A stretch of DNA of 64,000 nucleotides, from contig JACAEN010000009.1 of NCBI GenBank assembly GCA_013388845.1, positions 13,767 through 77,766 on the forward strand, given 5' to 3'. The DNA comes from Chloroflexota bacterium (GTDB taxonomy: Bacteria > Chloroflexota > Dehalococcoidia > GIF9 > AB-539-J10). Of the stretch, positions 1 to 64,000 are shown in pieces. The first letter of the stretch is position 1. Every line of letters begins with the position of its first letter. The position numbers and the translations under genes were made by a program. Below the pieces are notes generated by a model. The model was given only the letters and a program-made list of their open reading frames with translations. It made no database searches and had not been told where the DNA came from.

Positions 1-1057
1 AACCCAGCACCAGCTTCTCAGCGACTTCCTGGTTGAATTCCAAAGCTATCAGGAGTCCCCGCCCTCTCACCTCGGTGATGAAATCAAACCCCTGCTTCAA
101 GCTCTCCAGCCTGGTCATGAAATAGCTTCCCACCCGTTTAACCTGTGCCGGTATGTCGTGGTTAATGATGTATTTCAAGGTGGCATAAGCAGCGGCACAA
201 ACCAGTGGGTTGCCACCAAAGGTCGAGCCATGCTCGCCGGGGGAGAAAACGGAGACCTCTTCCTTGGCTAGGAGAGCACCAATAGGTACACCGCCACCCA
301 GCCCTTTAGCCAGAGTCATTATGTCGGGCTCAACCCCATACTGCTCATAGGCGAAAAGGGTTCCGGTGCGACCAATGCCGGTCTGGACTTCATCCAAAAT
401 GAAAAGGATTCCCTTTCCCCGACACCAGTTTTGGACCTTTCGGAGGTAATCATCATCAGGCACGTTGACCCCACCTTCCCCCTGAATGGGCTCCAGTACT
501 ACGGCACAAGTTCGTTCGTTAGTTGCTCGCTTGATGGCCTCGACATTGTTATAGTCCACATTGACAAAGCCGTCAGGGAGGGGAATGTAAGGTTCCTGAA
601 ACTTACTTTGCCCTGTGGCAGCAGTCATAGCTAAAGTTCGCCCGTGAAAAGAGCTATAAGTAGTAATGACCTCATAGGCACCATTGAGTCGGAGTTTTCC
701 ATATCTGCGAGCTAGTTTCACTGCCCCTTCGTTGGCTTCAGCACCGCTATTGCAGAAGAAAACCCTGTCCAGACAACTGTTTTCCACTAAGAGCTGAGCC
801 AACTCTATCTGAGGAATGGTATAAAACTGGTTGGACGCTTGGATTAAGATTTTGGCTTGCTTTTCCAGAGCTTTGACGACCACGGGAGGGCAATGTCCCA
901 AGCTATTGACCGCCCAGCCGCCAACGAAGTCCAAATATTTTCGGCTCTGGTCATCCCAAACCCAAGCTCCTTGACCGCGCACCAAAGTCACCGGAACTCT
1001 ATACGCTGTTCTCAGAAATAGCTTCTGTTCTAGCTCCTGCCACTTATTCTGGGACAA
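1..1057 (-). CDS. argD: Acetylornithine aminotransferase, class III PLP enzyme. Partial: the C-terminus runs off the window start. Start inferred as TTG at 1057 with upstream AAGAGGT.
   Basis: Manual minus-strand translation gives ...VRGQGAWVWDDQSRKYLDFVGGWAVNSLGHCPP...DEVQTGIGRTG..., the aminotransferase class III signature. It lies directly downstream of argJ-argB on the same strand. It is absent from the ORF track because it is open at the window edge. Confidence 0.8.
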   Translation of the reverse strand, partial: MSQNKWQELEQKLFLRTAYRVPVTLVRGQGAWVWDDQSRKYLDFVGGWAVNSLGHCPPVVVKALEKQAKILIQASNQFYTIPQIELAQLLVENSCLDRVFFCNSGAEANEGAVKLARRYGKLRLNGAYEVITTYSSFHGRTLAMTAATGQSKFQEPYIPLPDGFVNVDYNNVEAIKRATNERTCAVVLEPIQGEGGVNVPDDDYLRKVQNWCRGKGILFILDEVQTGIGRTGTLFAYEQYGVEPDIMTLAKGLGGGVPIGALLAKEEVSVFSPGEHGSTFGGNPLVCAAAYATLKYIINHDIPAQVKRVGSYFMTRLESLKQGFDFITEVRGRGLLIALEFNQEVAEKLVLG

Positions 1058-1838
1058 TTGTCGTACCTCTTAATTGGCTTTGCTTAGCCTTTCCGGCAAC
1101 TTCGCGAAGCAAAGCGTGGGAGCCACGTCCATCCATGATGCGCACGACCTTCGTGGTAGTTAGGGCTCGAAGGCTGGCTTCTATTTTAGGAACCATGCCC
1201 CCTGAAGCAACACCGGAAGCGAGCATGTCCCTAGCCTGAGCTAGATTGAGCCTGGGTATCGCCTTCCCCGAGTTGTCATAGATGCCATCGACGTCAGTCA
1301 GGAATATGAGCTTTTCCGCAGCTAACGCCGCGGCAATCTCTCCAGCTGCGGTATCTCCATTAACATTGAGCAGCGTCACCTTCCCTTCGACCGAGCCATA
1401 GCTTACTGGCGCCACCACTGGCATATAGCCGGCATTCAGCAACAACTTCAAAGGAGCAGGGTCAACAGAGACAATTTCACCGACATAGCCCAGCTCGGGA
1501 CTCTTGACAGTTGCCCACAGCAAGTTGCCGTCACAGCCACTCAGTCCAACTGCCTTTCCCCCCAGAGCTTGGATAGCCACCACCAGTTCTTTGTTGACCA
1601 GACCACCCAATGCCGCCGCCACCACCTTCAAGGTCTCGACATCAGTGACCCTCAAGCCATTCACAAAGCTGGTGGGAATGCCCAGCCGAGCCAGCCATTC
1701 CGTAGTCACCTTGGCACCGCCATGAACCACTACTAAAGACTTACCCTGTTTCTGAAGCTCTACTAGGTCTTCTAGAGTGGTATCATGGCTGCCCAGCGTG
1801 CTACCGCCAATCTTGATTACTATGATTCCTTTTTGCAT
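1044..1838 (-). CDS. argB: Acetylglutamate kinase
   Basis: 264 aa. IKIGGS N-terminus and amino-acid-kinase fold motifs (VVVHGGG-like; GDTAAGEIAAAL). Sits between argJ and argD. Confidence 0.9.
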   Translation of the reverse strand: MQKGIIVIKIGGSTLGSHDTTLEDLVELQKQGKSLVVVHGGAKVTTEWLARLGIPTSFVNGLRVTDVETLKVVAAALGGLVNKELVVAIQALGGKAVGLSGCDGNLLWATVKSPELGYVGEIVSVDPAPLKLLLNAGYMPVVAPVSYGSVEGKVTLLNVNGDTAAGEIAAALAAEKLIFLTDVDGIYDNSGKAIPRLNLAQARDMLASGVASGGMVPKIEASLRALTTTKVVRIMDGRGSHALLREVAGKAKQSQLRGTTIVPE

Positions 1839-3037
1839 TATGTCGTATACGCGCTGTTAATAGTAACATATTCCTCAGAGAGGTCGCAGCCCCAGGCGGT
1901 AGCCTGGCCGTCTCCCAAATTCAGACAGAGCTTTATGAGCACATTATCGTTATTGCGCAAAGCCGATATCATCTCGTCCTTGCTAAATAGGGCAGGACAG
2001 CCCTGCTTCATGACACGAATGTCATTCAAATAAACATCTAATCTGTCTTCTCTCACCCTGGCTCCACTTCGTCCTAAGGCAGCCACGATACGCCCCCAGT
2101 TAGGGTCGTTGCCATGGATGGCAGCTTTCACCAGCGGTGAACCAGCGACAGCGCGAGCTGCCTGGCGAGCCTCATTCTGATCCTTTGCCCTCTCCACTGT
2201 GACTTCAATGAGTTTTGTGGCTCCCTCTCCATCCCGGGCAATAGACTTGGCCAGATGAGTACACACTGCATTTAAGGCTTCTTGAAAAGCGTCGCCATTA
2301 TCGAAGTCAATGGGCTGGTTGCCCGCCAGGCCATTGGCTAATAAGAACACACAGTCGCTGGGACTGGTATCGCCATCGATGCTTACCATGTTGAAAGAGT
2401 AATCCACTGCCTTTTTTAAGGCCGTTTGCAGAAAATCGGGGCTCACCACAGCATCGCTGGCGATAAAACAAAGCATGGTAGCTAGGTTGGGGTGGAGCAT
2501 GCCTGCCCCTTTAGCCACCCCGCCAATCGTGACCTTAACTCCTTTCATATCTATCTGAACTGCCATCTCTTTAGGTCTGGTATCGGTGGTCATTATTGCC
2601 CGGCAAAAATCGTGACCTCCGTCCTTAGTTAGCTTTATCTTGGGAATGCCAGCCCTGATTTTGTCCATAGGCAAAGGCACACCAATAACGCCAGTACTGG
2701 CGACAAGGACTTCCTCAGGAGATATATCTATCTTGGCTGCGGCTAGATTGGCCATTCCCGCGGCATCCGTTAGTCCCCGCTCACCCACACAGGCATTGGC
2801 ACAACCAGAATTCACCACTACAGCCTGCGCTCGGCCTTTTGTTATACGCTTCTGAGATAGGATAACAGGTGCTGATTTGATTTGGCTGGTAGTAAAAACG
2901 CCAGCCGCCTTGCAGGGCGCTTGAGAACAAAGAATAGCTAAATCAAGTTCGTCTTTACTTTTTATACCGGCTCGAACCGCCCCGGCCAGGAATCCTGAAG
3001 CTGAGGTAATGCTGCCTGAAGGAATCAGGTTAGCCAT
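1838..3037 (-). CDS. argJ: Bifunctional glutamate N-acetyltransferase / ornithine acetyltransferase ArgJ. Start taken at the internal Met of MANLIPSG; the ORF-track start at 3082 adds 15 unlikely residues.
   Basis: ATML autoproteolysis motif and TTDT motif. Length is about 400 aa. Confidence 0.88.
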   Translation of the reverse strand: MANLIPSGSITSASGFLAGAVRAGIKSKDELDLAILCSQAPCKAAGVFTTSQIKSAPVILSQKRITKGRAQAVVVNSGCANACVGERGLTDAAGMANLAAAKIDISPEEVLVASTGVIGVPLPMDKIRAGIPKIKLTKDGGHDFCRAIMTTDTRPKEMAVQIDMKGVKVTIGGVAKGAGMLHPNLATMLCFIASDAVVSPDFLQTALKKAVDYSFNMVSIDGDTSPSDCVFLLANGLAGNQPIDFDNGDAFQEALNAVCTHLAKSIARDGEGATKLIEVTVERAKDQNEARQAARAVAGSPLVKAAIHGNDPNWGRIVAALGRSGARVREDRLDVYLNDIRVMKQGCPALFSKDEMISALRNNDNVLIKLCLNLGDGQATAWGCDLSEEYVTINSAYTT

Positions 3038-3136
3038 AGAATTCAAATATAACAAGAAATGGGGACAGCGTCTATTTCCCACGCCCTTGCGGCCCAGGTA
3101 ATCTTTTTCTACATTGCTTCGCTGCTCAGGCTTGAC

Positions 3137-6100
3137 CTACCGCTCAAGCCTGAGGTTGCTTTCTCCTACTATCTTGCTCAATTCTCTAGCTAATTCAGGG
3201 CAGTAATCTATTGTTGTCTCCGGTATCTCCAGGTTAGTCACTTCATCATCGCTGACGACAGCCAAGGAAACCTTATCTTGCCCGGGATAATTTTTGAGGA
3301 TGTTCATAATCTTCTGGAGGCGTTCGATGTCTTTTTCTGCATCGTCCGATTGGTTGATATCTATCATAACATGGCGCCGCTGGGGTTCCTTTAGCACTTC
3401 CTGCCTTGCCGGGAGGAGACTTGCCTCTTGGCAGTTCAATTGTACTTCCCCGTCTCTGACCTTCACTACGCCCTTGATGGTGAGGATATTACCTTCCTGC
3501 CACAGCCCCTGCGTGCTCTCGTAGAGTTTGGGCCAGGCGATGACCTCAATACTGGCATCCAAATCCTCAATTGAGGCGACAATAAAAGGACGTTTATCTC
3601 GGGTATAGGCTTGCCGCACCGAGACCACCATCCCCGTGACCGTAACCATTTCATCAGCCATGTCGGCATTGATTTCGCCGCAGGAAATAATGCCTGGCGA
3701 GGCCGGTTCTTTGGCGAGGAAATCAAGTGGTTGAGAGAAATATACCCCAAGGAGCTCTCTTTCCCACATAAGTTTTTGCTTGACGGATACCTCTTCCGCA
3801 GCTTGCTTGAAGCCAACGCGTGGGGTTGGAGAGCTTGGAGCCAGAAAATCAAACATGCTCATTTGTCCCGATTCCTTGGCTTTTTGCTCCGTTTGGGCCA
3901 GCGCCACAATCTTATTCAAGGACTCCAGGAGTGTCTTACGGCTGCCCAAAGGGTCAAACGCACCAACTTTGATCAAGCTTTCCAATACTTTCTTATTGAT
4001 GTTACGAAGGTCAGTTCGATAGCAGAAGTCTTCTACGGACTTAAAGTCGCCCCCGGAGTTCCGGCCAGATAAGATATGCTCAATCGGAGAAAAGCCAACA
4101 TTTTTGATAGAAGCCAGTCCAAAGCGGATGGCGGAATTATTTTCATCATCCTTTTCAATGACGAAGCTGGCATAGCTCCTATTAATGTCCGGCGGTAGGA
4201 CTTTGATGCCCAGCCTCCGGCATTCAGCAATCGCTGAACGGATCTTATCCATATTATCTGAATAAGTATTGAGAAAAGCGGTCATATATTCGACGGGATA
4301 ATTTGCCTTCAGATAGGCGGTGCGATAGGCAATGAGGGCGTAGCTAACGCTGTGGGCTTTGTTGAAAGCGTAACCAGCGAAAGGCTCAATTAGAGCAAAT
4401 ATCTCCTTGGCTAATTCTGGCGATATGCCCTTTTTTCTCGCTCCGGCGATGAAATTGCGCTCCTCTTTCTTCATTACCTCAGGTATCTTCTTCCCCATAG
4501 CCTTACGAAGGATGTCAGCCTGTCCCAGACTATAGCCGGCTAGAGCTTGGGCGATAAATATTACTTGCTCCTGATAAACGATAACTCCGTAAGTTTCTTT
4601 GAGAATCTCTTTTAGAATAGGATGGGGATAACGAATAGGAGCAACACCCTGCTTGGCTTTAATAAAAGTGGGAATTTGTTCCATGGGGCCAGGGCGATAG
4701 AGCGCCACCATAGCCGCGATATCGCTAAAGCTGGTGGGCTTAAGCTCCTTGATATAGCGTCGCATCCCGGCGCTCTCCAGTTGGAAGATGCCTTTAGTTT
4801 CCCCCGAGGCAAGCAACTCAAAGGTCTTGCTGTCGTCGAGAGGAATACGCTGGAAATCTAAAGAGATTCCCCGATTTTGAGCAATAATCTCCTTAACTTT
4901 CGCCAGAATTGTCAAATTGGATAATCCTAAGAAGTCCATTTTTAACAGCCCTAGGCGGGCGATGTTCCCCATGTGAAATTGAGTCATGATCCCGACTTGT
5001 CGGGACTCACCCTTTCCCAGCAGTTGTAATGGCACATATTCTATTAAAGGCTCATGCGCGATAACCACACCGGCGGCATGGGTGCTGAAGTGCCTGACCA
5101 TCCCCTCCAATTTCTTAGCCGAGTCAATCAGGTTCCGTATGGCGTCATCCTGGTGATAAATTTCATAAAGCTCTCGACTCTGTTCTAGAGCTTTATCCAG
5201 AGTGATAGTCAACTCCAGAGGGATGAGCCGAGCTACTCGGTCAACCTGAGCATAGGGCATTCCTAGGGCTCGCCCTGTGTCTCTTATCGCGGCTCTGGCT
5301 CCCATGGTGCCAAAGGTAATAATCTGGGCCACATGGTCGGAGCCATATTTTTGGTTGACGTAAGCCAAAACTTCGTCGCGACGGTCGTCCTGAAAATCAA
5401 GGTCAATGTCCGGGAGCTCACGGCGCTCGACATTAAGGAATCGCTCGAAAACAAGGCCGTATGCCAGCGGGTCTATATCAGTGACGCCCAGACAATAAAG
5501 AGCCAAACTGGCAGCAGCGCTTCCCCGAACGCCGAAATAGATGCCCCGTTGTCTGGCGAATGAGATTATGTCCCAAACAACGAGGAAGTAATGGGCGAAC
5601 TTTGTCTTTTGGATGACATCGAGCTCATGGCTAAGCCGTTCCCTGACCTCCGAGGCGGGCTTTAGGTAGCGTTTTTCCAAGCCCTGCCAGCAAAGCTCAG
5701 CCAGGAACTCATCAGCTTTTCTGCCCGGAGGCAACTCCACACGCGGCAGATGTAGCTTGGTAAAATCCAGCTCCAGCTGACACATGTCAGCAATGGCTTG
5801 AGTATTCTCCATAGCCTGAGGTAAGTCGGGAAACAATGATTCCACCTCTTCGGGGCTTTTCAGGTAGAAGAAATCGCCAGCCATCTTCAGCCTTTTTTCA
5901 TCATACACAGAGGTATTGGTCTGGATACACAACAGAAGCTCATGGGTGGGGGCGTCTTTCTTATCAACGTAATGCACATCAAAGGTGGCGACCAAGGGTA
6001 TACTGAGCTTCGTAGATAGCGAAACAAGCTCCTGGTTGATTTGTTCTAGTTCAGGGATAGGATGTCTTTGAATCTCCAGATAGTAATCGTCGAAAACTTC

Positions 6101-6589
6101 CTTGTACCACGAAGCTGCCCTGGCCAGCTCATCGCCTCGCCTTTCGAGGATAAGTCGAGCCAGTTCCCCATGCGCACACCCCGAAAGGGCAATAAGCCCG
6201 TCATGATGAAGCTTGAGAAGTTCTTTGTCTACCCTGGGCTTATAGTAAAATCCCTCAAGGTGGCTTTTAGTAACCAACTGGAGCAGATTGCGGTAGCCCT
6301 TTTCATTCTTGACCAGTAAAGTAAGATGATAGGGGTTTTTGTAGGCTGGCTCTCGGCTATGGCAATCGGTCTCGGCGACATAGACTTCGCAGCCAATGAT
6401 TGGTTTTATACCTGCTTCCCTAGCTGCCACATAAAAATCGATGACGCCATACATGGCGCCGTGGTCAGTGATAGCTAGGCTGTCCATGCCCGACTCTTTG
6501 GTCCGCTCAATCAGCTGAGAAATACGGCACATGCCATCGAGCAAGCTATATTCAGTGTGGACATGAAGGTGGGCAAACTTCTGTGGCAT
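3137..6589 (-). CDS. dnaE: DNA polymerase III alpha subunit
   Basis: 1150 aa. N-terminal PHP domain (HLHVHTEYSLLDG), polymerase core, C-terminal OB fold. Confidence 0.95.
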   Translation of the reverse strand: MPQKFAHLHVHTEYSLLDGMCRISQLIERTKESGMDSLAITDHGAMYGVIDFYVAAREAGIKPIIGCEVYVAETDCHSREPAYKNPYHLTLLVKNEKGYRNLLQLVTKSHLEGFYYKPRVDKELLKLHHDGLIALSGCAHGELARLILERRGDELARAASWYKEVFDDYYLEIQRHPIPELEQINQELVSLSTKLSIPLVATFDVHYVDKKDAPTHELLLCIQTNTSVYDEKRLKMAGDFFYLKSPEEVESLFPDLPQAMENTQAIADMCQLELDFTKLHLPRVELPPGRKADEFLAELCWQGLEKRYLKPASEVRERLSHELDVIQKTKFAHYFLVVWDIISFARQRGIYFGVRGSAAASLALYCLGVTDIDPLAYGLVFERFLNVERRELPDIDLDFQDDRRDEVLAYVNQKYGSDHVAQIITFGTMGARAAIRDTGRALGMPYAQVDRVARLIPLELTITLDKALEQSRELYEIYHQDDAIRNLIDSAKKLEGMVRHFSTHAAGVVIAHEPLIEYVPLQLLGKGESRQVGIMTQFHMGNIARLGLLKMDFLGLSNLTILAKVKEIIAQNRGISLDFQRIPLDDSKTFELLASGETKGIFQLESAGMRRYIKELKPTSFSDIAAMVALYRPGPMEQIPTFIKAKQGVAPIRYPHPILKEILKETYGVIVYQEQVIFIAQALAGYSLGQADILRKAMGKKIPEVMKKEERNFIAGARKKGISPELAKEIFALIEPFAGYAFNKAHSVSYALIAYRTAYLKANYPVEYMTAFLNTYSDNMDKIRSAIAECRRLGIKVLPPDINRSYASFVIEKDDENNSAIRFGLASIKNVGFSPIEHILSGRNSGGDFKSVEDFCYRTDLRNINKKVLESLIKVGAFDPLGSRKTLLESLNKIVALAQTEQKAKESGQMSMFDFLAPSSPTPRVGFKQAAEEVSVKQKLMWERELLGVYFSQPLDFLAKEPASPGIISCGEINADMADEMVTVTGMVVSVRQAYTRDKRPFIVASIEDLDASIEVIAWPKLYESTQGLWQEGNILTIKGVVKVRDGEVQLNCQEASLLPARQEVLKEPQRRHVMIDINQSDDAEKDIERLQKIMNILKNYPGQDKVSLAVVSDDEVTNLEIPETTIDYCPELARELSKIVGESNLRLER

Positions 6590-6899
6590 TGATTAAATTA
6601 TAACATTTGAGCTGAGGGCACCAAACGAGGAATTTCTAGCTATCAAAAATTTCTTTACTATCACCATGGGCATCTTTATCTATAATCAGCCGCATAAATC
6701 CTGACACAATTTTACCGGTCAGTGCGAGCCCCGACCTATCGGGCGTGCCAAGCCGCCAGAGCCTCTATAGAGGAGCCCCTCGTGTGCTGCCGCAAAGGTG
6801 AAAGGGGGACAAGCCTCCCCCCTACGAAAGTAGGATTACTAATGGGCGATTGACAGGGAAGCGAACGACTCCTAGACTATATTTAGTTAGTCTTAGGGG

Positions 6900-7130
6900 G
6901 TGTTGCATATGCCTGTAAAAATAAATGGCCGAATTTATTATAGGACTGCTGAAGTTTGCCAGATGGTTGGCATAGGTAAGAGCACTCTGTTCCGCTGGAT
7001 CAGGCAAAACATCATAAAGGATGCTGAATATAGGGACAGAAAAGGGTGGAGGCTGTTCGCAGAGGACGAAGTCCTAAATCTTAAGGCAGAGACTAACAAA
7101 ATTCAGAGGAACCGTCTGGTCAAGGTGTAA
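6900..7130 (+). CDS. Small helix-turn-helix DNA-binding protein, excisionase/AlpA-like HTH_17 family
   Basis: 76 aa with YYRTAEVCQMVGIGKSTLFRWIRQN (HTH). RBS AGGGGG 8 nt upstream of ATG. Confidence 0.6.
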   Translation: MLHMPVKINGRIYYRTAEVCQMVGIGKSTLFRWIRQNIIKDAEYRDRKGWRLFAEDEVLNLKAETNKIQRNRLVKV

Positions 7131-7176
7131 AAATGTTCAATGGCAGTATGGAGAAACAAATGCAAGGAGGTGCATC

Positions 7177-7647
7177 GTGGTGACAACCGTGACTGAGAGT
7201 AAACAAGTCAGAAAGGTGGTCAGCAAAGACGAGAAACGGATAGGCAAGCTCGTTCCCGAGGTCCCTGAGGAGGAGAGAGACCCTCTTGACGAGCTGATGA
7301 ACCAGGCTCAAGCCGCTTATATGTCCTATGTGCAAGCTCAGAAAAAGGTAGCGGCAGCATATCAAGAACGCCAACGCCAATATGAGGAAGCTTATAAAGA
7401 AATTGAAGAGCACGCGGCTAAAATTTGTGCCGAAGCCATAGAAAAAGCCGAGCGAGCTCTGGAAAAGGCGGAACAGGAAGCCGAAGAAGCGTATATGAAA
7501 GCGAAAATGAAAGCGAACAAGGTTTACCAGGACACCGTGAATGAAGCATTGAGAGTACGGGACGAGACCATTGCGAAAGCCTGGGAAGAAACTAAAAGAA
7601 ATTCAGAGAAAATCTGGAAGATCTTTCAGGGCGAAATCAAGAGATAG
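7177..7647 (+). CDS. Coiled-coil protein of unknown function (E/K/A-rich)
   Basis: 156 aa. GTG start preceded by AAGGAGG. Low-complexity heptad-like sequence EAYKEIEEHAAKICAEAIEKAERALEKAEQEAEEAY. Confidence 0.5.
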   Translation: MVTTVTESKQVRKVVSKDEKRIGKLVPEVPEEERDPLDELMNQAQAAYMSYVQAQKKVAAAYQERQRQYEEAYKEIEEHAAKICAEAIEKAERALEKAEQEAEEAYMKAKMKANKVYQDTVNEALRVRDETIAKAWEETKRNSEKIWKIFQGEIKR

Positions 7648-7740
7648 AAATATAGTGGAATATCATGAAATGAACGAGATGGAGCTGTTGCATAGGCACC
7701 CTTATCATCATTACGTCCTATGTGAAAGGTAGGTGAAATT

Positions 7741-8808
7741 ATGGGTACTACCGTTAAAGACGACGTCCTTGTGCTGGGAGGGCGTGAATTCAAGCGAGTA
7801 AAAATCGGGCTAGACGAGGCTCAGGTAACATCTTTCATCAACGAGCTCATTAATGAGCGGGATAAACTGGCCAAAGCCTACGAGCATATCACATCTCTTA
7901 ACAGACTGGCAGAGAGGACCATTGTGGAAGCCGACAAGCTAGCCACGCAGATTAAGACAGAAGCCGCAGAACAAGCCAAAGCTCAGAGCGCTGCCATCAT
8001 AGATAAAGCTAAAGAGGAAGCTCGACAGTTGGCAGAGAAGAAAATAGCTGAAGCTGTAGCGCTGGCTAATGAACAGGCTAACGCAATCAAGGCCAAAGCC
8101 GAAGAGGAAGCAGCAAAGCTGCTAGAGAACGAGAAAAATAAAATCCGGGCTGAACTACGCAACCTTGTGAATCAACAATTCGGTTATATGCTGGAAGAAC
8201 TGGAAAACCTTAAGCGGCAGGCTGCCGCAGTACAGGCCAATTTTGACAATAAGTTGTCTGAGCCCAGGGTAGAGAGCAGCGCAGCAGCTGCGAAAATCGC
8301 AGAGGAGAAAGACACCGTAGTCGCCAAAATCGCAGAAAAAAGAGACGCCACAGCCGCGGAAACTGCGAAGGAGAGCGCCGCCATAGTTGCCGAAGAGATT
8401 AAGAAGACACTCGAAGCACACCCGGAGCCAAGTCGGACTATGAACCAAATTGAAAAAAGCTCCGATCTATCAAACCTATTTCAGATTGAAGACCAAGTAG
8501 AGTTGGGCAAGCCACAATGGGAAGTGGAAATCCTGCCTCCATTTGAGATAGCCAAAATCATGGAAGTCGTGTCCTTCCTTGACCAATTACCCGAAGTGGC
8601 CAATACTGAGATGATTGTACCTCAGATTGATATGCCTTCGATTCTGGTCTTTCTGCGTAAGCCCCTGAACCTTGTTGATGTGCTGCAAACAATCCCCGCA
8701 GTGGCTTATGTTGAAAAAATCACAACTGACCTGAATGCTACCAATAAAAAACCAAGAAAAGTCCGCATAACCCTCTCGGGGAACACAACGTCGCCGGGAA
8801 AGAAATAA
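7741..8808 (+). CDS. DivIVA-domain-like coiled-coil protein
   Basis: The N-terminus REFKRVKIGLDEAQVTSFINEL matches the DivIVA pattern F-K/R-x3-RGYD-x2-EV-x2-FL, followed by a long Ala/Glu/Lys coiled coil. RBS AGGTAGGTGA upstream. Confidence 0.5.
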   Translation: MGTTVKDDVLVLGGREFKRVKIGLDEAQVTSFINELINERDKLAKAYEHITSLNRLAERTIVEADKLATQIKTEAAEQAKAQSAAIIDKAKEEARQLAEKKIAEAVALANEQANAIKAKAEEEAAKLLENEKNKIRAELRNLVNQQFGYMLEELENLKRQAAAVQANFDNKLSEPRVESSAAAAKIAEEKDTVVAKIAEKRDATAAETAKESAAIVAEEIKKTLEAHPEPSRTMNQIEKSSDLSNLFQIEDQVELGKPQWEVEILPPFEIAKIMEVVSFLDQLPEVANTEMIVPQIDMPSILVFLRKPLNLVDVLQTIPAVAYVEKITTDLNATNKKPRKVRITLSGNTTSPGKK

Positions 8809-8836
8809 AGAACACACACGAAAACACCTAAGCCTC

Positions 8837-8867
8837 GGGCGGCATTCTATATGCCGCCCCTTTTTTG
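8837..8867 (+). terminator. Rho-independent terminator after the coiled-coil gene
   Basis: GGGCGGCAT-tctat-ATGCCGCCC stem-loop immediately followed by CTTTTTTGG. Confidence 0.7.
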
Positions 8868-9078
8868 GGCGGGGAATAAATCCCCACCCCGTGAAACTTC
8901 GTAGTGTGACTCTTCAGAGTCGTGCTTAATCTTCAGATTTCCATAGTTGCCTCGATTTCACCGGGGCTTGGCTGCCCCATCTTTTACAAGGACAGGCAAG
9001 GCTGTGGCAGGAAAATCTGACTGGATGCTTAAGCGTTGCCTAGAGAAAAATGTTGCCAGACGGTGACGATTCAAGTAG

Positions 9079-9153
9079 CGCGCCTAGAGGGATTCGAACC
9101 CACGACCCCCGGTTCCGAAGACCGGTGCTCTTGCTCCGCTGAGCTATAGGCGC
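9079..9153 (-). tRNA. tRNA-Arg (anticodon TCG)
   Basis: Hand-folded reverse complement: 7-bp acceptor stem GCGCCTA/TAGGCGC, D-stem GCTC/GAGC, anticodon stem CCGGT/ACCGG with loop CTTCGGA, T-loop TTCGAAT. The T-stem has one T-T mismatch. CCA is not encoded. Confidence 0.8.
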
Positions 9154-9163
9154 AAAAATAAAG

Positions 9164-9240
9164 TGGGGTGAACGGTGGGATTTGAACCCACGATCTCCAG
9201 GGCCACAACCTGGCGCCTTAACCACTGGGCTACGCTCACC
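9164..9240 (-). tRNA. tRNA-His (anticodon GTG) with encoded G-1 and encoded CCA
   Basis: Reverse complement reads GGTGAGCG...CCAGG-TTGTGGC-CCTGG...GTGGG-TTCAAAT-CCCAC-CGTTCAC-C-CCA. The extra 5' G pairs with C73, which is typical of bacterial tRNA-His. Confidence 0.9.
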
Positions 9241-9434
9241 ACAACCACAAATAATTATACTCCACAATGGCCGCTGCTTTCAATCTTAAAAACGAGCGAT
9301 TAGCTGCTAACATAGCAAATGTGATGCCTCAAGAGCTTGAGCACACCTCATCCTGAAAGCTCTCTGAGAACTAGTCTCCCTAAGGTAAGGAATCTTGTTG
9401 ACCTGTATGAACTAGCTAAAAAGTCTCTCCAGCT

Positions 9435-9608
9435 TTAGAGGACAAAACGGGCAATAAGCACTGCTATCCCACACAATATCAAGAAGATGCCCACCAGATA
9501 GTTGAGGATTTTGGGGAAAATCAGTATCAGGATACCGAAGACAAGGGCGATGATTCCCCCAATGAGACTTAATCTGGGTAGTGAATTAATAATCGTGCCA
9601 GGATTCAC
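9435..9608 (-). CDS. DUF3096-like small membrane protein (57 aa, GTG start)
   Basis: Manual translation gives VNPGTIINSLPRLSLIGGIIALVFGILILIFPKILNYLVGIFLILCGIAVLIARFVL. RBS GGAGGTG 7 nt upstream. Missed by the ORF track because it is short and starts with GTG. Confidence 0.5.
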   Translation of the reverse strand: MNPGTIINSLPRLSLIGGIIALVFGILILIFPKILNYLVGIFLILCGIAVLIARFVL

Positions 9609-9785
9609 AGATTATCACCTCCTTTAATTGAATCGCTACTAGTATGATATGACAGCAGGTGTTTCGTCAATAGGTATACTACCCGCTGGTATCAAGCTAG
9701 CTTTGTCCCGATAGAATCGGACAAACTCTTGAACTGGGCGATGCTTCCGAGTAAAATAGCAAATACTATGATTGGGTTTGAGCAC

Positions 9786-10973
9786 ATGAAGAAACTTTCC
9801 CGGACATCCCCATCCAAAATAGTGCTTCTGATAATAGATGGCATAGGCGGCCTACCTCATCCTCAAACCGGTAAAACAGAACTGGAGTCAGCCAGGAAGC
9901 CCAACCTAAATCGCATAGCCAAGGAATCCCTGTGCGGGCTGACAGACCCCATAAGTCCAGGGATTACGCCGGGGAGTGCGCCGGGGCATCTGGCCATTTT
10001 TGGCTATGACCCTGTCCAATATAATATCGGGCGGGGGGTCGCAGAAGCTTTGGGAATAGATGCCAAACTGAAGCCAGACGATATTGCGGCTCGGGGCAAT
10101 TTCTGTACAGTTGATCACCAGGGCCTCATTACCCACAGGAGAGCCGGACGGATTTCCACAGATAAAAATACCAAGTTATGCCGCTTACTGAATGATATAA
10201 CCATAGAAGGAGCTGAGATTTCTGTGCTGCCGGTGAAAGAACACAGATTTGTACTCATACTCCGAGGCGAAGGTTTGTCTCCTGAGCTAACAGATTCTGA
10301 CCCCCAGCAAATAGGGCTACCTCCCAGAAAGATAGAGGCGTTATCGCCCCAGGCACAGAGAACCGCGGAAATTGCCAACGAATTTGTGTCTCAAGCAAAA
10401 AACATCTTGCGAAGTGAAGCCCCCGCCAACATGGTGCTTCTACGCGGCTTCTCCCGTCGCCCTGATATCCCCTCTATATCTGAAATCTACAAATTAAAGC
10501 CAGCAGCCATTGCTACCTACCCCATGTACCGGGGATTGGCCAGGTTGGTAGGAATGCGAGTATTGTCCGGGGGTGAAAGCATAACAGAGCAACTGAACAG
10601 CCTACAACACCACTATGCTGATTATGATTTTTTCTTCATCCATTTTAAGAGCACCGATACCAGAGGGGAGGATGGCGACTTCCGGGCTAAAGTTCAGGCT
10701 ATTGAGGAACTTGATAATGCCCTCCCCACATTGCTCAACTTGAACCCGGATGTCCTGATTATTACGGGAGACCACTCTACCCCGGCCACCTTAGCCATAC
10801 ATAGCTGGCATCCCGTGCCGTTCATGCTGAAGTCCAAGTGGTGTCGCCCCGATGACGTCACTGAGTTCTCGGAACGAGCTTGTCTGGCTGGTGGTATGGG
10901 ACGTTTCCCGGCTACGGAAATCATGCCCCTGGCTATGGCTCATGCTCTAAAATTGGATAAGTTTGGCGCCTAG
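9786..10973 (+). CDS. apgM: 2,3-bisphosphoglycerate-independent phosphoglycerate mutase, archaeal type. Start at the internal Met of MKKLSRTSPSKIVLLIIDG; the ORF-track start at 9729 is also possible.
   Basis: IVLLIIDGIGG metal-binding N-terminus and overall COG3635-type similarity. Confidence 0.8.
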   Translation: MKKLSRTSPSKIVLLIIDGIGGLPHPQTGKTELESARKPNLNRIAKESLCGLTDPISPGITPGSAPGHLAIFGYDPVQYNIGRGVAEALGIDAKLKPDDIAARGNFCTVDHQGLITHRRAGRISTDKNTKLCRLLNDITIEGAEISVLPVKEHRFVLILRGEGLSPELTDSDPQQIGLPPRKIEALSPQAQRTAEIANEFVSQAKNILRSEAPANMVLLRGFSRRPDIPSISEIYKLKPAAIATYPMYRGLARLVGMRVLSGGESITEQLNSLQHHYADYDFFFIHFKSTDTRGEDGDFRAKVQAIEELDNALPTLLNLNPDVLIITGDHSTPATLAIHSWHPVPFMLKSKWCRPDDVTEFSERACLAGGMGRFPATEIMPLAMAHALKLDKFGA

Positions 10974-11072
10974 CCAGAGAAAATACCAAGCACGAAACAA
11001 TTCCCAATACCAAAGCAAAAAACTTTTTGCTCATTTGAGATTTGGATTTGTTTAGGATTTAGAGATTGGAAA

Positions 11073-13223
11073 TTAGGATTTCTCCGTCTCGGGCGGACCC
11101 TCTTCCACCAAACCTGCTTGCTGTAGTGCCTCCATAAGGCGAGCAGCCCTAGGATAGCCAATACGAAGGCGCCGCTGTAAGAAAGAAGTGGAGATATGTT
11201 TATATTCCTGTGCCAAGCGCTTGGCTTCTTCCAAAAGAGGGTCGGGGGGAGCCCCGACTTGTCGGGGGACACCTGAGGGACGCTCAGTTACCTCATCAAA
11301 GTCAACAGAGCTCACCGCAATCTGTCGCTGGTTTCCCCAGAAATACACCAATCTCTCGATCTCAGCATCAGAAACAAAGCTTCCTTGAAGACGTTTAGGC
11401 TTGCTAGCTTCAGTAGGCATATAGAGCATGTCCCCTCTACCTAACAATTTCTCAGCACCGACCATGTCAAGGATGGTCCTGGAATCTACTTGAGAGGTGA
11501 CGGCGAAACTAATGCGGGTAGGAAAATTAGCTTTAATAAGCCCGGTAATTACATCTACTGAGGGGCGTTGTGTAGCTACGACAAGATGAATGCCTGTAGC
11601 CCGAGCCAATTGAGCCAACCGACAAAGCGTCTGTTCCACTTCGTCGAAAGCTGTCATCATCAAATCCGCCAGCTCATCAATGAAGAGCACTAGATATGGC
11701 AACCCTTCTCCAGGTGAGCGGTCTTTGTTATAACCCTCAATATTGCGTGCTCCCGCCTGAGCAAACTTACGATATCGACTATCCATCTCCTGATTAAGCC
11801 ATCTTAAAGCCTTTACCGCCTTTTCAGTATCCACAACCACGGGAGCCAGTAGATGGGGCACTCCATTAAAGGTCACTAACTCCACCCTCTTGGGGTCAAT
11901 CATGATAAATCGAACGTCGTCGGGGCTGTTGTGCAAAAGCAAGCAACAAATAATAGAATTGAGACAAACAGTTTTACCACTGCCAGTAGCTCCAGCGATA
12001 AGCAAATGAGGCATCCGGGTCAGGTCTGCGGCTATCGCCTCACCACCAGCGCCTTTACCTAAAGCGATAGCTAGTTTGGAGCGGGCTTTAATCTTCTGAA
12101 AAGCTGCGCTTTCTATGGCACTGCGAAGGGCAACTGAGCCAAACACAGTGTTAGGAACCTCAATGCCCACCACCGGTGCCCCGGGCACGGGAGCCTCAAT
12201 CCTGATGCTGGGAGCAGCTAGGGCTAAAGCTAAATCATTGGCCAAAGAAGTAATACGCTCTACCCTTACCCTGGTTTTGGATACTTCTTCTAATTTCGTT
12301 TCGTAGCTACCGTCCTTCCCCTTTTCTCTTACTTCCTTGTACTTCCTGTCCCAACCAGGCTCAACACCGAACTGTGTCACGGTAGGCCCTATGTTTACCT
12401 GCACAACCTTGGCTTCTACACCATAGCTCGCCAGAGCTTCCTCAATTAATCGAGCTCGTTGGTCAATGTCTTCCCTGTCCAATTTCACCTCAGCAGGCTT
12501 ATCCAGGATATCAATCGGTGGAAGATGCCACCCGCCGGGGGTGAGAATTGGTTCGTGCTCTGATTGCCACACGGGAGGACCCGAGCTCTCAAGGCGTTGA
12601 GTGCTCGGTGCCTCCACTCCACTAACTGCCCCTGCTTCAGAGGAGGTAGCTTCGAGAGGGACAGCCCTAGCAGGAGCTCGCCGACGAGAAATGACCCTGG
12701 CAAGATTTCGGAAGACTCTGGTCAAGAGCCGCCAGCCGTTCTGAGCAGCGTTCCAAACCTGCCGGGGGACGACAAAAATAACGCCGAGAAGGATAAGTCC
12801 GGCTACCCGGAGCGCTCCCACGGCATCAGCAGTACCTATTATCCTCTTCCCAAACTCACCCCCCAGTGTGGCTTGCCTCAAAATGCCTTCCCCAGGGAAG
12901 AAAGAAAGGATTCCCCAGACAGCAAAAGCCAGGCTAATCCCTCCCAGAACCCAATTCCACCTATGTTTCATAACCCCGACAAGTTGGGGCCGCCGCCATG
13001 CCATCCAGACCAACAAGCCCAGAGAGATACCTATTATTATCAATCCATAACCCAACAATCTGAGAATGTCATCCCATAACACGTACAGCAACACTACTAT
13101 TATGACAATTAAGATAAGCCTGCGTACCACTGGTGAAGCGATGAAGCTGAAGAATCGCTTCCACGCTGGCCGGCTTTCTTTGGCCTTCTGCCTCGGCTTA
13201 GACTTACTTCCTGCTTTAGACAC
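11073..13223 (-). CDS. ftsK: DNA translocase FtsK/SpoIIIE
   Basis: N-terminal TM segments, a Walker A/B motor (GATGSGKT; DELADLM), and a C-terminal gamma winged helix (SFLQRRLRIGYPRAARLMEAL). Confidence 0.9.
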   Translation of the reverse strand: MSKAGSKSKPRQKAKESRPAWKRFFSFIASPVVRRLILIVIIVVLLYVLWDDILRLLGYGLIIIGISLGLLVWMAWRRPQLVGVMKHRWNWVLGGISLAFAVWGILSFFPGEGILRQATLGGEFGKRIIGTADAVGALRVAGLILLGVIFVVPRQVWNAAQNGWRLLTRVFRNLARVISRRRAPARAVPLEATSSEAGAVSGVEAPSTQRLESSGPPVWQSEHEPILTPGGWHLPPIDILDKPAEVKLDREDIDQRARLIEEALASYGVEAKVVQVNIGPTVTQFGVEPGWDRKYKEVREKGKDGSYETKLEEVSKTRVRVERITSLANDLALALAAPSIRIEAPVPGAPVVGIEVPNTVFGSVALRSAIESAAFQKIKARSKLAIALGKGAGGEAIAADLTRMPHLLIAGATGSGKTVCLNSIICCLLLHNSPDDVRFIMIDPKRVELVTFNGVPHLLAPVVVDTEKAVKALRWLNQEMDSRYRKFAQAGARNIEGYNKDRSPGEGLPYLVLFIDELADLMMTAFDEVEQTLCRLAQLARATGIHLVVATQRPSVDVITGLIKANFPTRISFAVTSQVDSRTILDMVGAEKLLGRGDMLYMPTEASKPKRLQGSFVSDAEIERLVYFWGNQRQIAVSSVDFDEVTERPSGVPRQVGAPPDPLLEEAKRLAQEYKHISTSFLQRRLRIGYPRAARLMEALQQAGLVEEGPPETEKS

Positions 13224-13235
13224 AGACTTACGCTC

Positions 13236-14924
13236 CTAATTTGTTGGTTCCCTCTGAGTTCTTCCGACCTCCACAACCACAGGAATGATGATAGGACGAC
13301 GATGAACTTGCTCATAAAAGAATCTGCTCAAAGAATCCTTTACTCTGGCATCAACGAAGCTCTGGTCAACCAAGCGCCCCTTGTCGTGGTCCAAAGCGGA
13401 TACCACCACACCTCGGCCCTTCTCAATCAACATCTGTTCCCCTCCAGCATCAACAAAGCCTCGTGTGATAATGCGCGGCCTTTCGGCCAGTTTGCCACTT
13501 TCAGCATCAACAGCAATGGTCACCACAACAACGCCGTCTCGCGAAAGCAACTTGCGGTCCCGAAGCACAGTGTTATCCAGCTCACCTGTTATCATGCCAC
13601 TTACATACATAGCTCTAGCACGAGTTCTGCCAACCACCCTTCCCGAATCTTGCCCTAGTTCAAGAATGTCCCCGTTCTCAAGGACAAAAATGTTATCCTC
13701 GGGTATACCCATACTGCGAGCTAAGTTGGCATGCAAGCTTAAATGGCGATACTCACCATGAACAGGAACAAAAAAATTGGGCTTGACCAAACTGAGCAAG
13801 AGTTTCAACTCTTCTTGACTACCATGCCCGTGGACATGAACTTGAGCCAGCTTGTCATAAATTACATTGGCACCTTGACGGAAAAGACTGTCGGTAGTCT
13901 TGCTGACCAGCGCCTCATTGCCGGGAATAGGAGTTGCTGAAATCACCACTGTATCGCCAGGGATTATCTGAACTCGACTGCTGGGGTCACGATTGGCCAT
14001 GCGCACCAAGGCAGAGGTAGGCTCACCCTGGCTTCCCGTGCTCAATACGATAACTCGATTGTGAGGTAAAGTCTTAAGTTCGTCCAGGCGACAAATAATG
14101 CCGGGTGGAGCACTAAGATAGCCCGTCTTCAATGCCATGCTGGCTATCTCCTTCATGCTCCGCCCGATGATAAATACACGGCGACCATGTTTGACGGCAA
14201 CATCAAATACCTGCTGCACGCGAGATATGAGAGAGGCAAATGTAGTTATGATTACCCTCCCTTTTGCCTCGCCTACAATCCGATCCAAAGTATCGCTAAC
14301 CACCCTCTCAGAAGGAGTATAGCCAGGAAGCTCGGCATAAGTGGAGTCAGAAAGAAGAAGCAAAACACCCTTTGTGCCCAGCGAAGCTAATTGGCTAAAG
14401 TTAGTAGCCTCGCTTATGACTGGCGTGTAATCAATCTTGAAATCACCACTGTGAACTACAGTTCCCACGGGAGTGTGAATTATCAGCCCCACAGAATCAG
14501 GAATACTATGGCAAACAGAGAAAAATTCTATGTTGAAATTACCCAGTTTAATCCGGCTCCCCGGGTTAACCAAATTCAATTTTGCATCAGTTCTCACCCC
14601 TCGCTGCTTGAGTTCCATGCGAATCAGCTCTCGAGCGAACTTGGTAGCATAAATGGGAGGGACAAGCCGAGATAAAATATAAGGCAGCGCCCCGATGTGG
14701 TCTTCATGCCCATGAGTGATCACTATCCCCCTCAAATTCTTCTGTCTTGGCAAAAGATAGCTAATATCGGGGATAAGGAAATCAACTCCCAACATTTCCT
14801 CGCCGGGGAACATAAGTCCAGCATCAATGACAACAACGTCATTGGCATATTCCAATACCATCATGTTCTTGCCGATTTCACCTAACCCGCCTAGGGGAAT
14901 GACTCTTAATTTATGTGTGGACAT
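13236..14924 (-). CDS. rnj: Ribonuclease J (metallo-beta-lactamase/beta-CASP RNase)
   Basis: VIPLGGLGEIGKN N-terminus, HGHEDHIG motif, 562 aa. Confidence 0.9.
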   Translation of the reverse strand: MSTHKLRVIPLGGLGEIGKNMMVLEYANDVVVIDAGLMFPGEEMLGVDFLIPDISYLLPRQKNLRGIVITHGHEDHIGALPYILSRLVPPIYATKFARELIRMELKQRGVRTDAKLNLVNPGSRIKLGNFNIEFFSVCHSIPDSVGLIIHTPVGTVVHSGDFKIDYTPVISEATNFSQLASLGTKGVLLLLSDSTYAELPGYTPSERVVSDTLDRIVGEAKGRVIITTFASLISRVQQVFDVAVKHGRRVFIIGRSMKEIASMALKTGYLSAPPGIICRLDELKTLPHNRVIVLSTGSQGEPTSALVRMANRDPSSRVQIIPGDTVVISATPIPGNEALVSKTTDSLFRQGANVIYDKLAQVHVHGHGSQEELKLLLSLVKPNFFVPVHGEYRHLSLHANLARSMGIPEDNIFVLENGDILELGQDSGRVVGRTRARAMYVSGMITGELDNTVLRDRKLLSRDGVVVVTIAVDAESGKLAERPRIITRGFVDAGGEQMLIEKGRGVVVSALDHDKGRLVDQSFVDARVKDSLSRFFYEQVHRRPIIIPVVVEVGRTQREPTN

Positions 14925-14955
14925 GGTTTTTTCTTCCTTTCATTCAGGACATGTT

Positions 14956-15552
14956 CTAAAACAAGCTTAATTGGTGAGATTCGACTGTATCTTGAGGCAG
15001 GTCTTTACCTTGCGCCAATATCTGCGGAATCTTAAGCATGTCACCTTCGATGGTCCGTCGTAGGGAGCCCTGATGGAGAGCTGCTGCCGGATGATACATG
15101 GGGTAATAAATCACGCCTCCCATTTTTCGCGGCTTCCCATGAATCTTACTTATACTCTCATTAGGGAAATACCGCGCTAGAGAGTAGCGTCCTAAGGTAA
15201 TAACCATCTTGGGCTGAATTATCTCTATTTGACGGTCAAGCCACTTGCGACAACTTTCTATCTCGACTGGTAGTGGCTCACGGTTTTGGGGCGGACGGCA
15301 CTTAATCACATTAGCAATATAAACTTCCTCGCGCCGTAAACCAATTGAGGCCAACAATTGGTCAAGAAACTGCCCGGCTGGGCCGACGAAGGGACGCCCT
15401 TGCTGATCTTCATGCCACCCTGGTGCTTCACCAATAAAAAGTAGTTCCGCGTCTTCAGCCCCCTCACCAGGTACCACTTTTGTGCGATACTTAGCTAGCT
15501 CACAATCCTGACAAGCTCTAATTTCCTCATAAAGTCGTGCTAAAGCTGACAT
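14956..15552 (-). CDS. Uracil-DNA glycosylase, family 4 (Fe-S type)
   Basis: CQDCELAK...GEAPGWHEDQQGRPFVGPAG motif block. Confidence 0.85.
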   Translation of the reverse strand: MSALARLYEEIRACQDCELAKYRTKVVPGEGAEDAELLFIGEAPGWHEDQQGRPFVGPAGQFLDQLLASIGLRREEVYIANVIKCRPPQNREPLPVEIESCRKWLDRQIEIIQPKMVITLGRYSLARYFPNESISKIHGKPRKMGGVIYYPMYHPAAALHQGSLRRTIEGDMLKIPQILAQGKDLPQDTVESHQLSLF

Positions 15553-15631
15553 CTAATACGATGGTAGCATATCTACCTTTGTCGGTCAATTTGGGCTCTT
15601 CTTAGACCCCGATAAGTCGGGCTCAACTTAT

Positions 15632-16432
15632 TTACTCTTCCTCCTCATCCTCATCCTGCTCCCAAATAGGCTCGGTGAATTGGTCAATAAATTCAGCCGT
15701 AACTCTCTTCGCTATTCTATCCATCTCCTCGTCCACCTGCTCAGCCAGATGACTAAGCTCGGTCAAGTCCAGTGTAATTCCCAACATTTTGATCAGAACA
15801 CGAAGCACAGCTAGGGAAGCTTTGGGATTTGCTATTTGTGTGGCATACGCCGGCACTTCCCCCAGCAAGCAAATGCCCTCCATCCCCCTTTCCTTGGCCA
15901 TTCCCAATATCAATCCGTTCAATCCAGCGATGCGAAGGCTGCCTCTCAGAATCACATTATGTTTGCTCAACTCGTCAATTAAGTCAGAAGTTGTCGCTGC
16001 TCCCCAAACCCTTATCTCTTCACTATGGTGGATGCGTGTTACTGCAGCAGCACAACTATACACCCTGGCCACCCTAAGCCTTTGCGCGACATCCAACACA
16101 CAGTTAACCAGTTCGTATCCTTTGAAACTAGGCTGTTCTTCACCGATAAAAATCACCAAGCTTTTATCCCGATCAGATCGGGACTGCCAATAATAAAACT
16201 TGCTCTCAGGAAAACGAGGGCTTTCCACCACGTTGTCTTTGACTGTGACTCCCATTGGTTCAAAAAAGTGAATAGGTTCAATCTCCCCTATTTCCGTAGC
16301 ATTTAGCTTCTCCACAAGATACTTCGCTGCGGTTAGGGAAACGTCGCCAATGCCTGGCCAGGAGGCGAGCATGGCACAATTCTTAGGGCGCGGTTGTTTA
16401 TAAAGTTTATAAAGCCTTATTATGTCTTTCAT
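15632..16432 (-). CDS. PAC2-family (proteasome-assembly-chaperone-like) protein with an acidic C-terminal tail
   Basis: LASWPGIGDVSLTAAKYLVEKL resembles the PAC2-family N-terminus. 266 aa. C-terminus DEDEEEE. Confidence 0.45.
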   Translation of the reverse strand: MKDIIRLYKLYKQPRPKNCAMLASWPGIGDVSLTAAKYLVEKLNATEIGEIEPIHFFEPMGVTVKDNVVESPRFPESKFYYWQSRSDRDKSLVIFIGEEQPSFKGYELVNCVLDVAQRLRVARVYSCAAAVTRIHHSEEIRVWGAATTSDLIDELSKHNVILRGSLRIAGLNGLILGMAKERGMEGICLLGEVPAYATQIANPKASLAVLRVLIKMLGITLDLTELSHLAEQVDEEMDRIAKRVTAEFIDQFTEPIWEQDEDEEEE

Positions 16433-16438
16433 ATATAT

Positions 16439-16744
16439 TTAGCTTCCTTTGATCGCCACTGATACACGAGAGCAGTATAAAGGAGGAGTTTGCAAAATCC
16501 CGCCTACCCATCTCGCTTCCTGCCCTACGCCCAGAAGCTCTTTTAACACTTGATATACATTACCAGCAATCATAGTATCCTTCACTCCGCCCACTATCTC
16601 ACCATTCTCTACATTGTAACTCTTGACACGAATAAAGGCAAAAACGTGCTCATCTACACGATTAATCACTTTTGGTTTGCCTCCCCACCACTTCCCTTCC
16701 TTGGTTATTCCGGAGTATCCATTCCTCTTGTCGTTCCAAGCCTC
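16439..16744 (-). pseudogene. Remnant of a TldD/PmbA-family metalloprotease: only the C-terminal ~100 codons are present
   Basis: The frame stays open from the in-frame TAA at 16745-16747 down to 16439. It encodes ...FAFIRVKSYNVENGEIVGGVKDTMIAGNVYQVLKELLGVGQEARWVGGILQTPPLY..., matching the PmbA/TldD C-terminal block (ENGEI...TIAGN). The expected ~350 upstream codons are absent and the sequence is replaced by repeat DNA. Confidence 0.6.
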
Positions 16745-16751
16745 TTATTCC

Positions 16752-16860
16752 CTGTCATTGCGAGCGAAGCGTGGCAATCTCATTGGCTAAATTCCAAACA
16801 AATTGTAGTGCGACCTTTTAAGGTCGTACAATCCTGCCCTTACACAAGGCTGAAGCCTCG
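16752..16860. repeat. Repeat/hairpin block: a copy of the GTCATTGCGAGCGAAGCG dispersed repeat followed by nested palindromes (TGTAGTGCGACC...GGTCGTAC...GCCTCGCACTACA)
   Basis: Read directly from the sequence. This is the same repeat word seen at 28100-28168, 61794-61857 and 62398-62450. Confidence 0.6.
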
Positions 16861-16997
16861 CACTACATTTTTGCGTTTTGATTTGTCATTTTGATTTTTA
16901 ACCTTTTATTTTTGAATTTTAATGACCTCCCAGTATAGTAAAATGTTGACCGAGCTTTAATTTATACCCATCTCCTGATATTATCTGGGTTACGGTA

Positions 16998-17798
16998 ATG
17001 AAATTCATCGATAAACTGCTTAACGCCAGCCGAAAAAACAAAAGCTGGCTGTGCGTCGGACTGGACCCCGACCCTGAGCTTATGCCCGAGGTAGATGTCC
17101 TGCAATTCAACAAAGCCATTATCGAGGTCACCCACGACCTGGTCTGCGCCTATAAGCCTAATCTGGCTTTCTATGAAGCTTTAGGGACCGAAGGGCTGGC
17201 TATCCTGGAGAAGACCGTTAAATATATACCCGGTGATATTCCTGTGATTGGCGATGCCAAGCGTGGCGATATCGGTAACACCGCCAAGGCTTATGCCCGG
17301 GCTCTCTTTTCGATTCTGGGCTTCGATGCTGCTACCGTCAATCCCTACCTCGGCTTCGATTCCCTAGAGCCTTTCATTAACTACCAGGATAAAGGGGTAT
17401 TTATCCTGTGCCGCACATCCAACAAGGGAGCCGCAGATTTCCAAGATCTTCGCGCCGCTGGCGCGCCACTATACGAAGCAGTGGCTCGAAAGGCTAAAGA
17501 ATGGAACATTTACGGCAATATTGGGTTGGTCGTGGGCGCTACTTATCCTGAAGAACTGAAAAAAGTTCGCTCAATGTGTCCCGAAATGCCTTTGCTCATC
17601 CCCGGCATTGGCGCTCAGGGAGGGGATTTGGCTTCAGCAGTTAGCTACGGAGTGGATGCCCGGGGTGATAAGGCGATTATCAATGTCTCAAGGCAGATTC
17701 TTTATGCCTCCAAGGAAAAGGATTTTGCCCAGGCGGCTAGAACCATGGCTGAAAAAATCCGCAACCAAATCAATGATTATAGACATAAAGCTCGGTGA
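16998..17798 (+). CDS. pyrF: Orotidine-5'-phosphate decarboxylase (long type 2 form)
   Basis: [15 protein letters not shown] and ...[13 protein letters not shown] motifs. Confidence 0.9.
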
Positions 17799-17964
17799 TA
17801 TAGTCCGGCTGCGCAAAGCCCACCCCTGCGGCAGTTATGAGTGGGAAGTGGTAAGGGTGGGCGCCGACATCGGCCTTAAATGCCTCAAATGCCAGAGAAG
17901 GGTGCTTCTAGCCAGAAGTACTTTTGAGAGAAGGCTGAAAAATGTGGTTGCCAAGAAAGATTGA
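17774..17964 (+). CDS. DUF951-family small protein. Its start overlaps the pyrF 3' end; the ORF-track entry from 17608 is an over-extension.
   Basis: [58 protein letters not shown] is a classic DUF951 sequence. Confidence 0.7.
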
Positions 17965-18042
17965 CTGTTTGGCAAAAAGAACACCCCACCTGATTATGCT
18001 TTACTTCAAAGGGAAGATATGGTATAAAAGCCACAAGGGAAA

Positions 18043-18291
18043 ATGAGAACTTATATTTTTAAAGTAGAGATTGAGGAGGATCCTTTCGAAGATGGACGGA
18101 TGGCTTACCATGCTTATTGCCCAGCCTTAAAAGGGGCAAGCACTTGGGGATACACCAAAGCGGAAGCCTTAAAGAATATCAGGGAAGTTATTGAGATGAC
18201 CATTGAAAGCATGATTGAACATGGAGAGCCAATCCCAGAGGAACCAGAGGTTCAGATTTCATCTGAGCCAAGAGTAGCAATAACTGTATGA
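18043..18291 (+). CDS. hicB: HicB-family antitoxin (UPF0150)
   Basis: 82 aa. ...FEDGRMAYHAYCPALKGASTWGYTKAEALKNIREVIE... Overlaps hicA by 4 nt. Confidence 0.75.
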   Translation: MRTYIFKVEIEEDPFEDGRMAYHAYCPALKGASTWGYTKAEALKNIREVIEMTIESMIEHGEPIPEEPEVQISSEPRVAITV

Positions 18292-18539
18292 GCAGGATTG
18301 ACTACTCAAAGCTCCGCGCTTTAACTGCCAGAAAATTAATCATCGCTTTAATCAGAGACGGATTTCACCTTGACCGAACATCGGGGTCTCACCATCAATA
18401 CCTTCATCCAGACAAAGGAAGGGTAACACTCCCCTTTCATCATCCTGGCGATACCTTTCCTCCCAAAACCTTAAAAAATATAATCCAAGACGCTGGATGG
18501 AATGAAGACGATTTAAAACGTCTCAACCTTCTGAAATAA
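18288..18539 (+). CDS. hicA: HicA-family mRNA-interferase toxin
   Basis: 83 aa. ...LIRDGFHLDRTSGSHHQYLHPDKGRVTLPFHHPGDTFPPKTLKNIIQDAGW... matches the YcfA/HicA fold signature. Confidence 0.75.
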   Translation: MSRIDYSKLRALTARKLIIALIRDGFHLDRTSGSHHQYLHPDKGRVTLPFHHPGDTFPPKTLKNIIQDAGWNEDDLKRLNLLK

Positions 18540-18565
18540 CCAGATTCACTTTCAGAAGCCAAGGC

Positions 18566-18652
18566 AAATGCCTCAAATGCCAGCAAAGGGTGCTTTTGGA
18601 GAGAAATGTGTTTGAGAGAAGGGTGAAAGAATTTGTCTCCAAAAGTGACTAA
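18566..18652 (+). repeat. Degenerate second copy (~80% identity) of the last ~87 nt of the DUF951 gene (17878-17964), keeping an open frame KCLKCQQRVLLERNVFERRVKEFVSKSD* but with no start codon
   Basis: Direct comparison of the two segments: AAATGCCTCAAATGCCAG...GGGTGCTT...TTTGAGAGAAGG...TGAAA. Confidence 0.7.
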
Positions 18653-18870
18653 CTGACCAGCTTCGCGACAATAAGAAGCCCCCTGCAATGGTTTGTGTAG
18701 TGAGGGAACAAAACAAGTTAATGTGCAACATTCCAGGCTTTTGTTGCACGAGCTGCACATTCTGGACGATTGTTCAACATTTTGAGGTTCGCTATAGCCA
18801 AATTTGGGCACACCAAAGCGTAGCCGTATTCCGCTATTATCAGATGATATTATATGAAGTCCCTGCCCTG

Positions 18871-19896
18871 CTAACTCATCAATACATTCCTAACCTCCTC
18901 TATAATGAAATCACGCTGCAAATTGGTAATCCTTTCCCTTATGCCTTCCGGTTGCTGGTCTAACCATATCAGTGAAGCTAATATTTTCCCTTTTCCGTAG
19001 TGAATGTAGCAAAAAGGTGTAAATGGAATTACTCCTCGATCTCCCTCCCAATCTAATTCTTCAACTACGCTATTAACGTGATTGGTGCAAATAATACCCC
19101 TGTGTATTATGATGTTCTCCAGAGTAAGGTCTTTACCCTTCAATCTAAGTGTAGCTTGTTTTGGAAATCTTTCTATCTCCCCTGTCTTTGAGTTAAGTCT
19201 GTTTACTTCTGTTGCAAGTATATCCACCATTACTAACCTTGAAAAAGGGGAGTCATAACCTGGAACAGGCTGTCGATACTCCTCAAACCTCGTGAGGTCA
19301 AGTAGCTTGTGCATTATCGCTTTATAGTAATGTACCAACTCCATCCTCGTGGGACAATATGAAATTCCCCTTTTCTTATCAAAAAGGAAGAAGAAAGGTA
19401 TATCTGCCACATTAACAAATGTCCCACCATTGTGCACGAAACGTAAAATGGATTTCATAACACTCAAGTTTTCCACATCGACTTCTGGATGTCTTGAGCC
19501 ATAAGGATTTATAACAACGAGATATCTGTCAATAAACCATATTGTCCGAGATTTTGTGATTTTAATGAGTTTTACCTTGGCCTTGACCTGACTTTTATTG
19601 AGCGTGTCATTGATTCTTAAGAGCCATTCTTTTGGCTCCATTTTAGACCAAACATGTCCGTAGCTCGAGTAAGGCAGATCATGAATAATGCCTATGATAG
19701 GTTTTTTTGTTCTATACCACCTGAGGCTTCTTCCAATAATGTACTCTTGAAGAAAACCGGTGCCGTGAAGTAGAAGTACGAATCCCATTGCTAGGATGAG
19801 TGATGACAGTACACCCGGCTTTGCAAGAAATATGAATAGTGAAGAGCCTATGAGCGATGCTCCTATAGCCAGTGTAGTGGTTCTTACTACGTTCAT
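18871..19896 (-). CDS. Hypothetical membrane-anchored protein: two N-terminal TM helices plus a ~270-aa soluble domain. The gene is markedly AT-rich.
   Basis: 341-aa ORF. Hydrophobic stretches LAIGASLIGSSLFIFLA and LILAMGFVLLLHGTGFL. Codon usage and composition differ from neighbouring genes. Confidence 0.55.
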   Translation of the reverse strand: MNVVRTTTLAIGASLIGSSLFIFLAKPGVLSSLILAMGFVLLLHGTGFLQEYIIGRSLRWYRTKKPIIGIIHDLPYSSYGHVWSKMEPKEWLLRINDTLNKSQVKAKVKLIKITKSRTIWFIDRYLVVINPYGSRHPEVDVENLSVMKSILRFVHNGGTFVNVADIPFFFLFDKKRGISYCPTRMELVHYYKAIMHKLLDLTRFEEYRQPVPGYDSPFSRLVMVDILATEVNRLNSKTGEIERFPKQATLRLKGKDLTLENIIIHRGIICTNHVNSVVEELDWEGDRGVIPFTPFCYIHYGKGKILASLIWLDQQPEGIRERITNLQRDFIIEEVRNVLMS

Positions 19897-20352
19897 AAAT
19901 TTACTTTTTGGGTGATAAACTCCCGTTGTTTAGGCGATTTCATGTGACTCCTATCCAACGGGCTTTGGGTTTTGCTTAGCAACTCCTATATTCGCTTTCA
20001 ACTTTGCTCTTATCATATGCAAACAGCAAGATTACCCAGTTCAGGTACATCTTCAACCGCTGAGATTCTTACACGATAAAGGATAGGTTCATCAATCGAG
20101 TCTACACACCTATAATTTCCCATTGAATGCAAGTTCACACGTGGATACGAACCCAACCTCTCGGTCCCTATTCTACAGTACCGTTCTTATATCTACAAGG
20201 AGCATAGCGCCTACCTGCCAAGCTGAACAAGATGAGTTCTTGTTACACGAAGGTTTCTAGCCCAACCATGGTGACCCAGAGTTGACGAGAACCTCAATCG
20301 TTACCTTAATGCTTGGACTTCAGAAAAACCAGCGAAAGGTCATCCCTTCCAC

Positions 20353-21048
20353 TTACGGCTCGGTTGCTGGTTTAAGGATTGTTGCCCAATCAGCCGTTAG
20401 CGGTTGCCTGCAGACAGGGCAATGGAAGCTTGTTGGCATTCCATGCAGCCGGTACGTAGTTCTACAATTTAGGTAGCCGCACGTAATAGGGATGCCCATT
20501 GGTCGAGAACGAGCAGGGTCCGTTCGCCAACTCTCGAATAGTGCGCCAACTATTGCACCTAATACCGCCGCGTCTTTCTTCTTGGCGTCCTCAGCTGAGG
20601 ACGCCCCACCTGCAGCACCTAACGCCCCTCCACGAATGAGCGCTTCAAGAGCGGCCGAGTCGTCATACGAGTTCACGATTGACCTGATGTATTGGAAGGC
20701 CTGGCCGGTTTGGACATAGGGCACGTAATGCGTTACGAAGGGTACAGGGACGTTACACGGTTGCTGGAAAGATTCAAAGACCCAGATCGCTTTTTGAGCC
20801 TGTTGAGCCACTCCAGTCTCGCTACCAATCCAAACCTTGGTATGGGCAAGTTTCTCAACATTTGGCCCCAACAGGAGAAACATTGCAGTTGAGTCGGTAA
20901 TCTGCTTTTGAATGTATCGCCCGGCAGGCGGCTCGTAGCTCTCGTACTCCACGAAAACAGCCCTGACCTTTGTGATGGCGAACACCCCCTCAAAGAAAGT
21001 CTTGATGTCCCTATCTGCTTGGCTGTGCGATATGAATATCTGCGCCAT
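20353..21048 (-). CDS. TIR-like (DUF1863-type) domain protein with a C-terminal C4 zinc ribbon. Start at the internal Met of MAQIFISHS with a strong RBS; the ORF-track start at 21189 is likely an over-extension.
   Basis: MAQIFISHSQADRD...VRAVFVEYE...AMFLLLGPNV resembles TIR/TIR-like beta-alpha repeats. C-terminus CGYLNCRTTYRLHGMPTSFHCPVCRQP. AAGGAGGGGG sits immediately upstream of the ATG at 21048. Confidence 0.5.
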   Translation of the reverse strand: MAQIFISHSQADRDIKTFFEGVFAITKVRAVFVEYESYEPPAGRYIQKQITDSTAMFLLLGPNVEKLAHTKVWIGSETGVAQQAQKAIWVFESFQQPCNVPVPFVTHYVPYVQTGQAFQYIRSIVNSYDDSAALEALIRGGALGAAGGASSAEDAKKKDAAVLGAIVGALFESWRTDPARSRPMGIPITCGYLNCRTTYRLHGMPTSFHCPVCRQPLTADWATILKPATEP

Positions 21049-21218
21049 GCCCCCTCCTTTGGAACACCACCGGGCTGCACATGGGCGCCTCTCATGCCCC
21101 CAAATGACAAAACTCCAGTTCCAGCCAGATTGTAGCACAGCGTTGAAGAAAAGACTATCATACGTCATACCATCTGCAAGTTGGGTCACACAATAGTCAG
21201 GATTGTTGGCCCACCATA

Positions 21219-21698
21219 CTATGTGTGCTCCGATTTGTATGTATCCATCTGCGAAAGCATTTTGTTCAACGCTGCACGTGGCACAACAATCCTCTTCCCA
21301 AACCTTAGGCTAGGTATTTGCCCAGTGCGTACAGCTTCATAGGCTGAAGCCCGGCTTAATCCCAAGAGCTTGGCGGCTGCCGTAACACTAAGAGCCAGGG
21401 GTTCATCAGATTTTCCCGCTGTGGCAACTTGATAGGGATGTACTCCTGTGTCACGATACTTCTTACACCACGACATGTCCAGAAGCGACCGCTCTCTCAA
21501 TATCGCTCTTGCGATTATGCTTGCCAATATCCTTACTCCGTCCTCAAGTTGCCGTCTGTCATTGTCGGTCAGATGACCATTGCCAGTTTCATTGATTCCC
21601 ACTCTTTTCACGAATCCCTCCTTGTTTTTGGAATGAGTATAGTATCGGAGGCAGTCGTGTTCAATTGTTGAACAATACGATGAAAAGTTGGATAACAA
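21219..21698 (-). CDS. DNA-binding protein with a C-terminal excisionase-family HTH_17 motif
   Basis: ...LSVTAAAKLLGLSRASAYEAVRTGQIPSLRFGKRIVVPRAAL. The N-terminal 100 aa are unassigned. Confidence 0.55.
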   Translation of the reverse strand: MLSNFSSYCSTIEHDCLRYYTHSKNKEGFVKRVGINETGNGHLTDNDRRQLEDGVRILASIIARAILRERSLLDMSWCKKYRDTGVHPYQVATAGKSDEPLALSVTAAAKLLGLSRASAYEAVRTGQIPSLRFGKRIVVPRAALNKMLSQMDTYKSEHT

Positions 21699-21751
21699 TC
21701 CGACTAAGAGTTGGCTTTATCAGCTCTGTGTGCTAGTTTATATGCTGTCTC

Positions 21752-22939
21752 ATGGCTCGCTGTATATTCCATATTGATTTAGATGCCTTCTTCGTTTCTG
21801 TGGAGCAGGCGCTTAACCCGGAGCTGAAGGGGAAGCCGGTAATCGTCGGCGGAGACCCTGAGCGCCGTGGCGTAGTGGCCTCGGCTTCCTATGAAGCACG
21901 ACCATTCGGCATCCATGCCGGTATGCCGCTATCTAAGGCGCGTCGCCTCTGTCCCCAAGCAATTCTTATACGGGCTGACTTCTCACGCTACAGAGAGGCT
22001 TCGAACAGATTTATGGAAATCCTTGCCGATTTCTCCCCTGACATCGAACCTTTAGGACTTGACGAAGCCTACCTTGATGTCACCGGATGTGAAGAACCTT
22101 ATGGTTCTCCCCGGAAACTGGCGCTGGCGATAAAGCAAAGAATAAATAACGAACTCAAGCTCACAGCTTCAGTGGGCATCGCTACCTGTAAGGTGGTAGC
22201 TAAGATTGCCTCCGACCTCTGTAAGCCCGATGGGCTGCTGGAGATAGCCCTAGGAGAGGAACAGGCTTTCCTCAATCCACTCCCGGTCGCCAAATTACCC
22301 GGAGTGGGCAAAAAAACGGAGCAGTCCTTAAAAGAGATGGGAATAACGACAATAGGAGAATTAGCATCGCTTCCTTTAGATACGATAAAAAGACGATTCG
22401 GAGCACTTGGCACAGTGCTTCATAGCTATGCCAGGGGAATAGACGACCGGGAGGTAGAGGCGCCGGGTGAAGCTAAATCTATTAGCCAGCAGCTTACTTT
22501 TGCCCGCGATACCTCAGACCGCAATTTTCTGGAAGCTAACCTGCACAATCTATGCCAGGAGGTTTCCCAGGAATTGCGCAGCCAGAATAAAAGGGCAAAA
22601 TGCGTAGCTATAAGACTGAGGTATGCCGACTTTAAGACAATCACCCGCCAGGTCACATTGAAAGAAGCTAGCGACATTACCCAGGTCATTTTTGCCACAG
22701 CTCAGCAGTTGCTGAGTAAAGCTCTGGCACAACAAGGAAAACCAATAAGACTCATAGGTATTCGCATATCGAGCCTGGTTGGCAAGGAGAAACAACTCCC
22801 GATGTTTGATTCCGGGATGGAAAAGCCGGAGCACCTGGATAAAGCTATAGACAAAATTCGCAGTAAATATGGCCCAACGGCGATAAAAACAGGCAACGGC
22901 ATCCCTTCTGAAAACAGTCGGGATAAAAAGAAATTCTAA
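21752..22939 (+). CDS. dinB: DNA polymerase IV (Y-family translesion polymerase)
   Basis: IFHIDLDAFFVSVEQ N-terminus and SIGIATCKVVAKIASD block. Confidence 0.9.
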   Translation: MARCIFHIDLDAFFVSVEQALNPELKGKPVIVGGDPERRGVVASASYEARPFGIHAGMPLSKARRLCPQAILIRADFSRYREASNRFMEILADFSPDIEPLGLDEAYLDVTGCEEPYGSPRKLALAIKQRINNELKLTASVGIATCKVVAKIASDLCKPDGLLEIALGEEQAFLNPLPVAKLPGVGKKTEQSLKEMGITTIGELASLPLDTIKRRFGALGTVLHSYARGIDDREVEAPGEAKSISQQLTFARDTSDRNFLEANLHNLCQEVSQELRSQNKRAKCVAIRLRYADFKTITRQVTLKEASDITQVIFATAQQLLSKALAQQGKPIRLIGIRISSLVGKEKQLPMFDSGMEKPEHLDKAIDKIRSKYGPTAIKTGNGIPSENSRDKKKF

Positions 22940-23160
22940 ATACTAATTTCTAAATCCGAAACAAATTCAAAGCACAAGTGACCAAATGATCAAAACATTT
23001 AACACTTTGAATTTCGTATTTGTTTAGTATTTAGTGCTTAGGGTTTGGGATTTGGAGTGGAGGCGCTTGTGTGATTTGGGCTTTAGGCAGAGGGGTCTTG
23101 TTTTGGGCTTACGATACGAATTATAATTTACTACCTTTAACTACAACAGAAAGGAGAAAG

Positions 23161-24093
23161 ATGGCTGATTATGCCTTTTTCCACAAGCAATTTATGCCAT
23201 TATCGGAAGCTAAAATCGGAATCCTGACCCACGCTCTCCACTACGGCACTGCCTGCTTCGAGGGCATCCGAGGTAACTGGGATAGCGAGCAGAAGAGATT
23301 CTGCCTTTTTAGAATCCAAGACCACTATAAGCGCATGCTCGACGGCTGTCGCATCCTAAAAATCAACCTCCCTTACTCCGTTGATAAGCTGTGCCAGTTG
23401 ACCAAGGAGCTTGTGGAAAGAAGTGGCTACCAGGAAGACGTATACATCCGCCCGTTGGCTTATAAAAGCTCCGAAACTGTCGGAGTGCGTCTTCACAACC
23501 TGGAGGATGACTTCTTTATTGTCGTGACCATACTACCTCCTTACCTTGATACAGAAAATGGTGTTCGCTGCTGCACCTCATCGTGGCGCCGTATAGATGA
23601 CACCATGATTCCCCCACGAGGCAAGATTTGTGGCATTTATGTGAACAGCGCATTGGCTAAAACCGAAGCCTGGGAGGACGGCTTCGATGAAGCAATATTG
23701 CTGACCCACGATGGACATGTCTCCGAAGGCAGTGGTGAGAATATCTTTGTCGTTTTAGGAGGGAAATTGATAACTCCTCCTTCCTCCGATAACATCCTCA
23801 TAGGCATCACCAGGGACACGGTCATGAAATTAGCCAAAAATGAGCTAGGCATAGATACTATTGAGAGGCAAGTTGACAGAAGCGAACTTTATGTGGCTGA
23901 AGAATGCTTCTTTACCGGGACTGCCGCCAATGTAGCACCCATATTGGAAATCGACCATCGCCCGATAGGCACAGGCAAGGTTGGCAAAATAACCGCCCAC
24001 TTACAAAAGCTCTTTGCCGAAGTGATGCTGGGAAGAAATCCTAAATACGGTGAGTGGTATTACCTGGTTTCCCCTAAACGAGTAAAGGTATAA
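23161..24093 (+). CDS. ilvE: Branched-chain amino-acid aminotransferase (class IV PLP). Start at MADYAFF, preceded by AAAGGAGAAAG.
   Basis: ...ALHYGTACFEGIRGNW...EAILLTHDGHVSEGSGENIFVV... The ORF-track start at 23071 lacks an RBS. Confidence 0.85.
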   Translation: MADYAFFHKQFMPLSEAKIGILTHALHYGTACFEGIRGNWDSEQKRFCLFRIQDHYKRMLDGCRILKINLPYSVDKLCQLTKELVERSGYQEDVYIRPLAYKSSETVGVRLHNLEDDFFIVVTILPPYLDTENGVRCCTSSWRRIDDTMIPPRGKICGIYVNSALAKTEAWEDGFDEAILLTHDGHVSEGSGENIFVVLGGKLITPPSSDNILIGITRDTVMKLAKNELGIDTIERQVDRSELYVAEECFFTGTAANVAPILEIDHRPIGTGKVGKITAHLQKLFAEVMLGRNPKYGEWYYLVSPKRVKV

Positions 24094-24115
24094 CCCCTTC
24101 TTCAAAAGTGGAGAG

Positions 24116-24676
24116 CTATCTAGGAGCTACCCCCAAAGCCTTGAGCAGGTAGAGAAGGCGGCAACTCTGTTCCAAGACAGTAGTATAGTAATAGGCTTCC
24201 TCTAACAACTGGCTGGCGGCAAAGCTTCCATGCCCCCGCACTAAAACCACTCTGTGCTCTTTTAGCAACCTAGCTATATCCTCAGCAAGCTCTCCAAGCT
24301 TTTCCGCCATATTGGTACTTAAGACAGGCACCTTAGCCAACAAAGCCCGCCCTTCTACGTCACAGGGTATAATCTCCTTTTCTGTGAAAGACAAGGCAAC
24401 AGCATAAGGCGGATGTGCATGAACCACTGCCAATGCCGAAGTGTTTTGATAGATACAGCGATGAACCTCCAGCTCCGTTGAAGCTAAGGGCGTAGCTCGA
24501 CTGTTCTTAGTTATCCCCGTCTCCACCAAATCCCCTTCCTGAATGGAGCCCAACGCGCTGCCTCGATGGGTGATAAGCAAATGCTCCCCAAGCTTGACGC
24601 TGAGATTACCTCCTTGAGAAGAAACCAATCCTTGAGTAAAGAGAGCTTGCCCTACCGCTTGAAATTGGGACAGCAT
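24116..24676 (-). CDS. Class II aldolase/adducin-family protein (fuculose-phosphate aldolase-like)
   Basis: 186 aa. SQGGNLSVKLGEHLLITHRGSA...AVVHAHPPYAVALS. Confidence 0.65.
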   Translation of the reverse strand: MLSQFQAVGQALFTQGLVSSQGGNLSVKLGEHLLITHRGSALGSIQEGDLVETGITKNSRATPLASTELEVHRCIYQNTSALAVVHAHPPYAVALSFTEKEIIPCDVEGRALLAKVPVLSTNMAEKLGELAEDIARLLKEHRVVLVRGHGSFAASQLLEEAYYYTTVLEQSCRLLYLLKALGVAPR

Positions 24677-24773
24677 CGTACTACGTTAAATCCTAAATTC
24701 CAAACTCTAATCTCTAAACAATTTCAAAATCCAAATTGTTTAGTATTTAGATATCAGTGCTTAGTGCTTCTAG

Positions 24774-25412
24774 TCATGATATACGCCGTATCACAGCCAC
24801 CACCTTCCCCTGAATCTCAACATTATCTGGAGTAGTATAAATGGGTTTCATTTGCCTATTTGCTGGCTCCAGGCGGATGCGATTTGGCTCAGCGAAAAAC
24901 CTCTTAAGTGTCACCTCTTGTTCTGCCTTAAGCCAGACCGCTACCATATCGCCATTCTCAGCACTGCTCACATATTCCATTAACACTATGTCCCCATCTC
25001 CTATCAAAGCATCCATCATGGAATCCCCTCTTACTCGAAGAGCATAAATATCTTGCTTGCCACGAACCAACTCCTCACTGACCTCCAATCCTTCACGGGG
25101 AATAACATGGCCTGTGTCAGGCACGGGAATGGGCTCACCAGCAGCTATGACCCCCACTACGGGAATATAAACAAGTTTCCCCCCTTTTTGCTGTGGGTTC
25201 AAAAACTTAATTCCCCGCGATATGTCACTGTGGCGGCGAATATATCCTGCCTCCTCCAATTTTTTCAGGTTATAAGCTACCACTGAGGTGGAGCTTATCC
25301 CGCATCCCGCAGCAATATCTCTAATAGTAGGAGGATAACCCTTATCTTCCAAAAATTCGGTGACAAAGTTGATAATTCGTTCTTGCTTTGGCGAAAGTGA
25401 CTTAATAGCCAT
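24774..25412 (-). CDS. lexA: LexA repressor (S24 peptidase)
   Basis: N-terminal winged HTH (LSPKQERIINFV...PTIRDIAAG) and a C-terminal Ser/Lys dyad domain (GDSM...; ...IGKV). Confidence 0.9.
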   Translation of the reverse strand: MAIKSLSPKQERIINFVTEFLEDKGYPPTIRDIAAGCGISSTSVVAYNLKKLEEAGYIRRHSDISRGIKFLNPQQKGGKLVYIPVVGVIAAGEPIPVPDTGHVIPREGLEVSEELVRGKQDIYALRVRGDSMMDALIGDGDIVLMEYVSSAENGDMVAVWLKAEQEVTLKRFFAEPNRIRLEPANRQMKPIYTTPDNVEIQGKVVAVIRRIS

Positions 25413-25425
25413 CGGTTACCAGTGA

Positions 25426-25683
25426 CTACTTCTTATTGAGCTTCTTCATTAAGCGCGACTTAAGTCTGGCACCTTTATTTCTATGAATAATCCCCTTGCT
25501 CGCTGCTTTATCTATTCTACTTATAGCCAGCATTATTTTCTGATATGCCGATTCTTCCCCGGCATCAGCTGAACTTTTCGCTTTAACTATGTGTGTTTTA
25601 ACACTCTGGCGCATTAAGCGATTCCTTAACCGCTTTCTCTCCGCTGTCCTGGCTACTTTGTTACTTAGCTTACTAGCTGACAC
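25426..25683 (-). CDS. rpsT: 30S ribosomal protein S20
   Basis: 85 aa, basic. ...KRLRNRLMRQSVKTHIVKA... Confidence 0.9.
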   Translation of the reverse strand: MSASKLSNKVARTAERKRLRNRLMRQSVKTHIVKAKSSADAGEESAYQKIMLAISRIDKAASKGIIHRNKGARLKSRLMKKLNKK

Positions 25684-27823
25684 TTAATTCCCCCTTTCTT
25701 GTTACACTTACTACGTTCCACACTGAATAAATTCTAGACATTATTTTGCTTAGCTGAGCTACACTTTTCACCTCTAAGGTAAAATACAACGTGACACTCT
25801 CATCACGGTGATTACCCATGCTTACCTCGCTGAGGTTAACCCCCTCTTCAGCTATAATAGCACTAATATCCCGAACAAGGCCGACTCTATCCCAGGCATC
25901 GACCTGAATCGTCACAGGGTAAACCTGCGCCACATCGCCCCACTCTACTTCGATCAGCCTTTCCTTCTCTTCTTCATGGATAATATTAGGGCAATCCCTC
26001 CGGTGCACACTGATACCCCGGCCTTGAGTAATATACCCAATAATCTCATCCCCCGGCAAGGGATGACAGCAGTTAGCCAAACGAGTAAGCAAGTCCCCCA
26101 CCCCCAATACGTTAATACTCACAGGGCTGAGCTTTCGTGGAGGCAGAACTTCAACCCCCTCCCCAGTTGACTCCAGTTCTCCGCTTAATTTAAGCACTAC
26201 TTGGGAAGAATGGATGCTACCGTTGCCCAGCGCAGCAAAAAGGTCATCTGCGCTGTCATAGCCGAGTAGATGCGCTACCTCGTCAACACCGGGCAAACCG
26301 AGGCCTAACTTCTTAAGCTCCCTATCCCAAATTTGCTTGCCCGCTTCAATGCATTGACTTCGTTCTTGCTTAGCAAACCATTGTCGGATTTTGGTTCGTG
26401 CATGAGACGTCTTAATATAGCCGAGCTCGGGATTAAGCCAATCCAGACTTGGGCCTTTATCTATTTTGCTGGCCACGATTTCCACTACATCGCCGTTCCT
26501 AAGAGTGTAATTCAAGGGTTCCAGCCTTCCGTTCACTTTCGCTCCGATACACCTATAGCCCAAGTCCGTATGAATTCGAAAGGCGAAATCTAGAGGCGTA
26601 GCGCCTTTGGGCAACTCCTTTATTTCCCCTTTCGGAGTATACACAAATACGCGGTCTGTAAGAACATCGGTTTTAATAGACTCCAGAAATTCCTCACTAT
26701 CAAGCTCCTCCCTCCAATCACCAATCTGCTGCAGCCAAGCTACTTCGTCCTTAAATCGCTCACTCGCTTTCCCTTCCTTATAGAGCCAGTGAGCCGCCAC
26801 CCCATATTCGTTGACCCGATGCATGTCATAAGTCCGAATTTGTATTTCTAGCGGTGTTGTACCCTGACACATTACCGTAGTATGCAAAGCCCGATAGCCG
26901 TTATCCTTGGGATTAGCAATAAAATCGTCGAACTCTTCAGGTATAGGACGCCAGAAATTATGAATTACACCTAGTGCCTTATAACAATCTGAAACCGAAT
27001 CCACTAATACGCGTAAAGCAAAAAGGTCATGGATATCCCCAAAAGTCTTACCTTGCGCATCATACTTGCCCATCTTTTGATATATGCTGTAAATATGTTT
27101 TGGCCGGCCGTAAACCTTAGCTTTTATACCGGCTTTGTCTAATTCCTGGCCTAGTATCTCACTAACTTCATTGATGAACCCTTCCCTCTCGGCTCGCTTT
27201 CCAGCTACTAAGCGAGCAATCCGATGGTACACCCGAGGCTTCAGATAGCGAAAAGCTAGATCCTCTAATTGCCATTTCGCTTGCCTCATACCTAAACGGT
27301 GCGCCAAGGGAGCATATATCTCCAAGGTCTCTTGAGCAATAGCTCGCCGTTTCTCTGCCGGTAGAACCCCTAGTGTACGCATGTTATGTAACCTGTCTGC
27401 CAATTTGATGAGAACCACCCGCAGGTCTTCAGCCGAAGCCATGAGCATCTTGCGTAAGTTCTCCGCCTGAACCTTCGATTCTGCTTCCCCCGTTCGAGCT
27501 CGACTAGCAAGCTTGTTCAGCTTCGTAACTCCATCAACAAGTTTAACCACTTGTGAACCAAACTTGGACTCGATCTCGCCTAATGATATACCACAATCCT
27601 CGGGGACATCGTGCAATAAGGCCGCAGCCAAGGTTTCAGCGTCAAGGTGAAACTCAGCTAAAATCATAGCTGTATTTAAAGGATGTTCTAGATAGGGCTC
27701 CCCCGTCATACGTACTTGCCCCTGGTGAGCTTTGGCAGCGAATTCGTAGGCTGCTTTAACCAGAGCTACCTTATCTTCGGGCAAGTAAGTGCTAGCCTGT
27801 TCTATAAGCGCATTACCGTCCAT
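25673..27823 (-). CDS. rel: Bifunctional (p)ppGpp synthetase/hydrolase (RelA/SpoT homolog)
   Basis: HD hydrolase domain (HLDAETLAAALLHDVPED), synthetase domain, and TGS and ACT C-terminal domains. 716 aa. Confidence 0.9.
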   Translation of the reverse strand: MDGNALIEQASTYLPEDKVALVKAAYEFAAKAHQGQVRMTGEPYLEHPLNTAMILAEFHLDAETLAAALLHDVPEDCGISLGEIESKFGSQVVKLVDGVTKLNKLASRARTGEAESKVQAENLRKMLMASAEDLRVVLIKLADRLHNMRTLGVLPAEKRRAIAQETLEIYAPLAHRLGMRQAKWQLEDLAFRYLKPRVYHRIARLVAGKRAEREGFINEVSEILGQELDKAGIKAKVYGRPKHIYSIYQKMGKYDAQGKTFGDIHDLFALRVLVDSVSDCYKALGVIHNFWRPIPEEFDDFIANPKDNGYRALHTTVMCQGTTPLEIQIRTYDMHRVNEYGVAAHWLYKEGKASERFKDEVAWLQQIGDWREELDSEEFLESIKTDVLTDRVFVYTPKGEIKELPKGATPLDFAFRIHTDLGYRCIGAKVNGRLEPLNYTLRNGDVVEIVASKIDKGPSLDWLNPELGYIKTSHARTKIRQWFAKQERSQCIEAGKQIWDRELKKLGLGLPGVDEVAHLLGYDSADDLFAALGNGSIHSSQVVLKLSGELESTGEGVEVLPPRKLSPVSINVLGVGDLLTRLANCCHPLPGDEIIGYITQGRGISVHRRDCPNIIHEEEKERLIEVEWGDVAQVYPVTIQVDAWDRVGLVRDISAIIAEEGVNLSEVSMGNHRDESVTLYFTLEVKSVAQLSKIMSRIYSVWNVVSVTRKGELSVS

Positions 27824-27885
27824 CTAGTTCATAATACTGCAATAGCAAAAGTAACGCAAATTATTGGTTAAATTCCAAATATCAA

Positions 27886-27902
27886 TCCCGATTTAATCGG
27901 GA
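27886..27902. repeat. CCCGA-N-TCGGG micro-hairpin, copy TCCCGATTTAATCGGGA
   Basis: Perfect 6-bp stem with a 5-nt loop. One member of a family of 8 or more such hairpins in the window. Confidence 0.7.
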
Positions 27903-28010
27903 CAAAGCTCTAAACTGTTTTGGTCATTTGATATTGTTTAGGATTTAGATATTAGAATTTAGGATTTCCTCAGATCCGCGACGTGAATGAATTCATTACT
28001 TCGTGCCTCG

Positions 28011-28026
28011 TCCCGATTTATCGGGA
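28011..28026. repeat. CCCGA-N4-TCGGG micro-hairpin, copy TCCCGATTTATCGGGA
   Basis: Perfect palindrome, read directly from the sequence. Confidence 0.7.
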
Positions 28027-28099
28027 CTCACAACAACTTCTGTGTCAGCATCTCTGCAAACCCCAATAATAAATAATATGGTGTAACTACTCACCCTAA

Positions 28100-28168
28100 T
28101 GTCATTCTGAGGAAGCATAGCGACCGAAGAATCTGAGAGATCCTTCGCTTCGCTCAGGATGACAAGAG
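28100..28168. repeat. Inverted-repeat, MITE-like copy of the GCTTCGCTCAGAATGACAAG repeat family (TGTCATTCTGAGGAAGC...GCTTCGCTCAGGATGACA)
   Basis: The two arms are near-perfect reverse complements. The word recurs at 16752, 61794, 62398 and 63669. Confidence 0.7.
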
Positions 28169-28221
28169 CAGGCTGGATAGTTACAATATGGTAAACTAAC
28201 AGACAGACAAGGAGGATTTCT

Positions 28222-29472
28222 TTGCCTAAAGCACCTCGGGGGACATTCGATATCTTGCCCCAAGAGCATATCTACTGGAAATACGTAGAGGGAAAGGCTA
28301 CTTCCTTATGCCAGCTCTATGGTTACCAACCATTGAGCACGCCGATATTTGAGGACGCCCAGCTTTTCATTAAAACTGTGGCTGGAGGGACAGATATCGT
28401 TGACAAGGAAATGTACGTCTTCGCAGACAAAAGTGGGCAAGAATTGGCTCTAAGAGCCGAGGGAACAGCGCCAGTTTGCCGAGCTTATATAGAGCATGGC
28501 TTATTCAATCTGCCCCAACCGGTAAAGTTGTATTATATTGGACCAGCCTTTAGATATGAACGCCCTCAAGCAGGAAGATATCGCCAGCATCACCAATTTG
28601 GCTTTGAGGCACTGGGAGAGGCCGACCCGGCCCTTGACGCTGAAGTAATTGAAATGGCCCGACGATTCTTTGATTCGCTAGGGCTCTCCCGACTTTCTAT
28701 TCACCTCAACAGCATTGGCTGTAAGCTTTGCCGACCCGGGTATTTAGAAGTACTGAGACAGCATTATTCTGGTTACATAGACCATCTTTGCCCTGACTGC
28801 AAAGCCAGGCTGGTCAGAAACCCGCTTCGCCTGCTGGATTGCAAGAAAACCTCTTGTCAGGAGATAGCCAAAACTGCGCCGAAAATTACCGATTATCTAT
28901 GCCCTGAATGCCAACTTCACTTCCAAAGCGTTCAGAAATATTTAGGGGCCATGAACATCCCCTTTCATTTGAATCCTAGACTGGTGCGTGGCCTGGATTA
29001 TTACACTAGGACAGTGTTCGAGGTGGAACCTCGAGAAAAAGGAGGACAAAGCACGCTCGGTGGCGGTGGTCGCTATGATGACCTCATTGAGTCATTAGGA
29101 GGGAAACCGACTCCGGCAGTGGGCTTTGCCGCGGGCTTAGAAAGAATAATATTGAATCTCAAGAAACAAAAAACAGATATTCCGGCATTGCCTGAGCCTG
29201 ATGCTTTCATCGCCTATATGGGAGAAGAAGCCAAGATCGAGGCACTGAAGATTGCCTCGGAGCTACGGAAAGCGGGCATCGCTGTTATCATGGCTACAGG
29301 TGATAAGAGCCTGAGAGGACAGCTCAGACAAGCTAATTCCTTAGGCATTGCCTACGCCCTTATCCTCGGCAAACAAGAGCTCAGCAAGCGAAGCATCATG
29401 TTGCGGGACATGAGCAGCCGAGAACAGAAAATCATCCCTCTGGCTGAAATAGCCAAAATACTCAAACCCTGA
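28222..29472 (+). CDS. hisS: Histidyl-tRNA synthetase
   Basis: Class II aaRS motifs (FRYERPQAGRYRQHHQFG; GGGRYD; FAAGLERI). Confidence 0.9.
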   Translation: MPKAPRGTFDILPQEHIYWKYVEGKATSLCQLYGYQPLSTPIFEDAQLFIKTVAGGTDIVDKEMYVFADKSGQELALRAEGTAPVCRAYIEHGLFNLPQPVKLYYIGPAFRYERPQAGRYRQHHQFGFEALGEADPALDAEVIEMARRFFDSLGLSRLSIHLNSIGCKLCRPGYLEVLRQHYSGYIDHLCPDCKARLVRNPLRLLDCKKTSCQEIAKTAPKITDYLCPECQLHFQSVQKYLGAMNIPFHLNPRLVRGLDYYTRTVFEVEPREKGGQSTLGGGGRYDDLIESLGGKPTPAVGFAAGLERIILNLKKQKTDIPALPEPDAFIAYMGEEAKIEALKIASELRKAGIAVIMATGDKSLRGQLRQANSLGIAYALILGKQELSKRSIMLRDMSSREQKIIPLAEIAKILKP

Positions 29473-29564
29473 TTTCATCGGGATCAAAACTAACACCTAT
29501 AGTTTCAGATATGGTATAATATAGACGTATTGTCATTATTATTGACTAGGGATGAAAACCTAAA

Positions 29565-31526
29565 TTGTTTTCTCCGATGCAATCGGAGTGGCAGTTTTCC
29601 GCCATGCCTCAGAACACTATGCATAACTCCGTAAACCAAGAATATACCGCCAAGGATATCCAAATTTTAGATGAAATCGAGGCCGTACGCTTACGACCAG
29701 GAATGTATATTGGCAGCACCGATAAACACGGGTTGCACCAACTTCTCTACGAGATAGTGTATAACAGCATAGACGAAGCCATGGCTGGCTTCTGTGACCA
29801 AATTGAAGTCACAATCCATGAAGATAATAGCGTCACTGTAATTGATAATGGACGAGGTATCCCGACAGACATTATCCCAGGACAAGATATCACAGCCCTG
29901 GAAGCAGTCTTGACTCGCCTGCACGCCGGAGCCAAGTTTAGCAATCATGTCTATGGTGTATCCAGTGGTCTCCACGGCGTTGGCGCTTCCGTAGTAAACG
30001 CCTTATCTTCCTGGCTTAAAGCTGAGGTTAAACGCGAGGGAAAAATCTACCGCCAGGAATACCACCAAGGAGTTTCCAAAGGCGACATAGAAATTGTCGG
30101 CGATGCCCAGGGCACAGGCACTTCGATTTCTTTCCTAGCTGATAAGGAAATCTTCGAGAATGTTGACTACGATTTCGACCTGGCTTGCCAGCGACTAAAG
30201 GAACTGGCTTATCTGAATAAAGGGGTGGAGATAACCATTAAAGACGAGAGAAACGATCAGGACAAGACGTTCTACTTCGAAGGGGGAATAGCTAGTTTTA
30301 TTCGCCGCCTGAATAAGAATAGAGCTGTTATTCACCCCTATCCTATTCATATCTCCACTACGATAGATAGCACCGTAATTGAAGCGGCTCTGCAGTACAA
30401 CGATAGTTTCACAGAATCCACTCTCTCCTTCGCCAACTGTGTCAATACCAGGGACGGAGGCAGCCACCTTACCGGCTTTCGCGCAGCCTTAACCCGGGTT
30501 TTCAACGATTATGCCCGGAATAATAAACTCCTGAAGGAGACTGACCCCAACTTAACCGGGGAAGATGTGCGCGAAGGGGCAGTGGCCATCATTAGTGTCA
30601 AGCTGCCCCAACCCCAGTTTGAGGGGCAAACCAAGGCCAGGTTAGGAAATCCCGAAGTAAAAAGCCAGGTTGAATCTGCTGTCGCCAATAGCCTGTCCCT
30701 TTACCTGGAGCAACACCCCAACGAGGCCAAGGCTATTATAGAGAAGTGCCTCACCGCCGCCAAAGCCAGAGAGGCGGCACGGAAAGCTCGTGACCTCGTT
30801 TTAAAGAGGGCCGGCTTCGAAATATCAACCCTGCCCGGGAAACTAGCCGATTGCTCCGAGAAAGAGCCCGCAAAATGCGAGCTTTACTTGGTTGAAGGTG
30901 ACTCAGCCGGCGGCTCAGCTAAACAAGGGCGAGACCGACGTTTTCAAGCCATTCTGCCTCTCAGAGGCAAAATACTAAATGTAGAAAAGGCTGCCAAAGA
31001 TAAGATTCTAGAACATGAAGAGTTAAGAGCCATCGTCACAGCGTTAAGAGCAAGTGCTGACGAACAATTTGATAGCTCTAAACTTCGCTACCATAAAATA
31101 ATCATCATGACCGATGCCGATGTTGATGGCTCGCATATCCGCACCTTGCTTCTCACCTTCTTTTACCGCCATATGACAGAGTTAATCAATCAAGGCTATC
31201 TCTACATTGCCCAACCACCCCTCTACCGCATTAAGCACGGTAAACAGGAGTTCTGGCTTTACTCTGAGCAGGAAAGGGAAGAAAAACTTAAAGGACTAAG
31301 AGAAGACAAAATAGAGATTCAGAGATACAAAGGGCTAGGGGAGATGACTCCCCAGCAACTGTGGGAGACAACTATGAATCCCGCCACCAGAACCCTGCTC
31401 AAAGTGCAAGTAGAGGATGCCATAGCCGCAGACCAAGCTTTCCATATGTTGATGGGCGACGAAGTTCTGCCTCGCAAAAGATTCATCCAGGCTCACGCGC
31501 AAAGTGTGAGAAACCTCGATATTTAG
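29565..31526 (+). CDS. gyrB: DNA gyrase subunit B. The true start may be the internal Met at about 29604 (MPQNT...).
   Basis: GHKL ATPase (LRPGMYIGST...DNGRGIP), Toprim (EGDSAGG) and the C-terminal GyrB tail. Confidence 0.85.
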   Translation: MFSPMQSEWQFSAMPQNTMHNSVNQEYTAKDIQILDEIEAVRLRPGMYIGSTDKHGLHQLLYEIVYNSIDEAMAGFCDQIEVTIHEDNSVTVIDNGRGIPTDIIPGQDITALEAVLTRLHAGAKFSNHVYGVSSGLHGVGASVVNALSSWLKAEVKREGKIYRQEYHQGVSKGDIEIVGDAQGTGTSISFLADKEIFENVDYDFDLACQRLKELAYLNKGVEITIKDERNDQDKTFYFEGGIASFIRRLNKNRAVIHPYPIHISTTIDSTVIEAALQYNDSFTESTLSFANCVNTRDGGSHLTGFRAALTRVFNDYARNNKLLKETDPNLTGEDVREGAVAIISVKLPQPQFEGQTKARLGNPEVKSQVESAVANSLSLYLEQHPNEAKAIIEKCLTAAKAREAARKARDLVLKRAGFEISTLPGKLADCSEKEPAKCELYLVEGDSAGGSAKQGRDRRFQAILPLRGKILNVEKAAKDKILEHEELRAIVTALRASADEQFDSSKLRYHKIIIMTDADVDGSHIRTLLLTFFYRHMTELINQGYLYIAQPPLYRIKHGKQEFWLYSEQEREEKLKGLREDKIEIQRYKGLGEMTPQQLWETTMNPATRTLLKVQVEDAIAADQAFHMLMGDEVLPRKRFIQAHAQSVRNLDI

Positions 31527-32155
31527 CCATCTGGGCTCCCTAGATATAGTCTCTGCTCTGTAAGATACTTTTCTACCTCGGGGGGCACCAGGTAACGAAT
31601 GGGCAGCCCTTGAGCTAGACGCTGGCGAATTTCTGAGGAGCTAATCCCGATTACCGGCATATCGAGCTGAACAACCTTGTCTCGCAGCCCGGGGATTGCT
31701 TTCTCTAGGTGCCTCAAATCTTTTGAGCCTGGTCCTTCGACTTCGCTCAGGACAGGTCTAGGGGCAACCACTAGCCGACACAATTGAACTAATTTCTGGG
31801 GTTCCTTCCACAAGGGCAGCTCAGCTAAAGCATCGCGCCCAAGGATGAAGAACAGATTTGCTTTGCTCCCTAGTTGCTCTCGCAGCGCTATCAGAGTATC
31901 CACGGTGTAAGAGGGACCGGGGCGTTCTACTTCCAGAGTACAAAGCCTAAAACAAGGGTTAGAGGCTATGGCAAGTCGCACCATCTCTACCCTGTGGACC
32001 GCCGGCGTGATAGCACGGTCTAGCTTAAGCCAGGGCTGCCCGGCAGGCACAAAAAGAACCTCGCTAAACCCCAACTTTATTCTAGCTTCCTCGGCGACAA
32101 CAAGGTGACCTATATGGATAGGGTCAAATGTACCACCAAGAATGCCTATATCCAC
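31523..32155 (-). CDS. nadD: Nicotinate-nucleotide adenylyltransferase
   Basis: GILGGTFDPIHIGH nucleotidyltransferase motif. Confidence 0.85.
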   Translation of the reverse strand: MDIGILGGTFDPIHIGHLVVAEEARIKLGFSEVLFVPAGQPWLKLDRAITPAVHRVEMVRLAIASNPCFRLCTLEVERPGPSYTVDTLIALREQLGSKANLFFILGRDALAELPLWKEPQKLVQLCRLVVAPRPVLSEVEGPGSKDLRHLEKAIPGLRDKVVQLDMPVIGISSSEIRQRLAQGLPIRYLVPPEVEKYLTEQRLYLGSPDG

Positions 32156-32159
32156 TTCT

Positions 32160-33212
32160 TTATTTTCTCGGCTTGGGACGGAATATCGCTATCTGGGCCT
32201 CCGAAATTAGTTCCTCGTCCCGGCTCGCCTGCTCCACCATTGCCATGGCTTTCTTGGTCAATTCTAACACAGCCTGGCCCTTAAGCGCAGAGATGTAAAA
32301 CACAGGCATTCCGAGGTTGGATAAGCGCTGCTTCACTTCAGGCAAACGAGCTTGAACCTCAGGCAAATCTATCTTATTTACCGCCACAATTTTGGGCTTC
32401 TGGGCCAGGCTTTTGTATAAGGCTATCTCATTATCCAATGTTCTGAGGTCATCCATAACGGTCGGCGAACTGCCATCCAATAAATAAACCAGCAGCTTGG
32501 TTCTTTCCACATGGCGCAAGAACTCATTTCCCAGTCCTTTGCCCAGATGAGCACCTTCAACAAGTCCAGGAATCTCAGCAACAATAAAGTCTCTTTTATC
32601 GCCTGGCATGACTCCCAAAATTGGCTGGCGGGTGGTAAAGGGGTAATCAGCAATTTCAGGTTTGGCTCTTGATATCGCCGATAATAAAGTGGACTTGCCC
32701 GAGTTTGGCTGACCAATAATACACATATCGGTAATGAGTTTAACCTCCAGAATAATATGCCGCTCCTCTCCCGGTTCACCCTTGCTAGCTATCTCAGGAG
32801 CTTGATTTACCGCTGTGGCAAAGCGAGCATTACCCAGCCCTCCCCGCCCCCCTTTAACCACCAAAACCTGTTGCCCGGGAGTCCTCAAGTCTGCTAAAAG
32901 CATCTCCTCACCTGAACCAGCTTTAGCGAAAACCATTGTGCCTACGGGCACTGAAATAGCTAAGCCCTCGCCTTTCTTGCCATGCTTCCGGCCACCACTT
33001 CCTCGATATCCATTTCCAGCTACAAATTCCTTCTTCCTCCCCAAGAAGGTTAAATCAATCACATCGGGACTAGCTATAATGACCACGCCCCCACCATCCC
33101 CACCATCTCCACCATCCGGACCGCCAAAAGGAACATGCTTCTCCCTGCGGAAACTAACACAGCCATCCCCACCACAACCTCCCCTAACAATAATTTCTCT
33201 CTTATATAGCAT
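32160..33212 (-). CDS. obg: GTPase Obg/CgtA
   Basis: Glycine-rich Obg fold (GGDGGDGGG) and G1-G4 motifs (GQPNSGKST; DIPGL; NKID). Confidence 0.9.
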   Translation of the reverse strand: MLYKREIIVRGGCGGDGCVSFRREKHVPFGGPDGGDGGDGGGVVIIASPDVIDLTFLGRKKEFVAGNGYRGSGGRKHGKKGEGLAISVPVGTMVFAKAGSGEEMLLADLRTPGQQVLVVKGGRGGLGNARFATAVNQAPEIASKGEPGEERHIILEVKLITDMCIIGQPNSGKSTLLSAISRAKPEIADYPFTTRQPILGVMPGDKRDFIVAEIPGLVEGAHLGKGLGNEFLRHVERTKLLVYLLDGSSPTVMDDLRTLDNEIALYKSLAQKPKIVAVNKIDLPEVQARLPEVKQRLSNLGMPVFYISALKGQAVLELTKKAMAMVEQASRDEELISEAQIAIFRPKPRK

Positions 33213-33342
33213 AAGTTAATAATCTAATATAAACTTAATTACATTATATTGATAGACAAGTACTAATTATAATAAACAATGTTGTTGCGAGGTGAGTGAA
33301 TCGTGAGGGAGACCAGTGGGTAGTGTAGGTGGAATAAGCAAC

Positions 33343-33351
33343 AAATTATCC
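33343..33351 (+). promoter_or_regulatory. Perfect consensus DnaA box TTATCCACA in the AT-rich spacer downstream of dnaA
   Basis: Exact 9-mer read from the sequence. The surrounding 33213-33368 is strongly AT-rich. Confidence 0.4.
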
Positions 33352-33368
33352 ACAAATTATTAGTACTT

Positions 33369-34745
33369 CTACACAGTTTGGTATGACTTCCTATAATCTT
33401 TTTGTGAATTAAGTTTCTCTTTGATTTCCTCGATTTGGTCGGAAAGGTTAGGATTGGTGCTCACTGCACTAGCTATTTTTTCGTAGCCGTGCAGAATTGT
33501 GGCATGGTTTCTGCCGCCTAATTCTTTGCCGATCTCAGTTAAGGAGTAGTTATAGCCCTCGCGCATAAGATAGATGGCTATGTGCCGTGCCAGGCTGGTT
33601 TTCCGGTCTCTCTTTTTGGCGATTAGTTCTTCAGTTGCCAGGTTGAAGTGGTCTGCTACCGCCCGTAAGAGCAACTTTATGTCTTGTCTAGGGGGCGTGC
33701 CTGTTAATAACTTGTTCACTGTTTCAGGGGTAATCTTGGTGCCACTTAATTTAGCCTGGGCAGCTAGATATATCAAAGCACCTTCAAGCTGGCGGACGTT
33801 CCCGCACACTTTCTCGGCGACAATGTGCAGCACCCCGTCCAAGTCTGAAATCATCATTGTTTCTGCTTTAGCCCGCAAGATGTTCAGGCGTGTTTCAAAG
33901 TCGGGTGGTTGTATGTCCACGACAAGCCCCCCCTCCAGTCGTGATTTTAGCTTACTGCTAAGTGGCTGCATGTCTTTGGGAGCACAGTCAGCGGTGATGA
34001 CGATTTGACGGTTATTATTGTACAGCTCGTTGAAGGTCTGGAAGAAACATTGCAAGGTTTGTTTCTTATCGATCAAGAAGTGAACATCGTCAAATAGGAA
34101 GGCATGGATATTTCTGAATTTGCTGCGGAACTTGTCAACCTGGTTTTCTCTCACAGCTAATACGAATTCATTGGCGAACTGTTCCGCGGTAGTATAGGTC
34201 GCTTGCAGCCCGTTGTTTGTCGTTAGATGACCGATAGCATGTAGCAAATGAGTCTTGCCCTGTCCGGTGCTGCTGTGGATGAAAAGAGGGTTATAACTGC
34301 TTCCTGGGTTTTCTGCTACTTCTAAAGCGGCAGCATAAGCTAAACGGTTAGAATCGCTGACAACAAAGTTGTCAAAGGTATACCTTGGATTAAATCTATA
34401 CTGTGTAGCTCTGCTACTTGTCCCGCCGTCAGTTTGATTAGCCAAAGGGCTAGCCCCGGCAAGTCCGGGCTGTTCATGATTTTGGACCACGAATTGGACA
34501 TCGACATCCCTACCCGCGATATCCACTAAGGTCTTCCTCACCAGAGGATAGAGGCGTTTAGATAGCCATTCAGCGGCAAAAATGCTCGGGACACTGACGA
34601 CAAAGGTATCATCTTGGCAGCTTACGCCCTCGCTATTGCCAAGCCAAGTAGTGTAATTTGCCTTGCTAACCTGAATTTGAAGCTTGTCTAGGGCCTTCTT
34701 CCAGATTTCTTTTGCTGATTCCAATTTATCCCCACCCGACAACAC
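33369..34745 (-). CDS. dnaA: Chromosomal replication initiator DnaA
   Basis: AAA+ Walker A (SSTGQGKTHLLHAIGH) and a C-terminal DnaA-box binding domain (...KTSLARHIAIYLMRE...). Confidence 0.9.
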   Translation of the reverse strand: MLSGGDKLESAKEIWKKALDKLQIQVSKANYTTWLGNSEGVSCQDDTFVVSVPSIFAAEWLSKRLYPLVRKTLVDIAGRDVDVQFVVQNHEQPGLAGASPLANQTDGGTSSRATQYRFNPRYTFDNFVVSDSNRLAYAAALEVAENPGSSYNPLFIHSSTGQGKTHLLHAIGHLTTNNGLQATYTTAEQFANEFVLAVRENQVDKFRSKFRNIHAFLFDDVHFLIDKKQTLQCFFQTFNELYNNNRQIVITADCAPKDMQPLSSKLKSRLEGGLVVDIQPPDFETRLNILRAKAETMMISDLDGVLHIVAEKVCGNVRQLEGALIYLAAQAKLSGTKITPETVNKLLTGTPPRQDIKLLLRAVADHFNLATEELIAKKRDRKTSLARHIAIYLMREGYNYSLTEIGKELGGRNHATILHGYEKIASAVSTNPNLSDQIEEIKEKLNSQKDYRKSYQTV

Positions 34746-34886
34746 TCAGCCGCGCAGATAGCTGAGAAGAGTATCAAAGTGAGAGTAAGAATGTAAGGAT
34801 TACTGTTTATAGGATATCAAGTTTTCTCAAACCTTCGCTAGGCAACGATTGACATAATTAAAAAATTAAATAAAAATGATTTTGCC

Positions 34887-35828
34887 ATGAAGGTGCGCAC
34901 CGTTTTTATGGGCACTCCGCAATTTGCTGTGCCCATACTAGAGTCTTTGTTCCAGAGTTCCTCTGATGTGATCGCTGTGTACACTCAGCCTGATAAACCG
35001 GCGGGCCGGGGGCACCAGGTTGTTTTTTCTCCCGTGAAAAAGCTAGCTCTGGAGCGACAAATACCGGTTATTCAACCCGAGACTTTTAAATCACGAGAGG
35101 CGGTGGAGAAGCTGGCCAGCTTTCAGCCTGAGCTAATAATCGTGGCTGCCTTCGGTCTTATTTTGCCCTTAGAGGTGCTTTCCTTGCCCAAATTTGCCTG
35201 TCTTAATGTTCATCCTTCACTATTGCCGCGGCATCGAGGTCCGTCTCCAGTCGCTAATGCCATTCTCTGTGGGGATGAACTCACTGGTGTTACCATAATG
35301 GTAATGGACGAGGGATTAGATACCGGGCCGATTTTAGCTCAGGAGAAAGTGGGGATTTCCTTTATGAATTCCGCTGGCTCGCTTAGTTCCAAGCTGTCTC
35401 ACGTAGGAGCCAGGCTTTTGCTGGAGACTTTGCCCAAATGGCTTGGAGGCGAACTTAAGCCGCGAGTTCAAGATGAATCTCAGGCCACTTATAGTAAGTT
35501 CATAACCAGTAAAGACGCCGAGATTGATTGGCACCTTACCGCGGTTGAGGTCTGGCGGAGGGTCAGGGCGTACAATCCCTGGCCCAGCTCCTATACTTGG
35601 TGTCAGGGGAAAAGGCTAAAAATCCATAAAGCTATTCCTTTTGGCGATGTGGCAAAGGGGGAGATAGGGGAGGTAGTCGCTCTGGCTGAGCCACCTGGAG
35701 TTGGGGTGGTAACCAGGCAGGGTGTTTTGGGACTTTGCCAGGTTCAGTTAGAAGGAAGACGGGAACTGCCCATAAAAGATTTTGTCCTCGGCCAGAGAGA
35801 GTTTATTGGTTGCGTTCTGGGGCGTTAG
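34887..35828 (+). CDS. fmt: Methionyl-tRNA formyltransferase
   Basis: FMGTPQFAVPILESL N-terminus and HPSLLPRHRG motif. Confidence 0.9.
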   Translation: MKVRTVFMGTPQFAVPILESLFQSSSDVIAVYTQPDKPAGRGHQVVFSPVKKLALERQIPVIQPETFKSREAVEKLASFQPELIIVAAFGLILPLEVLSLPKFACLNVHPSLLPRHRGPSPVANAILCGDELTGVTIMVMDEGLDTGPILAQEKVGISFMNSAGSLSSKLSHVGARLLLETLPKWLGGELKPRVQDESQATYSKFITSKDAEIDWHLTAVEVWRRVRAYNPWPSSYTWCQGKRLKIHKAIPFGDVAKGEIGEVVALAEPPGVGVVTRQGVLGLCQVQLEGRRELPIKDFVLGQREFIGCVLGR

Positions 35829-35891
35829 TTATCACAGTAAAGGCGTTTGATCGCGGTTTCCTTGGCTTAATTTGGCTACAGGTGAGTTTCC

Positions 35892-37001
35892 TTGCTCATT
35901 AGATGTCAAAATTGTGGTAGGGAATCTTCTCTTATTTCCCAATCTTTAGGGATATGCCTCGATTGTATTCGGCAGGACTTCGCCGCCGTACTTCCTAATA
36001 TAAAACAAGCTCATAGCGAAGCTAGGAGACTATTTAGTCTCCCTGTTCATCCCCCGAAAAGCGAAACAGGGTGGCGATGTCAGATTTGTGTAAACGAATG
36101 CCGCTTAGCCCCTGGGAGCAGAAGCTATTGTGGATTGCGCTTTAGCCAGGCAGGCAAGATTAAAGGCGCCACGGCGGACTATGCCAACGTCAGTTGGTAT
36201 TATGACCCTTTGCCCACCAATTGCGTGGCAGATTGGGTTTGTCCCGGTGGCACGGGAGCTGGCTACCCTCGGTTTGCCTATTCTGATGGCCCTGAATATG
36301 GATATAAGAATTTGGCTGTTTTCTACCAGGCTTGTTCCTTCGATTGCCTATTTTGTCAGAACTGGCATTATCGCAGCTTGGCGTTACAGGAGGGCAAAGT
36401 CACGGCTGCAAGCTTGGCTAATGCTGTTGACGACCGTACCTCTTGTATCTGCTACTTTGGCGGCGACCCCACGCCGCAGTTGCCCCACTCCCTTCGCGTC
36501 GCCCGACTGGCTTTGCAAAAGAAACGGGGTCGGATTCTGCGCATCTGTTGGGAGACCAATGGCTCCACGCATCCCGCGTTGTTAAAACAGGCTGCCGAGA
36601 TTGCCTTAGATTCTGGCGGGTGTATTAAATTTGACCTCAAAGCCTGGGACGAAGGCTTACATATTGCCCTCTGTGGTATAAGCAATAAGAGGACTCTGGA
36701 AAACTTTCAACTCCTCGCCGAATATGCTCAGAAAAGGCCTAAACCTCCCTTGTTGGTAGCCAGCACCTTGCTAGTTCCCGGATATGTAGACGGGCAAGAA
36801 GTTTCCAACCTCGCTAGATTTATTTCCTCCCTCAGCCCTGAGATCCCTTATTCCCTTCTCGCCTTTGCACCTCAGTTTATGATGCGTGATTTGCCCACCA
36901 CTTCCCGGCGCCACGCTGAAGAATGTCTGGCAGAGGCACAGGCACAGGGGCTAAAAAGAGTCAGGCTAGGCAATGTTCACTTGTTGGGAAAAGATTACTG
37001 A
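35892..37001 (+). CDS. Radical SAM enzyme of the AmmeMemoRadiSam-system type (PFL-activase-like)
   Basis: N-terminal Cys-rich region, then the CSFDCLFCQNWHY radical-SAM cluster motif in the arrangement typical of that family. No AMMECR1 or MEMO1 partner genes are in the window. Confidence 0.55.
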   Translation: MLIRCQNCGRESSLISQSLGICLDCIRQDFAAVLPNIKQAHSEARRLFSLPVHPPKSETGWRCQICVNECRLAPGSRSYCGLRFSQAGKIKGATADYANVSWYYDPLPTNCVADWVCPGGTGAGYPRFAYSDGPEYGYKNLAVFYQACSFDCLFCQNWHYRSLALQEGKVTAASLANAVDDRTSCICYFGGDPTPQLPHSLRVARLALQKKRGRILRICWETNGSTHPALLKQAAEIALDSGGCIKFDLKAWDEGLHIALCGISNKRTLENFQLLAEYAQKRPKPPLLVASTLLVPGYVDGQEVSNLARFISSLSPEIPYSLLAFAPQFMMRDLPTTSRRHAEECLAEAQAQGLKRVRLGNVHLLGKDY

Positions 37002-37072
37002 TCTCGGCATTGTGCGGCTTATCCCGATTTTGGGTATTGATCTTTCTGAGAGGGATTAAGTTTCTCCTTTCT

Positions 37073-37120
37073 TTTGTTTAGGGTTTCGGTGGAGCCATAG
37101 TATAATAAGGCTGTGGCAAA
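37073..37120 (+). promoter_or_regulatory. Conserved promoter/operator module, copy A: TTGTTTAGGGTTTCGGTGGAGCCATAGTATAATAAGGCTGTGGCAAA. TATAAT box at 37101-37106, bracketed by the near-palindrome GCCATAG...CTGTGGC.
   Basis: About 85% identical to a second copy upstream of polA (39835-39883). Confidence 0.55.
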
Positions 37121-37162
37121 GTGGAAGACAAAAGAAGGAAAAACTATATGGAGGTTACAATA

Positions 37163-38173
37163 ATGCCGGATATTGAACTAAAAAAGATACAACCGAACAG
37201 GCTAAATCCAAGGCTTGAGTTCACCAAGGCCGGGCTGGATGAACTCGCAGACAGCATTAAACAGGTAGGGCTTCTTGAGCCTATTATCGTGCGACCGTAC
37301 GGAGGCGAATATCAAGTTGTGGTGGGAGAACGTCGCTATAGGGCTGCGCAGCAAGCTGGCTTAGATAGGGTGCCAGTCATTATTCGAGATTACACCGACG
37401 ACGAGGTAATGGAGCTAAATCTAAGTGAAAACATTCATCGAGAAGACTTGAGTGCTGCCGAGAAAGGCAATCTGTGTCGCAAACTCCTAGAAAAGTTTCC
37501 ATCCAAATATCCAACTCAGACTAGTTTGGCAAAAAAGCTTGGGATTAGTGACCGCACGCTAAATGAATGGCTCAGTGTCTCCGATTTGTCGGACAAAATA
37601 CAGCGAAGGATAGCTCCAGGGGCTAAAAGGGGTGCTGTTCCTGAAGGTAAAGTAGACTACTCGACTGCCCTGCGGATTGCCAGACAAATCAAGGAGCCTG
37701 AAAAGGCTGCTGAAGTAATTGAACATATAGCTGAAAGGCACATCCCGCAAAGATTAGTAACTCGAGTTGCCAAGCAAGTCGTGCGGGAGCCTCAAAAACC
37801 TGTCGAGCAAATTTTTCAGAAAGTTATTGAGGAAGCCCCCATACTTTTGCCCTTCTCCAAACCTCATGCTGATGCTATTCTCGCGGGCATTAAAACGCAG
37901 ACCTCTAGGAAAGCGAAAGATCCAAGGCTCCAGCCAGGTGTTACCGTGAGGGCACAGGTTACCCATTTTGCTGACCTAGAGGTAACCGACGTTTATCGAA
38001 AGAAACTGGGAGACTTTGATAAGGAGGATGCAAGGAGGGAAGGTGGCTATACTCTCGACCAGTTCAAAGAGGTTTGGAAGAAGCTCCACGGAGAATGGAA
38101 CCCAAACGAATCTGTTTACATTACTAGATTCAGACTCGTCAGAGTAGTTGGAGAGCCTGACAGTCCCAGCTAA
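37163..38173 (+). CDS. Fusion protein: ParB/Srx-like N-terminal domain + HTH + C-terminal ASCH domain. Start at the Met of MPDIELKK with a GGAGG RBS; the GTG at 37121 in the ORF track is less likely.
   Basis: ParB box GERRYRAAQQAG and LEPIIVRP. HTH LAKKLGISDRTLNEW. ASCH signature ...ADAILAGIKTQTSRK...GVTVRA... Confidence 0.65.
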   Translation: MPDIELKKIQPNRLNPRLEFTKAGLDELADSIKQVGLLEPIIVRPYGGEYQVVVGERRYRAAQQAGLDRVPVIIRDYTDDEVMELNLSENIHREDLSAAEKGNLCRKLLEKFPSKYPTQTSLAKKLGISDRTLNEWLSVSDLSDKIQRRIAPGAKRGAVPEGKVDYSTALRIARQIKEPEKAAEVIEHIAERHIPQRLVTRVAKQVVREPQKPVEQIFQKVIEEAPILLPFSKPHADAILAGIKTQTSRKAKDPRLQPGVTVRAQVTHFADLEVTDVYRKKLGDFDKEDARREGGYTLDQFKEVWKKLHGEWNPNESVYITRFRLVRVVGEPDSPS

Positions 38174-38198
38174 GATAGAAGACTCGGGAGGTATTTCG

Positions 38199-38402
38199 AT
38201 GGAACGAAAACCAAGAGTTTACTGGTTCAAAGGCAAAAAAGGGCGGAAGGATACCTTGCTCTTTGATGCTGGTTATGAATTGGGTTTCATTTACGTTTAC
38301 GAATTTAAAGAAAGCCTACCAGCAAGTCAGCTAGAAAGCCAAATTGAAAAATATGGCTATTTTCAGGCCTGGGATATAAGTCCGTCACGTGACGTTCCTT
38401 AA
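38199..38402 (+). CDS. Hypothetical small protein (67 aa). MERKPRVYWFKGKKG...
   Basis: GGGAGG RBS 8 nt upstream. Tightly packed after the ParB-ASCH gene. Confidence 0.4.
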   Translation: MERKPRVYWFKGKKGRKDTLLFDAGYELGFIYVYEFKESLPASQLESQIEKYGYFQAWDISPSRDVP

Positions 38403-39219
38403 CTGGGGTAGTGTGGTGGTCTATCAGCGTAAGAAAGTACTCATAGTTGTAAAGACTTATCCGACTCCAGCGAGGAAGGGTGTCGAAGTATCCTGCACCG
38501 CAGGCATCACTGAAGATAGAAAATGGATAAGACTCTTTCCCTTGCCATTCAGGTTCTTGCGAAGCGAGAAGCAATTCAAAAAATATCAGTGGATTGAGGT
38601 AGCTGTGATGAAAGCTTCCGACCCTAGGCCAGATAGCTGGATTGTAGATTTAGACTCGATAAAAGTCCTAGGCGATCCCCTTCCCACTTCTGATGGTTGG
38701 CAGGCTCGGAAGGATATAGTTCTGCCATTACTGGCCCCGTCACTTTGCCATCTGGTTAGAAATCGCGAGAAAACAGGCTCAACATTGGGCATTTTCAAGC
38801 CAAAGGAAATAAGGGGACTTATCATAGAGCCAGAAGAGTCGGCTAGTTGGACCGAACAAGAACTGAATATACTATCACAAGGGTCGATGTTTGACAGAAA
38901 GCCGTTCAAACTACTGGAGAAGATACCTTATAAATTTATCTATTCACTCACATGTAATGAACCTAGTTGCGTGGGGCACCGATTATCTGTTGTAGATTGG
39001 GAAGTTGCTCAGGCGTATCGGACCTGGAGAAAGCATTACGGCAATCAGTGGGAACAGCCTTTCCGACAACGATTTGAAACAGAAATGATCCGTAAATACG
39101 ATACCCATTTCTATGTAGGAACACTCAGGGCGCACCCTGATAGGTGGATTATTATAGGTTTGTTCTATCCGCCACGATTAACGTGGAGCAGGTCTATTGG
39201 AGGTGTGAAGTGGGCGTGA
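38389..39219 (+). CDS. Hypothetical protein (~270 aa), no recognisable domain. The start is uncertain (GTG at 38389 or 38413).
   Basis: Long open frame overlapping its neighbours by a few codons. ...KKVLIVVKTYPTPARKGVEVSCTAGITEDRKWIRLFPLPFRFL... Confidence 0.45.
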   Translation: MTFLNWGSVVVYQRKKVLIVVKTYPTPARKGVEVSCTAGITEDRKWIRLFPLPFRFLRSEKQFKKYQWIEVAVMKASDPRPDSWIVDLDSIKVLGDPLPTSDGWQARKDIVLPLLAPSLCHLVRNREKTGSTLGIFKPKEIRGLIIEPEESASWTEQELNILSQGSMFDRKPFKLLEKIPYKFIYSLTCNEPSCVGHRLSVVDWEVAQAYRTWRKHYGNQWEQPFRQRFETEMIRKYDTHFYVGTLRAHPDRWIIIGLFYPPRLTWSRSIGGVKWA

Positions 39220-39668
39220 ACGGAAGTGACTGGTTAGAGCAGCCAAGCACAGAGTTGTGGGAAGCGAGGCGACGCTGGTTCGACGAACTGGCCGAGTCAC
39301 TCGCTGGTGAAGGAGCCTACGATGTTAGTGAACAAGCTTGTGCTCTCATAGGTGAAATGCAGACAGCGTTTTGTGCTGGCGCATGGGTCGCTGTCCTCGT
39401 GCTGGCGATGGCCGTGGTCGATGCTCAACTTCGGGAGACCGAGCTGCCGGGGTTTAAGGGAAATACTCAGCAGCTTCTGGATGCTGTTCAAGCAAATCCT
39501 GAGTTGCAGCGGCTTCGTGGAAGACGAAATGCCATCATTCACATAAGGCCTGAGAATCCAGCGATTACATTGGACCAGCAATGGGCCAATCGGGCTGAAC
39601 TGGAGCAAGAGGCTAAGCAAGCTGTGAAGCTCATGTTCGAAGCTTTCTACATTGGACCAATGGTATGA
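39210..39668 (+). CDS. Hypothetical protein (~152 aa). GTG start at 39210 preceded by GGAGG; the ORF-track ATG at 39144 overlaps the upstream gene by 76 nt.
   Basis: Open frame ...SDWLEQPSTELWEARRRWFDELAESLAGEGAYDV...AVLVLAMAVVDAQLRETELPGF... No known domain recognised. Confidence 0.4.
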   Translation: MGVNGSDWLEQPSTELWEARRRWFDELAESLAGEGAYDVSEQACALIGEMQTAFCAGAWVAVLVLAMAVVDAQLRETELPGFKGNTQQLLDAVQANPELQRLRGRRNAIIHIRPENPAITLDQQWANRAELEQEAKQAVKLMFEAFYIGPMV

Positions 39669-39834
39669 CGTGAAGGTCAGACCCCTTCAAGTGACCTGAG
39701 TGACATGCTCAGAATTGAGATAGTTCCGCAACTGCCTGTTCACTCAGTATGATATGGACGGAGATGAAACAATCTCAAAGGCCCAAAATTCAAAACCCTC
39801 ACGTTGTGGGCACTGGGAATTCAGGTTTTGATAT

Positions 39835-39883
39835 TTTTAGGGTTTCGGTGCTGCCATAGAGTATAATAGGGCTATGGCAAACG
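39835..39883 (+). promoter_or_regulatory. Conserved promoter/operator module, copy B: TTTTTAGGGTTTCGGTGCTGCCATAGAGTATAATAGGGCTATGGCAAA. TATAAT at 39862-39867. Perfect palindrome GCCATAG-N12-CTATGGC. The polA ATG at 39874 lies inside the right half-site.
   Basis: Read directly from the sequence. With the -10 box ending 6 nt before the polA ATG, this implies a leaderless or near-leaderless transcript. Confidence 0.55.
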
Positions 39884-42573
39884 AGAGGAAACCGCTTTTA
39901 TTGCTTTTCGATGGCAATGCCTTGATTCATCGTGCCTTTCACGCTCTGCCCCCGCTAACCCAATCCAAGACTGGGGAGCTGGTGAACGCCGTTTATGGCT
40001 TTGCCAGCACCTTGCTCAAGGTCCTTGCTGAGTTTAAGCCCACCCATTGGGCTGTGGCTTTTGACCGTCCCACACCGACCTTCAGGCATGAAATGTTTGC
40101 GGAATACAAAGCGCAACGTCCGGCTACGCCCGAAGAGTTAAAAAACCAGATAAAAAGGGTTCACCAATTGGTGGAAGCTTTTCATATCCCTGTTTTTGAA
40201 ATTGATGGTTTCGAAGCGGATGATGTTCTGGGCACCTTAAGCAAGCAGGCTGAAGAGCAAGGCATTGAGACTATTATTGTTACGGGGGACAATGATATGC
40301 TGCAGGCAGTCTTGCCTCGAGTGAAAGCGCTGGCTCCCAGGCGAACTTTTACCGATACCATCCTTTACGACGCGGAAGCAGTGGAACAGAAATATGGCAT
40401 TAAACCGGAGCAACTTCCTGACCTGAAGGCGCTGGTTGGCGATGCCTCGGATAATATACCCGGCCTGCCAGGAATTGGTGAGAAAACGGCCACTAAATTG
40501 CTTCAGCAATATGGCAGTCTCCAGGGCATTTACGACCATATCGAGGATGTAACGCCGAGTAAGTTGCAGGAAACGCTACGCCAATATCGTGACCAAGCTT
40601 TCCAGAACAAGGAGTTGTCCACTATAGTCAAAGACGTTCCTGTCAAGCTGGACTTGAAAACCTGCCAGGTAAGCCACTATGACCGTGATGAGGTGGTGAA
40701 ACTTTTCCACGAGCTGGAGTTTATTAATCTGCTTCCCAGATTGCCTCAAATGAAAGCTGAGAGCTCCGAGCCCTCGGCAATCAATTGTCAAATAGTGAAC
40801 ACCGAGACAGATTTGGAACGGCTTGCAGGCGAACTGGAAGCGGCGCAGGGCATCGCCCTGGAGATTGAAACCACGGGTGAAAATGCTATGGCGGCGGATT
40901 TAGTAGGGATAGCCGTATCACCGACTCGAGGGAAAGTTTTTTATATACCATTAGAGCACATGGGTTTGAATCAGCCACCACAATTGGCGCTAAATCGGGT
41001 GGTAGCTAAGCTCAAGCCAATTTTGGAGAACGCCAGCATAGGCAAAATTGCCCATAATGGGAAGCATGCTATAGCGGTGCTGGCTGGCAGTGGGACTAAG
41101 CTTGAGAATCTGAATTTCGACCCCATGATTGCTGCCTATCTCCTTGGTGAAAAGAACCTCGGTCTTAAGGCTCTGGCCTTTAACAAGCTGGGCATCGAGA
41201 TAACAACCACTGCTGAATTGGCCAGCTCAGAGAAGAAACAAAGCTCCGTGTCCTTCCTAGGGGTAAGCCAGATCGCGAACTGCGCTTGTGCCAGTGTGAA
41301 TATCCTGTGGGGTTTAAAGGAGCATTTGGAAGCTGAACTGCGGCAGCAAGGCTTGTGGCAGCTTTTCACTGAAGTGGAAATGGCTTTGATTCCAGTTCTG
41401 GTGACTATGGAGAGAAATGGCATTCTTTTAGATACCAGCCTGCTTCGTGAGATGTCTCTAGAGCTGGGTCACCGACTGCTGAAATTGGAGAAAGAAATCT
41501 ACAGCAGCGTCGGGCACCAGTTCAATATCAACTCGCCCCAGCAATTGGGCAAGGTCCTTTTTGAAGAACTGAAGCTGCCTCAGTCTCGCAAAACGAAAAG
41601 CGGCTATTCCACGGAAGCCTCGGTCATGGAAGCATTGAGAGGTGTTCATCCGGTAATCGAATTCATACTGCAGTATCGTCAACTTAGTAAGCTCAAGTCA
41701 ACATATATTGATGCTCTGCCCGCTCTTATTAACCGCAAGACGGGAAGGGTGCATACCACTTTCAACCAGACGGGCACAGCTACCGGGCGGCTCTCTTCCA
41801 GCGACCCCAACCTCCAGAATATACCTGTCAGGGGCGAACTGGGAAACAAGATACGGAAAGCCATCATTGCTCCGCCCGGGGCGTATCTCCTAAGCGGTGA
41901 TTATTCCCAGATTGACCTCAGAGTCCTAGCTCACCTCTCTCAAGATCCCGGTCTCATTACCGCTTTTGCCCACGATGAGGATATCCATGCTGCGACTGCC
42001 TCTAAACTCTTTGGCATCCCCAGAAATGAGGTGACTCCTGAGATGCGCCGTAATGCCAAAACAGTCAATTTTGGAGTGATTTATGGGATGAGCGATTATG
42101 GCTTGGAGCAAGCCACCAATCTCAGCCGGGAGGAAGCCGCCCAATTTATTGCCCTGTATTTTGAGAAATATCCCAGGGTGAAAGAATATCTTGAGGCCAC
42201 CAAGGAGCAAGCTCGCAAGCTGAGCTATGTTCAAACAGTGTTGGGGAGGAGGCGGTTCCTGCCCGAAATTAATTCCTCCAACAGGGTGGTCAGGGAGGCT
42301 GCCGAACGCATGGCTATAAATGCCCCGGTGCAGGGCAGCTCCGCCGACATCATCAAAATTGCCATGATAAATCTACATCGGGAAATGGAGAGGCGGAATC
42401 TCAAAAGCAAGATGTTGTTACAGATACACGATGAGTTGCTCTTTGAGGTGCCCGCGGACGAAGTGGAGGAAATGAGACCAATGGTCACTGAGCTGATGCC
42501 CAAGGCTTTCCAGATTTGTGTTCCCTTGAAAATAGATATCAAGCTGGGCCGAAACTGGGCTGAGATGGAGTAG
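39874..42573 (+). CDS. polA: DNA polymerase I
   Basis: 899 aa. 5'-3' exonuclease domain, 3'-5' exonuclease-like domain, and polymerase motifs (DYSQIDLRVLAH; QIHDELLFE). Confidence 0.95.
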   Translation: MANERKPLLLLFDGNALIHRAFHALPPLTQSKTGELVNAVYGFASTLLKVLAEFKPTHWAVAFDRPTPTFRHEMFAEYKAQRPATPEELKNQIKRVHQLVEAFHIPVFEIDGFEADDVLGTLSKQAEEQGIETIIVTGDNDMLQAVLPRVKALAPRRTFTDTILYDAEAVEQKYGIKPEQLPDLKALVGDASDNIPGLPGIGEKTATKLLQQYGSLQGIYDHIEDVTPSKLQETLRQYRDQAFQNKELSTIVKDVPVKLDLKTCQVSHYDRDEVVKLFHELEFINLLPRLPQMKAESSEPSAINCQIVNTETDLERLAGELEAAQGIALEIETTGENAMAADLVGIAVSPTRGKVFYIPLEHMGLNQPPQLALNRVVAKLKPILENASIGKIAHNGKHAIAVLAGSGTKLENLNFDPMIAAYLLGEKNLGLKALAFNKLGIEITTTAELASSEKKQSSVSFLGVSQIANCACASVNILWGLKEHLEAELRQQGLWQLFTEVEMALIPVLVTMERNGILLDTSLLREMSLELGHRLLKLEKEIYSSVGHQFNINSPQQLGKVLFEELKLPQSRKTKSGYSTEASVMEALRGVHPVIEFILQYRQLSKLKSTYIDALPALINRKTGRVHTTFNQTGTATGRLSSSDPNLQNIPVRGELGNKIRKAIIAPPGAYLLSGDYSQIDLRVLAHLSQDPGLITAFAHDEDIHAATASKLFGIPRNEVTPEMRRNAKTVNFGVIYGMSDYGLEQATNLSREEAAQFIALYFEKYPRVKEYLEATKEQARKLSYVQTVLGRRRFLPEINSSNRVVREAAERMAINAPVQGSSADIIKIAMINLHREMERRNLKSKMLLQIHDELLFEVPADEVEEMRPMVTELMPKAFQICVPLKIDIKLGRNWAEME

Positions 42574-42602
42574 GTGAGTAGGCGCCCTTTGACGAGGAAG
42601 CT

Positions 42603-43250
42603 TTACATAATTTTGCGAAATGCCAGAGCACCAACAGGACAAACGGCAACGCACTCGCTACAGTCTTGACAAAGAGACCTACCCAGAGGTTCATCCCCAA
42701 AAGTGGTGACCATCCTCCGGAAGCCACGGTAGGCAAAACCAATGATTCCCTTACTCAACTTTTCCTGGCATACCCAAACGCATCGGCCACAGAGCACACA
42801 CTTATTAGGGTCGTAAATGAACAGGGGACTGCTGGAATCTATGGGTAGCTCAGGCAGGATTTTCTTGAACCTTTTTGTTTTGAGTTTCACGCCGAGATGC
42901 TTGGCTATTTTCTGAAGTTCACAAGAGCCATTTTTTAGACAATTTGCGCAATCGACAGGGTGGCTGGCCAGAAGCAATTCCAGAGCGGTGCGGGCTAGCC
43001 TCAATGCCTTGGCGCCTTTGGTATTGACCACCATTCCTTCTGCCACAGGTGTTGTGCAGGCTGTAACTGGCTCCTCTTTACCTTCAATCTCCACAAAGCA
43101 GAGGCGGCAAGAAGCAAAAGGCTCGCTCTTTTCTCGAATGGCACAAAGGTTGGGGATGTAAATATTGTTATCCAGAGCTGCCCACAGGAGCTTTTCACAC
43201 GGGGCAGCTCTTATTTTCTTACCATCAATGGTTAAAGAAACGCTTTTAAC
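42603..43250 (-). CDS. Small Fe-S protein resembling the N-terminal module of NuoG/FdhA/HydA-type subunits: a 2Fe-2S ferredoxin domain, a His-Cys3 4Fe-4S, and two 4Fe-4S ferredoxin motifs. No catalytic domain follows.
   Basis: Extending the ORF-track frame upstream gives VKVKSVSLTIDGKKIRAAPCEKLLWAALDNNIYIPNLCAIREKSEPFASCRLCFVEIEGKEEP... No ATG, GTG or TTG start is present before the in-frame stop, so the start is non-canonical or uncertain. Downstream motifs HPVDCANCLKNGSCELQ, CVLCGRCVWVC, CQDCSECVAVCP. Confidence 0.55.
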   Translation of the reverse strand, partial: VKSVSLTIDGKKIRAAPCEKLLWAALDNNIYIPNLCAIREKSEPFASCRLCFVEIEGKEEPVTACTTPVAEGMVVNTKGAKALRLARTALELLLASHPVDCANCLKNGSCELQKIAKHLGVKLKTKRFKKILPELPIDSSSPLFIYDPNKCVLCGRCVWVCQEKLSKGIIGFAYRGFRRMVTTFGDEPLGRSLCQDCSECVAVCPVGALAFRKIM

Positions 43251-43338
43251 TTTTACCAGTACCCTGTCCCCTTATTCTCTCCTCGAGGGAGAGAATATCG
43301 TAAAGCAGAAGCTATCTTCTCAGATTCCTCTATATTCT

Positions 43339-45099
43339 TTAGAAGAGCCCTTGTACCTTGCCAGTCTTCGTATCAACATCTACCCTTCTGAAGGCTGGGT
43401 CAGAGCTGGTCCCTGGCATCAGGCTGATTGTCCCGGCGCAGGGGCACAGGAATTTCGCCCCGGAGTAAATCAAAACGTCGCGAATGGGCAGTATCCAGCC
43501 TTTGGGGACACCCTTAAGGGTTGGGTCGTGAGTTAGGCTCAGATGAGTCTTAACCATCATGGTAGCGTATTCGCTGTATTTGGGATCGCTCTCAAGCATC
43601 TTGGCCTTAGCCTCAGCCTCGGGCGTCCAGGACACGCCGTCAGCTCCATAGACCACTTTGGCGATCTTTTCCACTCGCTCTCGCAGCTTCATTTCCGTAG
43701 GGTAAAGGAACTTGAATTTGGTCTTCTGTTCACAGGCTTCTATGATTGCGTCAACGAGCTCCAGGGCACCGTCGCCCCCCTTGAGCCAGTGTTGGCTAAG
43801 TGCACAACGCGCCCCGGCTGCCTCGGCGGCCTTGCGCACCATGGCAATTTCCTCTTTAGTGTCAGTGTGGAAGGCGTTGATGCACACCACGGGATTGATG
43901 CCTGCGGTCCTGATGATATTGATGTGATGCAGCATGTTAGGGATGCCTTTCTCCAGAAGTTTCAGGTCTTCTTTGCTGTAGGACTCGGGCAAGGGCAGGC
44001 CAGGCGTTACCATGGGTCCGCCACCGTGCATCTTCAATGCCCTGATGGTGGTAGTAAGCACCGATACATGCGGCTTGAGCCCGCTGAGTCGGCATTTGAC
44101 GTTCCAGAACTTCTCAAATCCAATGTCGGCACCAAAGCCACTTTCAGTAACATGATAGTCAAACATCTTCAACCCGATGCGGTCGGCGATGATGGAGGAC
44201 TGCCCCACAGCGATATTAGCAAAGGGGCCGGCATGCACCATACAAGGCTGGTATTCTACCGTGCAGCATAGGGTGGGGTTGATAGTATTGCGCATCCAGG
44301 CAGTCATGGCACCCCCTACCTCCAGGTCGGCAGTGGTAACCGGCTTGCCATCCCTGTCAAAAGCCAATGTAATTTCATCCATCCTTTTGCGCAGGTCAGC
44401 CAAGTCCGTGACAATAGACAACATAGCCATGAGCTCGGAGCTCACGGCGATACCAAACTTGGACTGCATTGCGTAGCCATCCATACGGCCACCCAGGCCT
44501 ATGACGATGTTCCTGAGGCTCTGAGCACAGAAGTCTATGACCCAACCCATTTCCAGTCTGGTAGGGTCAACGTTCAGGCGGCGCAACCGCCGCTTGGCCA
44601 GTTCCTCATCGCTGTAATTACGCTCATGCATCATTCGGGACGTAAGCGCCACCATGGCCAGGTTATGGGCATTCATCAGGTCGTTAATGTCGCCGGTAAG
44701 CCCCAAAGAGAATTCGGTCATGGGAATAAGCAGCGCATTACCACCGCCGGCGGCAGTGCCCTTGATATTCATGGTCGGACCACCGGAAGGCTGACGTATG
44801 CAACCGCCTACATTCTTGCCCCGCTTACCTAAGCCTTCCAAGATACCCATGGTAGTCGTTGTTTTTCCTTCTCCCAGTGGTGTCGGGGTTATGGCAGTCA
44901 CCTCAATGTACTTGCCATCAGGCTTGTCCTTGAGGCGCTCGATAATCTTCATGAAATCGAGCTTGCACAACCTTCCGTAAGGAATAATCTCATCCTTCTG
45001 TAAGCCTAGTCTTTCTCGCCACTCATCAGGCGTCGGCATGTTTTCTTCGGCAGCTTCCGCAATCTGCCAATCTTGCATTTTTGTTGGATCGCAAGGCAT
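43339..45099 (-). CDS. fhs: Formate--tetrahydrofolate ligase
   Basis: [15 protein letters not shown]-loop and a 586-aa FTHFS architecture. Confidence 0.9.
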
Positions 45100-45129
45100 G
45101 GTAACCTCCTTCGTAGTTTATTTGATTTA

Positions 45130-46038
45130 TTACTTTCCCATACGCTCGGCTCTTCTCTCAGCCGCCACTACGGTGTTGACCATAAGCATGGTGACGGTCA
45201 TTGGGCCCACCCCTCCAGGAACCGGGGTAATAGCGCTGGCTTTCTCTTTAACCGTCTCGAACTCTACATCCCCTCTGATGTCGCGGACCTGCTTAGTGGG
45301 GTCCGTCTTGCTGGGTTTCCATCCTACCTGGTTTACACCGACATCGATGACCACTGCCCCTTTCTTCACCATGTCCGGTTTTATGAACTCGGCGGAGCCC
45401 ATGGCTGCAATGAGGATATCTGCTTGTTTGGTAATTTTGGTCATGTTTTTCGTCCCAGTGTGGACGACGGTCACAGTGGCATTGGCCCGCGGGTTTTTCT
45501 GCACCAGCATGGCCATGAGAGGCTTGCCGACTATGTTACTGCGACCGCATATGACCACGTGTTTGCCTTCAGGGGGGTTGCCGCTGCGAATTAACAGCTC
45601 CACCACGCCATGGGGGGTGCAAGGCATGAAATAGGGATTTCCGATGAGCATCTTGCCCACATTGATAGGGTGAAAGCCATCCACATCTTTAGCCGGGTCG
45701 ATGGCATTTAGCACTTTATCGGCATTGATATGCTTGGGCAGGGGCAATTGAACTAGTATGCCATCAACATGCGCCGCTTTATTCATTTCCGCCACTTTGG
45801 AGAGGAGTTCCTGCTCCGAAGCATTCTCAGGGAAGACGATAGTTTGGGACCACACACCTATCTCCTCAGCCGCCTTTTCCTTGCCCGCGACGTAGGAAAC
45901 GGATCCCGGGTCCTCTCCTACGCGAATCATGACCAATCCCGGCGTTATGCCCCGTTCCTTGAGCTTAGCCACTCGCACTTTTAGCTCGTCTCTGATTTCC
46001 TTGGCTACCTCATTTCCCGAAATTATCTTTGCCGTCAT
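45130..46038 (-). CDS. folD: Bifunctional methylene-THF dehydrogenase / methenyl-THF cyclohydrolase
   Basis: ...VILVGEDP-like block (VMIRVGEDPGSVSYV), VQLPLP, and GRSNIVGKP. Confidence 0.9.
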   Translation of the reverse strand: MTAKIISGNEVAKEIRDELKVRVAKLKERGITPGLVMIRVGEDPGSVSYVAGKEKAAEEIGVWSQTIVFPENASEQELLSKVAEMNKAAHVDGILVQLPLPKHINADKVLNAIDPAKDVDGFHPINVGKMLIGNPYFMPCTPHGVVELLIRSGNPPEGKHVVICGRSNIVGKPLMAMLVQKNPRANATVTVVHTGTKNMTKITKQADILIAAMGSAEFIKPDMVKKGAVVIDVGVNQVGWKPSKTDPTKQVRDIRGDVEFETVKEKASAITPVPGGVGPMTVTMLMVNTVVAAERRAERMGK

Positions 46039-46876
46039 CTAAACCTCCTTTCTTATCCCGACTAAGTCGGGATACCCCCGACTTAACAGCACTAAGGCGT
46101 GCCGCAATATCCTGCACTTGGTTGATGACCTCGGGGCTGGCATTGATAAGAGGGAAATTGCCCAGACCAGCTTCTATTATACTCTGGTCGTAGGGAATAA
46201 AGCCCAAGAATTCAAAATCGGGCATGGCCGAAATAAGGAAATCGCTGTCCTGCTCACTGCGAATCTTGTTAGCCACCACTGCGATGTTTTCCAACCCTAT
46301 ATCTTTTGCCAGCTCTCTTATCCTGTAGGCTGTTTCCACGCTTCCTTTACCTGGCTCCACCATAATAATCATCTTATCCACGCCTCTCGCTGTCGCCCGC
46401 CCCAGATGCTCGACCCCGGCCTCCATATCTATTATGACTACTTCATCCCTCCGCAGGAGTATGTGGGCAAGTAAGGCTTCCAGAAAGGCATTTTCAGGGC
46501 AATAACAACCGCTGCCTCCCCTTTTTAACCGGCCCGTCACCATTAGTTTGATTCCGTTGTGCTCCACCCAATACTTTTCCGGTATATCATCGACTCTGGG
46601 ATTTAGTTTGAAGTAAGATGCTGTCTGGCCAGGACGTGCCCCTGTCCGTTCTTCAATCAGGTCGCCCATCTCAGATATCGGGGTTATCCTCTCCGGGTGG
46701 GGAAAGCCGAGTGCAATTGCTAAGGTAGTATTGGGGTCGGCATCTATGGCTAGAACCGAGTAACCAAGCTGGGTAAGCATCGTGGAAAGGAGGGAGGCTA
46801 GCATTGTTTTGCCTACCCCGCCTTTACCACTGATGGCAATTTTCATTCCCAAGCGAGCCATTATATCCTGCCTCAA
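46010..46876 (-). CDS. cooC: CooC/AcsF-type MinD-family ATPase (Ni-insertion accessory protein of CODH/ACS)
   Basis: Deviant Walker A ISGKGGVGKT. About 260 aa. Adjacent to fhs-folD. Confidence 0.65.
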   Translation of the reverse strand: MRQDIMARLGMKIAISGKGGVGKTMLASLLSTMLTQLGYSVLAIDADPNTTLAIALGFPHPERITPISEMGDLIEERTGARPGQTASYFKLNPRVDDIPEKYWVEHNGIKLMVTGRLKRGGSGCYCPENAFLEALLAHILLRRDEVVIIDMEAGVEHLGRATARGVDKMIIMVEPGKGSVETAYRIRELAKDIGLENIAVVANKIRSEQDSDFLISAMPDFEFLGFIPYDQSIIEAGLGNFPLINASPEVINQVQDIAARLSAVKSGVSRLSRDKKGGLDDGKDNFGK

Positions 46877-47030
46877 TAAGAGAAATCAAGACCGAGACAA
46901 CTATTATTCTGCCTGAGTACGCAGTTTGCCCGCAGAAAGCGAACGATGATAGAATGCCATATCAAGGCTGCAGTAGCCGATCTGCTCGGTTCATCTGGAT
47001 GCTGTGTGTGCTTTTTTGAAAGGAGGTGAT

Positions 47031-47714
47031 ATGGCGTACGGATATGAGATAAATGAACTGGCCAAGGAAGAATCTTGGCGGATGTTTCGCATAATAGGCG
47101 AGTTTGTAGAAGGCTTTGATAAGCTCTCTGGTATCGAGCCGGCAGTGACCATATATGGTTCGTCTAGATTGGCAGTGGATGACGAGCTATATGCGGAGAC
47201 GGAAGAAATAGCCTATCGGCTGGGACAGTTGGGCTTCTCAATTGTAACTGGTGGGGGGCCGGGCGTAATGGAGGCAGCCAATAAAGGGGCGCTCAAGGCT
47301 GGGGTGACATCGGTCGGGCTGAATATCTCGCTTCCCGAGGAACAGGCCTGTAATGCCTACAGCACAAGGTCGATAACGTTTAATCATTTCTTTACTCGGA
47401 AAGTCATGCTGGTGAAATATGCTGTGGCCTTTGTCATAATGCCCGGTGGGTTAGGCACCCTTGACGAACTGACAGAGGTGCTAAACCTGATGCAGACCCA
47501 CAAGATAAAACCTTTTCCCGTGGTACTGTATGACAGCGAATTTTGGAAGGGATTTCTGGATTGGTTGCGGAACCCCGTCTTATCTAGGAAATTTATCTCT
47601 GAGGGTGATTTCGACCTATTGAGAGTCTTGGATCGTCCTGATGAGGTAGTTGAGACTATCCAGAGGTGGTATGTTGGGCATGAGGTTATTGGCAGAAAAG
47701 CCCTGCTCAGGTAA
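47031..47714 (+). CDS. LOG-family protein (TIGR00730 Rossmann fold; cytokinin riboside 5'-monophosphate phosphoribohydrolase-like). Start at MAYGYE, preceded by AAGGAGGTGA.
   Basis: ...VTGGGPGVMEAANKGA... and PGGLGTLDEL motifs. Confidence 0.8.
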   Translation: MAYGYEINELAKEESWRMFRIIGEFVEGFDKLSGIEPAVTIYGSSRLAVDDELYAETEEIAYRLGQLGFSIVTGGGPGVMEAANKGALKAGVTSVGLNISLPEEQACNAYSTRSITFNHFFTRKVMLVKYAVAFVIMPGGLGTLDELTEVLNLMQTHKIKPFPVVLYDSEFWKGFLDWLRNPVLSRKFISEGDFDLLRVLDRPDEVVETIQRWYVGHEVIGRKALLR

Positions 47715-47772
47715 ATACCGATCTACTGTAATTATTCTGCCACCATAGAGAAGGCCAACGTAAGGTCTGATA

Positions 47773-48591
47773 TTGGGTGATTGCCCAAGACGTGATAAAA
47801 TCGTGGGAACTTCACAGGTGGAAGCTACAACCTTCAGTTATATAAGTAAGCATAAACGTTTCTGGGAGATAGACGTCGTACGCACTGTCGCTGTATTGAT
47901 AATGATAGTCTTCGACGTGCTCTATGTCCTTGCCTACCTTCGTATCCAAAACACTGGGGTACCCGGCCCATATCAGGGGTTCTGGTGGTGGATGGCCAGA
48001 GTGAATGCCAGCGTTTTTATGTTCCTTGCCGGGGTATCACTTACGATCAGCCAGGCTAGAACATCCAAGAGGATGTCGAGCTTCATGCTCCGAGGTCTGA
48101 AAATATTGGGATGGGGCATGATGATTACTTTGCTTACATGGCTAATCGCCCCCGATGAATATGTGCGATTCGGCATACTCCACTTCTTCGGGATTGCGTT
48201 CATAGTTGCGCCTTTCTTTTTAGGATTCCGCTACGTTAACTTGATAGTGGGGGTTGCGCTGCTGGCGGCAGGCATTTATCTGCTGGAACAGGGGGTCTTT
48301 GTTGACCTTCCTTGGCTACTCTGGCTACTACCATACAGATTTGTGACGTTGGATTACTGGCCGCTGGTGCCCTGGTTTGGCGTTTTTCTTCTGGGAATGT
48401 TTGGCGGCAAAATGCTATATCCGCAAGGGAATAGGCGATTTCATATTCCTGAATTCAGCCACTCTGTTGTCTCAGCGCTGACCTTTCCGGGAAGACATCC
48501 TCTGGCGATGTACATTGCGCACTGGCCGATACTTATCGGTATCATGTTTGCCCTGTACCCCGACAAGATACTCCCCTATCTTCCATTCTAA
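47773..48591 (+). CDS. DUF1624 / acyltransferase-like integral membrane protein
   Basis: Multi-TM protein. EIDVVRTVAVLIMIVFD matches the DxxRGxAxxxM signature. Confidence 0.5.
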   Translation: MGDCPRRDKIVGTSQVEATTFSYISKHKRFWEIDVVRTVAVLIMIVFDVLYVLAYLRIQNTGVPGPYQGFWWWMARVNASVFMFLAGVSLTISQARTSKRMSSFMLRGLKILGWGMMITLLTWLIAPDEYVRFGILHFFGIAFIVAPFFLGFRYVNLIVGVALLAAGIYLLEQGVFVDLPWLLWLLPYRFVTLDYWPLVPWFGVFLLGMFGGKMLYPQGNRRFHIPEFSHSVVSALTFPGRHPLAMYIAHWPILIGIMFALYPDKILPYLPF

Positions 48592-48617
48592 GCACAGCGC
48601 ATAACTGTGCCGTCGCC

Positions 48618-49247
48618 CTAGCAATTGGTAAAAAGGATCATCATGCCGTAGATACCGAAGTGGATAATGAAACAAGGCAAAAAAGACCTTGTTCTGTATG
48701 CTACGTAACCAAAAATAAAGCCGCCGGGGATGCAAGCCAGCGTCTCTAGAAAAGGCTTCCCAAGATGAAGCAAAACAAAAGGAATGGTTTGCACGAAGAT
48801 AGCACTTTTGCCTATCGATTTTTCCAGCCCAAATAGCATATATCCGCGGAACACAAATTCCCAAGCAAACATGTATAGTGCGGCATCAAGCAGAAATTTT
48901 GGCCAGTATATGTAATTCATGTGGTAGTAACGGTAAAAGTCGGGGCTTTTGCTGACTGCGTACAGAATCGCGGCCATAGCAGCCAGGCAGATTGGAATTA
49001 TGATTGTCGACTCTTTCCAGCGGCCAATGCGCATGCCATAATTCCAAGGCTTATCCTGAAAAAGCAGCCAGCCCGCCGCCAGCGGGATCAGCAAATAATA
49101 AATGAGCTCCGTTGCGCGGGGAAAATCGATGTTTAAAGGATAGTAATATTCCAGAACTAATACCAGTGTGGATATGCTGACCACCGCAATGAGGTTTAGG
49201 TCATAGCCACATAGTATCCTGTTTTTGATATACTCGGGCATTCCCAT
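48618..49247 (-). CDS. CPBP-family (CAAX protease/Abi) intramembrane metalloprotease
   Basis: EExxxR-like WEFVFRGY, FxxxH (VLLHLGKP) and HxxxN-like IIHFGIY motifs in a 6-TM protein. Confidence 0.7.
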   Translation of the reverse strand: MGMPEYIKNRILCGYDLNLIAVVSISTLVLVLEYYYPLNIDFPRATELIYYLLIPLAAGWLLFQDKPWNYGMRIGRWKESTIIIPICLAAMAAILYAVSKSPDFYRYYHMNYIYWPKFLLDAALYMFAWEFVFRGYMLFGLEKSIGKSAIFVQTIPFVLLHLGKPFLETLACIPGGFIFGYVAYRTRSFLPCFIIHFGIYGMMILFTNC

Positions 49248-49453
49248 TGCAGTGGGTTACACCTTATTTATTAATCCACGATTCTCGGGTGCCTTCTAAT
49301 GGCCTTAGTGTACCACAATCTGAGGAAAACACTTGACAGTATGGGGGTGATGTGGGAAATATTATAAGCTAAAGATTTTGGGAAACTCTACTGTTTCATT
49401 TGATGGTTAGATATAATAGCATCGGTTACTAATGTCAAGGGAGGCATACAAGG

Positions 49454-51601
49454 ATGGCAAAAACTCGGATAGTAAAAAGCGTGTGTGGGCTGTGCGTGGG
49501 TAATTGTGGTGTGTTGGTTACTTTAGAAAACGGCAAGGCGGTTGACATAAAAGGAGACCCCAATAGTCCATTAAACCGAGGTGCGTTATGTCCCATAGGT
49601 CGGGCCTCTTTGGAATATCTTTATCACCCCGACCGGTTAACTCATCCCTTGAGAAGAGTTGGTGCCAGGGGCGAAGGTAAGTGGCAGCAAATATCGTGGG
49701 ACGAAGCACTCAATGTGACGGCTGAGGCCCTGAATAAAGTGAAGCAGGAATATAGCCCAGAGGCAGTAATGATGGTGCAAGGGTCGGCAAAGGGCTCAAT
49801 GGACACCCATCTGGTGCGGTTGGCTAATGCCTTTGGCACGCCCAATGTGGTCTGCGCTGAGTACGTTTGTCATATGCCAAGAGTGGTGGCTGCTGAATTG
49901 ACCTTTGGCTTCTTCCCCGGTGCTGACTATGGATACCCGCCGGCCTGTGTTATATCTTGGGGTGCCAACGACGCTGAGACGCATTTTTCCAGACACAAAG
50001 GCCTTGTCCAGGCAGTGAAGAAAGGGGCAAAGCTGATTGCCATAGACCCCTGGGAAACAGAGGCTACTAAGATGGCAGACCTCTGGCTGCGAGTCAGACC
50101 AGGCTCAGACTTGGCCCTGGCTCTGGCGATGATAGATGTAATAGTCAACGAGGGGCTTTATGATGAAGATTTCGTGGATAAGTGGACGGTTGGTTTTGAT
50201 AAGCTTAGGGGCCATGTTCAGGACTATCGCCCCGAGAAGGTGGCGGAAATAACTTGGGTTCCAGCAGACCAAATTGTAAAGGCAGCCAGATTGTATGCCA
50301 CCACCAGGCCGGGGCATATAGAGTGGGGTAATGCTCTTGACCACAACGTGAATAGCTTTCAAGCCTCCCGTGCTATCTCCATCCTGATGGCCATAACTGG
50401 TAACCTGGGCGTGCCCGGCGGAGAAATAGAATCACGTGGCTCGGGCTACCGTTTTGGAGATTCTGAGTCCTCAGAGAGTGGTGTTTTAGGGCGATGGTCG
50501 TCTCAAATGGAACTTCGCAATATGATACCGAGGGAGAAACGACAAAATAGACTGGGAGCCGACTTAAATATGTTACCAGATGTGCGCTATGTTCTCCCTC
50601 ACTCCGTCATAAAGTCTATTTTGAAAGGAGAACCTTATCGTATTCGCGCCGCTTTTGTTCAGGCATCCAATCCTCTGTCCTGCTGGCCTAATGCTCAGGA
50701 GGCGTACCAGGCATTCCAGAGGCTAGATTTTCTAGCTGTATCTGATATGTTTATGACGCCGACAGCGGCTTTAGCTGACATACTGTTTCCGGTAGCCAGC
50801 TATCTCGAGTTTGATGGTGTTCAGATGCCGCCAAATGGCGCGGTGGTTCAAGTTCAGCGCAAGGTTGCCCAGATTGGCGAGTGCCGTTCGGATCATGAGA
50901 TCATAAATGAGCTGGCAAAAAGGCTGGGGCTGGCAGAGTATTTTTGGGATAGTATTGATGCTTTTTGGGATGCGATTTTGGAACCAGTAGGCTTGACGTT
51001 TAGGGAGTTCAAGAAAATAGGTCTGTTTATTGGTAAAGAGAAACAGCCCAACAAGTACCGAAAATACGAACAAAATGGTTTTCGAACACCTTCAGGCAAG
51101 GTGGAGTTATATTCCAGCCGGCTGAAAGAGTGGGGATTTGACCCCTTACCCGTCTACTATGAGCCGCCTGAGACACCTTATAGCGACCCTGAACTGGCTA
51201 AAGAGTATCCGTTAGTATTTATCACTTGGAAATGGAAACCCTACCGCCACAGCGGAGGTCGGCAAATAGCTTCTTTACGAAATAGCCACCCCGAGCCAAT
51301 TATTATGATTCACCCCGAAACGGCAAATAAACTGGGAATAAAGGAGGGCGACTGGGTATACATTGAGACCAGGAGAGGTCGGATAAGACAGAAAGCTACT
51401 TTAACCGCCGGTATTGATCCCAGGGTAGTCGGCGTTGATTATGGTTGGTGGTTTCCTGAGAAAGGGCTATCTGAACTATATGGTTGGGCAGAATCCAATG
51501 TTAACATTCTGACAAATGATAAGCCACCATTTAACCGGGAGATGGGGTCTGCTAATTTAAGGGGTTTTCTGTGCAAGGTCTACCCCGATAAATCGGGGTA
51601 A
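49454..51601 (+). CDS. Molybdopterin (bis-MGD) oxidoreductase-family catalytic subunit with an N-terminal 4Fe-4S motif
   Basis: CGLCVGNCGV...C motif, then molybdopterin oxidoreductase and dinucleotide-binding blocks. 715 aa. No twin-arginine signal. Confidence 0.75.
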   Translation: MAKTRIVKSVCGLCVGNCGVLVTLENGKAVDIKGDPNSPLNRGALCPIGRASLEYLYHPDRLTHPLRRVGARGEGKWQQISWDEALNVTAEALNKVKQEYSPEAVMMVQGSAKGSMDTHLVRLANAFGTPNVVCAEYVCHMPRVVAAELTFGFFPGADYGYPPACVISWGANDAETHFSRHKGLVQAVKKGAKLIAIDPWETEATKMADLWLRVRPGSDLALALAMIDVIVNEGLYDEDFVDKWTVGFDKLRGHVQDYRPEKVAEITWVPADQIVKAARLYATTRPGHIEWGNALDHNVNSFQASRAISILMAITGNLGVPGGEIESRGSGYRFGDSESSESGVLGRWSSQMELRNMIPREKRQNRLGADLNMLPDVRYVLPHSVIKSILKGEPYRIRAAFVQASNPLSCWPNAQEAYQAFQRLDFLAVSDMFMTPTAALADILFPVASYLEFDGVQMPPNGAVVQVQRKVAQIGECRSDHEIINELAKRLGLAEYFWDSIDAFWDAILEPVGLTFREFKKIGLFIGKEKQPNKYRKYEQNGFRTPSGKVELYSSRLKEWGFDPLPVYYEPPETPYSDPELAKEYPLVFITWKWKPYRHSGGRQIASLRNSHPEPIIMIHPETANKLGIKEGDWVYIETRRGRIRQKATLTAGIDPRVVGVDYGWWFPEKGLSELYGWAESNVNILTNDKPPFNREMGSANLRGFLCKVYPDKSG

Positions 51602-51846
51602 CGCTGAGCAGGTTAGTTACAAGAGGGGAGGGCGAAGTTTGTCTCTAGGTCATGCCAGGAAGCCATGAGTGAGAGGCAGCGGGTGGTTTGAAACGTAGCC
51701 CTTCCTTAAACCTTCATGAAGGTCCTGTGTTATAGGCATTCGAGCGCCATATTCCCTCTACGGCCGCTCAGATTTCATAGGAATTATCGCAGGCGTGGAA
51801 AACAAGGGTATAATTAAACAAAGAAAGGAAGGAGGCGGGTAAAGGC

Positions 51847-53574
51847 ATGAAAAACAGCGAGGTGGCTAAGGTATTTCAGGACATTGCTGACCTTCTGGAA
51901 CTTAAAGGAGAGAATGTCTTTAAGATTCGCGCTTATCAGAAGGCAGCCCGGGCTATCGAGCACTACCCCCGAGAATTAAAGGTTATGATTGATGAAGGGG
52001 AGGACTTACGGAGTATTCCCGGTGTGGGTGAGGCAATAGCTAAGAAGGCTACCGAATTGATAACAACGGGCAAGCTTGGCTATTATGAGAATCTGAAGGC
52101 TGAGTTTCCTCAGGGAATAACTAATCTCCTGGCTATTCCCGGGATTGGTCCTAAGACGGCTAATAAGCTTTCCAGCGAATTGGGGATAAGCTCGGTAGAT
52201 GAGCTGGAGCGTGCGATTAAGGAAGGCAAAGTAGCCAAACTTTTCCGCCTTGGCGATAAGACTGCTGAGAATATGCTTCGGCAGATTCAAGCCCTGCGCC
52301 GCAAAGACCAGCGCATCCCCATCGGCGAAGCTTTACCTATTGTAGAGGAAATCTTAGCTGCTCTCCACTCTGTCCCTGGCGTAAGAAATCTCACTGCCGC
52401 TGGCAGCTTGCGGCGCTTTCGGGAAACAGTGGGCGATATTGACCTCATGGGCACTGCTGATAACCCTAAAGAAGTTATAGATGCTTTTGTTGCCTTACCC
52501 CAGATAGCTCAGGTGCTAGCTCAAGGGTCGACTAAAGCCAGTGCCATTGTCAGCAATGGACTGCAGGTTGACTTAAGGATGGTCGAGCATGACTCCTTCG
52601 GTTCTTTGCTTCAATACTTTACTGGCAGCAAACAGCACAACATTTCCCTGAGGGAAAGAGGGCGAAAGCAGGGGTTGAAGCTAAGTGAATATGGGATAAC
52701 TGTTGTAGCCACAGACAAGCTGGAAAAATTTTCTCTAGAGAAGGAGTTCTATAGTCGGCTGGGGCTTCAGTATATCCCACCGGAACTCAGAGAAGCTCAG
52801 GGTGAAATAGAAAAGGCTGAGCAAGGAGCTATACCCAAGCTTGTGGAGTTATCTGACATAAAAGGAGACCTTCATGTGCATACTGAATGGAGCGATGGAC
52901 ATGATTCCATTGAAGAAATGGCTCGGGCTGCTAAAGATGCGGGCTATCAATATATTGCAATCACGGAGCATTCCGCTGGGCGTGGTATTGCTCATGGTCT
53001 CGATGTGGAGAGGCTGAGGAAGCAAGTTGCTGAAATCAAAGCTCTTAACAAGCGTTTAATTGAAATTCATGTGCTCACGGGCGTTGAGGTTGATATTCGG
53101 GCGGATGGTAACTTAGATATGCCACAGGAGGTTCTATCTGAATTGGATATAGTGATTGCTGGTGTGCATTCCGCCATGAACCAAAGTGAGGAAAAGATGA
53201 CCCGCAGAGTAATAAACGCCATAGAAAACCCCGATGTTGACATGATTGCCCACCCTACTTGCCGCCTTATAGGGGAACGCGAGCCCATAGCCATAGACTT
53301 AGAAGCCCTCTTCCAGGCGGCAGCCAAGCATCGTAAGATTATGGAGATTAGCGCCATGCCTGAGCGCCTTGATTTAAGAGATACTCATGCTTTCCGTGCC
53401 CGAGAATCGGGGGTGAAGCTCGCTATCGGGACCGATGCCCATAGCGTTGCTCATCTGAGCTTTATGCGGTTCGGGGTTGGTGTGGCTCGGCGGGCTTGGT
53501 GTGAGCCGCAGCATATATTAAATACTTTGCCCCTAGCAGAATTGCTTGCCATTTTAAGTAAGAATGCGGCGTGA
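51847..53574 (+). CDS. polX: DNA polymerase X family protein (Pol-beta-like domain + PHP phosphoesterase domain)
   Basis: HhH motifs (IPGVGEAIAKK; IPGIGPKTA) and PHP motifs (HVHTEWSDG...ITEHS). Confidence 0.85.
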   Translation: MKNSEVAKVFQDIADLLELKGENVFKIRAYQKAARAIEHYPRELKVMIDEGEDLRSIPGVGEAIAKKATELITTGKLGYYENLKAEFPQGITNLLAIPGIGPKTANKLSSELGISSVDELERAIKEGKVAKLFRLGDKTAENMLRQIQALRRKDQRIPIGEALPIVEEILAALHSVPGVRNLTAAGSLRRFRETVGDIDLMGTADNPKEVIDAFVALPQIAQVLAQGSTKASAIVSNGLQVDLRMVEHDSFGSLLQYFTGSKQHNISLRERGRKQGLKLSEYGITVVATDKLEKFSLEKEFYSRLGLQYIPPELREAQGEIEKAEQGAIPKLVELSDIKGDLHVHTEWSDGHDSIEEMARAAKDAGYQYIAITEHSAGRGIAHGLDVERLRKQVAEIKALNKRLIEIHVLTGVEVDIRADGNLDMPQEVLSELDIVIAGVHSAMNQSEEKMTRRVINAIENPDVDMIAHPTCRLIGEREPIAIDLEALFQAAAKHRKIMEISAMPERLDLRDTHAFRARESGVKLAIGTDAHSVAHLSFMRFGVGVARRAWCEPQHILNTLPLAELLAILSKNAA

Positions 53575-53580
53575 GATTGT

Positions 53581-54729
53581 GTGGCAACACTTTGGGGTAG
53601 GTCAGATTTTAGGTGCTCTAACTTGCCTCCTCTACTTTTCAGCCGACTATTGCCGAAGTTTGGCGCTGGTGGTAAATTTGATGTCAGCGTGAATGAATAT
53701 AGGCCGAAGATAAACCTGCGTCGGTCGGCCCTCTTGATGGTTCTCGCTATCGGCCTCATGATACTGGCGGGATGGCTTCTGGCTCGTGAAAACTTTTATC
53801 AGATGCTGGGAGCCGTCAGAACTGCTAACCCCGTGTTCATAGTAGTAGCCATAGCCGTATATTTCTTCAGCGTGGGGATTTGGGCCATCCGCTGGCAAAA
53901 GGCGTTATCTTTCATAAACTGCGAAACAAGTTTCAGTGCTCGCTATCTGATACTTTGTGCCACCATTTTCTTTAATAATATCACTCCTGGTGCACGTGTT
54001 GGTGGCGACCCGTTCGGCAGAGTTTACATGCTGCATAAGCTGGAGAATACGAGCTATTCGTCAGGTATGGCTTCATCGATTGGTGAGCACGCTCTTACTC
54101 CCTTGGTTATTGTCTCGTTCTTAATAGCAGGCTTGTTTTTGCAATTTGGCAAGACGTCACTTCGGTTAGGTTTAGTTCTCATACTAGCATTGATTTTTGC
54201 CGCTTTCGGAATAGTCTTTATTCCCCGTGTGTTTTTCAAAAGAAAGATTGCGGTCAAACGTATAAGTAAGATTACAAACCGTGTTCTCGGTTGGTTTGGA
54301 AAGGGGGGAAGTGTTGAAGAAATAATGGGAGGGATTGAGGCTTTCTATACAAGTTCTTATTCCACGATAGATAAATGGAGGAAGATATTTTGGATAGGAC
54401 TGTTCACACTAGTAATCGGAGCGCTTGATGTTTTTCGGCTTTACATTATATTTCTAGCCTTGGGTTATTATCCTAAATTATCCATGCTTTTGGTTGCGTC
54501 TGCACTACCGACTATCGTTGGCCTTATTCCATTTCTACCAGGAGGATTAGTGATTGTGGAAGGGTCATTAATCTCGATTTTTGCCCTTTTTGGTGTTCCT
54601 CTGAATTTGGCAATAGCAGCTACAGCAATCGAGCGGGGAATCTCGTTTGTGCTTAGCACCATAGTAGGGGCTGGAGTCTTCTCCTATCTGGGAGTCAAGA
54701 TGGCAGCAAAACCTGGAGTTCGCAGCTAA
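53581..54729 (+). CDS. UPF0104 / lysylphosphatidylglycerol-synthase-TM-like flippase-like membrane protein. Start uncertain.
   Basis: 8-10 TM helices with the typical ...IRWQKAL... block. Confidence 0.5.
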   Translation: MATLWGRSDFRCSNLPPLLFSRLLPKFGAGGKFDVSVNEYRPKINLRRSALLMVLAIGLMILAGWLLARENFYQMLGAVRTANPVFIVVAIAVYFFSVGIWAIRWQKALSFINCETSFSARYLILCATIFFNNITPGARVGGDPFGRVYMLHKLENTSYSSGMASSIGEHALTPLVIVSFLIAGLFLQFGKTSLRLGLVLILALIFAAFGIVFIPRVFFKRKIAVKRISKITNRVLGWFGKGGSVEEIMGGIEAFYTSSYSTIDKWRKIFWIGLFTLVIGALDVFRLYIIFLALGYYPKLSMLLVASALPTIVGLIPFLPGGLVIVEGSLISIFALFGVPLNLAIAATAIERGISFVLSTIVGAGVFSYLGVKMAAKPGVRS

Positions 54730-54735
54730 GTCAAG

Positions 54736-55854
54736 ATGCGCGTAGCATTGGTTGGTGACGAGTATTATCCTGACAAAGGCGGTGCTGCCCGTTATGCCTT
54801 TGAGTTAAGCCTTCAGTTGGTTAAGCTAGGTATAGAAGCCGTGGTGATCACGCATGCGCATCTCGGCCAACCTGAAGAGGAGGAAATTGCTGGGGTTAGA
54901 ATCAAACGAGTGCAAGGCTTCGTGCTAAGTCACCCGCACCGTGCTGCCTCGCTGCTTCTTTTTCGCCGCTGCCATAAATATATCTTGGATACGGGTTTCG
55001 ACGTCATCCATGGGTTGGATATTTATTCCACTATGGCGCAAGCGGCGATTAGCTTTGCACACAAACACCGAATCCCTTGCGTCATAACCTGCCACACAGC
55101 CATGGACTCGCCCCTTTTGACATTTCTGCAACGCTTCATAGGCTTGGCACCCAGGAAGGCTGATCGCCTAATAGCTGTAAGTCAGGCATCGGCGCGATTT
55201 GCCCGTTCGTTGGGCTTTCCCGAAAAAAGAATAACTGTTGTTTACAACGGTGTTGACCTATCGTGCTTCAATAGGGAAGTAGACAGTTCCCTAATGCGAA
55301 AGGAATTGGGTATTGGTGACGAGCCTCTTATAGCGACAGCATCGCGTCTGATCAATAGGAAAAGCCCTGGTCTGCTCATCTCGGCCTTTGCCAGGGTCTT
55401 AGAAGTCGTTCCAGATGCCAAGCTGGTTATCGCTGGTTCCGGTCGAGAAGAGAATAATCTGTCTCGCCAGATCAAGGATTTGAACATCGCCAGTTCGGTA
55501 TTCCTGGTGGGGGAACTGCCAAAGGAAAAAGTCGCTCAGCTCATGGCAGCAGCTGATGTTTTTGCTTTACCCTCTAAGATAGAATCCTTTGGACTGGCAC
55601 TGCTGGAAGCTTCGGCTGCCGGTGTGCCAGTAATATGCTCAAACTCAGGTGGAGTTCCCGAAGTTTTCCAAGACGGTTTCAATGCGCTCTTGTATCCCCC
55701 GGGAGATGACGAAGCTATGGCGCAGGCAATAATTCGTCTCCTTCAGGATAAAGAGCTGGCAAAAACGATTGGCGCAAACGCCGTGCAAACCGCCAGTAGA
55801 TTCATTTGGGAAACGACCGCCAGGCAGACAATCCGAGTTTACGAAGAATTGTGA
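54736..55854 (+). CDS. Glycosyltransferase family 4 (GT-B)
   Basis: C-terminal E-x7-E region ...LPSKIESFGLALLEASAAGVPVICSNSGG... Confidence 0.8.
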   Translation: MRVALVGDEYYPDKGGAARYAFELSLQLVKLGIEAVVITHAHLGQPEEEEIAGVRIKRVQGFVLSHPHRAASLLLFRRCHKYILDTGFDVIHGLDIYSTMAQAAISFAHKHRIPCVITCHTAMDSPLLTFLQRFIGLAPRKADRLIAVSQASARFARSLGFPEKRITVVYNGVDLSCFNREVDSSLMRKELGIGDEPLIATASRLINRKSPGLLISAFARVLEVVPDAKLVIAGSGREENNLSRQIKDLNIASSVFLVGELPKEKVAQLMAAADVFALPSKIESFGLALLEASAAGVPVICSNSGGVPEVFQDGFNALLYPPGDDEAMAQAIIRLLQDKELAKTIGANAVQTASRFIWETTARQTIRVYEEL

Positions 55855-55990
55855 CAAGAAAATGGCTCAAGTTGCTCTCACCATTGACGTTGGGCATACA
55901 AACATAACCTATAGAATCAAGTCTAGATTCTGGCTGGCTAAGTCGCTAAAGACATCGGCTATCCTATCTCGGAGGTGTATAAAACGTAGT

Positions 55991-56428
55991 CTACTCACCT
56001 AATATCTGAATAGTAATCTTTCTGGATCTGGGGCGATTATCAAAATCCACGAAAACTATCTGCTGCCAGGTGCCCAGAGTTAACCTCTTGTTAACAAAGG
56101 GTATTACTAGTGAAGCTCCCAAGACAGAAGCGCGCACATGGGAATGACCATTCCCCTCCCCCCAGGTTCTATTATGCTCATAAGGAATATTCTGGGGTAT
56201 CACCCTATCCCACATATTTTTAAAATCGGAAAGTAGATTTGGCTCATACTCTATGGTGGTTATCCCGGCTGTTGAACCGACTGTGAACAAAGTGACTATT
56301 CCATTAGCAACACCAGATTCCTCGACAGTCTTTCCCACTTGAGGGGTTATGTCGATAATATCGCAATTACCCATTGATTTAAGGGAGATGTCTTTAGTGA
56401 TTACGGTCATATCTTTACCTCCTGCCAA
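55991..56428 (-). CDS. YjbQ/UPF0047-family protein
   Basis: 145 aa. ...GIVTLFTVGSTAGITTIE...RTWGEGNGHSH... matches the YjbQ fold signature. Confidence 0.6.
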   Translation of the reverse strand: MAGGKDMTVITKDISLKSMGNCDIIDITPQVGKTVEESGVANGIVTLFTVGSTAGITTIEYEPNLLSDFKNMWDRVIPQNIPYEHNRTWGEGNGHSHVRASVLGASLVIPFVNKRLTLGTWQQIVFVDFDNRPRSRKITIQILGE

Positions 56429-57258
56429 ATGATATCGTCCAATTCAAACACAGGTCCATCACGGCATACCCGTTTCAAGCCTTTCCTGGTCTTTATAGTG
56501 CAGCTATAACAAGCTCCAAATCCACATCCCATCCTCACCTCAAGGGAAACTTGACATTTCTTGAGCTTGAGATTGTGGGAGGGTACGAGACCCTCCCCTA
56601 CGATGGTTTTTTCCTCTCCCTTCAAGGGAGAGGGATTAAGGGAGAGGGCCATCGCTTTATACATGTCTACTGGACCACAGGCATAGATCTGGTCAGCCCA
56701 GTTTAAGAAATCAGGCAGGATATCCGTGACTTTGCCTTTCTGGCCCATGCTGCCATCCTCGGTGATGGGAATATATTGGACTCCGTTTGGTAAAGGGGGG
56801 AGCTTGCTTGGCTTTCTGCTCGTGGAAGAAAAGGGATAGAGCTGAGCAGCAGCGCTCGCACCGTGGATTAAAGTTATCTGGTGCTGTGACGAGGCATGTT
56901 GCATCAAAAAGACGAGCGGAGCGATGCCAATCCCCCCAGCTACCAGTAGCAAGTTTCTTGCTTTCGGTTCGATAGTAAACCCTTTGCCTAAGGGGCCCAG
57001 AATATCTATTCTGTCACCCTTCTTTTGCTGTGATAGCCAGAGGGTGCCTTTGCCTGCGACCTTGAACAGAAGGGCAAGCTCCTGCGATGAAATCTGATGA
57101 ACGCTGAAGGGGCGACGTAATGTAAAGTCTCCACACCGCACTGTTATGAATTGCCCTGGCTGAGCTGTCACTGCTATATCTGGCGCTTCAATCCACATGA
57201 GGTAAACACCAGGCATGAGCTCTAAATTGGAAGCTACGGTGCATAAAGTTTGTTTCAT
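56407..57258 (-). CDS. pyrK: Dihydroorotate dehydrogenase electron-transfer subunit. Start at the internal Met of MKQTLCTV.
   Basis: FAD/NAD-binding ferredoxin-reductase fold and a C-terminal 2Fe-2S motif CGFGACYSCT...C. Confidence 0.85.
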   Translation of the reverse strand: MKQTLCTVASNLELMPGVYLMWIEAPDIAVTAQPGQFITVRCGDFTLRRPFSVHQISSQELALLFKVAGKGTLWLSQQKKGDRIDILGPLGKGFTIEPKARNLLLVAGGIGIAPLVFLMQHASSQHQITLIHGASAAAQLYPFSSTSRKPSKLPPLPNGVQYIPITEDGSMGQKGKVTDILPDFLNWADQIYACGPVDMYKAMALSLNPSPLKGEEKTIVGEGLVPSHNLKLKKCQVSLEVRMGCGFGACYSCTIKTRKGLKRVCRDGPVFELDDIIWQEVKI

Positions 57259-57330
57259 ATCAACATCCAAATAAAAGCAAAAGTCAAAATGACAGAGCAA
57301 AAATCAAAAGCCAAACATTTTTCCATTTTG

Positions 57331-57347
57331 TCCCGATTAAATCGGGA
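57331..57347. repeat. CCCGA-N5-TCGGG micro-hairpin, copy TCCCGATTAAATCGGGA, in the pyrK/carB spacer
   Basis: Perfect 6-bp stem, read directly from the sequence. Confidence 0.7.
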
Positions 57348-57359
57348 TTGATTTTTATT

Positions 57360-60300
57360 TTAACCTTTGCCTTTTGATTTTCTTAAGTACTCTCGGAGTG
57401 GTTGAACGCTAAAGCTTTGGCTCTCACTCGCTAATGCTTCTATAGCTACCTGAGCCGTATCCAATGAAGTGAAGCAGGGTATCCTCTTTTCTGCCGCAGC
57501 ACGCCTGATGGCTAATCCGTCCTTCAACGGAATGCGCCCTCCAGTGATGGTATTAATCACTGCGCTCACGGAACTATCTTGAATGATATCAATAACATTA
57601 GGATGTCCCTCGCTCAGCTTTTTGGTCACCATTTTGACCGGAAGCCCCAGAGATTCAATCATCTCTGCGGTCCCCTCCGTAGCATAGAGCCCGTACTGAA
57701 GGGAATGCAGTTTTTTGATTAGAGGCTCAGACTCAGCTTTATCCTTGTCGGCGATGCTGAGTAGCAGACTACCTCTTCGCGGCAGCATCAATCCAGCAGC
57801 TAAAAGTGCTTTAACTAAAGCTGCCTCAAAGCTGTAGTCCACTCCCATAACCTCACCAGTGGATTTCATTTCAGGACCAAGGTAGCTATCTACTCCAGTC
57901 AATTTGGACATAGAGAAAACGGGAGCCTTTATCCCTACCAACTTTTGTCTCCTCCACAACCCGCCTTCATAACCTTGCTCCTTGAGGCTAATCCCAGCCA
58001 TGACCTTAGTGGCAATTCTTACCATGGGCACGCCAGTTACCTTGGAGATAAAAGGCACAGTTCGGCTGGCCCGGGGATTTACCTCAAAAACATATACCGT
58101 TGAGCGACCGTTTTCCCTCATGATTACCATCTGGACGTTCATCAATCCTTTAATCCCAAGAGCCAGTCCAATCCTGATGGTGTGTTCCACCATGGCGTTT
58201 ACTTCGTCTTGCGTAAGATTGATTCCCGGATAGATAGCTAGGGCATCACCGCTGTGTACGCCAGCTCTTTCAATATGCTCCATCACGCCAGGAATGAGAA
58301 CTCTTTCCCCGTCGCAAATAGCATCTACCTCGACTTCCTTACCCTGGAAGTATTTATCAATAAGCACAGGATGCTGGCTATCCATCTCCAGAGCGAGTGT
58401 CAGGTAGCGGATTAATTCAGGTTCATTATAGACAATTTCCATAGCTCGACCCCCCAGGACATAGCTGGGGCGCACTAGCACTGGGTAGCCCAGCGTCTTA
58501 GCCACATTTAGGGCCTCCTCCAACGACCTCACCCCGGCCCCGGGCGGCTGGGGAATGCCTAATCTAGCTAGAAAATCTTCGAAGCGATGACGGTCTTCAG
58601 CTATGTCTATGGCTTCGGCGCCTGAGCCCAGTATCGGCAAATTGTTCCGGGCTAGGGATTCCACTAAATTAATGGGTGTTTGTCCGCCAAGCTGGACGAT
58701 AGATGCTGGAGTAGAGTCGTTGTTACTCTCATTCTCAAGTATATCTCGGATACTTTCCTCATCTAAAGCTTCGAAGTAGAGGCGATTGCTGGTGTCAAAG
58801 TCGGTGGAAACTGTCTCAGGATTAGAATTGACCAGGATGCTCTTCATTCCTATTTCTTGAAGTGCCCAGGCGGCATGGACGCAGCAATAGTCAAACTCGA
58901 TTCCCTGCCCGATGCGTATAGGGCCGCTGCCGATAACCACGGCTTTCTTTTCTGCCAGAGGCTCGGCTTCGTTTTGCTTCTCATAAGTGCTGTAGAAGTA
59001 AGGGGTCTCAGCGTCAAATTCAGCAGCGCAGGTATCCACCATCTTGTACACTGGACGGATCTGCCATTGATGGCGAGCCTGTCTTACCTGCTCGGGCAAC
59101 CTGTCGGCTAAAGTGCCTACTTGCTCATCGGAGAAGCCCAGTCTCTTCGCCTGCCACAAAAGCTCCGGCGTCAGTGGTTCGGAAAGCAGCCTCCTCTCCA
59201 TATCCACAATATTCTTAAACTTATACATAAACCAGGGGTCTATCCCGGTGAGCTGGGAGAGTTCTTCAGGTGTGGCTTCTCTGCGCAACGCCGCCATAAT
59301 CGCCCATAGTCTTAAGTCGTTAGGGTGAAGTGGGTAAGAATGAAGTCCCTCTCCTTTACTCCAATTGGGGTCCTCCCAAAGCAGAGTGCGTTTGCCGAAT
59401 TCCAGGGAGCGCACTGCCTTTTGTAGAGCCGCCTCAAAACACCTGTCAATAGCCATGACCTCACCAGTGGCTTTCATCTGGCTGCCAACTTTTCGGTCGC
59501 CCAAAGCGAATTTATCAAAGGGCCATCTGGGAATCTTGACTACGCAGTAGTCCAGGGCTGGCTCGAAAGACGCCAGCGTTTTGCCCGTGACCCTATTGGG
59601 TATTTCGTCGAGCCTCTTGCCTATGGCTATTTTGGCAGCCACCCGAGCAATAGGATAGCCAGTAGCCTTACTGGCTAAAGCCGAGCTACGGCTGACACGC
59701 GGGTTGACTTCAATTACGTGGTATTGGCTTTCTTTAACTCCTATTTGGTCGGGAGCCCACTTTTTGGCTACGATGGGATGTGGAGTAAGAGCAAACTGTA
59801 TATTGCAGCCACCCTCGATTTTCAGTGCTCTTATTATCCTCAGACTGGCTGACCTCAGCATCTGGTATTCCTTGTCAGTGAGAGTCTGGCTGGGGGCTAC
59901 TACGATACTATCCCCAGTATGCACGCCCATGGGGTCAATGTTCTCCATGATGCAGACGGCGATGCAATTGTCAGCAGCATCCCGCATGACTTCAAATTCA
60001 ATTTCCTTCCAACCTAAGACGCATTGCTCGACCAGAACCTCGTGGCTCATGCTGGAATCGAGTCCGTTGGTCACAATCTGCTTAAGCTCTTCAATAGTAT
60101 GGGCAATGCCTCCACCCGTGCCTCCTAGGGTGTAAGAAGGGCGGACAATGAGAGGCAAGCCAATTGACCTGGTCAGTTCTACAGCTTCTTTCACCGATTT
60201 CACGGTTTTGCTGGCCGGCACCGGCTCGCCAATATCCAGAAGAAGCTGCTTGAACAAAGACCTCTCTTCAGCTTTTTTTATCGTTTCTATAGGTGTGCCT

Positions 60301-60638
60301 AAGGAACGGACATTATACTTGTCGAGTATGCCGGCATCGGCTAACTCCACTGCCAGATTGAGCCCTGTTTGCCCTCCCAGGGTCGGCAATAAGCCGTCAG
60401 GGCGCTCCCTCTCAATTATGCGAGCTATGACTTCCGCAGTGAGAGGCTCGATATAGACAATATCAGCAATACCTTCGTCGGTCATGATGGTGGCTGGGTT
60501 TGAGTTCACCAGAACCGTGGTCACGCCTTCCTCCCGTAGAGCCCGGCAAGCCTGAGTCCCGGAATAATCGAACTCCGCCGCCTGCCCGATGATTATCGGC
60601 CCCGAGCCAATGACTAAGACCTTAGATATTTTGAACAT
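57360..60638 (-). CDS. carB: Carbamoyl-phosphate synthase large subunit
   Basis: 1092 aa with duplicated ATP-grasp halves and an MGS-like C-terminus. Confidence 0.95.
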
Positions 60639-60658
60639 CTAGGCTCCCGCGTAACTCT

Positions 60659-61213
60659 CTAAAGTGTGAATACAAGCACGATGAAGATTATCCATAGCAT
60701 TATTAGTATCCAAACTATAGATCTTGATCCTTCAAATCCCCGTGGCGGCGCGTACTTAGGGAACCTCTTCCATAAGAATTTCCACCATCCATAGCGTGGG
60801 TACTGCTCATTAAGCTTCTTGTATTTCTCCTTCTCTTCCTCTGTCAATCCATCCCAATGGTCGAGACTCCAGGCTATCTTATTTTTCCGCATTCCCAATT
60901 CGTCCTCTATTTCACGCATCCTTTCATAGTTGATACTAGTGAGAAATTGCATTCTATTTAACCAGCGTTTCCAAAAGTGAAGAATCGCGATTATCCCTGC
61001 ACCTAGTACCAAGACTAAGCATCTAATATTCCTTTCAAGAAGCGAACTACCTGTCATGCTATATATCACTGCTCCCAATAATGCCACATTGACAGACATG
61101 AAAACGCTGGTAGCGATCCATACTTGACTCCCGATGGAATCGTTATGTTGCTGGCAAACCTCATACTCCTTAAGTAAGACCTCTTGCTGATTTCGTTCCA
61201 CTTTATCTTTCAT
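60659..61213 (-). CDS. Hypothetical 3-TM membrane protein inserted between carA and carB
   Basis: 184 aa. Hydrophobic segments around aa 35-55, 68-86 and 165-184. A charged helical region lies in between. No recognised domain. Confidence 0.5.
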   Translation of the reverse strand: MKDKVERNQQEVLLKEYEVCQQHNDSIGSQVWIATSVFMSVNVALLGAVIYSMTGSSLLERNIRCLVLVLGAGIIAILHFWKRWLNRMQFLTSINYERMREIEDELGMRKNKIAWSLDHWDGLTEEEKEKYKKLNEQYPRYGWWKFLWKRFPKYAPPRGFEGSRSIVWILIMLWIIFIVLVFTL

Positions 61214-62394
61214 TTCTCCCTCACCATCTCCAGAAATCTTTCAAATAGATACATGTTGTCCCAAGGGCCAGGGGAGGCTTCGGAGTGGTATTGAATGGAT
61301 AGAATGGGCAACTCTCGGTGGCGGAGACCCTCCACCGTGCCGTCGTTTAAGCTTATGTGGCTGACCTCCAGTCCCCCTTTCAAAGTATCGGCGTGTATGG
61401 CGTAGCCATGATTTTGAGCGGTGATATAGACTCTGCCCGTAGCTAAATCCCGCACAGGATGGTTGCCCCCACGATGCCCGAATTTGAGCTTAAAAGTCTG
61501 GGCCCCCAAGGCTTTACCTATGAGCTGATGCCCCAGGCATATGCCCATTATCGGCTTTTTACCTATAAGATTTCTTACCGTCTCCGCTATGTCATCGAGA
61601 AGGGCAGGGTCACCGGGGCCCGGGGAGAGAACAATGCCATCGGGATTCAGGGCTAGGATGTCTTTTGCTGAAGCGGTGCATGGGATGGCGGTTGCTTGGC
61701 AGCCCAAGTGACTCAGGATGCGCAATATGTTGTATTTCAAGCCATAGTCGATAACCAAGATATGAGATTGCGGAGCCTGTTCCGAGCGTGAGCGAGGAAT
61801 CTCGCCCAGGCTGCTTCGGCTTCGCTTCGCAACCGCTGACGCTCCTCGCAATGACAGATAAGGCAGGGGCACAGTGGCAGGCGCACGGCATTGCCATTCA
61901 TATGCCTTCTTGGTGCTAACCTGACGAACAAAATTAACAGAATCATATCTGGGTAAGGCCTTTAGCTCTTCTGACGCCTCTTCAATGGTCATCTCCGAAC
62001 TGAGAATGCCCATCATCACTCCAGTTGACCTCAGGTGCCGAGTTAAGGCACGGGTATCTATGCCGCTGATGCCAGGAATGCCATAAGCCAGTAAGAACTC
62101 GTGCAAAGTGCGAGTGCTTTGCCAGTGACTAGGGCGAGGGCAATATTCTCGGACCGCTAAACCTCTGACCTGAATTTGCTGGGATTCAAAATCGGAGTCG
62201 TTGATGCCATAGTTGCCAATCAAAGGATAGGTAGGGACCAGGATTTGACCAGCGAAGGACGGGTCGGTAAGCATTTCCTGATAACCGGCCATGCTGGTAT
62301 CGAAAACTACCTCACCATAGGTAGTAGCCTGAGCGCCAAAGGCCTCGCCTTCGTAAACCGAGCCGTCTTCGAGAACTAAAATCGCCTTCTTAAC
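61210..62394 (-). CDS. carA: Carbamoyl-phosphate synthase small subunit (glutamine amidotransferase). Start at MVKKAILV; the ORF-track extension to 62460 is translated repeat DNA.
   Basis: GATase triad region (GICLGHQL; ...HGYAI...) and an N-terminal CPSase small-chain domain. Carries a ~43-aa in-frame insertion at 61762-61890. Confidence 0.9.
   Translation of the reverse strand, partial: VKKAILVLEDGSVYEGEAFGAQATTYGEVVFDTSMAGYQEMLTDPSFAGQILVPTYPLIGNYGINDSDFESQQIQVRGLAVREYCPRPSHWQSTRTLHEFLLAYGIPGISGIDTRALTRHLRSTGVMMGILSSEMTIEEASEELKALPRYDSVNFVRQVSTKKAYEWQCRAPATVPLPYLSLRGASAVAKRSRSSLGEIPRSRSEQAPQSHILVIDYGLKYNILRILSHLGCQATAIPCTASAKDILALNPDGIVLSPGPGDPALLDDIAETVRNLIGKKPIMGICLGHQLIGKALGAQTFKLKFGHRGGNHPVRDLATGRVYITAQNHGYAIHADTLKGGLEVSHISLNDGTVEGLRHRELPILSIQYHSEASPGPWDNMYLFERFLEMVREK
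61762..61890. repeat. Copy of the GCTTCG...CGCAATGACAG repeat family inserted in frame in the carA inter-domain linker (encodes ...CRAPATVPLPYLSLRGASAVAKRSRSSLGEIPRSRSEQAPQS...)
   Basis: The nucleotide word GCTTCGGCTTCGCTTCGC...CTCGCAATGACAG matches the other copies. The encoded peptide sits between YEW and HILVIDYG, where carA homologs have only a few residues. That homolog comparison is from memory. Confidence 0.6.
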
Positions 62395-63811
62395 CATGAG
62401 ATTCTTCGCTTCGCTCAGAATGACAAGGAGTGCGCTCAGAATGACAAGGGATGGAGGCAAAACGCCTTCTTAGTAAGTCATCCATATAAACTATCCTGCC
62501 ATTTGCTATGGTGGCCATTACCTTGCCCTTAAACCTATAGCCATCGTAGGGAGTGTTTTTGCCTTTGGAGGCGAAATTGTGGCTATCCACTACCCATTCC
62601 CGGTCAGGGTCAAATATGGTGATATTAGCTGGGGCGCCTGCCTTTAAGGTGCCCAGTTCACCATTTCGACCAATGACCTTCGCTGGCTCATAAGTTAGCT
62701 TAGAAATTAGCTGGGCAAGGCTTATTTCGCCGCGGTGCACCAAGCTCATAAGGCAGCCAAGAGCGGTTTCCAAGCCGCTGATGCCAAAAGCCGCTAGCTC
62801 TAGCGGACAGTTTTTATCTATCAGGGTATGTGGTGCGTGGTCGGTGGCGATAGCATCGATTACGCTGTCTCTAAGTCCTTTAATTAAGGCTTCGACATCC
62901 TCTTTAGTGCGCAGGGGCGGGTTTACTTTGGCATTGGTATCAAAGGGTTTGTTGGGCGACTCGCCTGCAATTCTCTCTTCGGTTAACGTCAGGTGGTGGG
63001 GTGTGACCTCAGCGGTTACTGAAATCCCTTCTTCCTTGGCGCGGCGAATGAGCTCTACAGAGCCTTTGGTGCTGACATGGGCAATATGAAGTCTGGCCTT
63101 GGTCAACTTGGCCAGAATCAAGTCGCGGGCTACCATGACCTCTTCAGCAGCGGCGGGAATTCCTTTCAGCCCCAACTTGGCAGATACCTGACCTTCATTT
63201 ATGACTCCATTGTTGCTCAGCGTCTTATCCTCACAGTGGTCAATGATTGGCAAGCCCAGGTCTCGGCTATACTCTAGGGCACGACGCATAAGCTGCGAGT
63301 TTGCTACAGGGTTACCATCGTCGCTGAAGCCAACCACTCCAGCTCGAGCCAGTGCGGCCATATCAGTTAATTCCTCACCTCGTCTACCGTTGGTGATACA
63401 GCCTATGGGAAGAACAGCAACCAAGCCATCTTGGCTCGCTTTTCGCTTCAACCAATCTACAGCAGCCGGGTCATCTAAAGGAGGTTCGGTATTTGCCATA
63501 CAACAGACGGTGGTAAAACCGCCTATGGCGGCGGCTTTTGTGCCTGTGGCGATGGTTTCCTTATCCTCAAAACCTGGCTCTCGGAGGTGGCAGTGAAGGT
63601 CTATAAAGCCGGGGCAGATGACCAGTCCTGTGGCATCGAGATTCTGTGCTGTCTCTTGGCTATGCTCAGGGCTTCGGCTCAGAGTGACAATGCCTCCTAT
63701 CTGCACAATCTTGCCCCCAGCAATAAGCAAGTCACCAACCCGGTCTATGCCCTGGCTGGGGTTGATTATACGGCCACCACGGATAAGCAGAAACATAGCC
63801 TTTTTATTCAT
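62390..63811 (-). CDS. pyrC: Dihydroorotase (class I). The real start is possibly at MFLLIRGG. The C-terminal ~20 aa are repeat-derived.
   Basis: IDLHCHLREPG metal-binding motif and ...DHAPH... motif. A small repeat-derived insert (GGCTTCGGCTCAGAGTGACAATG, 63669-63694) sits in the N-terminal region. Confidence 0.85.
   Translation of the reverse strand: MNKKAMFLLIRGGRIINPSQGIDRVGDLLIAGGKIVQIGGIVTLSRSPEHSQETAQNLDATGLVICPGFIDLHCHLREPGFEDKETIATGTKAAAIGGFTTVCCMANTEPPLDDPAAVDWLKRKASQDGLVAVLPIGCITNGRRGEELTDMAALARAGVVGFSDDGNPVANSQLMRRALEYSRDLGLPIIDHCEDKTLSNNGVINEGQVSAKLGLKGIPAAAEEVMVARDLILAKLTKARLHIAHVSTKGSVELIRRAKEEGISVTAEVTPHHLTLTEERIAGESPNKPFDTNAKVNPPLRTKEDVEALIKGLRDSVIDAIATDHAPHTLIDKNCPLELAAFGISGLETALGCLMSLVHRGEISLAQLISKLTYEPAKVIGRNGELGTLKAGAPANITIFDPDREWVVDSHNFASKGKNTPYDGYRFKGKVMATIANGRIVYMDDLLRRRFASIPCHSERTPCHSERSEESHG
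62398..62450. repeat. Tandem copy of the repeat family (GAGATTCTTCGCTTCGCTCAGAATGACAAGGAGTGCGCTCAGAATGACAAGGG) at the pyrC/carA junction
   Basis: Read directly from the sequence. In two frames it supplies the C-terminal tail of pyrC (...SIPCHSERTPCHSERSEESHG) and the spurious N-terminal extension of carA. Confidence 0.7.
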
Positions 63812-64000
63812 TGTCTGACATAGCTGCTGGGCTTGAACTGCTGAGCCCGGGCTTCCTTTTCCGAAGCAAAGATAATCAGATTCTCCGGTCTAATCTTCCG
63901 AGCAAAGTGGCTATCAGCGCTGTGATACTTTTTGTTTTCCAGCTTCCTTTGATGCCACTCTGAGCTGGCGACATACGGGGGACGAAGCTCATGGTCGCAA
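63808..64000 (-). CDS. Partial ORF running off the window end (C-terminal 63 codons: ...IIFASEKEARAQQFKPSSYVRQ*). Possibly the preceding gene of the pyr operon. Identity not established.
   Basis: Open frame to the window edge in the same orientation as the pyr genes. No motif recognised. Confidence 0.3.
   Translation of the reverse strand, partial: CDHELRPPYVASSEWHQRKLENKKYHSADSHFARKIRPENLIIFASEKEARAQQFKPSSYVRQ

Follow-up and report, generated by a model that had tools for sequence, protein, structure and literature searches.

Ssn proteins (cd10448) are site-specific single-strand DNA nucleases that act on NTS/SRM hairpins and restrict transformation in meningococci (Chenal et al. 2025, Nat Commun 16:2388, PMC11893778). 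SsnA binds the NTS hairpin in single-stranded DNA alone, cuts just upstream of it and does not bind RNA; cognate binding and cutting have been demonstrated only for the Neisseria and Wolbachia pairs, and the demonstrated activity is the cutting of single-stranded DNA, not the moving of repeats (PMC11893778). Repeats occur in the flanks of 71% of ssnA homologues, in an insertion-sequence-like arrangement of repeat–gene–repeat, and 2% of NTS are intragenic; the SRM pattern (HGTCWYN(0-2)YYVSBRHN(0-5)WNVSBRGN(0-2)RNCYNB) was built from 29 genomes as an operational search tool (PMC11893778). NTS had earlier been recognized as the Neisseria member of the CGTC/TGTC-tagged REPs, which were then thought to be enzyme-less (Di Nocera et al. 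2013, PMC3733652). The tag of these repeats is often TGTC rather than CGTC, head-to-head dimers and intragenic copies occur, no transposase was known and no RAYT flanked by CGTC/TGTC repeats was found (PMC3733652). Here we compare with these systems two dispersed repeats, a micro-hairpin (family 1) and a long repeat (family 2), in a 64-kb stretch of DNA (the window) from an uncultured Chloroflexota (Dehalococcoidia-like) MAG that otherwise consists of ordinary housekeeping DNA, dnaA included.

Two hairpin-forming repeats in the window

The micro-hairpin pattern CCCGAN{4,5}TCGGG matched the window exactly ten times (starting at 4991, 6730, 11253, 15608, 16168, 27887, 28012, 46057, 51584 and 57332), against 0.08 matches expected from dinucleotide shuffles, and 0 of 100 shuffles reached ten. 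A looser search added variants at 9708 (CCGA..TCGG), 29467–29483 (CCCTGATTTCATCGGGA), 34455 (CCCGGCAAGTCCGGG) and 53399. Family 1 is a lineage-specific core palindrome, (G)TCCCGAY-loop-RTCGGGA(C); diverse loci yielded 9 matches in 866 kb, against 11 in the 64-kb window, and in this restriction to a lineage the micro-hairpin contrasts with the long 27-mer. Copies in spacers and genes are as follows (no strand is assigned to the palindromes; those in the relA–hisS spacer and at unit tips are listed with the long repeat):

4991–5004, micro-hairpin in dnaE, read as SRQVG (exact pattern match and translation)
9708–9720, variant GTCCCGATAGAATCGGAC, 9 nt before the start of the phosphoglycerate mutase gene (inverted-repeat search and reading)
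11253–11266, micro-hairpin in ftsK, read as PRQVG (exact pattern match and translation)
15608–15621, micro-hairpin in the UDG–PAC2 spacer (exact pattern match)
16168–16182, micro-hairpin within the PAC2-family gene (exact pattern match)
29467–29483, variant CCCTGA-TTTCA-TCGGGA at the hisS 3′ end, providing the stop codon (empty versus filled orthologues)
34455–34469, variant within dnaA (empty versus filled orthologues)
46057–46071, micro-hairpin in the final codons of a ParA-like ORF, upstream of folD (exact pattern match)
51584–51597, micro-hairpin in the final codons of a molybdopterin oxidoreductase gene (exact pattern match)
57332–57346, micro-hairpin in the spacer after ORF 57360–60638 (exact pattern match)

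The micro-hairpin at 57332 and its flanks are 84% complementary over 44 nt to 27877–27920, forming an inverted repeat; the adjoining ORF (57360–60638) we take to be carB from its size and position. The original prediction had been made from the window alone, and every micro-hairpin it listed proved real, including those placed inside dnaE and inside ftsK, both of which translations showed to be in frame; absent from its list were the copies at 16168 and 51584 and the variants at 9708, 29467–29483, 34455 and 53399.

For the long repeat, GCTTCGCTCAGAATGACAAG with up to three mismatches matched the window 4 times, against 0.01 expected. All copies can be reduced to one oriented 27-nt unit, (Y)TGTC-ATTCT-GA-GCGAAGC-GA-AGAAT-CTC, which comprises a covarying 5-bp stem, two G-A internal loops, an exchangeable tip hairpin and a CTC tail. 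The window copies and 128 copies elsewhere share the head (T/C)GTCAT, with a tag that is mostly TGTC. The bare canonical 27-mer has a predicted DNA folding energy of −1.9 kcal/mol, no better than shuffles, and the proposed structure therefore rests on covariation. Among 26 distinct 27-mers, all seven unit pairs (7/7) change on both sides (for example, TTCT/AGAA, TCCT/AGGA, CCCT/AGGG, TGCT/AGCA and TTCC/GGAA), and 94.4% of cells are paired versus 14–49% with the partners slid. A relaxed unit pattern with no pairing requirement, applied to 863 kb of unrelated genomes, gave 201 matches with 5/5 stem pairs versus 1 in a mirror control. Chance or base composition as the source of both repeats is ruled out by the shuffles and controls.

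The tip of the unit holds hairpins of many unrelated sequences, often with a second G-A-flanked layer. Units occur singly or as head-to-head pairs with a variable spacer (28101–28163 and 61779–61855 in the window), and pairs are found in most of the loci surveyed elsewhere. Many are preceded by 21–24-nt tandem ‘stutters’ of their own 5′ half; units are also nested in other units and in outer palindromes, such as the ACAGGCTGCGGAAAAA...TTTTTCCGCAGCCTGT palindrome around some Acidobacteriota units. Relatives of the window carry 65 unit heads in 949 kb versus 6.8 expected, and the sequence outside long ORFs, 11% of the total, holds 75% of their units. Copies of the unit in the window, together with the composite insertion in the relA–hisS spacer, are as follows (strand is given where one was assigned):

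6718–6754, plus strand, degenerate unit GTCAGTGCGAG-CCCCGACCTATCGGG-CGTGCCAAGCC upstream of dnaE, with a micro-hairpin at its tip (compared with units of relatives)
16754–16781, plus strand, single unit of the TTGC/GCAA subtype in the PAC2–pyrF divergent spacer (covariance model, 30.6 bits)
27864–28185, composite insertion in the relA–hisS spacer (type A at about 27864–28080, then type B at about 28083–28185)
27887–27901, micro-hairpin TCCCGATTTAATCGGGA (exact pattern match)
27989–28037, minus strand, degenerate family-2 unit tipped by the micro-hairpin at 28012–28025 (alignment with relatives)
28101–28135, plus strand, family-2 unit with an enlarged degenerate tip, left arm of the doublet (covariance model, 21.7 bits, E = 0.0055)
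28137–28163, minus strand, family-2 unit, right arm, canonical 27-mer GTCATCCTGAGCGAAGCGAAGGATCTC (covariance model, 46.9 bits; pattern found across many phyla)
61779–61855, inverted unit pair, in frame, in the carA inter-domain linker (covariance model match at 61779–61803, plus strand)
62398–62445, minus strand, canonical unit (62398–62424) and truncated 5′ half (62428–62445) (covariance model, 47 bits)
63638–63688, minus strand, unit with an enlarged tip, in frame, in the pyrC N-terminal loop (GIVTLSRSPEHSQETAQNL; pattern and translation)

The abundance and structure of the repeats bear out the original prediction that they are REP-like, hairpin-forming and dispersed, and their concentration outside long ORFs in relatives agrees with the association with gene spacers that it proposed. 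The five sites to which it had assigned the long repeat (16754–16781, 28101–28163, 61779–61855, 62398–62445 and 63638–63688) all hold related copies, and two degenerate units, each tipped by a micro-hairpin, had escaped it (6718–6754 and 27989–28037). Rfam searches of the whole window at the gathering threshold returned only two tRNAs, and a search of 27800–28260 gave no match with E < 1. One unrelated inverted pair, headed by GTAG, lies at 16804–16867 and is the sole such pair in the window.

Insertions at orthologous sites and copies inside genes

The relA–hisS spacer was compared with 77 orthologous spacers drawn from 80 metagenome loci of relatives (HisS 77–93% identical). It is ‘empty’ (74–83 nt) in 45 of the 77, and in all of the longer spacers the additional DNA starts from one common point, after gcaaatta. 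The window spacer is 398 nt long, with ~320 nt of nested insertions at one point and no target duplication; there are two insertion lineages, A and B, and the window holds both in tandem. L171 and L177 have an A-type sequence that differs only in lacking the micro-hairpin at 27887 (DNA fold of −6.5 kcal/mol, z = −3.5); they read ccaaatatcaa|aattc|aaagctc at this position, indicating that the window gained 13 nt there. The unit at 27989–28037 aligns with GAGATTGCTTCG..CTCGCAATGAC of L157 and with the L122 orthologue, which bear other tip hairpins. For the segment 28090–28180 a long hairpin is predicted, with a folding energy of −32 to −35 kcal/mol and z scores of −2.8 to −3.5. Reading by eye of the ORF translations of the 1289-nt and 2090-nt spacers (L125, L197 and L198) revealed no recognizable transposase. 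The repeats are insertion-polymorphic between relatives, in line with the original REP-like reading.

The two families had been regarded as separate. Both exist, but neither stands apart from the other: the micro-hairpin serves as a module at the tip of the long unit, which it forms at at least eight independent loci. Nested examples in relatives are GTCATTGCGAG-CCCCGACTTGTCGGGG-CGTGGCAATCTC and GTCATTCTGAG-GAGTCCCAATAAATCGGGACAA-CGAAGAATCTC, and in orthologues of the unit at 16754–16781 (L139, L142, L145, L158 and L179) the tip GC|GAA|GC has become GC|CCCGACTTGTCGGG|GC. Other orthologous sites went from empty GCC|GCAAT|GGC to filled GCC|CCGATATAATCGG|GGC and from empty AGC|CTG|GCA to filled AGC|CCCGATAAAATCGGG|GCA. 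Given this constant relationship between filled and empty sites, the loop of a small pre-existing GC hairpin was replaced, with no target duplication. Loops are also flipped among relatives at the same orthologous site (AA versus TT; TGAAA versus TTTCA), and addition of the micro-hairpin to a unit changes the predicted stability from about −3.5 to −11.6 kcal/mol. Both families are components of a single, nested system of selfish DNA hairpins.

Copies inside coding sequences, the presence of which had been highlighted from the outset, are in frame in pyrC, carA, dnaE, ftsK and dnaA and at the hisS 3′ end. In dnaA, orthologues have either TAGC|TGATA|GTTG (empty) or TAGC|CCCGACAAGTCGGG|GTTG, which adds 9 nt and preserves the reading frame. 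Empty orthologues at the hisS 3′ end have AAAC|AAG|GTCA; filled ones gain 12 nt and a new stop codon, and the loop of the micro-hairpin here is flipped relative to L122. In relatives, obg likewise carries a micro-hairpin copy and is 12 nt longer. The loop encoded by the dnaE micro-hairpin is 4–5 residues longer than in the Taq and E. coli DnaE structures at exactly this position, and the ftsK copy falls in a poorly conserved-looking stretch ~60 residues before the C terminus that is presumably a linker.

The three pyrC/carA sites are occupied in relatives by copies that differ in subtype, number or interior, and in some relatives the interior of the unit is replaced by an unrelated CCCTCTCCC..GGAGAGGG hairpin. 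Translations show that 62398–62445 encodes the C-terminal tail of PyrC and abuts the carA ATG; the carA start codon directly adjoins a unit, through which the pyrC reading frame runs, in 5/5 genomes examined (the window and four relatives), with a unit of a different subtype at this site in the relatives. In the alignment of CarA, the inter-domain linker of relatives holds a single unit (LSLRGASATKQSH), two units or some other repeat, and at the pyrC N-terminal loop each relative examined has a different form. The repeats reshape the essential proteins CarA, PyrC and HisS in this uncultured Chloroflexota (Dehalococcoidia-like) lineage; DnaE and FtsK are probably altered too, as are DnaA here and Obg in relatives. 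Orphan copies of the unit have colonized gene spacers and even essential genes.

The 27-mer and its partner gene in other genomes

The exact 27-mer (with Y/R at the covarying position) matched at least 120 contigs. Among the matches listed are contigs of Acidobacteriota, Nitrospirales, Chloroflexota, Bacteroidales, Clostridia, Verrucomicrobiota, Planctomycetota, several proteobacterial classes and Saccharimonadia, with many of these phylum labels deriving from metagenome bins; closed or isolate genomes that carry it are those of Calothrix PCC 7716 and Helicobacter marmotae and long-read Nitrospirales and Granulicella chromosomes. Among plasmids it was found only in those of filamentous cyanobacteria (in up to 10 places in 52 kb). 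IMG/VR held 28 contigs with the unit, and phage genomes gave no convincing match. In open-access full text, we found no paper that prints the DNA words of the unit or the peptides that it encodes.

On the viral contig L230, two inverted units bracket a 114-amino-acid GIY-YIG ORF. Of its best 120 homologues, 63 end in ..RDSSLRSE*, which is an in-frame reverse unit whose TGA serves as the stop codon; another 40 end in ..VSF* or ..SSL*, consistent with a forward unit although judged on only 3–4 residues, and 2 more end in other unit peptides, so that 63–105 of the 120 end within a unit. Units lie on both sides of the GIY-YIG gene in the DNA of L235, L236 and a Planktothrix plasmid. The unit-flanked genes encode ~95–115 amino acids with GIY-YIG (PF01541) as their sole domain match, and searches of PDB and NCBIfam gave no match to the ORF. 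The L230-type protein shares 48% identity (E = 6e-17) with the product of a single N. gonorrhoeae gene, an ssnA homologue, that sits among 7 NTS copies. By homology, the unit-flanked proteins are probably cd10448-type Ssn homologues. The 27-mer is associated with ssn-like genes in other genomes; the 64-kb window, L237 and ~1 Mb of loci from relatives, which represent a few neighbourhoods rather than whole genomes, revealed no ssn/GIY-YIG gene. Clustering of the ORFs within 400 nt of 120 unit copies from diverse genomes gave no recurrent neighbour.

One subfamily of the CGTC/TGTC-tagged REPs, described without a dedicated enzyme, would in this way gain candidate enzymes, the Ssn nucleases. The recurring peptide tails RDSSLRSE, VILSEAKNL and RFFASLRMT are false: they reflect read-through into units and are annotation artefacts.

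Origin of the repeats and comparison with described systems

On balance, we favour as the probable explanation that the window carries orphan TGTC-headed hairpins of the NTS/SRM kind, with the micro-hairpin as a core palindrome copied into their tips, and that these spread through nicking by Ssn and copying and are mostly neutral. By homology, units of this kind are presumably bound by the Ssn nucleases whose genes they flank. Spread would take place on single-stranded DNA exposed by replication, repair or uptake: a cognate nuclease of the Ssn type, which this genome may encode at another locus or which the lineage may once have possessed, would nick beside the hairpin, and repair or template switching would then copy a donor hairpin into the loop of a recipient hairpin. 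The micro-hairpin may have been copied in this manner into the tips of units and also into loops within other small GC..GC hairpins, most copies being neutral passengers tolerated in spacers and flexible protein loops. Several observations speak against this explanation: stand-alone micro-hairpins lack the GTCAT head, no ssn gene turned up in the window or in the loci of relatives, the published SRM pattern fails on the units, and the canonical 27-mer has a weak predicted fold.

A bolder version, which we regard as unlikely, holds that the 27-nt unit and the Ssn-like GIY-YIG gene together form an active, horizontally spreading mobile element with a new type of mechanism: the nuclease would nick single-stranded DNA next to a hairpin, and either the whole element or its hairpin alone would be copied into hairpin loops without duplication, with the micro-hairpin as its minimal derivative. 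If true, it would account for the exactness of the 27-mer between phyla, for the Russian-doll nesting and for the tandem 5′-half stutters. The base-resolution filled and empty sites, with loop replacement and no duplication, make the copying step testable.

Spread without any dedicated enzyme, in which stable hairpins, above all the micro-hairpin, move and become homogenized passively by template switching or gene conversion between hairpins during replication, is a somewhat improbable account of the whole. It would accommodate junctions formed by loop replacement in pre-existing small GC..GC hairpins without target duplication, loop flips at the same site (a classic signature of strand switching in palindromes), orthologous units that differ in subtype as if overwritten, and the gain in predicted stability from about −3.5 to −11.6 kcal/mol that the micro-hairpin confers. 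However, the available homology is only 2–4 nt, and passive spread leaves unexplained both the exact 27-mer across phyla and its tie to one family of nuclease genes. For the micro-hairpin, passive template switching is a serious rival, and it could also be the copying step that follows an enzymatic nick. It is quite unlikely that the repeats are instead host-selected RNA hairpins (terminators, mRNA stabilizers or translational couplers) whose spread reflects function rather than selfish copying. Covariation would fit an RNA fold equally well, the many copies within genes must be transcribed, and the unit that abuts the carA start codon in 5/5 genomes, with pyrC reading through, is also in its favour. 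Against this, 45 of 77 relatives lack the relA–hisS copies, no Rfam match was found, the doublets are symmetric and SsnA does not bind RNA (PMC11893778). A terminator role, which had been suggested originally, is unlikely at the focal site because the copies lie between the divergently transcribed relA and hisS; most micro-hairpins have no T-run on the transcribed strand, and the one that is followed by a T-run has it on the wrong strand.

The original prediction had also proposed a RAYT/IS200-like partner and MITE-like behaviour, neither of which the data favour. That the repeats are REP/REPIN elements mobilized by a RAYT (IS200-like Y1/HUH transposase) is very improbable: short imperfect palindromes, inverted doublets like REPINs, enrichment between genes and in-frame intragenic copies, known for REPs too, are all as expected, but the 5′ GT[AG]G tag is missing (the head being (T/C)GTCAT), Pfam scans found no HUH/Y1 gene among the 40 window ORFs and no ORF family recurs beside the 120 copies in diverse genomes. 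Identical units flank GIY-YIG genes instead, and Di Nocera reported no RAYT flanked by CGTC/TGTC repeats (PMC3733652). Classical MITEs, that is, deletion derivatives of a DDE-transposase insertion sequence with terminal inverted repeats and target-site duplications, are scarcely credible as the source. Doublets of 69–115 nt with inverted ends, and the outer palindrome around some Acidobacteriota copies, resemble them, but target-site duplications are absent at the resolved filled/empty junctions, no transposase is nearby (40 window ORFs by Pfam; ORFs beside 120 copies), single units are as common as pairs and the internal covariation points to a folded single strand.

Returning to the favoured explanation, orphan hairpins of the NTS/SRM kind, we class the long repeat with NTS/SRM repeats rather than with RAYT-type REPs because the unit flanks ssn-like genes elsewhere. 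By this gene association, it belongs with the NTS/SRM repeats and CGTC-tagged REPs as a distinct subfamily. In common with SRMs, which are repeats of 20–50 nt, it has an oriented 5′ head (HGTCWY) and forms a hairpin, supported by covariation, and in other genomes the identical 27-mer flanks single-domain GIY-YIG genes. It is not a plain SRM member, because the published SRM pattern fails and the stem design differs: the pattern had 0 matches in the window and 949 kb of relatives and does not match the canonical 27-mer, whereas it matches NTS. The published pattern thus misses a subfamily that is present in many phyla.

The small dispersed repeats (SDR) of Nostoc (Elhai et al. 2008) are reportedly mobile repeats of ~20–27 nt that nest in hairpins and larger repeats; no insertion enzyme or nuclease association is known for them. 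Their sequences differ from that of our unit, and SDR are not known outside cyanobacteria.

Like REP/REPIN–RAYT systems (Bertels & Rainey 2011; Quentin et al. 2018, PMC6006769), the repeats here are small hairpins that form inverted doublets; as in those systems, the copies would be non-autonomous, served by one single-copy nuclease gene with copies in its own flanks, and recognized as single-stranded DNA. RAYT systems differ in their GT[AG]G tag, their HUH-tyrosine enzyme and their lineage specificity (PMC6006769), whereas our units start with GTCA, lack the GT[AG]G guide tetranucleotide and include a 27-mer that is exact across phyla. The features of CGTC-tagged REPs are found in the unit: a TGTC tag, a stem–loop, a short CTC tail and head-to-head pairs; its stem differs in being interrupted by G-A loops. 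The tag, the predominance of head-to-head dimers and the short unpaired tail are shared with the CGTC-tagged repeats that include Rickettsia RPE-4/-6, as are in-frame copies in genes, including replication genes such as dnaE (PMC3733652). Unlike our unit, those families have continuous 8–9-bp stems with 4–5-nt loops; they were reported in five phyla, Chloroflexota not among them, and described without a dedicated enzyme (PMC3733652).

The closest resemblance by gene association is to NTS/SRM repeats (PMC11893778), in which an oriented GTCAT head is likewise followed by a hairpin and an ..ATC tail, and copies are single or clustered. Their stem is a GC stem of 8–9 bp, unlike the 5-bp stem, two G-A loops and GCGAAGC mini-hairpin of the unit, and NTS are 2% intragenic, whereas many window copies lie inside genes; no ssn gene was seen in the window. 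In other genomes, the 27-mer flanks small GIY-YIG genes in the same repeat–gene–repeat order, and the relationship of the micro-hairpin to the unit resembles that of dRS3 to NTS in Neisseria, a shorter core palindrome beside a full oriented motif.

Variants and composites of the family-2 unit

Upstream of full family-2 units (27-nt oriented hairpin repeats), we observed 21–24-nt tandem 'stutters' of the unit's 5′ half, which consist of GTCATTCTGAG plus 10–13 nt in 1–3 repeats and are mirrored at the far side of head-to-head doublets. They were found in Chloroflexota, cyanobacteria and other genomes, at the following sites:

Window 62428–62445: stutter of the 5′ half
Locus L202, 6389–6500 and 8024–8210: stutters
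L236 and L239 (units on both sides of an ssn-like GIY-YIG nuclease gene): stutters

In some relatives, hairpin repeats of a different family, CCCTCTCCCTTAAAGGAGAGGG (translated as SPLKGEG..GEG), take the place of the unit's interior and the outer ends of the unit are kept; this was seen at the pyrC–carA junction (L203) and in the carA linker (L206). Family-2 doublets are also enclosed by an outer palindrome, ACAGGCTGCGGAAAAA...TTTTTCCGCAGCCTGT, in Acidobacteriota and one contig binned as Saccharimonadales (loci L005, L019, L023, L042, L077, L079, L095 and L111). The resulting composites of approximately 150 nt are near-identical in sequence between two phyla, which points to horizontal transfer or else to incorrect binning.

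Location of the Planktothrix ssn-like gene

L239 is the stretch 17650–20316 of Planktothrix agardhii plasmid NZ_LR882964.1, and carries the ssn-like gene and its flanking unit arrays. Given that its neighbours are an MmeI-type restriction-modification gene on one side and the DISARM helicase gene drmA on the other, the ssn-like gene with its arrays sits within a defence island.

Other repeats and features of the window

The window contains a third dispersed repeat family, the AT-rich TTTAGGATTTAGAKATTRGAAWTTAGGATTTC, all four copies of which are intergenic:

11040–11082
23012–23054
24728–24770 (inverted)
27926–27968, in the relA–hisS spacer

The spacer copy is an additional insertion nested within the type-A block, and is common to the relA–hisS loci of relatives L122, L171, L177 and L181. 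Three 33-nt tandem repeats (8290–8388) lie within an ORF (7741–8808) that had no Pfam match. The presence of dnaA (33369–34745) indicates that the replication origin is probably close by.

Window 17800–21700, where G+C falls to 0.41, may be a small integrated element. Its features are:

17878–17967 and 18566–18655: 90-nt direct repeat (76% identical)
18440–18811, 18871–19896 and 20353–21189: ORFs without a Pfam match
21219–21698: HTH_17 (excisionase-like) ORF

Next to the family-2 unit at 16754, two palindromes headed by GTAG form an inverted pair at 16804–16867 (TGTAGTGCGACCTTTTAAGGTCGTAC ... GCCTCGCACTACA), which is present as a single copy within the 64-kb window. This pair looks like a classical REP doublet of the type associated with REP-associated tyrosine transposases (RAYTs).

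What the first reader, a model, noticed from the sequence alone, without database searches (positions are those of the whole stretch)
37073..39668. Four-gene operon led by a ParB/Srx-HTH-ASCH fusion protein plus three proteins of unknown function: candidate undescribed system
Seen in sequence: a 337-aa protein combines three domains.
- A ParB N-terminal domain with a canonical GERRYRAA arginine box. In bona fide ParB this is the CTP-binding/nuclease-like module.
- A helix-turn-helix.
- A C-terminal ASCH domain with the G-x-K-x-x-x-x-R signature. ASCH is a PUA-like fold that in characterised cases recognises modified bases in nucleic acids.
It is followed, with overlapping or near-overlapping junctions (38173/38199, 38402/38389, 39219/39210), by three ORFs of 67, ~270 and ~152 aa in which I recognise no domain.
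Inference: the tight packing implies one transcript and a functional unit. A ParB-type NTP-dependent DNA clamp or nuclease fold fused to a modified-base reader domain is unusual. It is reminiscent of modification-sensing defence logic (for example, the ParB-like DndB or GmrSD-type DUF262). The operon also sits under the same palindromic operator as polA, which suggests damage- or stress-linked regulation. I cannot place it in any described system from sequence alone.
Basis: partly seen in the sequence, partly recalled or inferred. Interest (0 to 1): 0.72.

Follow-up and report, generated by a model that had tools for sequence, protein, structure and literature searches.

The report
ParB-ASCH and dual-OB gene cassette
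A compact four-gene cassette in a Dehalococcoidales-type Chloroflexi genome is built around a conserved gene pair, and it is an unrecorded variant of a catalogued but untested candidate anti-phage system (PADLOC PDC-M19), whose function is still unknown.

Summary
Four tightly packed + strand genes lie at 37163-39668.

- P1 (336 aa): ParB N-domain with intact CTP-binding motifs, a ParB HTH, and an ASCH domain that keeps the YqfB-type catalytic residues.
- P2 (67 aa): a real gene with no recognisable family.
- P3 (~268 aa): no Pfam hit. It matches PADLOC PDC-M19B (E 3e-65) and PHROG 25907, and is predicted to be a dual OB fold.

The conserved unit is the P1+P3 pair, not the four genes. About 76 of 76 informative ParB-ASCH loci carry a P3-family gene next door. 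In 79 of 80 P3 loci the upstream partner is either ParB-ASCH or a DUF488 protein (PDC-M19A), and that DUF488 protein is sometimes itself fused to ParB_N. P2 and P4 are lineage-specific add-ons. P4 homologs and NYN nucleases recur in defence-like settings. DUF488-type pairs occur in phages, prophages and IS-flanked loci.

The "operator shared with polA" is a duplicated copy of the polA promoter, including its first three codons. It is found only in this lineage.

Best reading: a ParB/ASCH-headed variant of the untested PDC-M19 candidate that probably acts on modified nucleic acid. Defence is plausible but unproven. Vertical stability in one clade keeps a housekeeping role open.

The parts
37028..37120 (+). 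Promoter block in front of P1. It is a paralogous copy of the polA promoter (repeat core 37068-37120), with TTTAGGGTTTCGGTG at 37077-37091 and TATAAT at 37101-37106.
   Evidence: Direct repeat with 39827-39881. Four-way alignment with L006, L001 and the window polA copy. A 96-nt match to the polA-upstream region of L092. Only two copies in the window.
37094..37117 (.). Inverted repeat GCCATAG-N10-CTGTGGC bracketing the -10 box. It is a possible operator.
   Evidence: The same 24-bp arrangement occurs in L001, L006 and L092. The window polA copy (39853-39878) has N12.
37163..38173 (+). P1, 336 aa: ParB N-domain (about 37169-37438), ParB-type HTH/DNA-binding domain (HTH about 37502-37579), helical linker, and ASCH domain (about 37853-38140).
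   Evidence: Pfam and NCBIfam. PDB sequence matches to Spo0J, ParB, Noc and KorB. Family alignment with invariant GERRYRA, ENxxR, KTQTSRK and the E of REGGY. hhalign to YqfB.
38199..38402 (+). P2, 67 aa, unknown fold. A lineage-specific accessory gene.
   Evidence: No hit in Pfam, NCBIfam, PADLOC or PHROGs. Conserved in 9 related loci with third-position-biased substitutions. One pseudogenised copy in L110.
38413..39219 (+). P3, about 268 aa: PDC-M19B family, predicted dual OB fold. It is the invariant partner of P1.
39210..39668 (+). P4, 152 aa: HEPN-fold protein with R-N-x3-H. A predicted RNase and a lineage-specific accessory gene.
39827..39881 (+). Second copy of the promoter block, in front of polA. 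The polA ATG 39874 lies inside its right arm. This marks the right-hand limit of the duplicated segment. Cassette homology with L006 ends near 39713.

Best explanation
What it is (shown)
- The cassette has a two-gene core.
- P1 is a ParB-type protein. Its N-terminal CTP-binding domain and HTH DNA-binding domain are close to those of chromosomal ParB/Noc. Its C-terminal dimerisation domain is replaced by an ASCH domain of the YqfB (G-x-K-x-x-T-x-R) type, with the Lys/Thr/Arg/Glu catalytic residues invariant.
- P3 belongs to the PADLOC candidate family PDC-M19B and is predicted to be two OB folds, which makes it a likely binder of single-stranded nucleic acid.
- In the wider P3 family the upstream partner is normally a DUF488 protein (PDC-M19A). 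That protein is usually preceded by a Zn-ribbon/wHTH protein and is sometimes fused to a ParB N-domain.
- This locus is therefore a ParB/ASCH-headed variant of PDC-M19.
- In this lineage a 67-aa protein and a HEPN-fold protein with R-N-x3-H were added. The whole cassette is driven by a duplicated copy of the polA promoter.

How it most likely works (inferred)
- P1 binds DNA through its HTH and uses CTP as a switch or clamp.
- This tethers the ASCH domain, which probes or hydrolyses an N4-acylated or similarly modified base.
- P3 holds the single-stranded or unwound substrate.
- ASCH and DUF488 would be interchangeable heads doing this job.
- The setting is most likely conflict with phages or mobile DNA. 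In this lineage the HEPN RNase would act as an added effector.
For: Domains and motifs
- ParB_N E 2e-29. Alignment to Spo0J, ParB-CTPgammaS and Noc structures, with GERRYRAA and ENxxREDLS kept.
- ASCH catalytic set: hhalign of the family to E. coli YqfB aligns K21, T24, R26 and E74 with invariant K, T, R and E. The roles of these residues come from PMC6972931 and bioRxiv 10.64898/2026.02.27.708502.

P3
- PDC-M19B E 2.7e-65.
- A family of about 2,700 50%-identity clusters, all stand-alone proteins of about 260 aa.
- OB and tandem-OB structural matches.
- Weak Pfam DuOB hits in 4 of 41 members.

Obligate pairing
- 75 of 80 metagenome loci found through P1 carry P3 next to it. Four have no room, and one has a divergent PDC-M19B gene.
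- Of 80 species-representative loci found through P3, 79 have a partner directly upstream: 9 ParB-ASCH, 62 c2+DUF488, 5 ParB_N-DUF488 fusions and 3 DUF488 without a detected c2 protein.
- The DUF488 partner is PDC-M19A, E 2e-29.
- An archaeal ParB-DUF488-HTH fusion binds CTP.

Conflict-type context
- PDCs were defined as genes embedded in BREX, DISARM or type I RM loci.
- A Gordonia prophage homolog sits beside the immunity repressor.
- In IMG/VR phage contigs the DUF488+P3 pair lies between terminase and portal, next to an HsdR-like helicase, or next to an integrase.
- Transposases flank many DUF488-type loci.
- In Dehalogenimonas the set c2+DUF488+P3+P4 lies near an integrase.
- P4 homologs follow a type VII retron beside SIR2+DUF87.
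- HEC-09-like NYN genes sit beside the pair in three lineages.
- The cassette occurs in at least four genomic contexts.
Against: - No member of PDC-M19 or of this variant has been tested. No searchable paper mentions PDC-M19.
- In one Dehalococcoidales clade the pair sits stably between mtnA and mtnP and has diverged in step with those genes: P1 58-66% and P3 64-84% against MtnA 68-78% and MTAP 69-79%. The proteins are strongly conserved, with 74% mean column identity. This looks more like a housekeeping or domesticated function than a fast-turnover defence gene.
- ASCH proteins tested so far act on free ac4C or on tRNA, not on DNA.
- A ParB clamp normally needs the C-terminal dimerisation domain, which is missing here.
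- The HEC-09 NYN candidate gave no protection when tested.
- How a free HEPN protein is kept inactive is unexplained.
Confidence: 0.45

Rival explanations
1. Housekeeping nucleic-acid maintenance. The P1+P3 pair erases acyl (for example N4-acetyl) marks or lesions on cytosine in single-stranded DNA or in tRNA/rRNA. The ParB domain acts as an NTP-gated nucleic-acid tether and the dual-OB protein holds the substrate. P2 and P4 are later passengers.
For: - YqfB-type catalytic residues are invariant.
- All 19 ASCH proteins tested in a 2026 preprint removed ac4C from tRNA, and an added HTH domain enhanced tRNA binding.
- The pair is syntenic and co-diverges with mtnA and mtnP in a whole clade.
- Sequence conservation is very high.
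- In this lineage the cassette shares a promoter with polA and lies about 3-5 kb from dnaA and the GC-skew minimum.
Against: - The P3 family is carried by phages, prophages and IS-flanked islands, and it was catalogued because it is embedded in BREX, DISARM or RM loci.
- The pair occupies several unrelated genomic contexts and splits the mtnA-mtnP pair like an insertion.
- Accessory HEPN and NYN nucleases are typical of conflict systems.
- The link to the polA promoter is a lineage-specific duplication.
Confidence: 0.3
2. A selfish or addiction-type cassette. P1 is mainly a KorB-like, CTP-dependent transcriptional regulator that binds the inverted repeat at its own promoter. The HEPN protein P4 is a toxin, held in check by P2 or P3.
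For: - P1 shows sequence similarity to KorB (E 9e-7) and to ParB-family DNA-binding domains.
- A 24-bp inverted repeat overlaps the -10 box of the cassette promoter.
- P4 has a HEPN fold with an invariant Rx4H motif, like HEPN toxins.
- The cassette occurs in several contexts.
Against: - P4 and P2 are absent from most P1+P3 loci. P4 also occurs without P2 (L092, L159, Dehalogenimonas) and without P1 or P3.
- The inverted repeat is confined to the polA-linked lineage and is most simply part of the copied polA promoter.
- This model does not explain the invariant ASCH catalytic residues or the obligate P1-P3 pairing.
Confidence: 0.1
3. A chromosome-segregation or nucleoid-occlusion ParB acting at the replication origin.
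For: - The N-terminal 220 residues align with Spo0J, ParB and Noc, and the protein is annotated as ParB/Spo0J or Noc in public records.
- The gene lies about 2.4 kb from dnaA, near the cumulative GC-skew minimum.
Against: - There is no C-terminal dimerisation domain.
- There is no adjacent ParA. The only ParA-like match in the window is a 51-aa P-loop stretch 7 kb away.
- No parS consensus occurs within 3 mismatches in 64 kb.
- The Noc model scores 134 bits against a cutoff of 315.
- In most relatives the gene is not near dnaA.
- It is always paired with P3.
Confidence: 0.05

Closest known systems
PADLOC phage-defence candidate PDC-M19 (A: DUF488 protein; B: about 260-aa protein). Predicted by 'guilt-by-embedding', untested.
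   Same: P3 matches all three PDC-M19B models (best E 2.7e-65). It is a two-gene module on one strand, with the B gene directly downstream of its partner. ParB_N-DUF488 fusions bridge the two architectures.
   Different: The A component is missing. P1 has no DUF488 and no PDC-M19A match at E <= 1. An ASCH domain on a ParB-HTH scaffold takes its place. This lineage also adds P2 and a HEPN gene.
Chromosomal ParB/Spo0J, Noc and KorB CTP-dependent DNA clamps
   Same: N-terminal CTP-binding domain with GERRxRA and ENxxR(E)DL motifs, plus the HTH DNA-binding domain. E 5e-29 to T. thermophilus Spo0J, and matches to CTP- or CDP-bound ParB structures.
   Different: No C-terminal dimerisation domain, no ParA, and no canonical parS. 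There is a C-terminal ASCH domain and an obligate dual-OB partner.
ParB-CTPase fusion families surveyed in PNAS 2025 (PMC12704722): ParB-ASCH (reported as enriched in archaea) and ParB-DUF488-HTH (binds CTP)
   Same: The same fusion logic. The architecture of P1 is listed there.
   Different: The passages retrieved from the survey give no partner gene, function or bacterial (Dehalococcoidales) family, and no link between the ASCH and DUF488 fusions through a shared dual-OB partner.
YqfB-type ASCH amidohydrolases (N4-acetylcytidine / N4-acylcytosine deacylases; tRNA ac4C erasers)
   Same: ASCH fold with the G-x-K-x-x-T-x-R octapeptide and equivalents of K21, T24, R26 and E74.
   Different: It is not an ortholog: PRK04980 scores 18.5 bits against a cutoff of 93. 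It is a domain of a DNA-binding ParB protein rather than a free 103-aa enzyme. The substrate is unknown.
Minimal HEPN proteins and toxins (AF0298, SO_3166 HEPN toxin, HEPN-MNT, RnlA/LsoA, PADLOC HEC-08)
   Same: P4 has the four-helix HEPN core and an invariant R-N-x3-H motif.
   Different: There is no MNT or other recognised antitoxin partner. No HEPN sequence model reaches threshold: HEPN_Cthe2314 scores 14 bits against a cutoff of 27. It forms a separate ~147-aa family of 267 proteins.

Membership tests
PADLOC PDC-M19 | PDC-M19B protein present | tested here: met
   P3 against PDLC04508: E 2.7e-65, covering 14-263 of the protein and 3-262 of the 269-position profile. PDLC04506 and PDLC04507 are also hit.
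PADLOC PDC-M19 | PDC-M19A (DUF488) protein encoded next to B | tested here: not met
   P1 has no PDC-M19A or DUF488 match at E <= 1. Canonical partners from other loci do match: E 2.3e-29 to PDC-M19A and E 1.4e-20 to DUF488.
PADLOC PDC-M19 | Protects against phage | not testable with these tools
   PDCs are computational candidates. No paper in the library mentions PDC-M19.
ParABS partition ParB / Noc | ParB N-domain with CTP-binding motifs, plus the HTH DNA-binding domain | tested here: met
   ParB_N E 2.2e-29. TIGR00180 scores 138 bits against a cutoff of 58. Motifs are aligned to Spo0J, ParB and Noc structures.
ParABS partition ParB / Noc | C-terminal dimerisation domain | tested here: not met
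   The C-terminal ~100 residues are ASCH. No ParB C-terminal model was hit.
ParABS partition ParB / Noc | Adjacent ParA and parS sites; for Noc, a full-length equivalog score | tested here: not met
   The neighbours are a radical-SAM gene and polA. No parS within 3 mismatches. TIGR04285 scores 134 bits against a cutoff of 315.
YqfB-type ASCH amidohydrolase | ASCH domain with the G-x-K-x-x-T-x-R octapeptide and the Glu74 equivalent | tested here: met
   Pfam ASCH scores 37.4 bits against a cutoff of 21.2. KTQTSRK and the E of REGGY are invariant in 26 homologs. Residue roles come from PMC6972931.
YqfB-type ASCH amidohydrolase | Equivalog-level similarity and measured deacylase activity | tested here: not met
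   NF003443 (PRK04980) scores 18.5 bits against a cutoff of 93. Activity cannot be tested here.
HEPN superfamily (P4) | HEPN helical fold | tested here: met
HEPN superfamily (P4) | Rx4-6H motif | tested here: met
   R106, N107 and H111 are invariant in 39 sequences.
HEPN-MNT type toxin-antitoxin | Adjacent minimal nucleotidyltransferase antitoxin | tested here: not met
   No such gene occurs in the cassette or in the P4 contexts that were read.
   No DUF262, DUF1524, GmrSD, BrxU or Dnd model appears among the Pfam or PADLOC hits at E <= 1.
Pfam DuOB (PF22557, dual OB-containing domain) | Match to the DuOB profile | tested here: inconclusive
   The window P3 has no hit. Four of 41 diverse family members hit weakly (best E 0.002, below the gathering score). 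Structure searches agree with two OB folds.

The most novel reading that the evidence does not exclude
A CTP-gated ParB DNA clamp carries a catalytically competent ASCH de-acylase along DNA and, with a dedicated dual-OB single-strand binder, senses or erases an acylated or hypermodified base in DNA. This would be a new kind of modification-directed immunity or repair. On this reading the enigmatic DUF488 domain is the functional equivalent of ASCH, which would give DUF488 and the whole PDC-M19 family their first mechanistic assignment.
Probability: 0.2. Interest if true: 0.85.

Novelty: new variant of a known kind. Interest (0 to 1): 0.62.

Why it matters
If the reading is right, it links three poorly understood things:
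- non-partition ParB-CTPase fusions;
- ASCH de-acylases, known so far only for free ac4C and tRNA;
- the DUF488/dual-OB candidate PDC-M19.

They would form one module in which ASCH and DUF488 are interchangeable heads on a common dual-OB partner.

That gives concrete, testable predictions:
- CTP binding by P1;
- de-acylation of N4-acyl-cytosine in single-stranded DNA or RNA;
- a P1-P3 complex;
- HEPN-dependent growth arrest.

It would also add a system that current defence-finding tools miss, because P1 matches no PDC-M19A model. It occurs across uncultured Dehalococcoidales, a group whose phage defences are difficult to study experimentally.

Tried and rejected
- Literature. No paper mentions PDC-M19, PF22557 or DuOB. 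The 'dual OB' search returned only noise. The 'DUF488' hits in the SGNH-hydrolase review are DUF4886, so the idea that DUF488 is an SGNH-type deacetylase was dropped. The Rhodanese-phosphatase paper that I recalled as a possible source for DUF488/DuOB is not held.
- PDB sequence searches found nothing for P4, for the ASCH domain alone, or for DUF488.
- The afdb50 fold library was unavailable.
- The Gordonia phage 'immunity repressor' upstream of the P3 homolog shows no ASCH, ParB or DUF488 similarity. The partner rule therefore does not visibly extend to it.
- A regulon-type operator was rejected. The motif occurs only twice in 64 kb, and only in the polA-linked lineage.
- A Cys/His zinc site in P3 (C36, C120, C189, C194, H197) is invariant among close homologs but is not conserved across the wide family.
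- No Rfam family or tRNA lies in or beside the cassette.
- The viral scan with the P1 alignment found only one distant ParB hit. Alignment A5 was too divergent to scan with.


Full report
**1. Setting**

The window comes from an uncultured Chloroflexi genome. A public protein 100% identical to P1 is annotated 'MAG: ParB/RepB/Spo0J family partition protein [Chloroflexi bacterium]'. Its closest relatives are Dehalococcoidales and Dehalococcoidia MAGs.

Gene order around the finding:
- obg (-), dnaA (-), fmt (+)
- a radical-SAM gene (+)
- the four ORFs
- polA (+)

The cumulative GC skew reaches its minimum at 32-34 kb, beside dnaA. The cassette therefore lies a few kb from the likely origin.

**2. 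The observation**

P1
- P1 matches Pfam ParB_N (E 2.2e-29) and ASCH (E 4.3e-9, above the curated cutoff). It also matches NCBIfam parB_part at 138 bits against a cutoff of 58.
- Residues 1-220 align with Spo0J, with ParB bound to CTPgammaS or CDP, and with Noc. The LxxSIxxxGxxxPIxV, GERRYRAA and ENxxREDLS motifs are kept.
- The likeliest start is ATG 37163, behind a GGAGG, giving 336 aa.

P2 to P4
- P2 (38199-38402) and P4 (GTG 39210) have good Shine-Dalgarno sequences.
- P3 most likely starts at GTG 38413 or 38416, judging from its homologs.
- No + strand terminator-like site lies inside the cassette. No RNA family or tRNA is present.
- P2 is conserved in nine related loci with third-position-biased substitutions, so it is a real gene.

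**3. What the downstream genes are**

P3
- P3 has no Pfam or NCBIfam match. It does match PADLOC PDC-M19B (E 2.7e-65) and phrog_25907 (E 1.3e-55).
- The family is large: 2,789 hits in one search and about 2,700 50%-identity clusters in another. Nearly all are stand-alone proteins of about 260 aa.
- By Foldseek it matches tandem-OB proteins: TEBP-alpha, Teb1-AB, RPA70 and LEF-3.
- Four of 41 diverse members hit Pfam 'DuOB' weakly.
- I read P3 as a dual-OB nucleic-acid binder. Conserved acidic and basic residues leave an enzymatic role open.

P4
- P4 belongs to a family of 267 proteins of about 147 aa, with invariant R-N-x3-H.

**4. The conserved unit**

Starting from P3, I scanned one genome per species and obtained 80 loci. 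The gene directly upstream was:

| Upstream partner | Loci |
|---|---|
| ParB-ASCH | 9 |
| ~115-aa Zn-ribbon/wHTH protein plus a ~175-aa DUF488 protein (PDC-M19A, E 2e-29) | 62 |
| ParB_N-linker-DUF488 fusion | 5 |
| DUF488 without the small Zn-ribbon/wHTH protein | 3 |
| No partner detected | 1 |

Starting from P1, I scanned metagenomes and obtained 80 loci:
- 75 carry P3 next to P1, typically 15-54 nt downstream.
- Four have no room on the contig.
- One carries a divergent PDC-M19B gene.

The core is therefore the P1+P3 pair. ASCH and DUF488 alternate as the head domain, and each can sit on a ParB N-domain.

P2 occurs in nine loci. P4 follows P3 directly in about nine. P4 also occurs without P2 (L092, L159, Dehalogenimonas) and without P1 or P3.

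**5. Context elsewhere**

PDC systems were defined as cassettes embedded in BREX, DISARM or type I RM loci, and they are untested. No paper mentions PDC-M19.

Conflict-type settings:
- P3 homologs lie next to the immunity repressor of Gordonia prophages.
- In IMG/VR contigs a wHTH-DUF488+P3 pair lies between terminase and portal, beside an HsdR-like helicase, or beside an integrase and a RelA/SpoT protein.
- Transposases of three families flank many DUF488-type loci.
- In Dehalogenimonas etheniformans the set c2+DUF488+P3+P4 lies near an integrase.
- P4 homologs also follow a type VII-A2 retron beside SIR2+DUF87, and a DEAD-helicase-MZB protein.
- NYN proteins resembling HEC-09 sit beside the pair in three lineages. 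HEC-09 itself gave no protection when tested.

Against a simple defence reading:
- About twenty ParB-ASCH loci share the order mtnA-P1-P3-mtnP-c6.
- In that clade the pair has diverged in step with its flanking genes.

**6. The promoter shared with polA**

- A block of about 50-95 nt precedes both P1 and polA in the window and in L092. It contains TTTAGGGTTTCGGTG, TATAAT, and GCCATAG-N10-CT(A/G)TGGC around the -10 box. It also precedes polA in L001 and P1 in L006.
- The polA ATG lies 7 nt after the -10 box, so the transcript is probably leaderless.
- The copy before P1 keeps GTGGCAAAG, which corresponds to polA codons 1-3.
- The same cassette in other contexts (L093, L121, L125) lacks the block. 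Homology there starts at 37124-37161.
- The simplest account is a lineage-specific duplication of the polA promoter, not a regulon operator.
- The motif does not recur elsewhere in the 64 kb. No link to damage control was found.

**7. Mechanism**

Shown:
- P1 has intact ParB CTP motifs and an HTH.
- Its ASCH domain is of the YqfB 'GKTR' type. The equivalents of K21, T24, R26 and E74 are invariant. Those residues are essential or important for N4-acylcytosine amidohydrolase activity (PMC6972931; preprint).
- ParB-ASCH fusions are listed in the 2025 ParB-CTPase survey, and an archaeal ParB-DUF488-HTH fusion binds CTP.

Inferred:
- A CTP-gated DNA tether delivers a de-acylase or reader to substrate held by the dual-OB partner.
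- ASCH and DUF488 do equivalent jobs.
- The HEPN protein acts as an optional effector.

I rate a conflict (defence-type) role at about 0.45 and a housekeeping eraser or repair role at about 0.3. An addiction or regulator cassette gets about 0.1, and a partition or Noc role about 0.05. The partition role is weakened by three findings: there is no C-terminal dimerisation domain, no adjacent ParA, and no parS.

**8. Verdict**

This is a real, conserved and uncharacterised module. It is best filed as a new ParB/ASCH-headed variant of the catalogued but untested candidate PDC-M19, here extended by P2 and a HEPN gene. Current PADLOC models would not call it, because the A component is not matched.

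Noticed in passing
window 39862-39876: The polA start codon (ATG 39874) begins 7 nt after the TATAAT box (39862-39867). The polA mRNA is therefore probably leaderless.
   Followed up: partly
window 37113-37163: The duplicated promoter copy keeps GTGGCAAAG (polA codons 1-3). This opens a 16-codon mini-ORF whose TAA overlaps the P1 ATG (TAATG), so translational coupling is possible.
   Followed up: no
window 35892-37001 vs L006 3581-3631: The radical-SAM gene between fmt and the cassette is absent from the otherwise collinear relative L006. It scores only weakly against the AmmeMemoRadiSam model (65 bits against a cutoff of 220).
   Followed up: partly
window 32000-34800: The cumulative GC-skew minimum coincides with dnaA (33369-34745, - strand). 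The replication origin probably lies in this window.
   Followed up: no
L002 4214-4729; L004 6944-7468; L149 3207-3758: NYN-domain proteins lie directly beside the ParB-ASCH+P3 pair in three lineages. The three types are not detectable from one another by BLAST. They match PADLOC NYN and HEC-09, E down to 1e-17.
   Followed up: partly
L089 3071-5444; L091 2708-5444: P4 (HEPN) homologs sit directly downstream of a type VII-A2 retron (RT + DUF3800) next to SIR2 and DUF87 genes. Another sits downstream of a DEAD-helicase-MZB protein.
   Followed up: partly
L016 2710-3948; L047 2853-3806; L057 3105-3962 and 20+ other loci: DDE transposases lie divergently just upstream of many c2+DUF488+P3 loci. 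They are SWIM+DDE_Tnp_1, IS1595, and a weak DDE family.
   Followed up: partly
L086 4027-5831 (Gordonia phage Nymphadora gp44-gp43): A PDC-M19B homolog (E 2.5e-48) overlaps the end of the annotated immunity repressor in the lysogeny module. The repressor shows only an HTH and no DUF488, ASCH or ParB.
   Followed up: partly
L174 2967-4795; L176 3120-4783; L173 3082-7288: In IMG/VR phage contigs a wHTH-DUF488 + P3 pair sits between the large terminase and the portal genes, or next to an HsdR-like helicase. The DUF488 parts weakly hit Pfam 'Active DUF488-N3 subclade' (PF22751).
   Followed up: partly
L002 7664-8680 and syntenic loci: A conserved ~340-aa protein with no Pfam match (c6) always follows mtnP in the mtnA-P1-P3-mtnP clade.
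   Followed up: no
L110: A P2 homolog there carries in-frame stops, so it is a pseudogenised copy.
   Followed up: no

Follow-up and report, generated by a model that had tools for sequence, protein, structure and literature searches.

The closest described counterparts of the promoter discussed here are the leaderless mRNAs of mycobacteria. A 5'-terminal ATG or GTG on the mRNA is both necessary and sufficient for leaderless translation in these bacteria, the -10 box lies 6–7 nt before the start with no space left for a Shine-Dalgarno site, and a short ORF that opens the transcript is expected to be translated (PMC4633059). A leaderless GTG start is inefficient in E. coli (PMC4633059). In the literature searched, no paper linked leaderless mRNAs to Dehalococcoides, and no transcription-start maps for Dehalococcoidia were found.

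For the arrangement of the genes, the nearest parallels are the orphan arrays of the Rhs, CDI and T6SS systems and the integron. The orphan arrays have been proposed to arise by homology-facilitated illegitimate recombination, in which one homologous and one illegitimate end are joined: a conserved sequence anchors the incoming DNA, the resident fragment that is displaced persists as an orphan, and arrays grow at one locus through repeated events (PMC3240628, PMC5361080). In the integron platform, made of the Pc promoter and attI, unrelated cargos pile up just downstream of one resident promoter, from which they can be expressed.

Here, we describe a 64-kb stretch of DNA from an uncultured Dehalococcoidia lineage (the window), in which the same promoter-like module is found in front of polA, encoding DNA polymerase I, and in front of a 2.65-kb accessory operon just upstream (Table 1). 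In the likely explanation, the repeat is the polA promoter with the first polA codons, which became duplicated when the accessory operon recombined in front of polA. Loci of relatives are designated by L numbers.

Table 1. Features of the polA locus, in window coordinates.
Feature	Position	Strand	Remarks
Copy 1	37019..37121	+	Clade-standard polA upstream region, about -95 to +9; now predicted promoter of the inserted operon
Copy 1, parts			Weak hairpin and T-tract 37048-37076; TTTAGGGTTTCGGTG 37077-37091; GCCATAG 37094-37100; TATAAT 37101-37106
Copy 1, orphaned polA start	37113-37121	+	GTG-GCA-AAG
Chimeric leaderless mini-ORF, 16 codons	37113..37163	+	(M)AKWKTKEGKTIWRLQ, then stop; polA codons 1-3 in frame with last 13 codons of truncated 80-aa gene
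Inserted segment (cargo)	37122..39778	+	2.65 kb; left junction in purine-rich GAAGA/GAGAGAA; right end about 39770-39778
ParB_N-HTH-ASCH protein, 336 aa	37163..38173	+	Pfam ParB_N 2.2e-29, ASCH 4e-09; TIGR00180 2.5e-40
67-aa ORF	38199..38402	+	Same-position 67-aa gene in L179, L180, L183, L184, L188; absent from L092
PDC-M19B-like protein, candidate phage-defence component	38389..39219	+	PADLOC PDLC04508, E 2.7e-65
150-aa ORF, last operon gene	39216..39668	+	144-152-aa genes at same position in L179, L183, L187, L188; 94% identity to L092 counterpart
Copy 2	39779..39881	+	polA-proximal promoter copy, hairpin-less allele; relatives' polA-upstream homology resumes 39779
Copy 2, parts			TTTAGGGTTTCGGTG 39836-39850; TGCCATAG 39852-39859; extra AG 39860-39861; TATAAT 39862-39867; 6-nt spacer; ATG 39874
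polA (DNA polymerase I, 899 aa)	39874..42573	+	Pfam DNA_pol_A 1.4e-165 plus 5'-3' and 3'-5' exonuclease domains; leaderless mRNA predicted

The predicted polA promoter and its second copy

The preliminary description reported two 48-nt copies, about 85% identical. These are indeed present, with 42 of 50 aligned core columns identical, a single 2-nt gap and an exact match at TTTAGGGTTTCGGTG, but blastn against relatives shows that the duplication is longer than 48 nt, about 115 nt, with homology at 37019-37132 and 39779-39893. Over this full length, 76 of 122 columns are identical between the copies. The duplicated part consists of the polA upstream region and polA codons 1–3. A 29-nt core found no match in 100 shuffles, and the repeat is thus not due to chance. 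Mismatch-tolerant searches with both module halves and the dyad found no third copy in the window, and when extended to the dyad with N8 to N14 spacers and to 0.81 Mb of related loci they returned only polA promoters and their duplicates. A dispersed repeat, MITE or IS was rejected, since all copies are linked to polA and occur as direct repeats of about 115 nt.

About 120 genomes and metagenome contigs of uncultured Dehalococcoidia have the same module upstream of polA. The sequence of copy 1 is that found upstream of polA in 98 metagenome stretches and over 20 genome-derived relatives, TTGTTTAGGGTTTCGGTGGAGCCATAGTATAATAAGGCT[A/G]TGGCAAAGG, and more than 100 relatives share its core without change in their polA promoter. 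Copy 1 as a whole shares 82–92% identity over 86–116 nt with the polA upstream regions of six of them (L001, L002, L004, L005, L022 and L044). The two copies represent different circulating alleles of the region from -40 to -60, one with and one without a hairpin, which favours exchange between lineages over duplication in place.

Within the module, the most durable element is the TATAAT hexamer, which is present at the orthologous position in all close relatives and in most of the distant ones. TATAAT-N6-ATG/GTG is kept in about 37 of 46 Dehalococcoidia polA loci, with N5 or N7 in three loci, and persists down to 52% PolA identity, where the surrounding sequence is unrelated. About half of the relatives use GTG as the polA start, and the inefficiency of leaderless GTG starts in E. 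coli counts against a leaderless reading there. In the window, 39874 is the earliest possible polA start downstream of an in-frame stop, and the distance of 6 nt from TATAAT leaves no space for a Shine-Dalgarno site. Relatives carry in-frame indels of 3 and 18 nt directly after the start codon, showing that this codon is used. The earlier suggestion that polA appears leaderless is thus well supported by the retention of the TATAAT-N6-start arrangement even at 52–64% PolA identity, and the polA mRNA is very probably leaderless. This provides comparative evidence for a leaderless DNA polymerase I mRNA throughout Dehalococcoidia.

The module is likely to combine the core promoter of a leaderless polA with its translation start, and to be driven by a -10 element placed 6 nt before the ATG or GTG. 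A canonical TTGACA-like -35 at 16–18 nt is absent from it, a simple sigma-70 consensus scan does not call it, and the module copies adjoining ICMT-like genes (see below) lack TTTAGGG entirely, so the promoter is presumably dominated by the -10. We infer promoter activity, and a transcription start at the start codon, from this geometry. The likeness to mycobacteria extends to the spacing, the use of both ATG and GTG and the lack of Shine-Dalgarno room, but leaderless starts have been mapped there, whereas here they are read from the sequence of an uncultured lineage. The TAnAAT-N5-7-RTG geometry is found at only four long ORFs in the window, which has roughly 60 genes, including polA and dnaE, and is thus specific to a few genes rather than genome-wide.

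Structured RNA was also considered. The hairpin at 37048-37076 folds weakly (-8 kcal/mol, z -0.4) and was rejected as a terminator. The dyad could form a hairpin of -12 kcal/mol in read-through RNA (z -1.8 and -3.5), but this would lie upstream of the leaderless transcription start, and an Rfam search of 36800-40100 at E<=1 found no structured RNA; this candidate was rejected as well.

The dyad around the -10 element

The perfect dyad noted earlier around the -10 of the polA copy is confirmed as GCCATAG-N12-CTATGGC at 39853-39878, with arms that are actually 8 bp long (TGCCATAG/CTATGGCA). The polA ATG does lie inside the right half-site, which is simply CT+ATG+GC, i.e., the start codon and an Ala codon. 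In copy 1, the corresponding dyad is GCCATAG-N10-CTGTGGC at 37094-37117, complementary at 6 of 7 positions and with a spacing 2 nt shorter.

The dyad had been proposed to bind a dimeric repressor, either LexA or another, dedicated regulator, which would occlude the -10 and co-regulate polA and the ParB-ASCH operon, possibly as an SOS-type circuit. A palindrome overlapping the promoter of a DNA-repair gene does resemble LexA/SOS operators, lexA and dinB are both within the window, and a 7–8-bp dyad flanks the -10 in both copies and is complementary at 6–7 of 7 positions in all polA-proximal copies of the close clade. However, the half-sites are separated by N10 in copy 1 and every relative but by N12 in copy 2, two spacings to which a rigid dimer would not bind in the same way. 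The N12 dyad of copy 2 is the only one among the related loci (0.81 Mb), and all matches listed in a metagenome scan (the best 80 of 98) have the 24-nt N10 form. The right arm is constrained anyway by the start codon, and conservation of the dyad goes no deeper than that of the whole 48 nt, with a decay to 1–5 of 7 in relatives with 52–81% identical PolA while TATAAT-N6-start stays. In L183, where only the cassette is served by the module, the dyad has 4 of 7 complementary positions. The window contains 49 perfect 7-bp inverted repeats with 8–14-nt spacers, and a 7-bp dyad by itself is unremarkable.

A GAAC-N4-GTTC-type box is reported for Dehalococcoides LexA. The module sequence is unrelated to it, and the window contains a single match, at 14453, over 20 kb away from both copies, which leaves the SOS circuit unsupported. 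The search for a regulon that had been put forward, with GCCATAG-N-CTATGGC, found no dyad site in the window and the 0.81 Mb of related loci beyond polA promoters and their duplicates. The duplication itself is accounted for by the insertion of the operon, and overall the repressor reading appears very unlikely. A clade-specific operator at polA is formally conceivable. The sharing of a promoter-type element between polA and the ParB-ASCH operon is itself supported by the comparison; what falls away is the need for a common repressor to explain it. A structural hypothesis thus replaces a regulatory one, and a wider regulon search or a LexA EMSA would probably be negative.

The lexA gene lies just downstream of the rpsT coding sequence, and no LexA-type box is visible in the 320 nt read near lexA.

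The accessory operon and its junctions

The insert, bracketed by the two module copies, carries the ParB-ASCH gene, a 67-aa ORF, a PDC-M19B-like gene and a 150-aa ORF, and is absent between the promoter and polA in most relatives. Its boundaries were set by blastn and by comparison with L092, L179 and L183: homology to relatives runs through 37019-37132, stops, and resumes at 39779. ParB-ASCH is a common type of protein, with 1665 relatives at E<=1e-20; an alternative start at 37148 would give 341 aa. DDE transposase-like genes accompany ParB-ASCH elsewhere but are absent here. Family-profile searches gave no match for the 67-aa ORF, and there was no family match for the 150-aa ORF either.

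The 276-aa product of the third gene, the true start of which is probably about 10 codons downstream of 38389, resembles the PADLOC defence candidate PDC-M19 through its match to PDC-M19B, and has no match in Pfam, NCBIfam or PDB sequences. The gene is adjacent or near to ParB-ASCH in other contexts too, travelling with a ParB-nuclease-type partner and in places beside toxin-antitoxin and methyltransferase genes. Unlike in PDC-M19, no PDC-M19A match was found among the neighbouring proteins in the window or in L185-L187, and the anti-phage role is a prediction here. PDC-M19 is not mentioned in any paper of the literature searched. Phage origin of the insert was rejected: the module was found on no viral contig, and there was a single weak viral match to the PDC-M19B-like protein. 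A mobile element was likewise rejected, as no transposase or integrase was found in the insert.

The left junction records how the operon was joined. In three other loci (L185, L186 and L188), ParB-ASCH is preceded by a native 80-aa gene whose product ends in REKTKEGKTVWRLG (C-terminal end, KTKEGKTVWRLG) and whose stop overlaps the ParB-ASCH start as TAATG. In the window, the GTG-GCA-AAG of copy 1 is joined in frame to the 3' end of a truncated version of this gene, and the TAA of the resulting mini-ORF overlaps the ParB-ASCH ATG in the same way. The junction lies in a GAAGA/GAGAGAA stretch common to polA codons 3–6 and the 3' end of the 80-aa gene, with a crossover microhomology of about 2–7 nt that leaves the exact point ambiguous. 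The same junction is present in two other contigs, L092 and L183, and the three share the fusion MAK-(W/G)-K(T/K)KE(G/E)KT(I/V/G)WRL.., ending at the stop, with the frame kept across a 3-nt indel. Without selection, one fusion in three would be in frame. Translation of ParB-ASCH may occur by coupling to the mini-ORF, as the overlap suggests, and/or from its own Shine-Dalgarno site, GGAGG, so that coupling is not required.

These features probably reflect a homology-anchored illegitimate insertion that captured the promoter. The incoming DNA would have been an operon made of the truncated 80-aa gene, ParB-ASCH, the 67-aa ORF, the PDC-M19B-like gene and the 150-aa ORF, probably from a related lineage. 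One end would have joined illegitimately, through the short purine-rich stretch, at codon 3–4 of the recipient polA, while the other brought its own polA upstream region and thereby the homology for a second exchange. The cargo is indeed continuous with the polA upstream region and polA, as expected of a conserved homologous end. The resident promoter and GTG-GCA-AAG would thus be orphaned before the cargo as copy 1, while copy 2 keeps polA expressed, and copy 1 would now drive the operon as a leaderless transcript with the 16-codon in-frame chimera as its first ORF.

As in the Rhs/CDI/T6SS arrays, conserved sequence, here polA and its promoter, would anchor the DNA, and the other end is illegitimate (PMC3240628, PMC5361080). 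In contrast to those arrays, the orphan is a promoter with 3–12 codons that becomes the promoter of the cargo, and the mechanism is read from junction anatomy. The junctions suggest either homology-facilitated illegitimate recombination or a Campbell-type integration of a circle, the single crossover of which fits equally well. The profile of sliding-window identity along polA gave no clear switch between donor and recipient. In either case, accessory and possibly defensive genes can come under the promoter of an essential gene that is left intact.

Recurrence at the same place in relatives

Of the 86 loci that extend at least 1.5 kb upstream, 19 have a second module copy. The left context of the ParB cassette varies while its left junction stays the same: a radical SAM gene adjoins it in the window and an ICMT-like gene in L092. 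In one case (L183/184), no polA follows the cassette. The ParB genes share only 77–79% identity, yet every copy of the cassette retains a perfect TATAAT-N6-GTG. Two further, independent cargo types have their own junctions and their own promoter duplication: an ICMT-like array joined at +10, and an NMO/FabK-like gene on the opposite strand joined at +37. A compact leaderless promoter-plus-start unit has thus been duplicated repeatedly at the same spot. To follow gene flow among uncultured sediment Dehalococcoidia, this locus would serve as a convenient natural marker.

In principle, the polA promoter could have been duplicated in place, either in tandem or by copying of a 115-nt segment before an existing operon, with subsequent divergence and no horizontal insertion. 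The end structure would be formally identical, and ParB-ASCH adjoins AMMECR1/radical-SAM-type genes elsewhere, so that radical SAM and ParB could be long-standing neighbours. None of the relatives examined shows the exact order expected before the insertion, radical SAM gene-promoter-polA. However, the left junction cuts short the first gene of the operon, the cassette recurs with the same junction in other surroundings, the two copies belong to distinct population alleles, and in most relatives the promoter is directly at polA with unrelated neighbours. Duplication in place is thus highly improbable.

The module or its dyad could also be an attachment site, with the cargos as integrase-mobilized islets and the copies as attL and attR. 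Direct repeats do flank the insert, insertion recurs at this single place, and all independent duplications share the same core, from about -25 to +9, including the dyad. Against this, neither the window insert nor the other cargo types encode an integrase or recombinase, and the junctions vary between events: one side is joined at +10, about +9 to +18 or +37, and the right copy starts at -30, -117 or -36. On its left, the ParB cargo is joined within a truncated gene at an apparent microhomology, which is a hallmark of illegitimate joining and not of site-specific recombination. The core sites of tyrosine recombinases are typically 6–8 bp long, shorter than the 10–12-bp central region of the dyad. 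An attachment site therefore seems rather improbable, and homology-anchored insertion is preferred for these cargos.

A bolder reading of the recurrence is that the conserved leaderless polA promoter is a dedicated gene-capture platform in sediment Dehalococcoidia. The dyad core (-25 to +9) would be the target of recombination, each cargo would receive an orphaned promoter and start codon, and defence-like cargos such as ParB-ASCH/PDC-M19B would owe their expression to a leaderless chimeric mini-ORF, with coupling to the first gene of the cargo. Unrelated cargos do accumulate just downstream of one resident promoter, as in integrons. However, IntI, attC and a fixed crossover point are all missing here, the promoter is duplicated each time, and one cargo is in the opposite orientation. 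Such a platform is a speculative and unlikely proposition; if true, it would amount to an integron-like function without an integron integrase.

In the upstream copies before the ICMT-like cargo, the -10 is altered to TATAGT, TACAAT or TATGAT, and this cargo has a TTGACA-N17-TAATCT of its own. In the window, as in several relatives, polA is located near dnaA.

The duplicated polA promoter

The module described earlier as duplicated is indeed present twice, once ahead of the ParB-ASCH operon and once ahead of polA (Table). The 48-nt core aligns over 50 columns, of which 42 are identical, with a single gap of 2 nt, and TTTAGGGTTTCGGTG occurs exactly at 37077-37091 and at 39836-39850. None of the shuffled windows gave a match to the 29-nt core. 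Copy 2 contains the perfect GCCATAG-N12-CTATGGC palindrome, with arms that are actually 8 bp long, and the polA ATG does lie within its right half-site, 6 nt past the second TATAAT. The corresponding dyad in copy 1 is GCCATAG-N10-CTGTGGC. Since the window holds 49 perfect 7-bp inverted repeats with spacers of 8-14 nt, a 7-bp dyad alone is unremarkable.

Table. Gene order around the repeated module.
Feature	Position	Strand	Remarks
dnaA	33369-34745	minus	
fmt	34887-35828		
radical SAM gene	35892-37001		followed by copy 1
module copy 1	37019-37121		TATAAT at 37101-37106
ParB_N-HTH-ASCH	37163-38173		
67-aa ORF	38199-38402		
276-aa protein	38389-39219		match to PADLOC candidate defence protein PDC-M19B, E 2.7e-65
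150-aa ORF	39216-39668		followed by copy 2
module copy 2	39779-39881		TATAAT at 39862-39867
polA	39874-42573		

A polA protein search with one genome per species, in which the closest PolA was 86% identical, places the organism among uncultured Dehalococcoidia bacteria and supplied the relatives. Directly 5' of polA these relatives have TTGTTTAGGGTTTCGGTGGAGCCATAGTATAATAAGGCT[A/G]TGGCAAAGG, and copy 1 of the window is this same sequence, polA codons 1-3 included. When metagenomes were scanned with the core, 98 stretches were obtained, and the spacing was N10 in every match listed (80). What comes after the core in the 98 loci retrieved is either polA (MAKEEKPLLLLFDGNAL...) or one of three cargos that can be recognised. 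Judged by these comparisons, the module comprises this clade's polA promoter together with the start of the gene. Its standard form is seen in copy 1; it is copy 2, now ahead of polA, that is atypical, with an extra AG and the allele that has no upstream hairpin. By blastn, window positions 37019-37132 are homologous to the relatives' polA upstream region from about -95 to +18 (82-92% identity); the homology stops past 37132 and restarts at 39779, which makes the duplicated unit about 115 nt long, flanking a 2.65-kb insert.

A probable leaderless start and the repressor reading

Of 46 polA loci from Dehalococcoidia, about 37 have TATAAT-N6-ATG/GTG, with a spacer of N5 in two loci and N7 in one, and about half of the relatives start with GTG. 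The arrangement is kept even in lineages in which PolA identity is only 52-64% and the flanks are unrelated (…CTCTGCTATAAT-N6-ATG). In the window, 39874 is the earliest possible polA start past an in-frame stop. Indels right after the start codon come in multiples of three (a 3-nt deletion in locus L165; an insertion of 18 nt in several loci, among them L091 and L012), indicating that this region is translated. The proposal that polA is leaderless is thus well supported comparatively, by the conserved TATAAT-N6-start and by the in-frame indels. A consensus promoter scan did not call the module because its -35 region is non-canonical. The promoter is of the ordinary leaderless -10 type.

An in-frame insertion of six codons, AVPGGE (polA codons 5-11), marks a sub-lineage (L012, L091, L129, L131, L132, L139 and L159) that still has TATAAT-N6-ATG. 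Only four of the window's long ORFs have leaderless-type geometry. Besides polA, it is found at another replication gene, dnaE (DNA polymerase III alpha, 1150 aa; 3137-6589, minus strand), where TATAAT is followed by 7 nt and then ATG (6589-6620).

The preliminary description had also read the dyad as the operator of a dimeric repressor, possibly in an SOS circuit, that co-regulates polA and ParB-ASCH. The promoter and leaderless parts of that interpretation hold, but the repressor and SOS part does not. The half-sites are 12 nt apart in copy 2 but 10 nt apart in copy 1 and in the relatives' listed matches, which speaks against a common dimeric repressor, and the right arm is CT+ATG+GC. Conservation of the dyad reaches no deeper than that of the 48 nt as a whole: it matches at 1-5 of 7 positions in relatives with 52-81% identical PolA, where the -10 and its spacing are kept, and at 4 of 7 in L183. 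A regulon search found no further dyad site in 0.81 Mb of Dehalococcoidia DNA. Dehalococcoides LexA is expected to use a GAAC-N4-GTTC-type box, and the window contains just one such box, at 14453, a long way from both copies. A clade-specific operator at polA is conceivable but improbable, and nothing requires one.

The lexA gene itself (24774-25412; window 24774-25700, minus strand) starts at 25412, only a few nucleotides beyond an rpsT-like CDS (ribosomal protein S20), and no GAAC-N4-GTTC box is recognisable nearby, so that lexA may be co-transcribed with rpsT.

The ParB-ASCH insert and its predicted expression

The left junction was placed by locating the ParB-ASCH operon in other contexts. 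The native operon is preceded by an 80-aa gene that ends in ...EEDIGLVREKTKEGKTVWRLG*, its TAA stop and the ATG of ParB-ASCH overlapping as TAATG. Within the window, polA GTG-GCA-AAG is joined in frame to the last 13 codons of this gene, giving a 16-codon ORF, (M)AKWKTKEGKTIWRLQ* (37113-37163), that retains the TAATG overlap. The junction falls within a purine-rich stretch (GAAGA/GAGAGAA) found in both parents. The same left junction recurs in L092 and L183/L184; these variants differ by a 3-nt indel close to the mini-ORF stop, which leaves both the frame and the stop-start overlap intact. In L092, the cassette lies between an ICMT-like gene and polA, both module copies are N10, and identity to the window is 77% in ParB and 89.6% over the segment that begins with the PDC-M19B-like gene and reaches into the 5' end of polA. 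L183/L184 have the cassette with the left module copy kept and no polA downstream within the contig.

In the 50 nt that precede ParB-ASCH, nothing but copy 1 resembles a promoter, and its TATAAT-N6-GTG is perfect in all three ParB-cargo lineages, the ParB genes of which are just 77-79% identical. The ICMT-like cargo, on the other hand, has its own TTGACA-N17-TAATCT, and the copies upstream of it have decayed, with the -10 changed to TATAGT, TACAAT or TATGAT. From this contrast we infer that the captured polA promoter transcribes the operon as a leaderless mRNA. A GGAGG site is located 8 nt 5' of the ParB-ASCH start, and translation of the chimeric mini-ORF would be coupled to that of ParB-ASCH.

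The cargo had no match to PDC-M19A and is considered only a candidate, PDC-M19B-like defence operon. Its 67-aa gene appears to be a variable component, since the corresponding segment (window 38177-38416) is missing in the otherwise collinear cassette of L092, while the gene is present in L179, L183 and L188. Three diverged loci contain the ParB-ASCH/PDC-M19B-like pair (L185 192-3942, L186 552-4991 and L187 228-5410), preceded in each by a 140-157-aa gene, a DDE_Tnp_1 transposase-like gene (403-508 aa) and an 80-91-aa gene. This conserved order suggests that the transposase-like gene is part of the system and not a chance IS insertion. The small gene of the 140-157-aa class in L187 has a weak HARE-HTH match.

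The radical SAM gene ahead of copy 1 has weak, below cut-off similarity to the AmmeMemoRadiSam radical SAM enzyme (TIGR04337). In L181 (52-1580) and L182 (117-1648), an AMMECR1 gene lies immediately 5' of ParB-ASCH, its stop overlapping the ParB-ASCH start, and association with AMMECR1 or AmmeMemoRadiSam-type genes may be recurring.

Recurrent duplication at the polA locus and its proposed mechanism

The polA upstream neighbourhood is highly variable among relatives. Among the 86 loci whose sequence extends 1.5 kb or more beyond polA on the 5' side, 19 have a detectable second copy. Two further cargo types show the same kind of promoter duplication with their own junctions. One is an array of one to five ICMT-like genes, in which the left copy spans -130 to +10, followed by GGTATTGACAA..., and the right copy begins at about -30. 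The other, a segment of 1.1 kb, contains an NMO/FabK-like gene in the opposite orientation and has a left copy from -36 to +37 (L098, L136). The -40..-60 region circulates as two alleles, with and without a hairpin and T-tract. Copies 1 and 2 of the window have different alleles, which argues for recombination between lineages and against duplication of the promoter in place.

One cargo end is continuous with a polA upstream region, the opposite end is apparently joined illegitimately inside the first polA codons, in a short stretch that the cargo shares, and a fragment of the resident promoter has stayed behind. This anatomy matches the one homologous and one illegitimate end predicted for homology-facilitated illegitimate recombination (PMC3240628), a process by which insertion may have taken place. 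The anatomy would be explained just as well by a circle that carried a single module copy and integrated through one Campbell-type crossover. A site-specific route is less probable, because a recombinase is absent from every cargo and the junction positions vary between events. Homology-facilitated illegitimate recombination has likewise been put forward to explain the orphan arrays found at T6SS and Rhs loci (PMC5361080), and the polA promoter duplication resembles such homology-anchored orphan formation. Promoter capture by cargo is a functional likeness to the integron platform, but the polA locus has no integrase, no attC sites and no crossover at a fixed position. The novelty is that the leaderless promoter-plus-start unit of an essential gene has been duplicated time and again, as a by-product and apparent expression device of cargo insertion, together with the in-frame chimeric mini-ORF.

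ICMT-like arrays lie directly 5' of polA in many loci (L088 7660-11140; L083, L112, L134 and many others) and often begin with a decayed module copy; they encode membrane methyltransferases of about 192 aa with about 50% mutual identity. In many relatives, polA is beside a conserved gene pair of about 207 aa (+) and 254-266 aa (-), located about 1.5 kb upstream in L002, L006, L008, L010, L015, L022 and L044; in L005 (2836-6410), a PolX-like gene precedes a comparable pair. In the window and some other loci, polA is instead near dnaA-fmt, so the two genome contexts seem to be separated by a rearrangement breakpoint at the polA promoter. In L098, the gene immediately 5' of the duplicated promoter (4542-6797, minus strand) encodes a 751-aa protein with a DGQHR motif. 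Proteins with a DGQHR domain are DndB-like and associated with defence, and this one would be another candidate defence-type gene at this hot spot.

Follow-up and report, generated by a model that had tools for sequence, protein, structure and literature searches.

A putative REP-type palindromic repeat within the reading frame of carA in a clade of Dehalococcoidia

Described repeat families and their likeness to the carA element

Rickettsia palindromic elements add 10-50 residues to proteins at permissive surface positions, and MITEs are characterized by IS-derived terminal inverted repeats together with target-site duplications. The described family closest to the repeat treated here, the CGTC REPs, possesses a tag that is often TGTC, stems of 8-9 bp that start with AT, a loop of 4-5 nt and a 3-nt tail with the consensus CCA; head-to-head dimers predominate, a linked transposase is not known, and in-frame intragenic copies occur, including Rickettsia RPE-4/-6 (identical to CGTC-4/-1) (Di Nocera et al. 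2013, PMC3733652).

The window analysed (a stretch of 64,000 nucleotides from a Chloroflexota bacterium) carries in carA a segment that is, with a probability of roughly 0.8, a REP-type palindromic repeat with a (C/T)GTC tag, now part of the carA reading frame. The core CGTCATTGCGAGCGAAGCGAAGCAATCCA is identical in a Novosphingobium plasmid, with further matches in Methylosinus, Methylobacterium and Nostocales plasmids, and copies on the megaplasmid pSA1 of Novosphingobium resinovorum gave an identity of 26/26; the 22-nt core is present there at 40 or more places, with the CGTC tag and the CCA tail. Since the 22-nt core (ATTGCGAGCGAAGCGAAGCAAT) is identical to that of the CGTC-tagged Novosphingobium plasmid copies, the element was placed among the published CGTC/TGTC-tagged REPs, with which it also shares the (C/T)GTC tag at one end, the stem starting with AT and in-frame intragenic copies, and less clearly the 3-nt unpaired tail and head-to-head dimers with the tags outside. 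The Dehalococcoidia repeats differ from this superfamily in the tail, which is CTC (sometimes CCC or CCG) instead of the CCA of Novosphingobium, in the 5-bp stem with G.A mismatches and a GCGAAGC mini-hairpin instead of 8-9 bp and a loop of 4-5 nt, in the highly variable interior, with long nested hairpins in many units, and in the position of the clade copies, most of which lie within genes, always in sense; in addition, Chloroflexota is not among the listed hosts. Because the CTC tail and the sizes of stem and loop depart from the CGTC definition, the element is filed as a member or a variant of this family, and not as a MITE. As to the head-to-head arrangement, one dimer was found in the window and pairs of this kind at outgroup loci, and the close clade carries mostly single intragenic units. 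With this assignment, the CGTC/TGTC REP family would be extended to Chloroflexota.

The segment had been called MITE-like in the earlier note, made from the same DNA. It does share with bacterial MITEs (Correia/NEMIS, Coxiella QMITEs) the small size, the lack of autonomy, the dispersal and the occasional location in frame within genes, but this label had to be replaced by that of a REP architecture: the ends are the hairpin stem itself, IS-type terminal inverted repeats are absent, the unit is only 28-36 nt long, and a target duplication could not be demonstrated, with no consistent flanking direct repeat in any allele (the empty site is unalignable at the nucleotide level, and a very short duplication is possible). 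In common with the Rickettsia palindromic elements (RPE-1, RPE-4/-6) are in-frame palindromic repeats in conserved or housekeeping ORFs, absent from orthologues; the sequence family, the host and the gene are different, and the likeness is one of behaviour alone. Furthermore, one codon of carA is occupied by different cassettes in different species, and synonymous sites are less conserved than the repeat. The REP/BIME elements of Escherichia coli are likewise short imperfect palindromes in mosaics with other motifs, transcribed with the flanking operon, but BIMEs are GTAG-tagged, extragenic and RAYT-associated, whereas the tag here is TGTC and most copies lie inside ORFs. A GTAG REP/REPIN with RAYT was rejected on the basis of this tag and of the Pfam scan of 10 small window ORFs, in which no Y1 (RAYT) transposase was detected. 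Imperfect palindromes with conserved ends, a variable centre and a single orientation are also features of integron attC sites; R/L core boxes, cassette genes and a nearby integrase are missing here, and there is resemblance only. Intein and pseudogene readings of the carA segment were considered and rejected.

A search of Rfam at the gathering threshold gave two tRNAs only, with no match at the repeats, a literature search on the head sequences gave chance matches only, and the literature searched yielded no account of REPs in Dehalococcoidia. In-frame REPs as such are an already known phenomenon; the unusual features here are the cassette polymorphism at one codon, the intragenic sense-only distribution and the low substitution rate.

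The composite element in CarA and its relatives in the window

The CarA protein of the window is identical in sequence to a database entry of a Chloroflexi MAG (P0001), for which the Pfam domains PF00988 (CPSase_sm_chain N-domain) and PF00117 (class-I GATase) are precomputed. Alignment with E. coli CarA structures gave two blocks (E = 1e-99) representing both domains, with the linker segment between the blocks. From W168 to I-L-V-I-D-Y-G the window CarA has 43 residues, and the same W-to-GATase stretch of the outgroup CarA proteins (n = 120) measures 9-15 aa and is without repeat; the excess therefore amounts to 31 aa. CarA loci were fetched from 80 species-representative Dehalococcoidia genomes, and in 52 outgroup species (CarA 61-71% identical) 8-14 residues connect the Y.W strand to the [HYN][IV]VV.D.G strand, apart from three odd exceptions. 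The rule given previously, that the GATase domain follows Y.W within a few residues, is only approximate, the distance being 9-15 aa in the Dehalococcoidia outgroups and about 20 residues in E. coli CarA, measured from AYSW to the first GATase strand. Besides E. coli, different linker lengths are also found in Cys-rich CarA forms of 385 aa (L041, L057).

A repeat of 129 nt, adding about 43 aa, had been claimed at 61762-61890. No stop codon is present in the carA frame across this span and the repeat is indeed in frame, but its limits were too wide, the repeat-derived DNA being exactly 93 nt, TGTCATTGCGAG...GCAATCTC on the carA strand, with 31 codons (Table 1). The 34 nt encoding QCRAPATVPLPY, as judged from the comparison of clade alleles, are ordinary, fast-diverging, clade-typical linker and not repeat-derived.

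Table 1. Coordinates of carA, the composite element and the related repeats within the window
Feature	Position	Strand	Description
carA (glutamine-hydrolysing carbamoyl-phosphate synthase small subunit)	61210-62397	minus	395 aa; start MVKKAILVLEDG
Composite REP element	61764-61856	minus	93 nt = 31 codons, peptide LSLRGASAVAKRSRSSLGEIPRSRSEQAPQS; head and tail match the family; absent from outgroup CarA; composite also at non-carA metagenome loci
REP head	61845-61856	minus	Tag TGTC, 5' stem ATTGC and GAG; 12/12 identical to the 16753 copy and to units of related loci
Interior module GAGATTCCTCGCTCACGCTCGGAACAGGCTCC	61772-61803	minus	32 nt; reverse complement (CTGTTCCGAGCGTGAGCGAGGAATCTC) resembles a degenerate inverted REP unit
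REP tail	61764-61771	minus	3' stem GCAAT and CTC, pairs with the head; head/tail matching across the family; DNA fold closes the outer stem
Non-repeat linker part	61857-61890	minus	Encodes QCRAPATVPLPY; in every clade allele whatever the cassette; difference 0.17-0.25
Single REP unit TGTCATTGCGAGCGAAGCGTGGCAATCTC	16753-16781	plus	Spacer upstream of pyrF
Head-to-head REP dimer	28100-28164		Tags outside; divergent intergenic spacer; DNA fold -14.5 kcal/mol, z = -3.6
REP unit TGTCATTCTGAGCGAAGCGAAGAATCTC (62398-62425) with extra head (62435-62446)	62398-62446	minus	Encode the pyrC C-terminal tail; end one base before the carA ATG
REP-derived segment in pyrC	63638-63689	minus	52 nt; loop preceding the DATG...PGFIDLHCH motif; outgroup pyrC loop shorter, without the segment

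The element starts with TGTC-ATTGC and ends with GCAAT-CTC, and the order within it is the head of a forward unit (TGTCATTGCGAGGAGCGTCAGCG...), the 32-nt module GAGATTCCTCGCTCACGCTCGGAACAGGCTCC and the tail GCAATCTC. The window allele is thus a composite, one forward REP unit with a degenerate inverted unit nested in its interior. The module is invariant in the window and in the loci L006, L009 and L010, and among the compared loci, metagenomes aside, it was found in carA only. In metagenome contigs, the 32-nt interior gave 39 exact matches, 21 of them in the carA linker and 18 at other loci, the latter being intergenic where checked. Head, module and tail were identical in every case, which shows that the composite is dispersed as a whole. 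The central claim of the earlier note, that a dispersed palindromic repeat with a length divisible by three is translated in frame in the inter-domain linker of CarA, was thus upheld.

In a comparison of the window with 88 related loci, the unit takes the form of [C/T]GTC, a 5-nt stem, GAG, the interior, GAA, the complementary stem and CTC, the basic REP unit being a hairpin of 28-36 nt with the (C/T)GTC tag; both the TGTC and the CGTC forms of the tag were found at the carA site. The sequence CTCRSAATGACA (with one mismatch at most) occurs eight times in the window against 0.95 expected, and none of 100 shuffles reached eight. Seven units were recognized, at 16753 (+), 28100/28164 (inverted pair), 61856 (-, in carA), 62425 (-), 62446 (-) and 63689 (-). 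The similarity of the carA element to the window copies at 16753, 28100/28164 and 62398-62446, as noted previously, holds for the 12-nt head and 8-11 nt of the tail and for nothing beyond those, the cited copies being simple units. The copy at 62398 had been taken as intergenic; it lies inside the 3' end of pyrC and stops one base short of the carA ATG.

Covariation of the two stem halves was examined by a head/tail cross-table, since MAFFT did not open the gap needed between the 28-nt and 29-nt classes. Of 67 ATTGC heads, 51 had GCAAT within 30 nt and two had AGAAT; of 32 ATTCT heads, 22 had AGAAT and none had GCAAT. Six complementary stem variants were identified, ATTGC/GCAAT and ATTCT/AGAAT in addition to the rarer ATCCT/AGGAT, ATCGC/GCGAT, ACCCT/AGGGT and ACTCT/AGAGT. 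The commonest interior is GCGAAGC, and other interiors are perfect hairpins nested within the outer stem. By its letters GCGAAGC is the GCGNAGC DNA mini-hairpin motif, the stability of which is far above nearest-neighbour predictions (PMC13037366). The simple unit folds into 5 bp, followed by G.A/A.G, 2 bp and a GAA loop, giving 9 positions when the mismatches are counted. By nearest-neighbour folding, single units formed weak hairpins (-2 to -3 kcal/mol, with z close to 0), and z was -1.1 for the 93-nt element; neither value is significant, and thermodynamic prediction alone therefore gives no support for structure.

Occupancy and cassette versions of the carA site

The repeat-derived sequence was present at the carA codon in all 28 species with a CarA at least 74% identical and in all 120 of the closest database homologues, and the same carA structure was found in more than 100 independent assemblies. 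The expectation of an event private to this genome, with alleles lacking the insert in relatives, was not borne out, empty sites being confined to more distant Dehalococcoidia. Homologous segments of unrelated lineages had been named as an argument against insertion; none was found. Linkers of 9-15 aa that lack the repeat are present in all 120 more distant database homologues and in all but three of the 52 more distant species. We infer from this distribution that the insertion is ancestral to one Dehalococcoidia clade and not recent.

A total of at least 10 cassette versions were identified at the carA codon, some of them from unrelated palindromic repeat families. They include a 36-nt single unit (peptide LSLRGASATKQS), the 93-nt composite (peptide as in the window), 29-nt simple units (peptide SLRAERSNL, in another frame), units with other interiors, and versions with a replaced 5' part (SPLKGEDKGEG or TQTLS..GRGLPH..SPLKGE), in which the unrelated palindromic repeat CCTCTCCC..GGGAGAGG..GGTGAGGGTGA is combined with the retained tail GAAGCAATCTC. 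On DNA alignment, the 36-nt and 93-nt alleles have a common head and tail and differ in length by 57 nt, and the interior CGTCAGCG that they have in common is specific to the carA site, with CGAAGTGACG being characteristic of the pyrC/carA junction and CGTAGCGACG of other loci. The peptides of the alleles are unrelated and come from different frames of the unit (SLRGASATKQS, SLRAERSNL, SPLKGEDKGEG). At the pyrC/carA junction the same three repeat families alternate, and in most species the end of the copy coincides exactly with the carA ATG. With the empty state kept in outgroups and at least 10 filled states within one clade, the carA site offers a clean, datable example of a selfish or structural DNA repeat translated within an essential enzyme.

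As suggested by this distribution, the element would have been acquired by a single insertion, in the ancestor of the clade, at the C-terminal end of the inter-domain linker of CarA, and may have survived there because the linker is length-tolerant, because the sense orientation of the unit is free of stops in all frames, and because only versions with multiple-of-three lengths would be viable. Direct reading of the unit gave no stop in any frame of the sense strand, and TGA in one frame of the antisense strand. The site would then have been remodelled repeatedly, yielding the 36-nt and 93-nt alleles with CGTCAGCG and others in which the 5' part was swapped and the GAAGCAATCTC tail kept.

In a tree of carA from which the linker was excluded, the cassette types are intermingled within the crown of the clade. 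The divergence of the flanks was 0.173 within types and 0.175 between types (permutation p = 0.34), a test of shared cassette ancestry that has little power because the crown is nearly star-like; retention of an ancestral polymorphism, recurrent switching and exchange limited to the cassette would all agree with the result. No excess of flank similarity was detected within 40 codons of the cassette.

In the clade, about 0.6 Mb around the pyr operon contained 66 closed units, which represent only about 10-12 independent orthologous sites; 61 lie in sense within an ORF of at least 120 codons, five lie outside long ORFs, and none of the 66 is antisense in a long ORF, the baseline being that 92.6% of random 30-mers land in a long ORF. 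The 61 intragenic units are divided into 42 internal ones, 15 in C-terminal tails and four near the start. When this neighbourhood was examined in the outgroup, 23 of 26 units were outside long ORFs, in both orientations and often as inverted pairs. A single family is thus extragenic in some lineages, but in a sister lineage nearly all of its copies are intragenic and sense.

Conservation of the repeat and its possible causes

The repeat DNA is much less divergent than the synonymous positions of the gene that carries it, the difference between species within one version being 4-8% against 28-35%, although such within-type values are biased downward by the grouping of alleles by similarity. 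The mean between-species difference of the repeat was 0.054 for the 36-nt allele, 0.056 for the 93-nt allele and 0.085 for alleles with another repeat type, with 0.06-0.07 at codon position 3 inside the repeat; carA outside the linker gave 0.06-0.10 at codon positions 1+2 and 0.30-0.35 at codon position 3. Likewise, the unit at the pyrC/carA junction gave 0.041, its flanks 0.14-0.15 over all positions, and the first 150 nt of carA by the junction 0.278 at codon position 3. The unbiased measure is the 8-nt tail over 34 species with any cassette, for which the difference was 0.124 (22 of 34 exact), lower than the gene average of about 0.17, not dramatically so. To describe the repeat as merely tolerated, as was done before, is too weak in view of the contrast with synonymous carA sites, with the reservation that the within-type figures are ascertained. 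Since the alleles encode unrelated peptides, it is DNA or RNA, and not protein, that is conserved, and the constraint appears to act on nucleic acid (the hairpin or a recognition sequence) and not on amino acids. Purifying selection on a hairpin or recognition site is favoured by the site-specific interiors, and a frequent renewal of the cassettes by the scattered types.

It is possible, although the odds are against it, that the low divergence reflects youth instead of selection, the cassettes being overwritten from other copies (by gene conversion, hairpin template switching or re-insertion) or exchanged by short recombination tracts. Given the scatter of the types over the carA tree and the equal flank distances within and between types, repeated replacement or cassette-limited recombination could give low divergence without selection; the presence of 10 or more versions, including unrelated families, at one codon and the alternation of three families at the pyrC/carA junction agree with this, and the composites at other loci are possible donors. 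Overwriting, however, would erase the interiors CGTCAGCG, CGAAGTGACG and CGTAGCGACG, which are kept per site across species, and exchange by tracts is not matched by any extra similarity of the flanks near the cassette.

Selection is the core of a second explanation, to which only tentative credence is given: the hairpin would be a putative functional cis-element in coding DNA under purifying selection, serving as mRNA structure where two domains or two genes meet, or as the site of a REP-binding protein. This would account for third codon positions in the repeat being as conserved as the first and second, for the junction copy reaching precisely to the carA ATG in the majority of species and the carA copy lying exactly at the start of the GATase strand, and for the sense orientation of 61 of 61 intragenic copies though two of the three antisense frames are open. 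The sense bias, however, could stem from the insertion mechanism or from repeated counting of the 10-12 or so orthologous sites; alleles with quite different repeats seem interchangeable, and the predicted stabilities are unremarkable. If the low substitution rate does represent selection on the hairpin, functional nucleic-acid elements would be hidden in coding sequence. A wider proposal, rather unlikely as a whole, is that the REP family of this clade shifted from spacers into reading frames, where the hairpins would be selected cis-elements under the dual constraint of frame and nucleic-acid structure or recognition at domain boundaries and junctions of the pyr operon, and a hairpin-directed process would swap cassettes at fixed codons.

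It is very improbable that the segment is a neutral passenger loop left by a recent jump of a MITE-like transposon into the carA gene of this genome: the element is indeed palindromic, dispersed and in frame, and its peptide, with many S, R, A, G and P residues, is of low model confidence, but the site is filled in each of the 28 related species and of the 120 closest homologues, IS-type terminal inverted repeats are missing from a unit of 28-36 nt, and the divergence is 4-8% against 28-35% at synonymous sites. Hardly any credit is left for a native clade-specific protein linker with a repeat likeness by coincidence or assembly artefact, which would fit the different CarA linker lengths of other lineages (L041, L057, E. 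coli) but is opposed by the 12-nt head and 8-nt tail identical to other window copies and to those of another phylum, by the exact recurrence of the 32-nt interior at intergenic loci, and by the same structure in the independent assemblies.

The peptide encoded by the REP-type repeat in carA, in which S, R, A, G and P are abundant, was modelled with low confidence. The AlphaFold model based on 143 sequences gave a mean pLDDT of 71 and a pTM of 0.74, and that with 52 close homologues a mean pLDDT of only 44. CarA residues 172-206 showed a pLDDT below 50 and no regular structure, flanked by the strands 166-168 (YEW) and 212-217 (HILVID); in the 143-sequence model residues 303-360 were also below 50, and the low pLDDT of residues 172-206 is therefore not specific evidence of disorder. 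The structure prediction recommended in the earlier note as a check for a disordered surface loop thus agrees with a flexible loop but gives no proof of it. The repeat-encoded peptide is probably a flexible surface loop without a function of its own. On the practical side, such repeats yield spurious shared "domains" and C-terminal extensions in metagenome-predicted proteins.

REP-derived coding sequence in pyrC and at the pyrC/carA junction

A 52-nt segment derived from REP, the short palindromic repeat, is also located within pyrC, in the loop preceding DATGLVICPGFIDLHCH (…VTLSRSPEHSQETAQN…). Other versions of this loop segment were identified in relatives, the longest being 35 aa (L009), and in pyrC of the outgroup, the more distant Dehalococcoidia, the same loop is shorter and the repeats are absent. 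At the downstream end of pyrC, a REP unit together with an extra head (the 5' end of a unit) encodes the last ~20 residues (…PCHSERTPCHSERSEESHG). The two genes overlap by 8 nt, and the 3' boundary of this junction unit is located exactly one base ahead of the carA ATG. Among relatives, this junction is occupied alternately by three different families of palindromic repeats, nearly always with the ending ...TCTC|ATG.

The carA linker and the carA-carB gap

Different inserts at the same position of the carA linker were found in other Dehalococcoidia: L041 and L057 carry a 25-aa Cys-rich segment (PPCDTCDLRVKCFTGDTCLFGRE...), and L047 carries a segment similar to a further repeat peptide (PLSVSERGLRGEG). 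The 93-nt composite, the REP element with a nested inverted unit found in the carA linker of the window, also has intergenic copies (L092, L095, L097, L105, L112, L113, and L117), located ~35 nt ahead of a conserved, extended -10-like box (TGGTATAAT). A gene for a membrane protein of the 8xMP family is located between carA and carB. Since relatives have at this position either no ORF or between one and three unrelated ones, the gap appears to be a variable slot for insertions within the pyr operon.

Other repeats and RNA genes in the window

The Rfam search of the whole window gave matches only to two tRNA genes. The second small palindrome family, TCCCGAYNNNATCGGGA, is present at four sites in the window against 0.01 expected, and related loci contain REP units whose interior is this same hairpin. 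The two direct repeats downstream of pyrF are 76% identical and spaced 688 nt apart.

Positions of the repeats and genes described in this section
Feature	Position	Strand	Remarks
Two adjacent tRNA genes	9079-9239	-	Rfam
AT-rich repeats, ~43 nt (ATTTGGATTTGTTTAGGATTTAGAGATT...)	11040, 23012, 24728, 27926	both	in spacers
TCCCGAYNNNATCGGGA palindrome	16167, 27886, 46056, 57331		
Direct repeats, 90 nt each	17878-17967, 18566-18655		downstream of pyrF
Membrane protein, 184 aa	60659-61213	-	PF24838
Junction REP unit and extra head	62390-62460		
REP-derived segment	63638-63689		within pyrC
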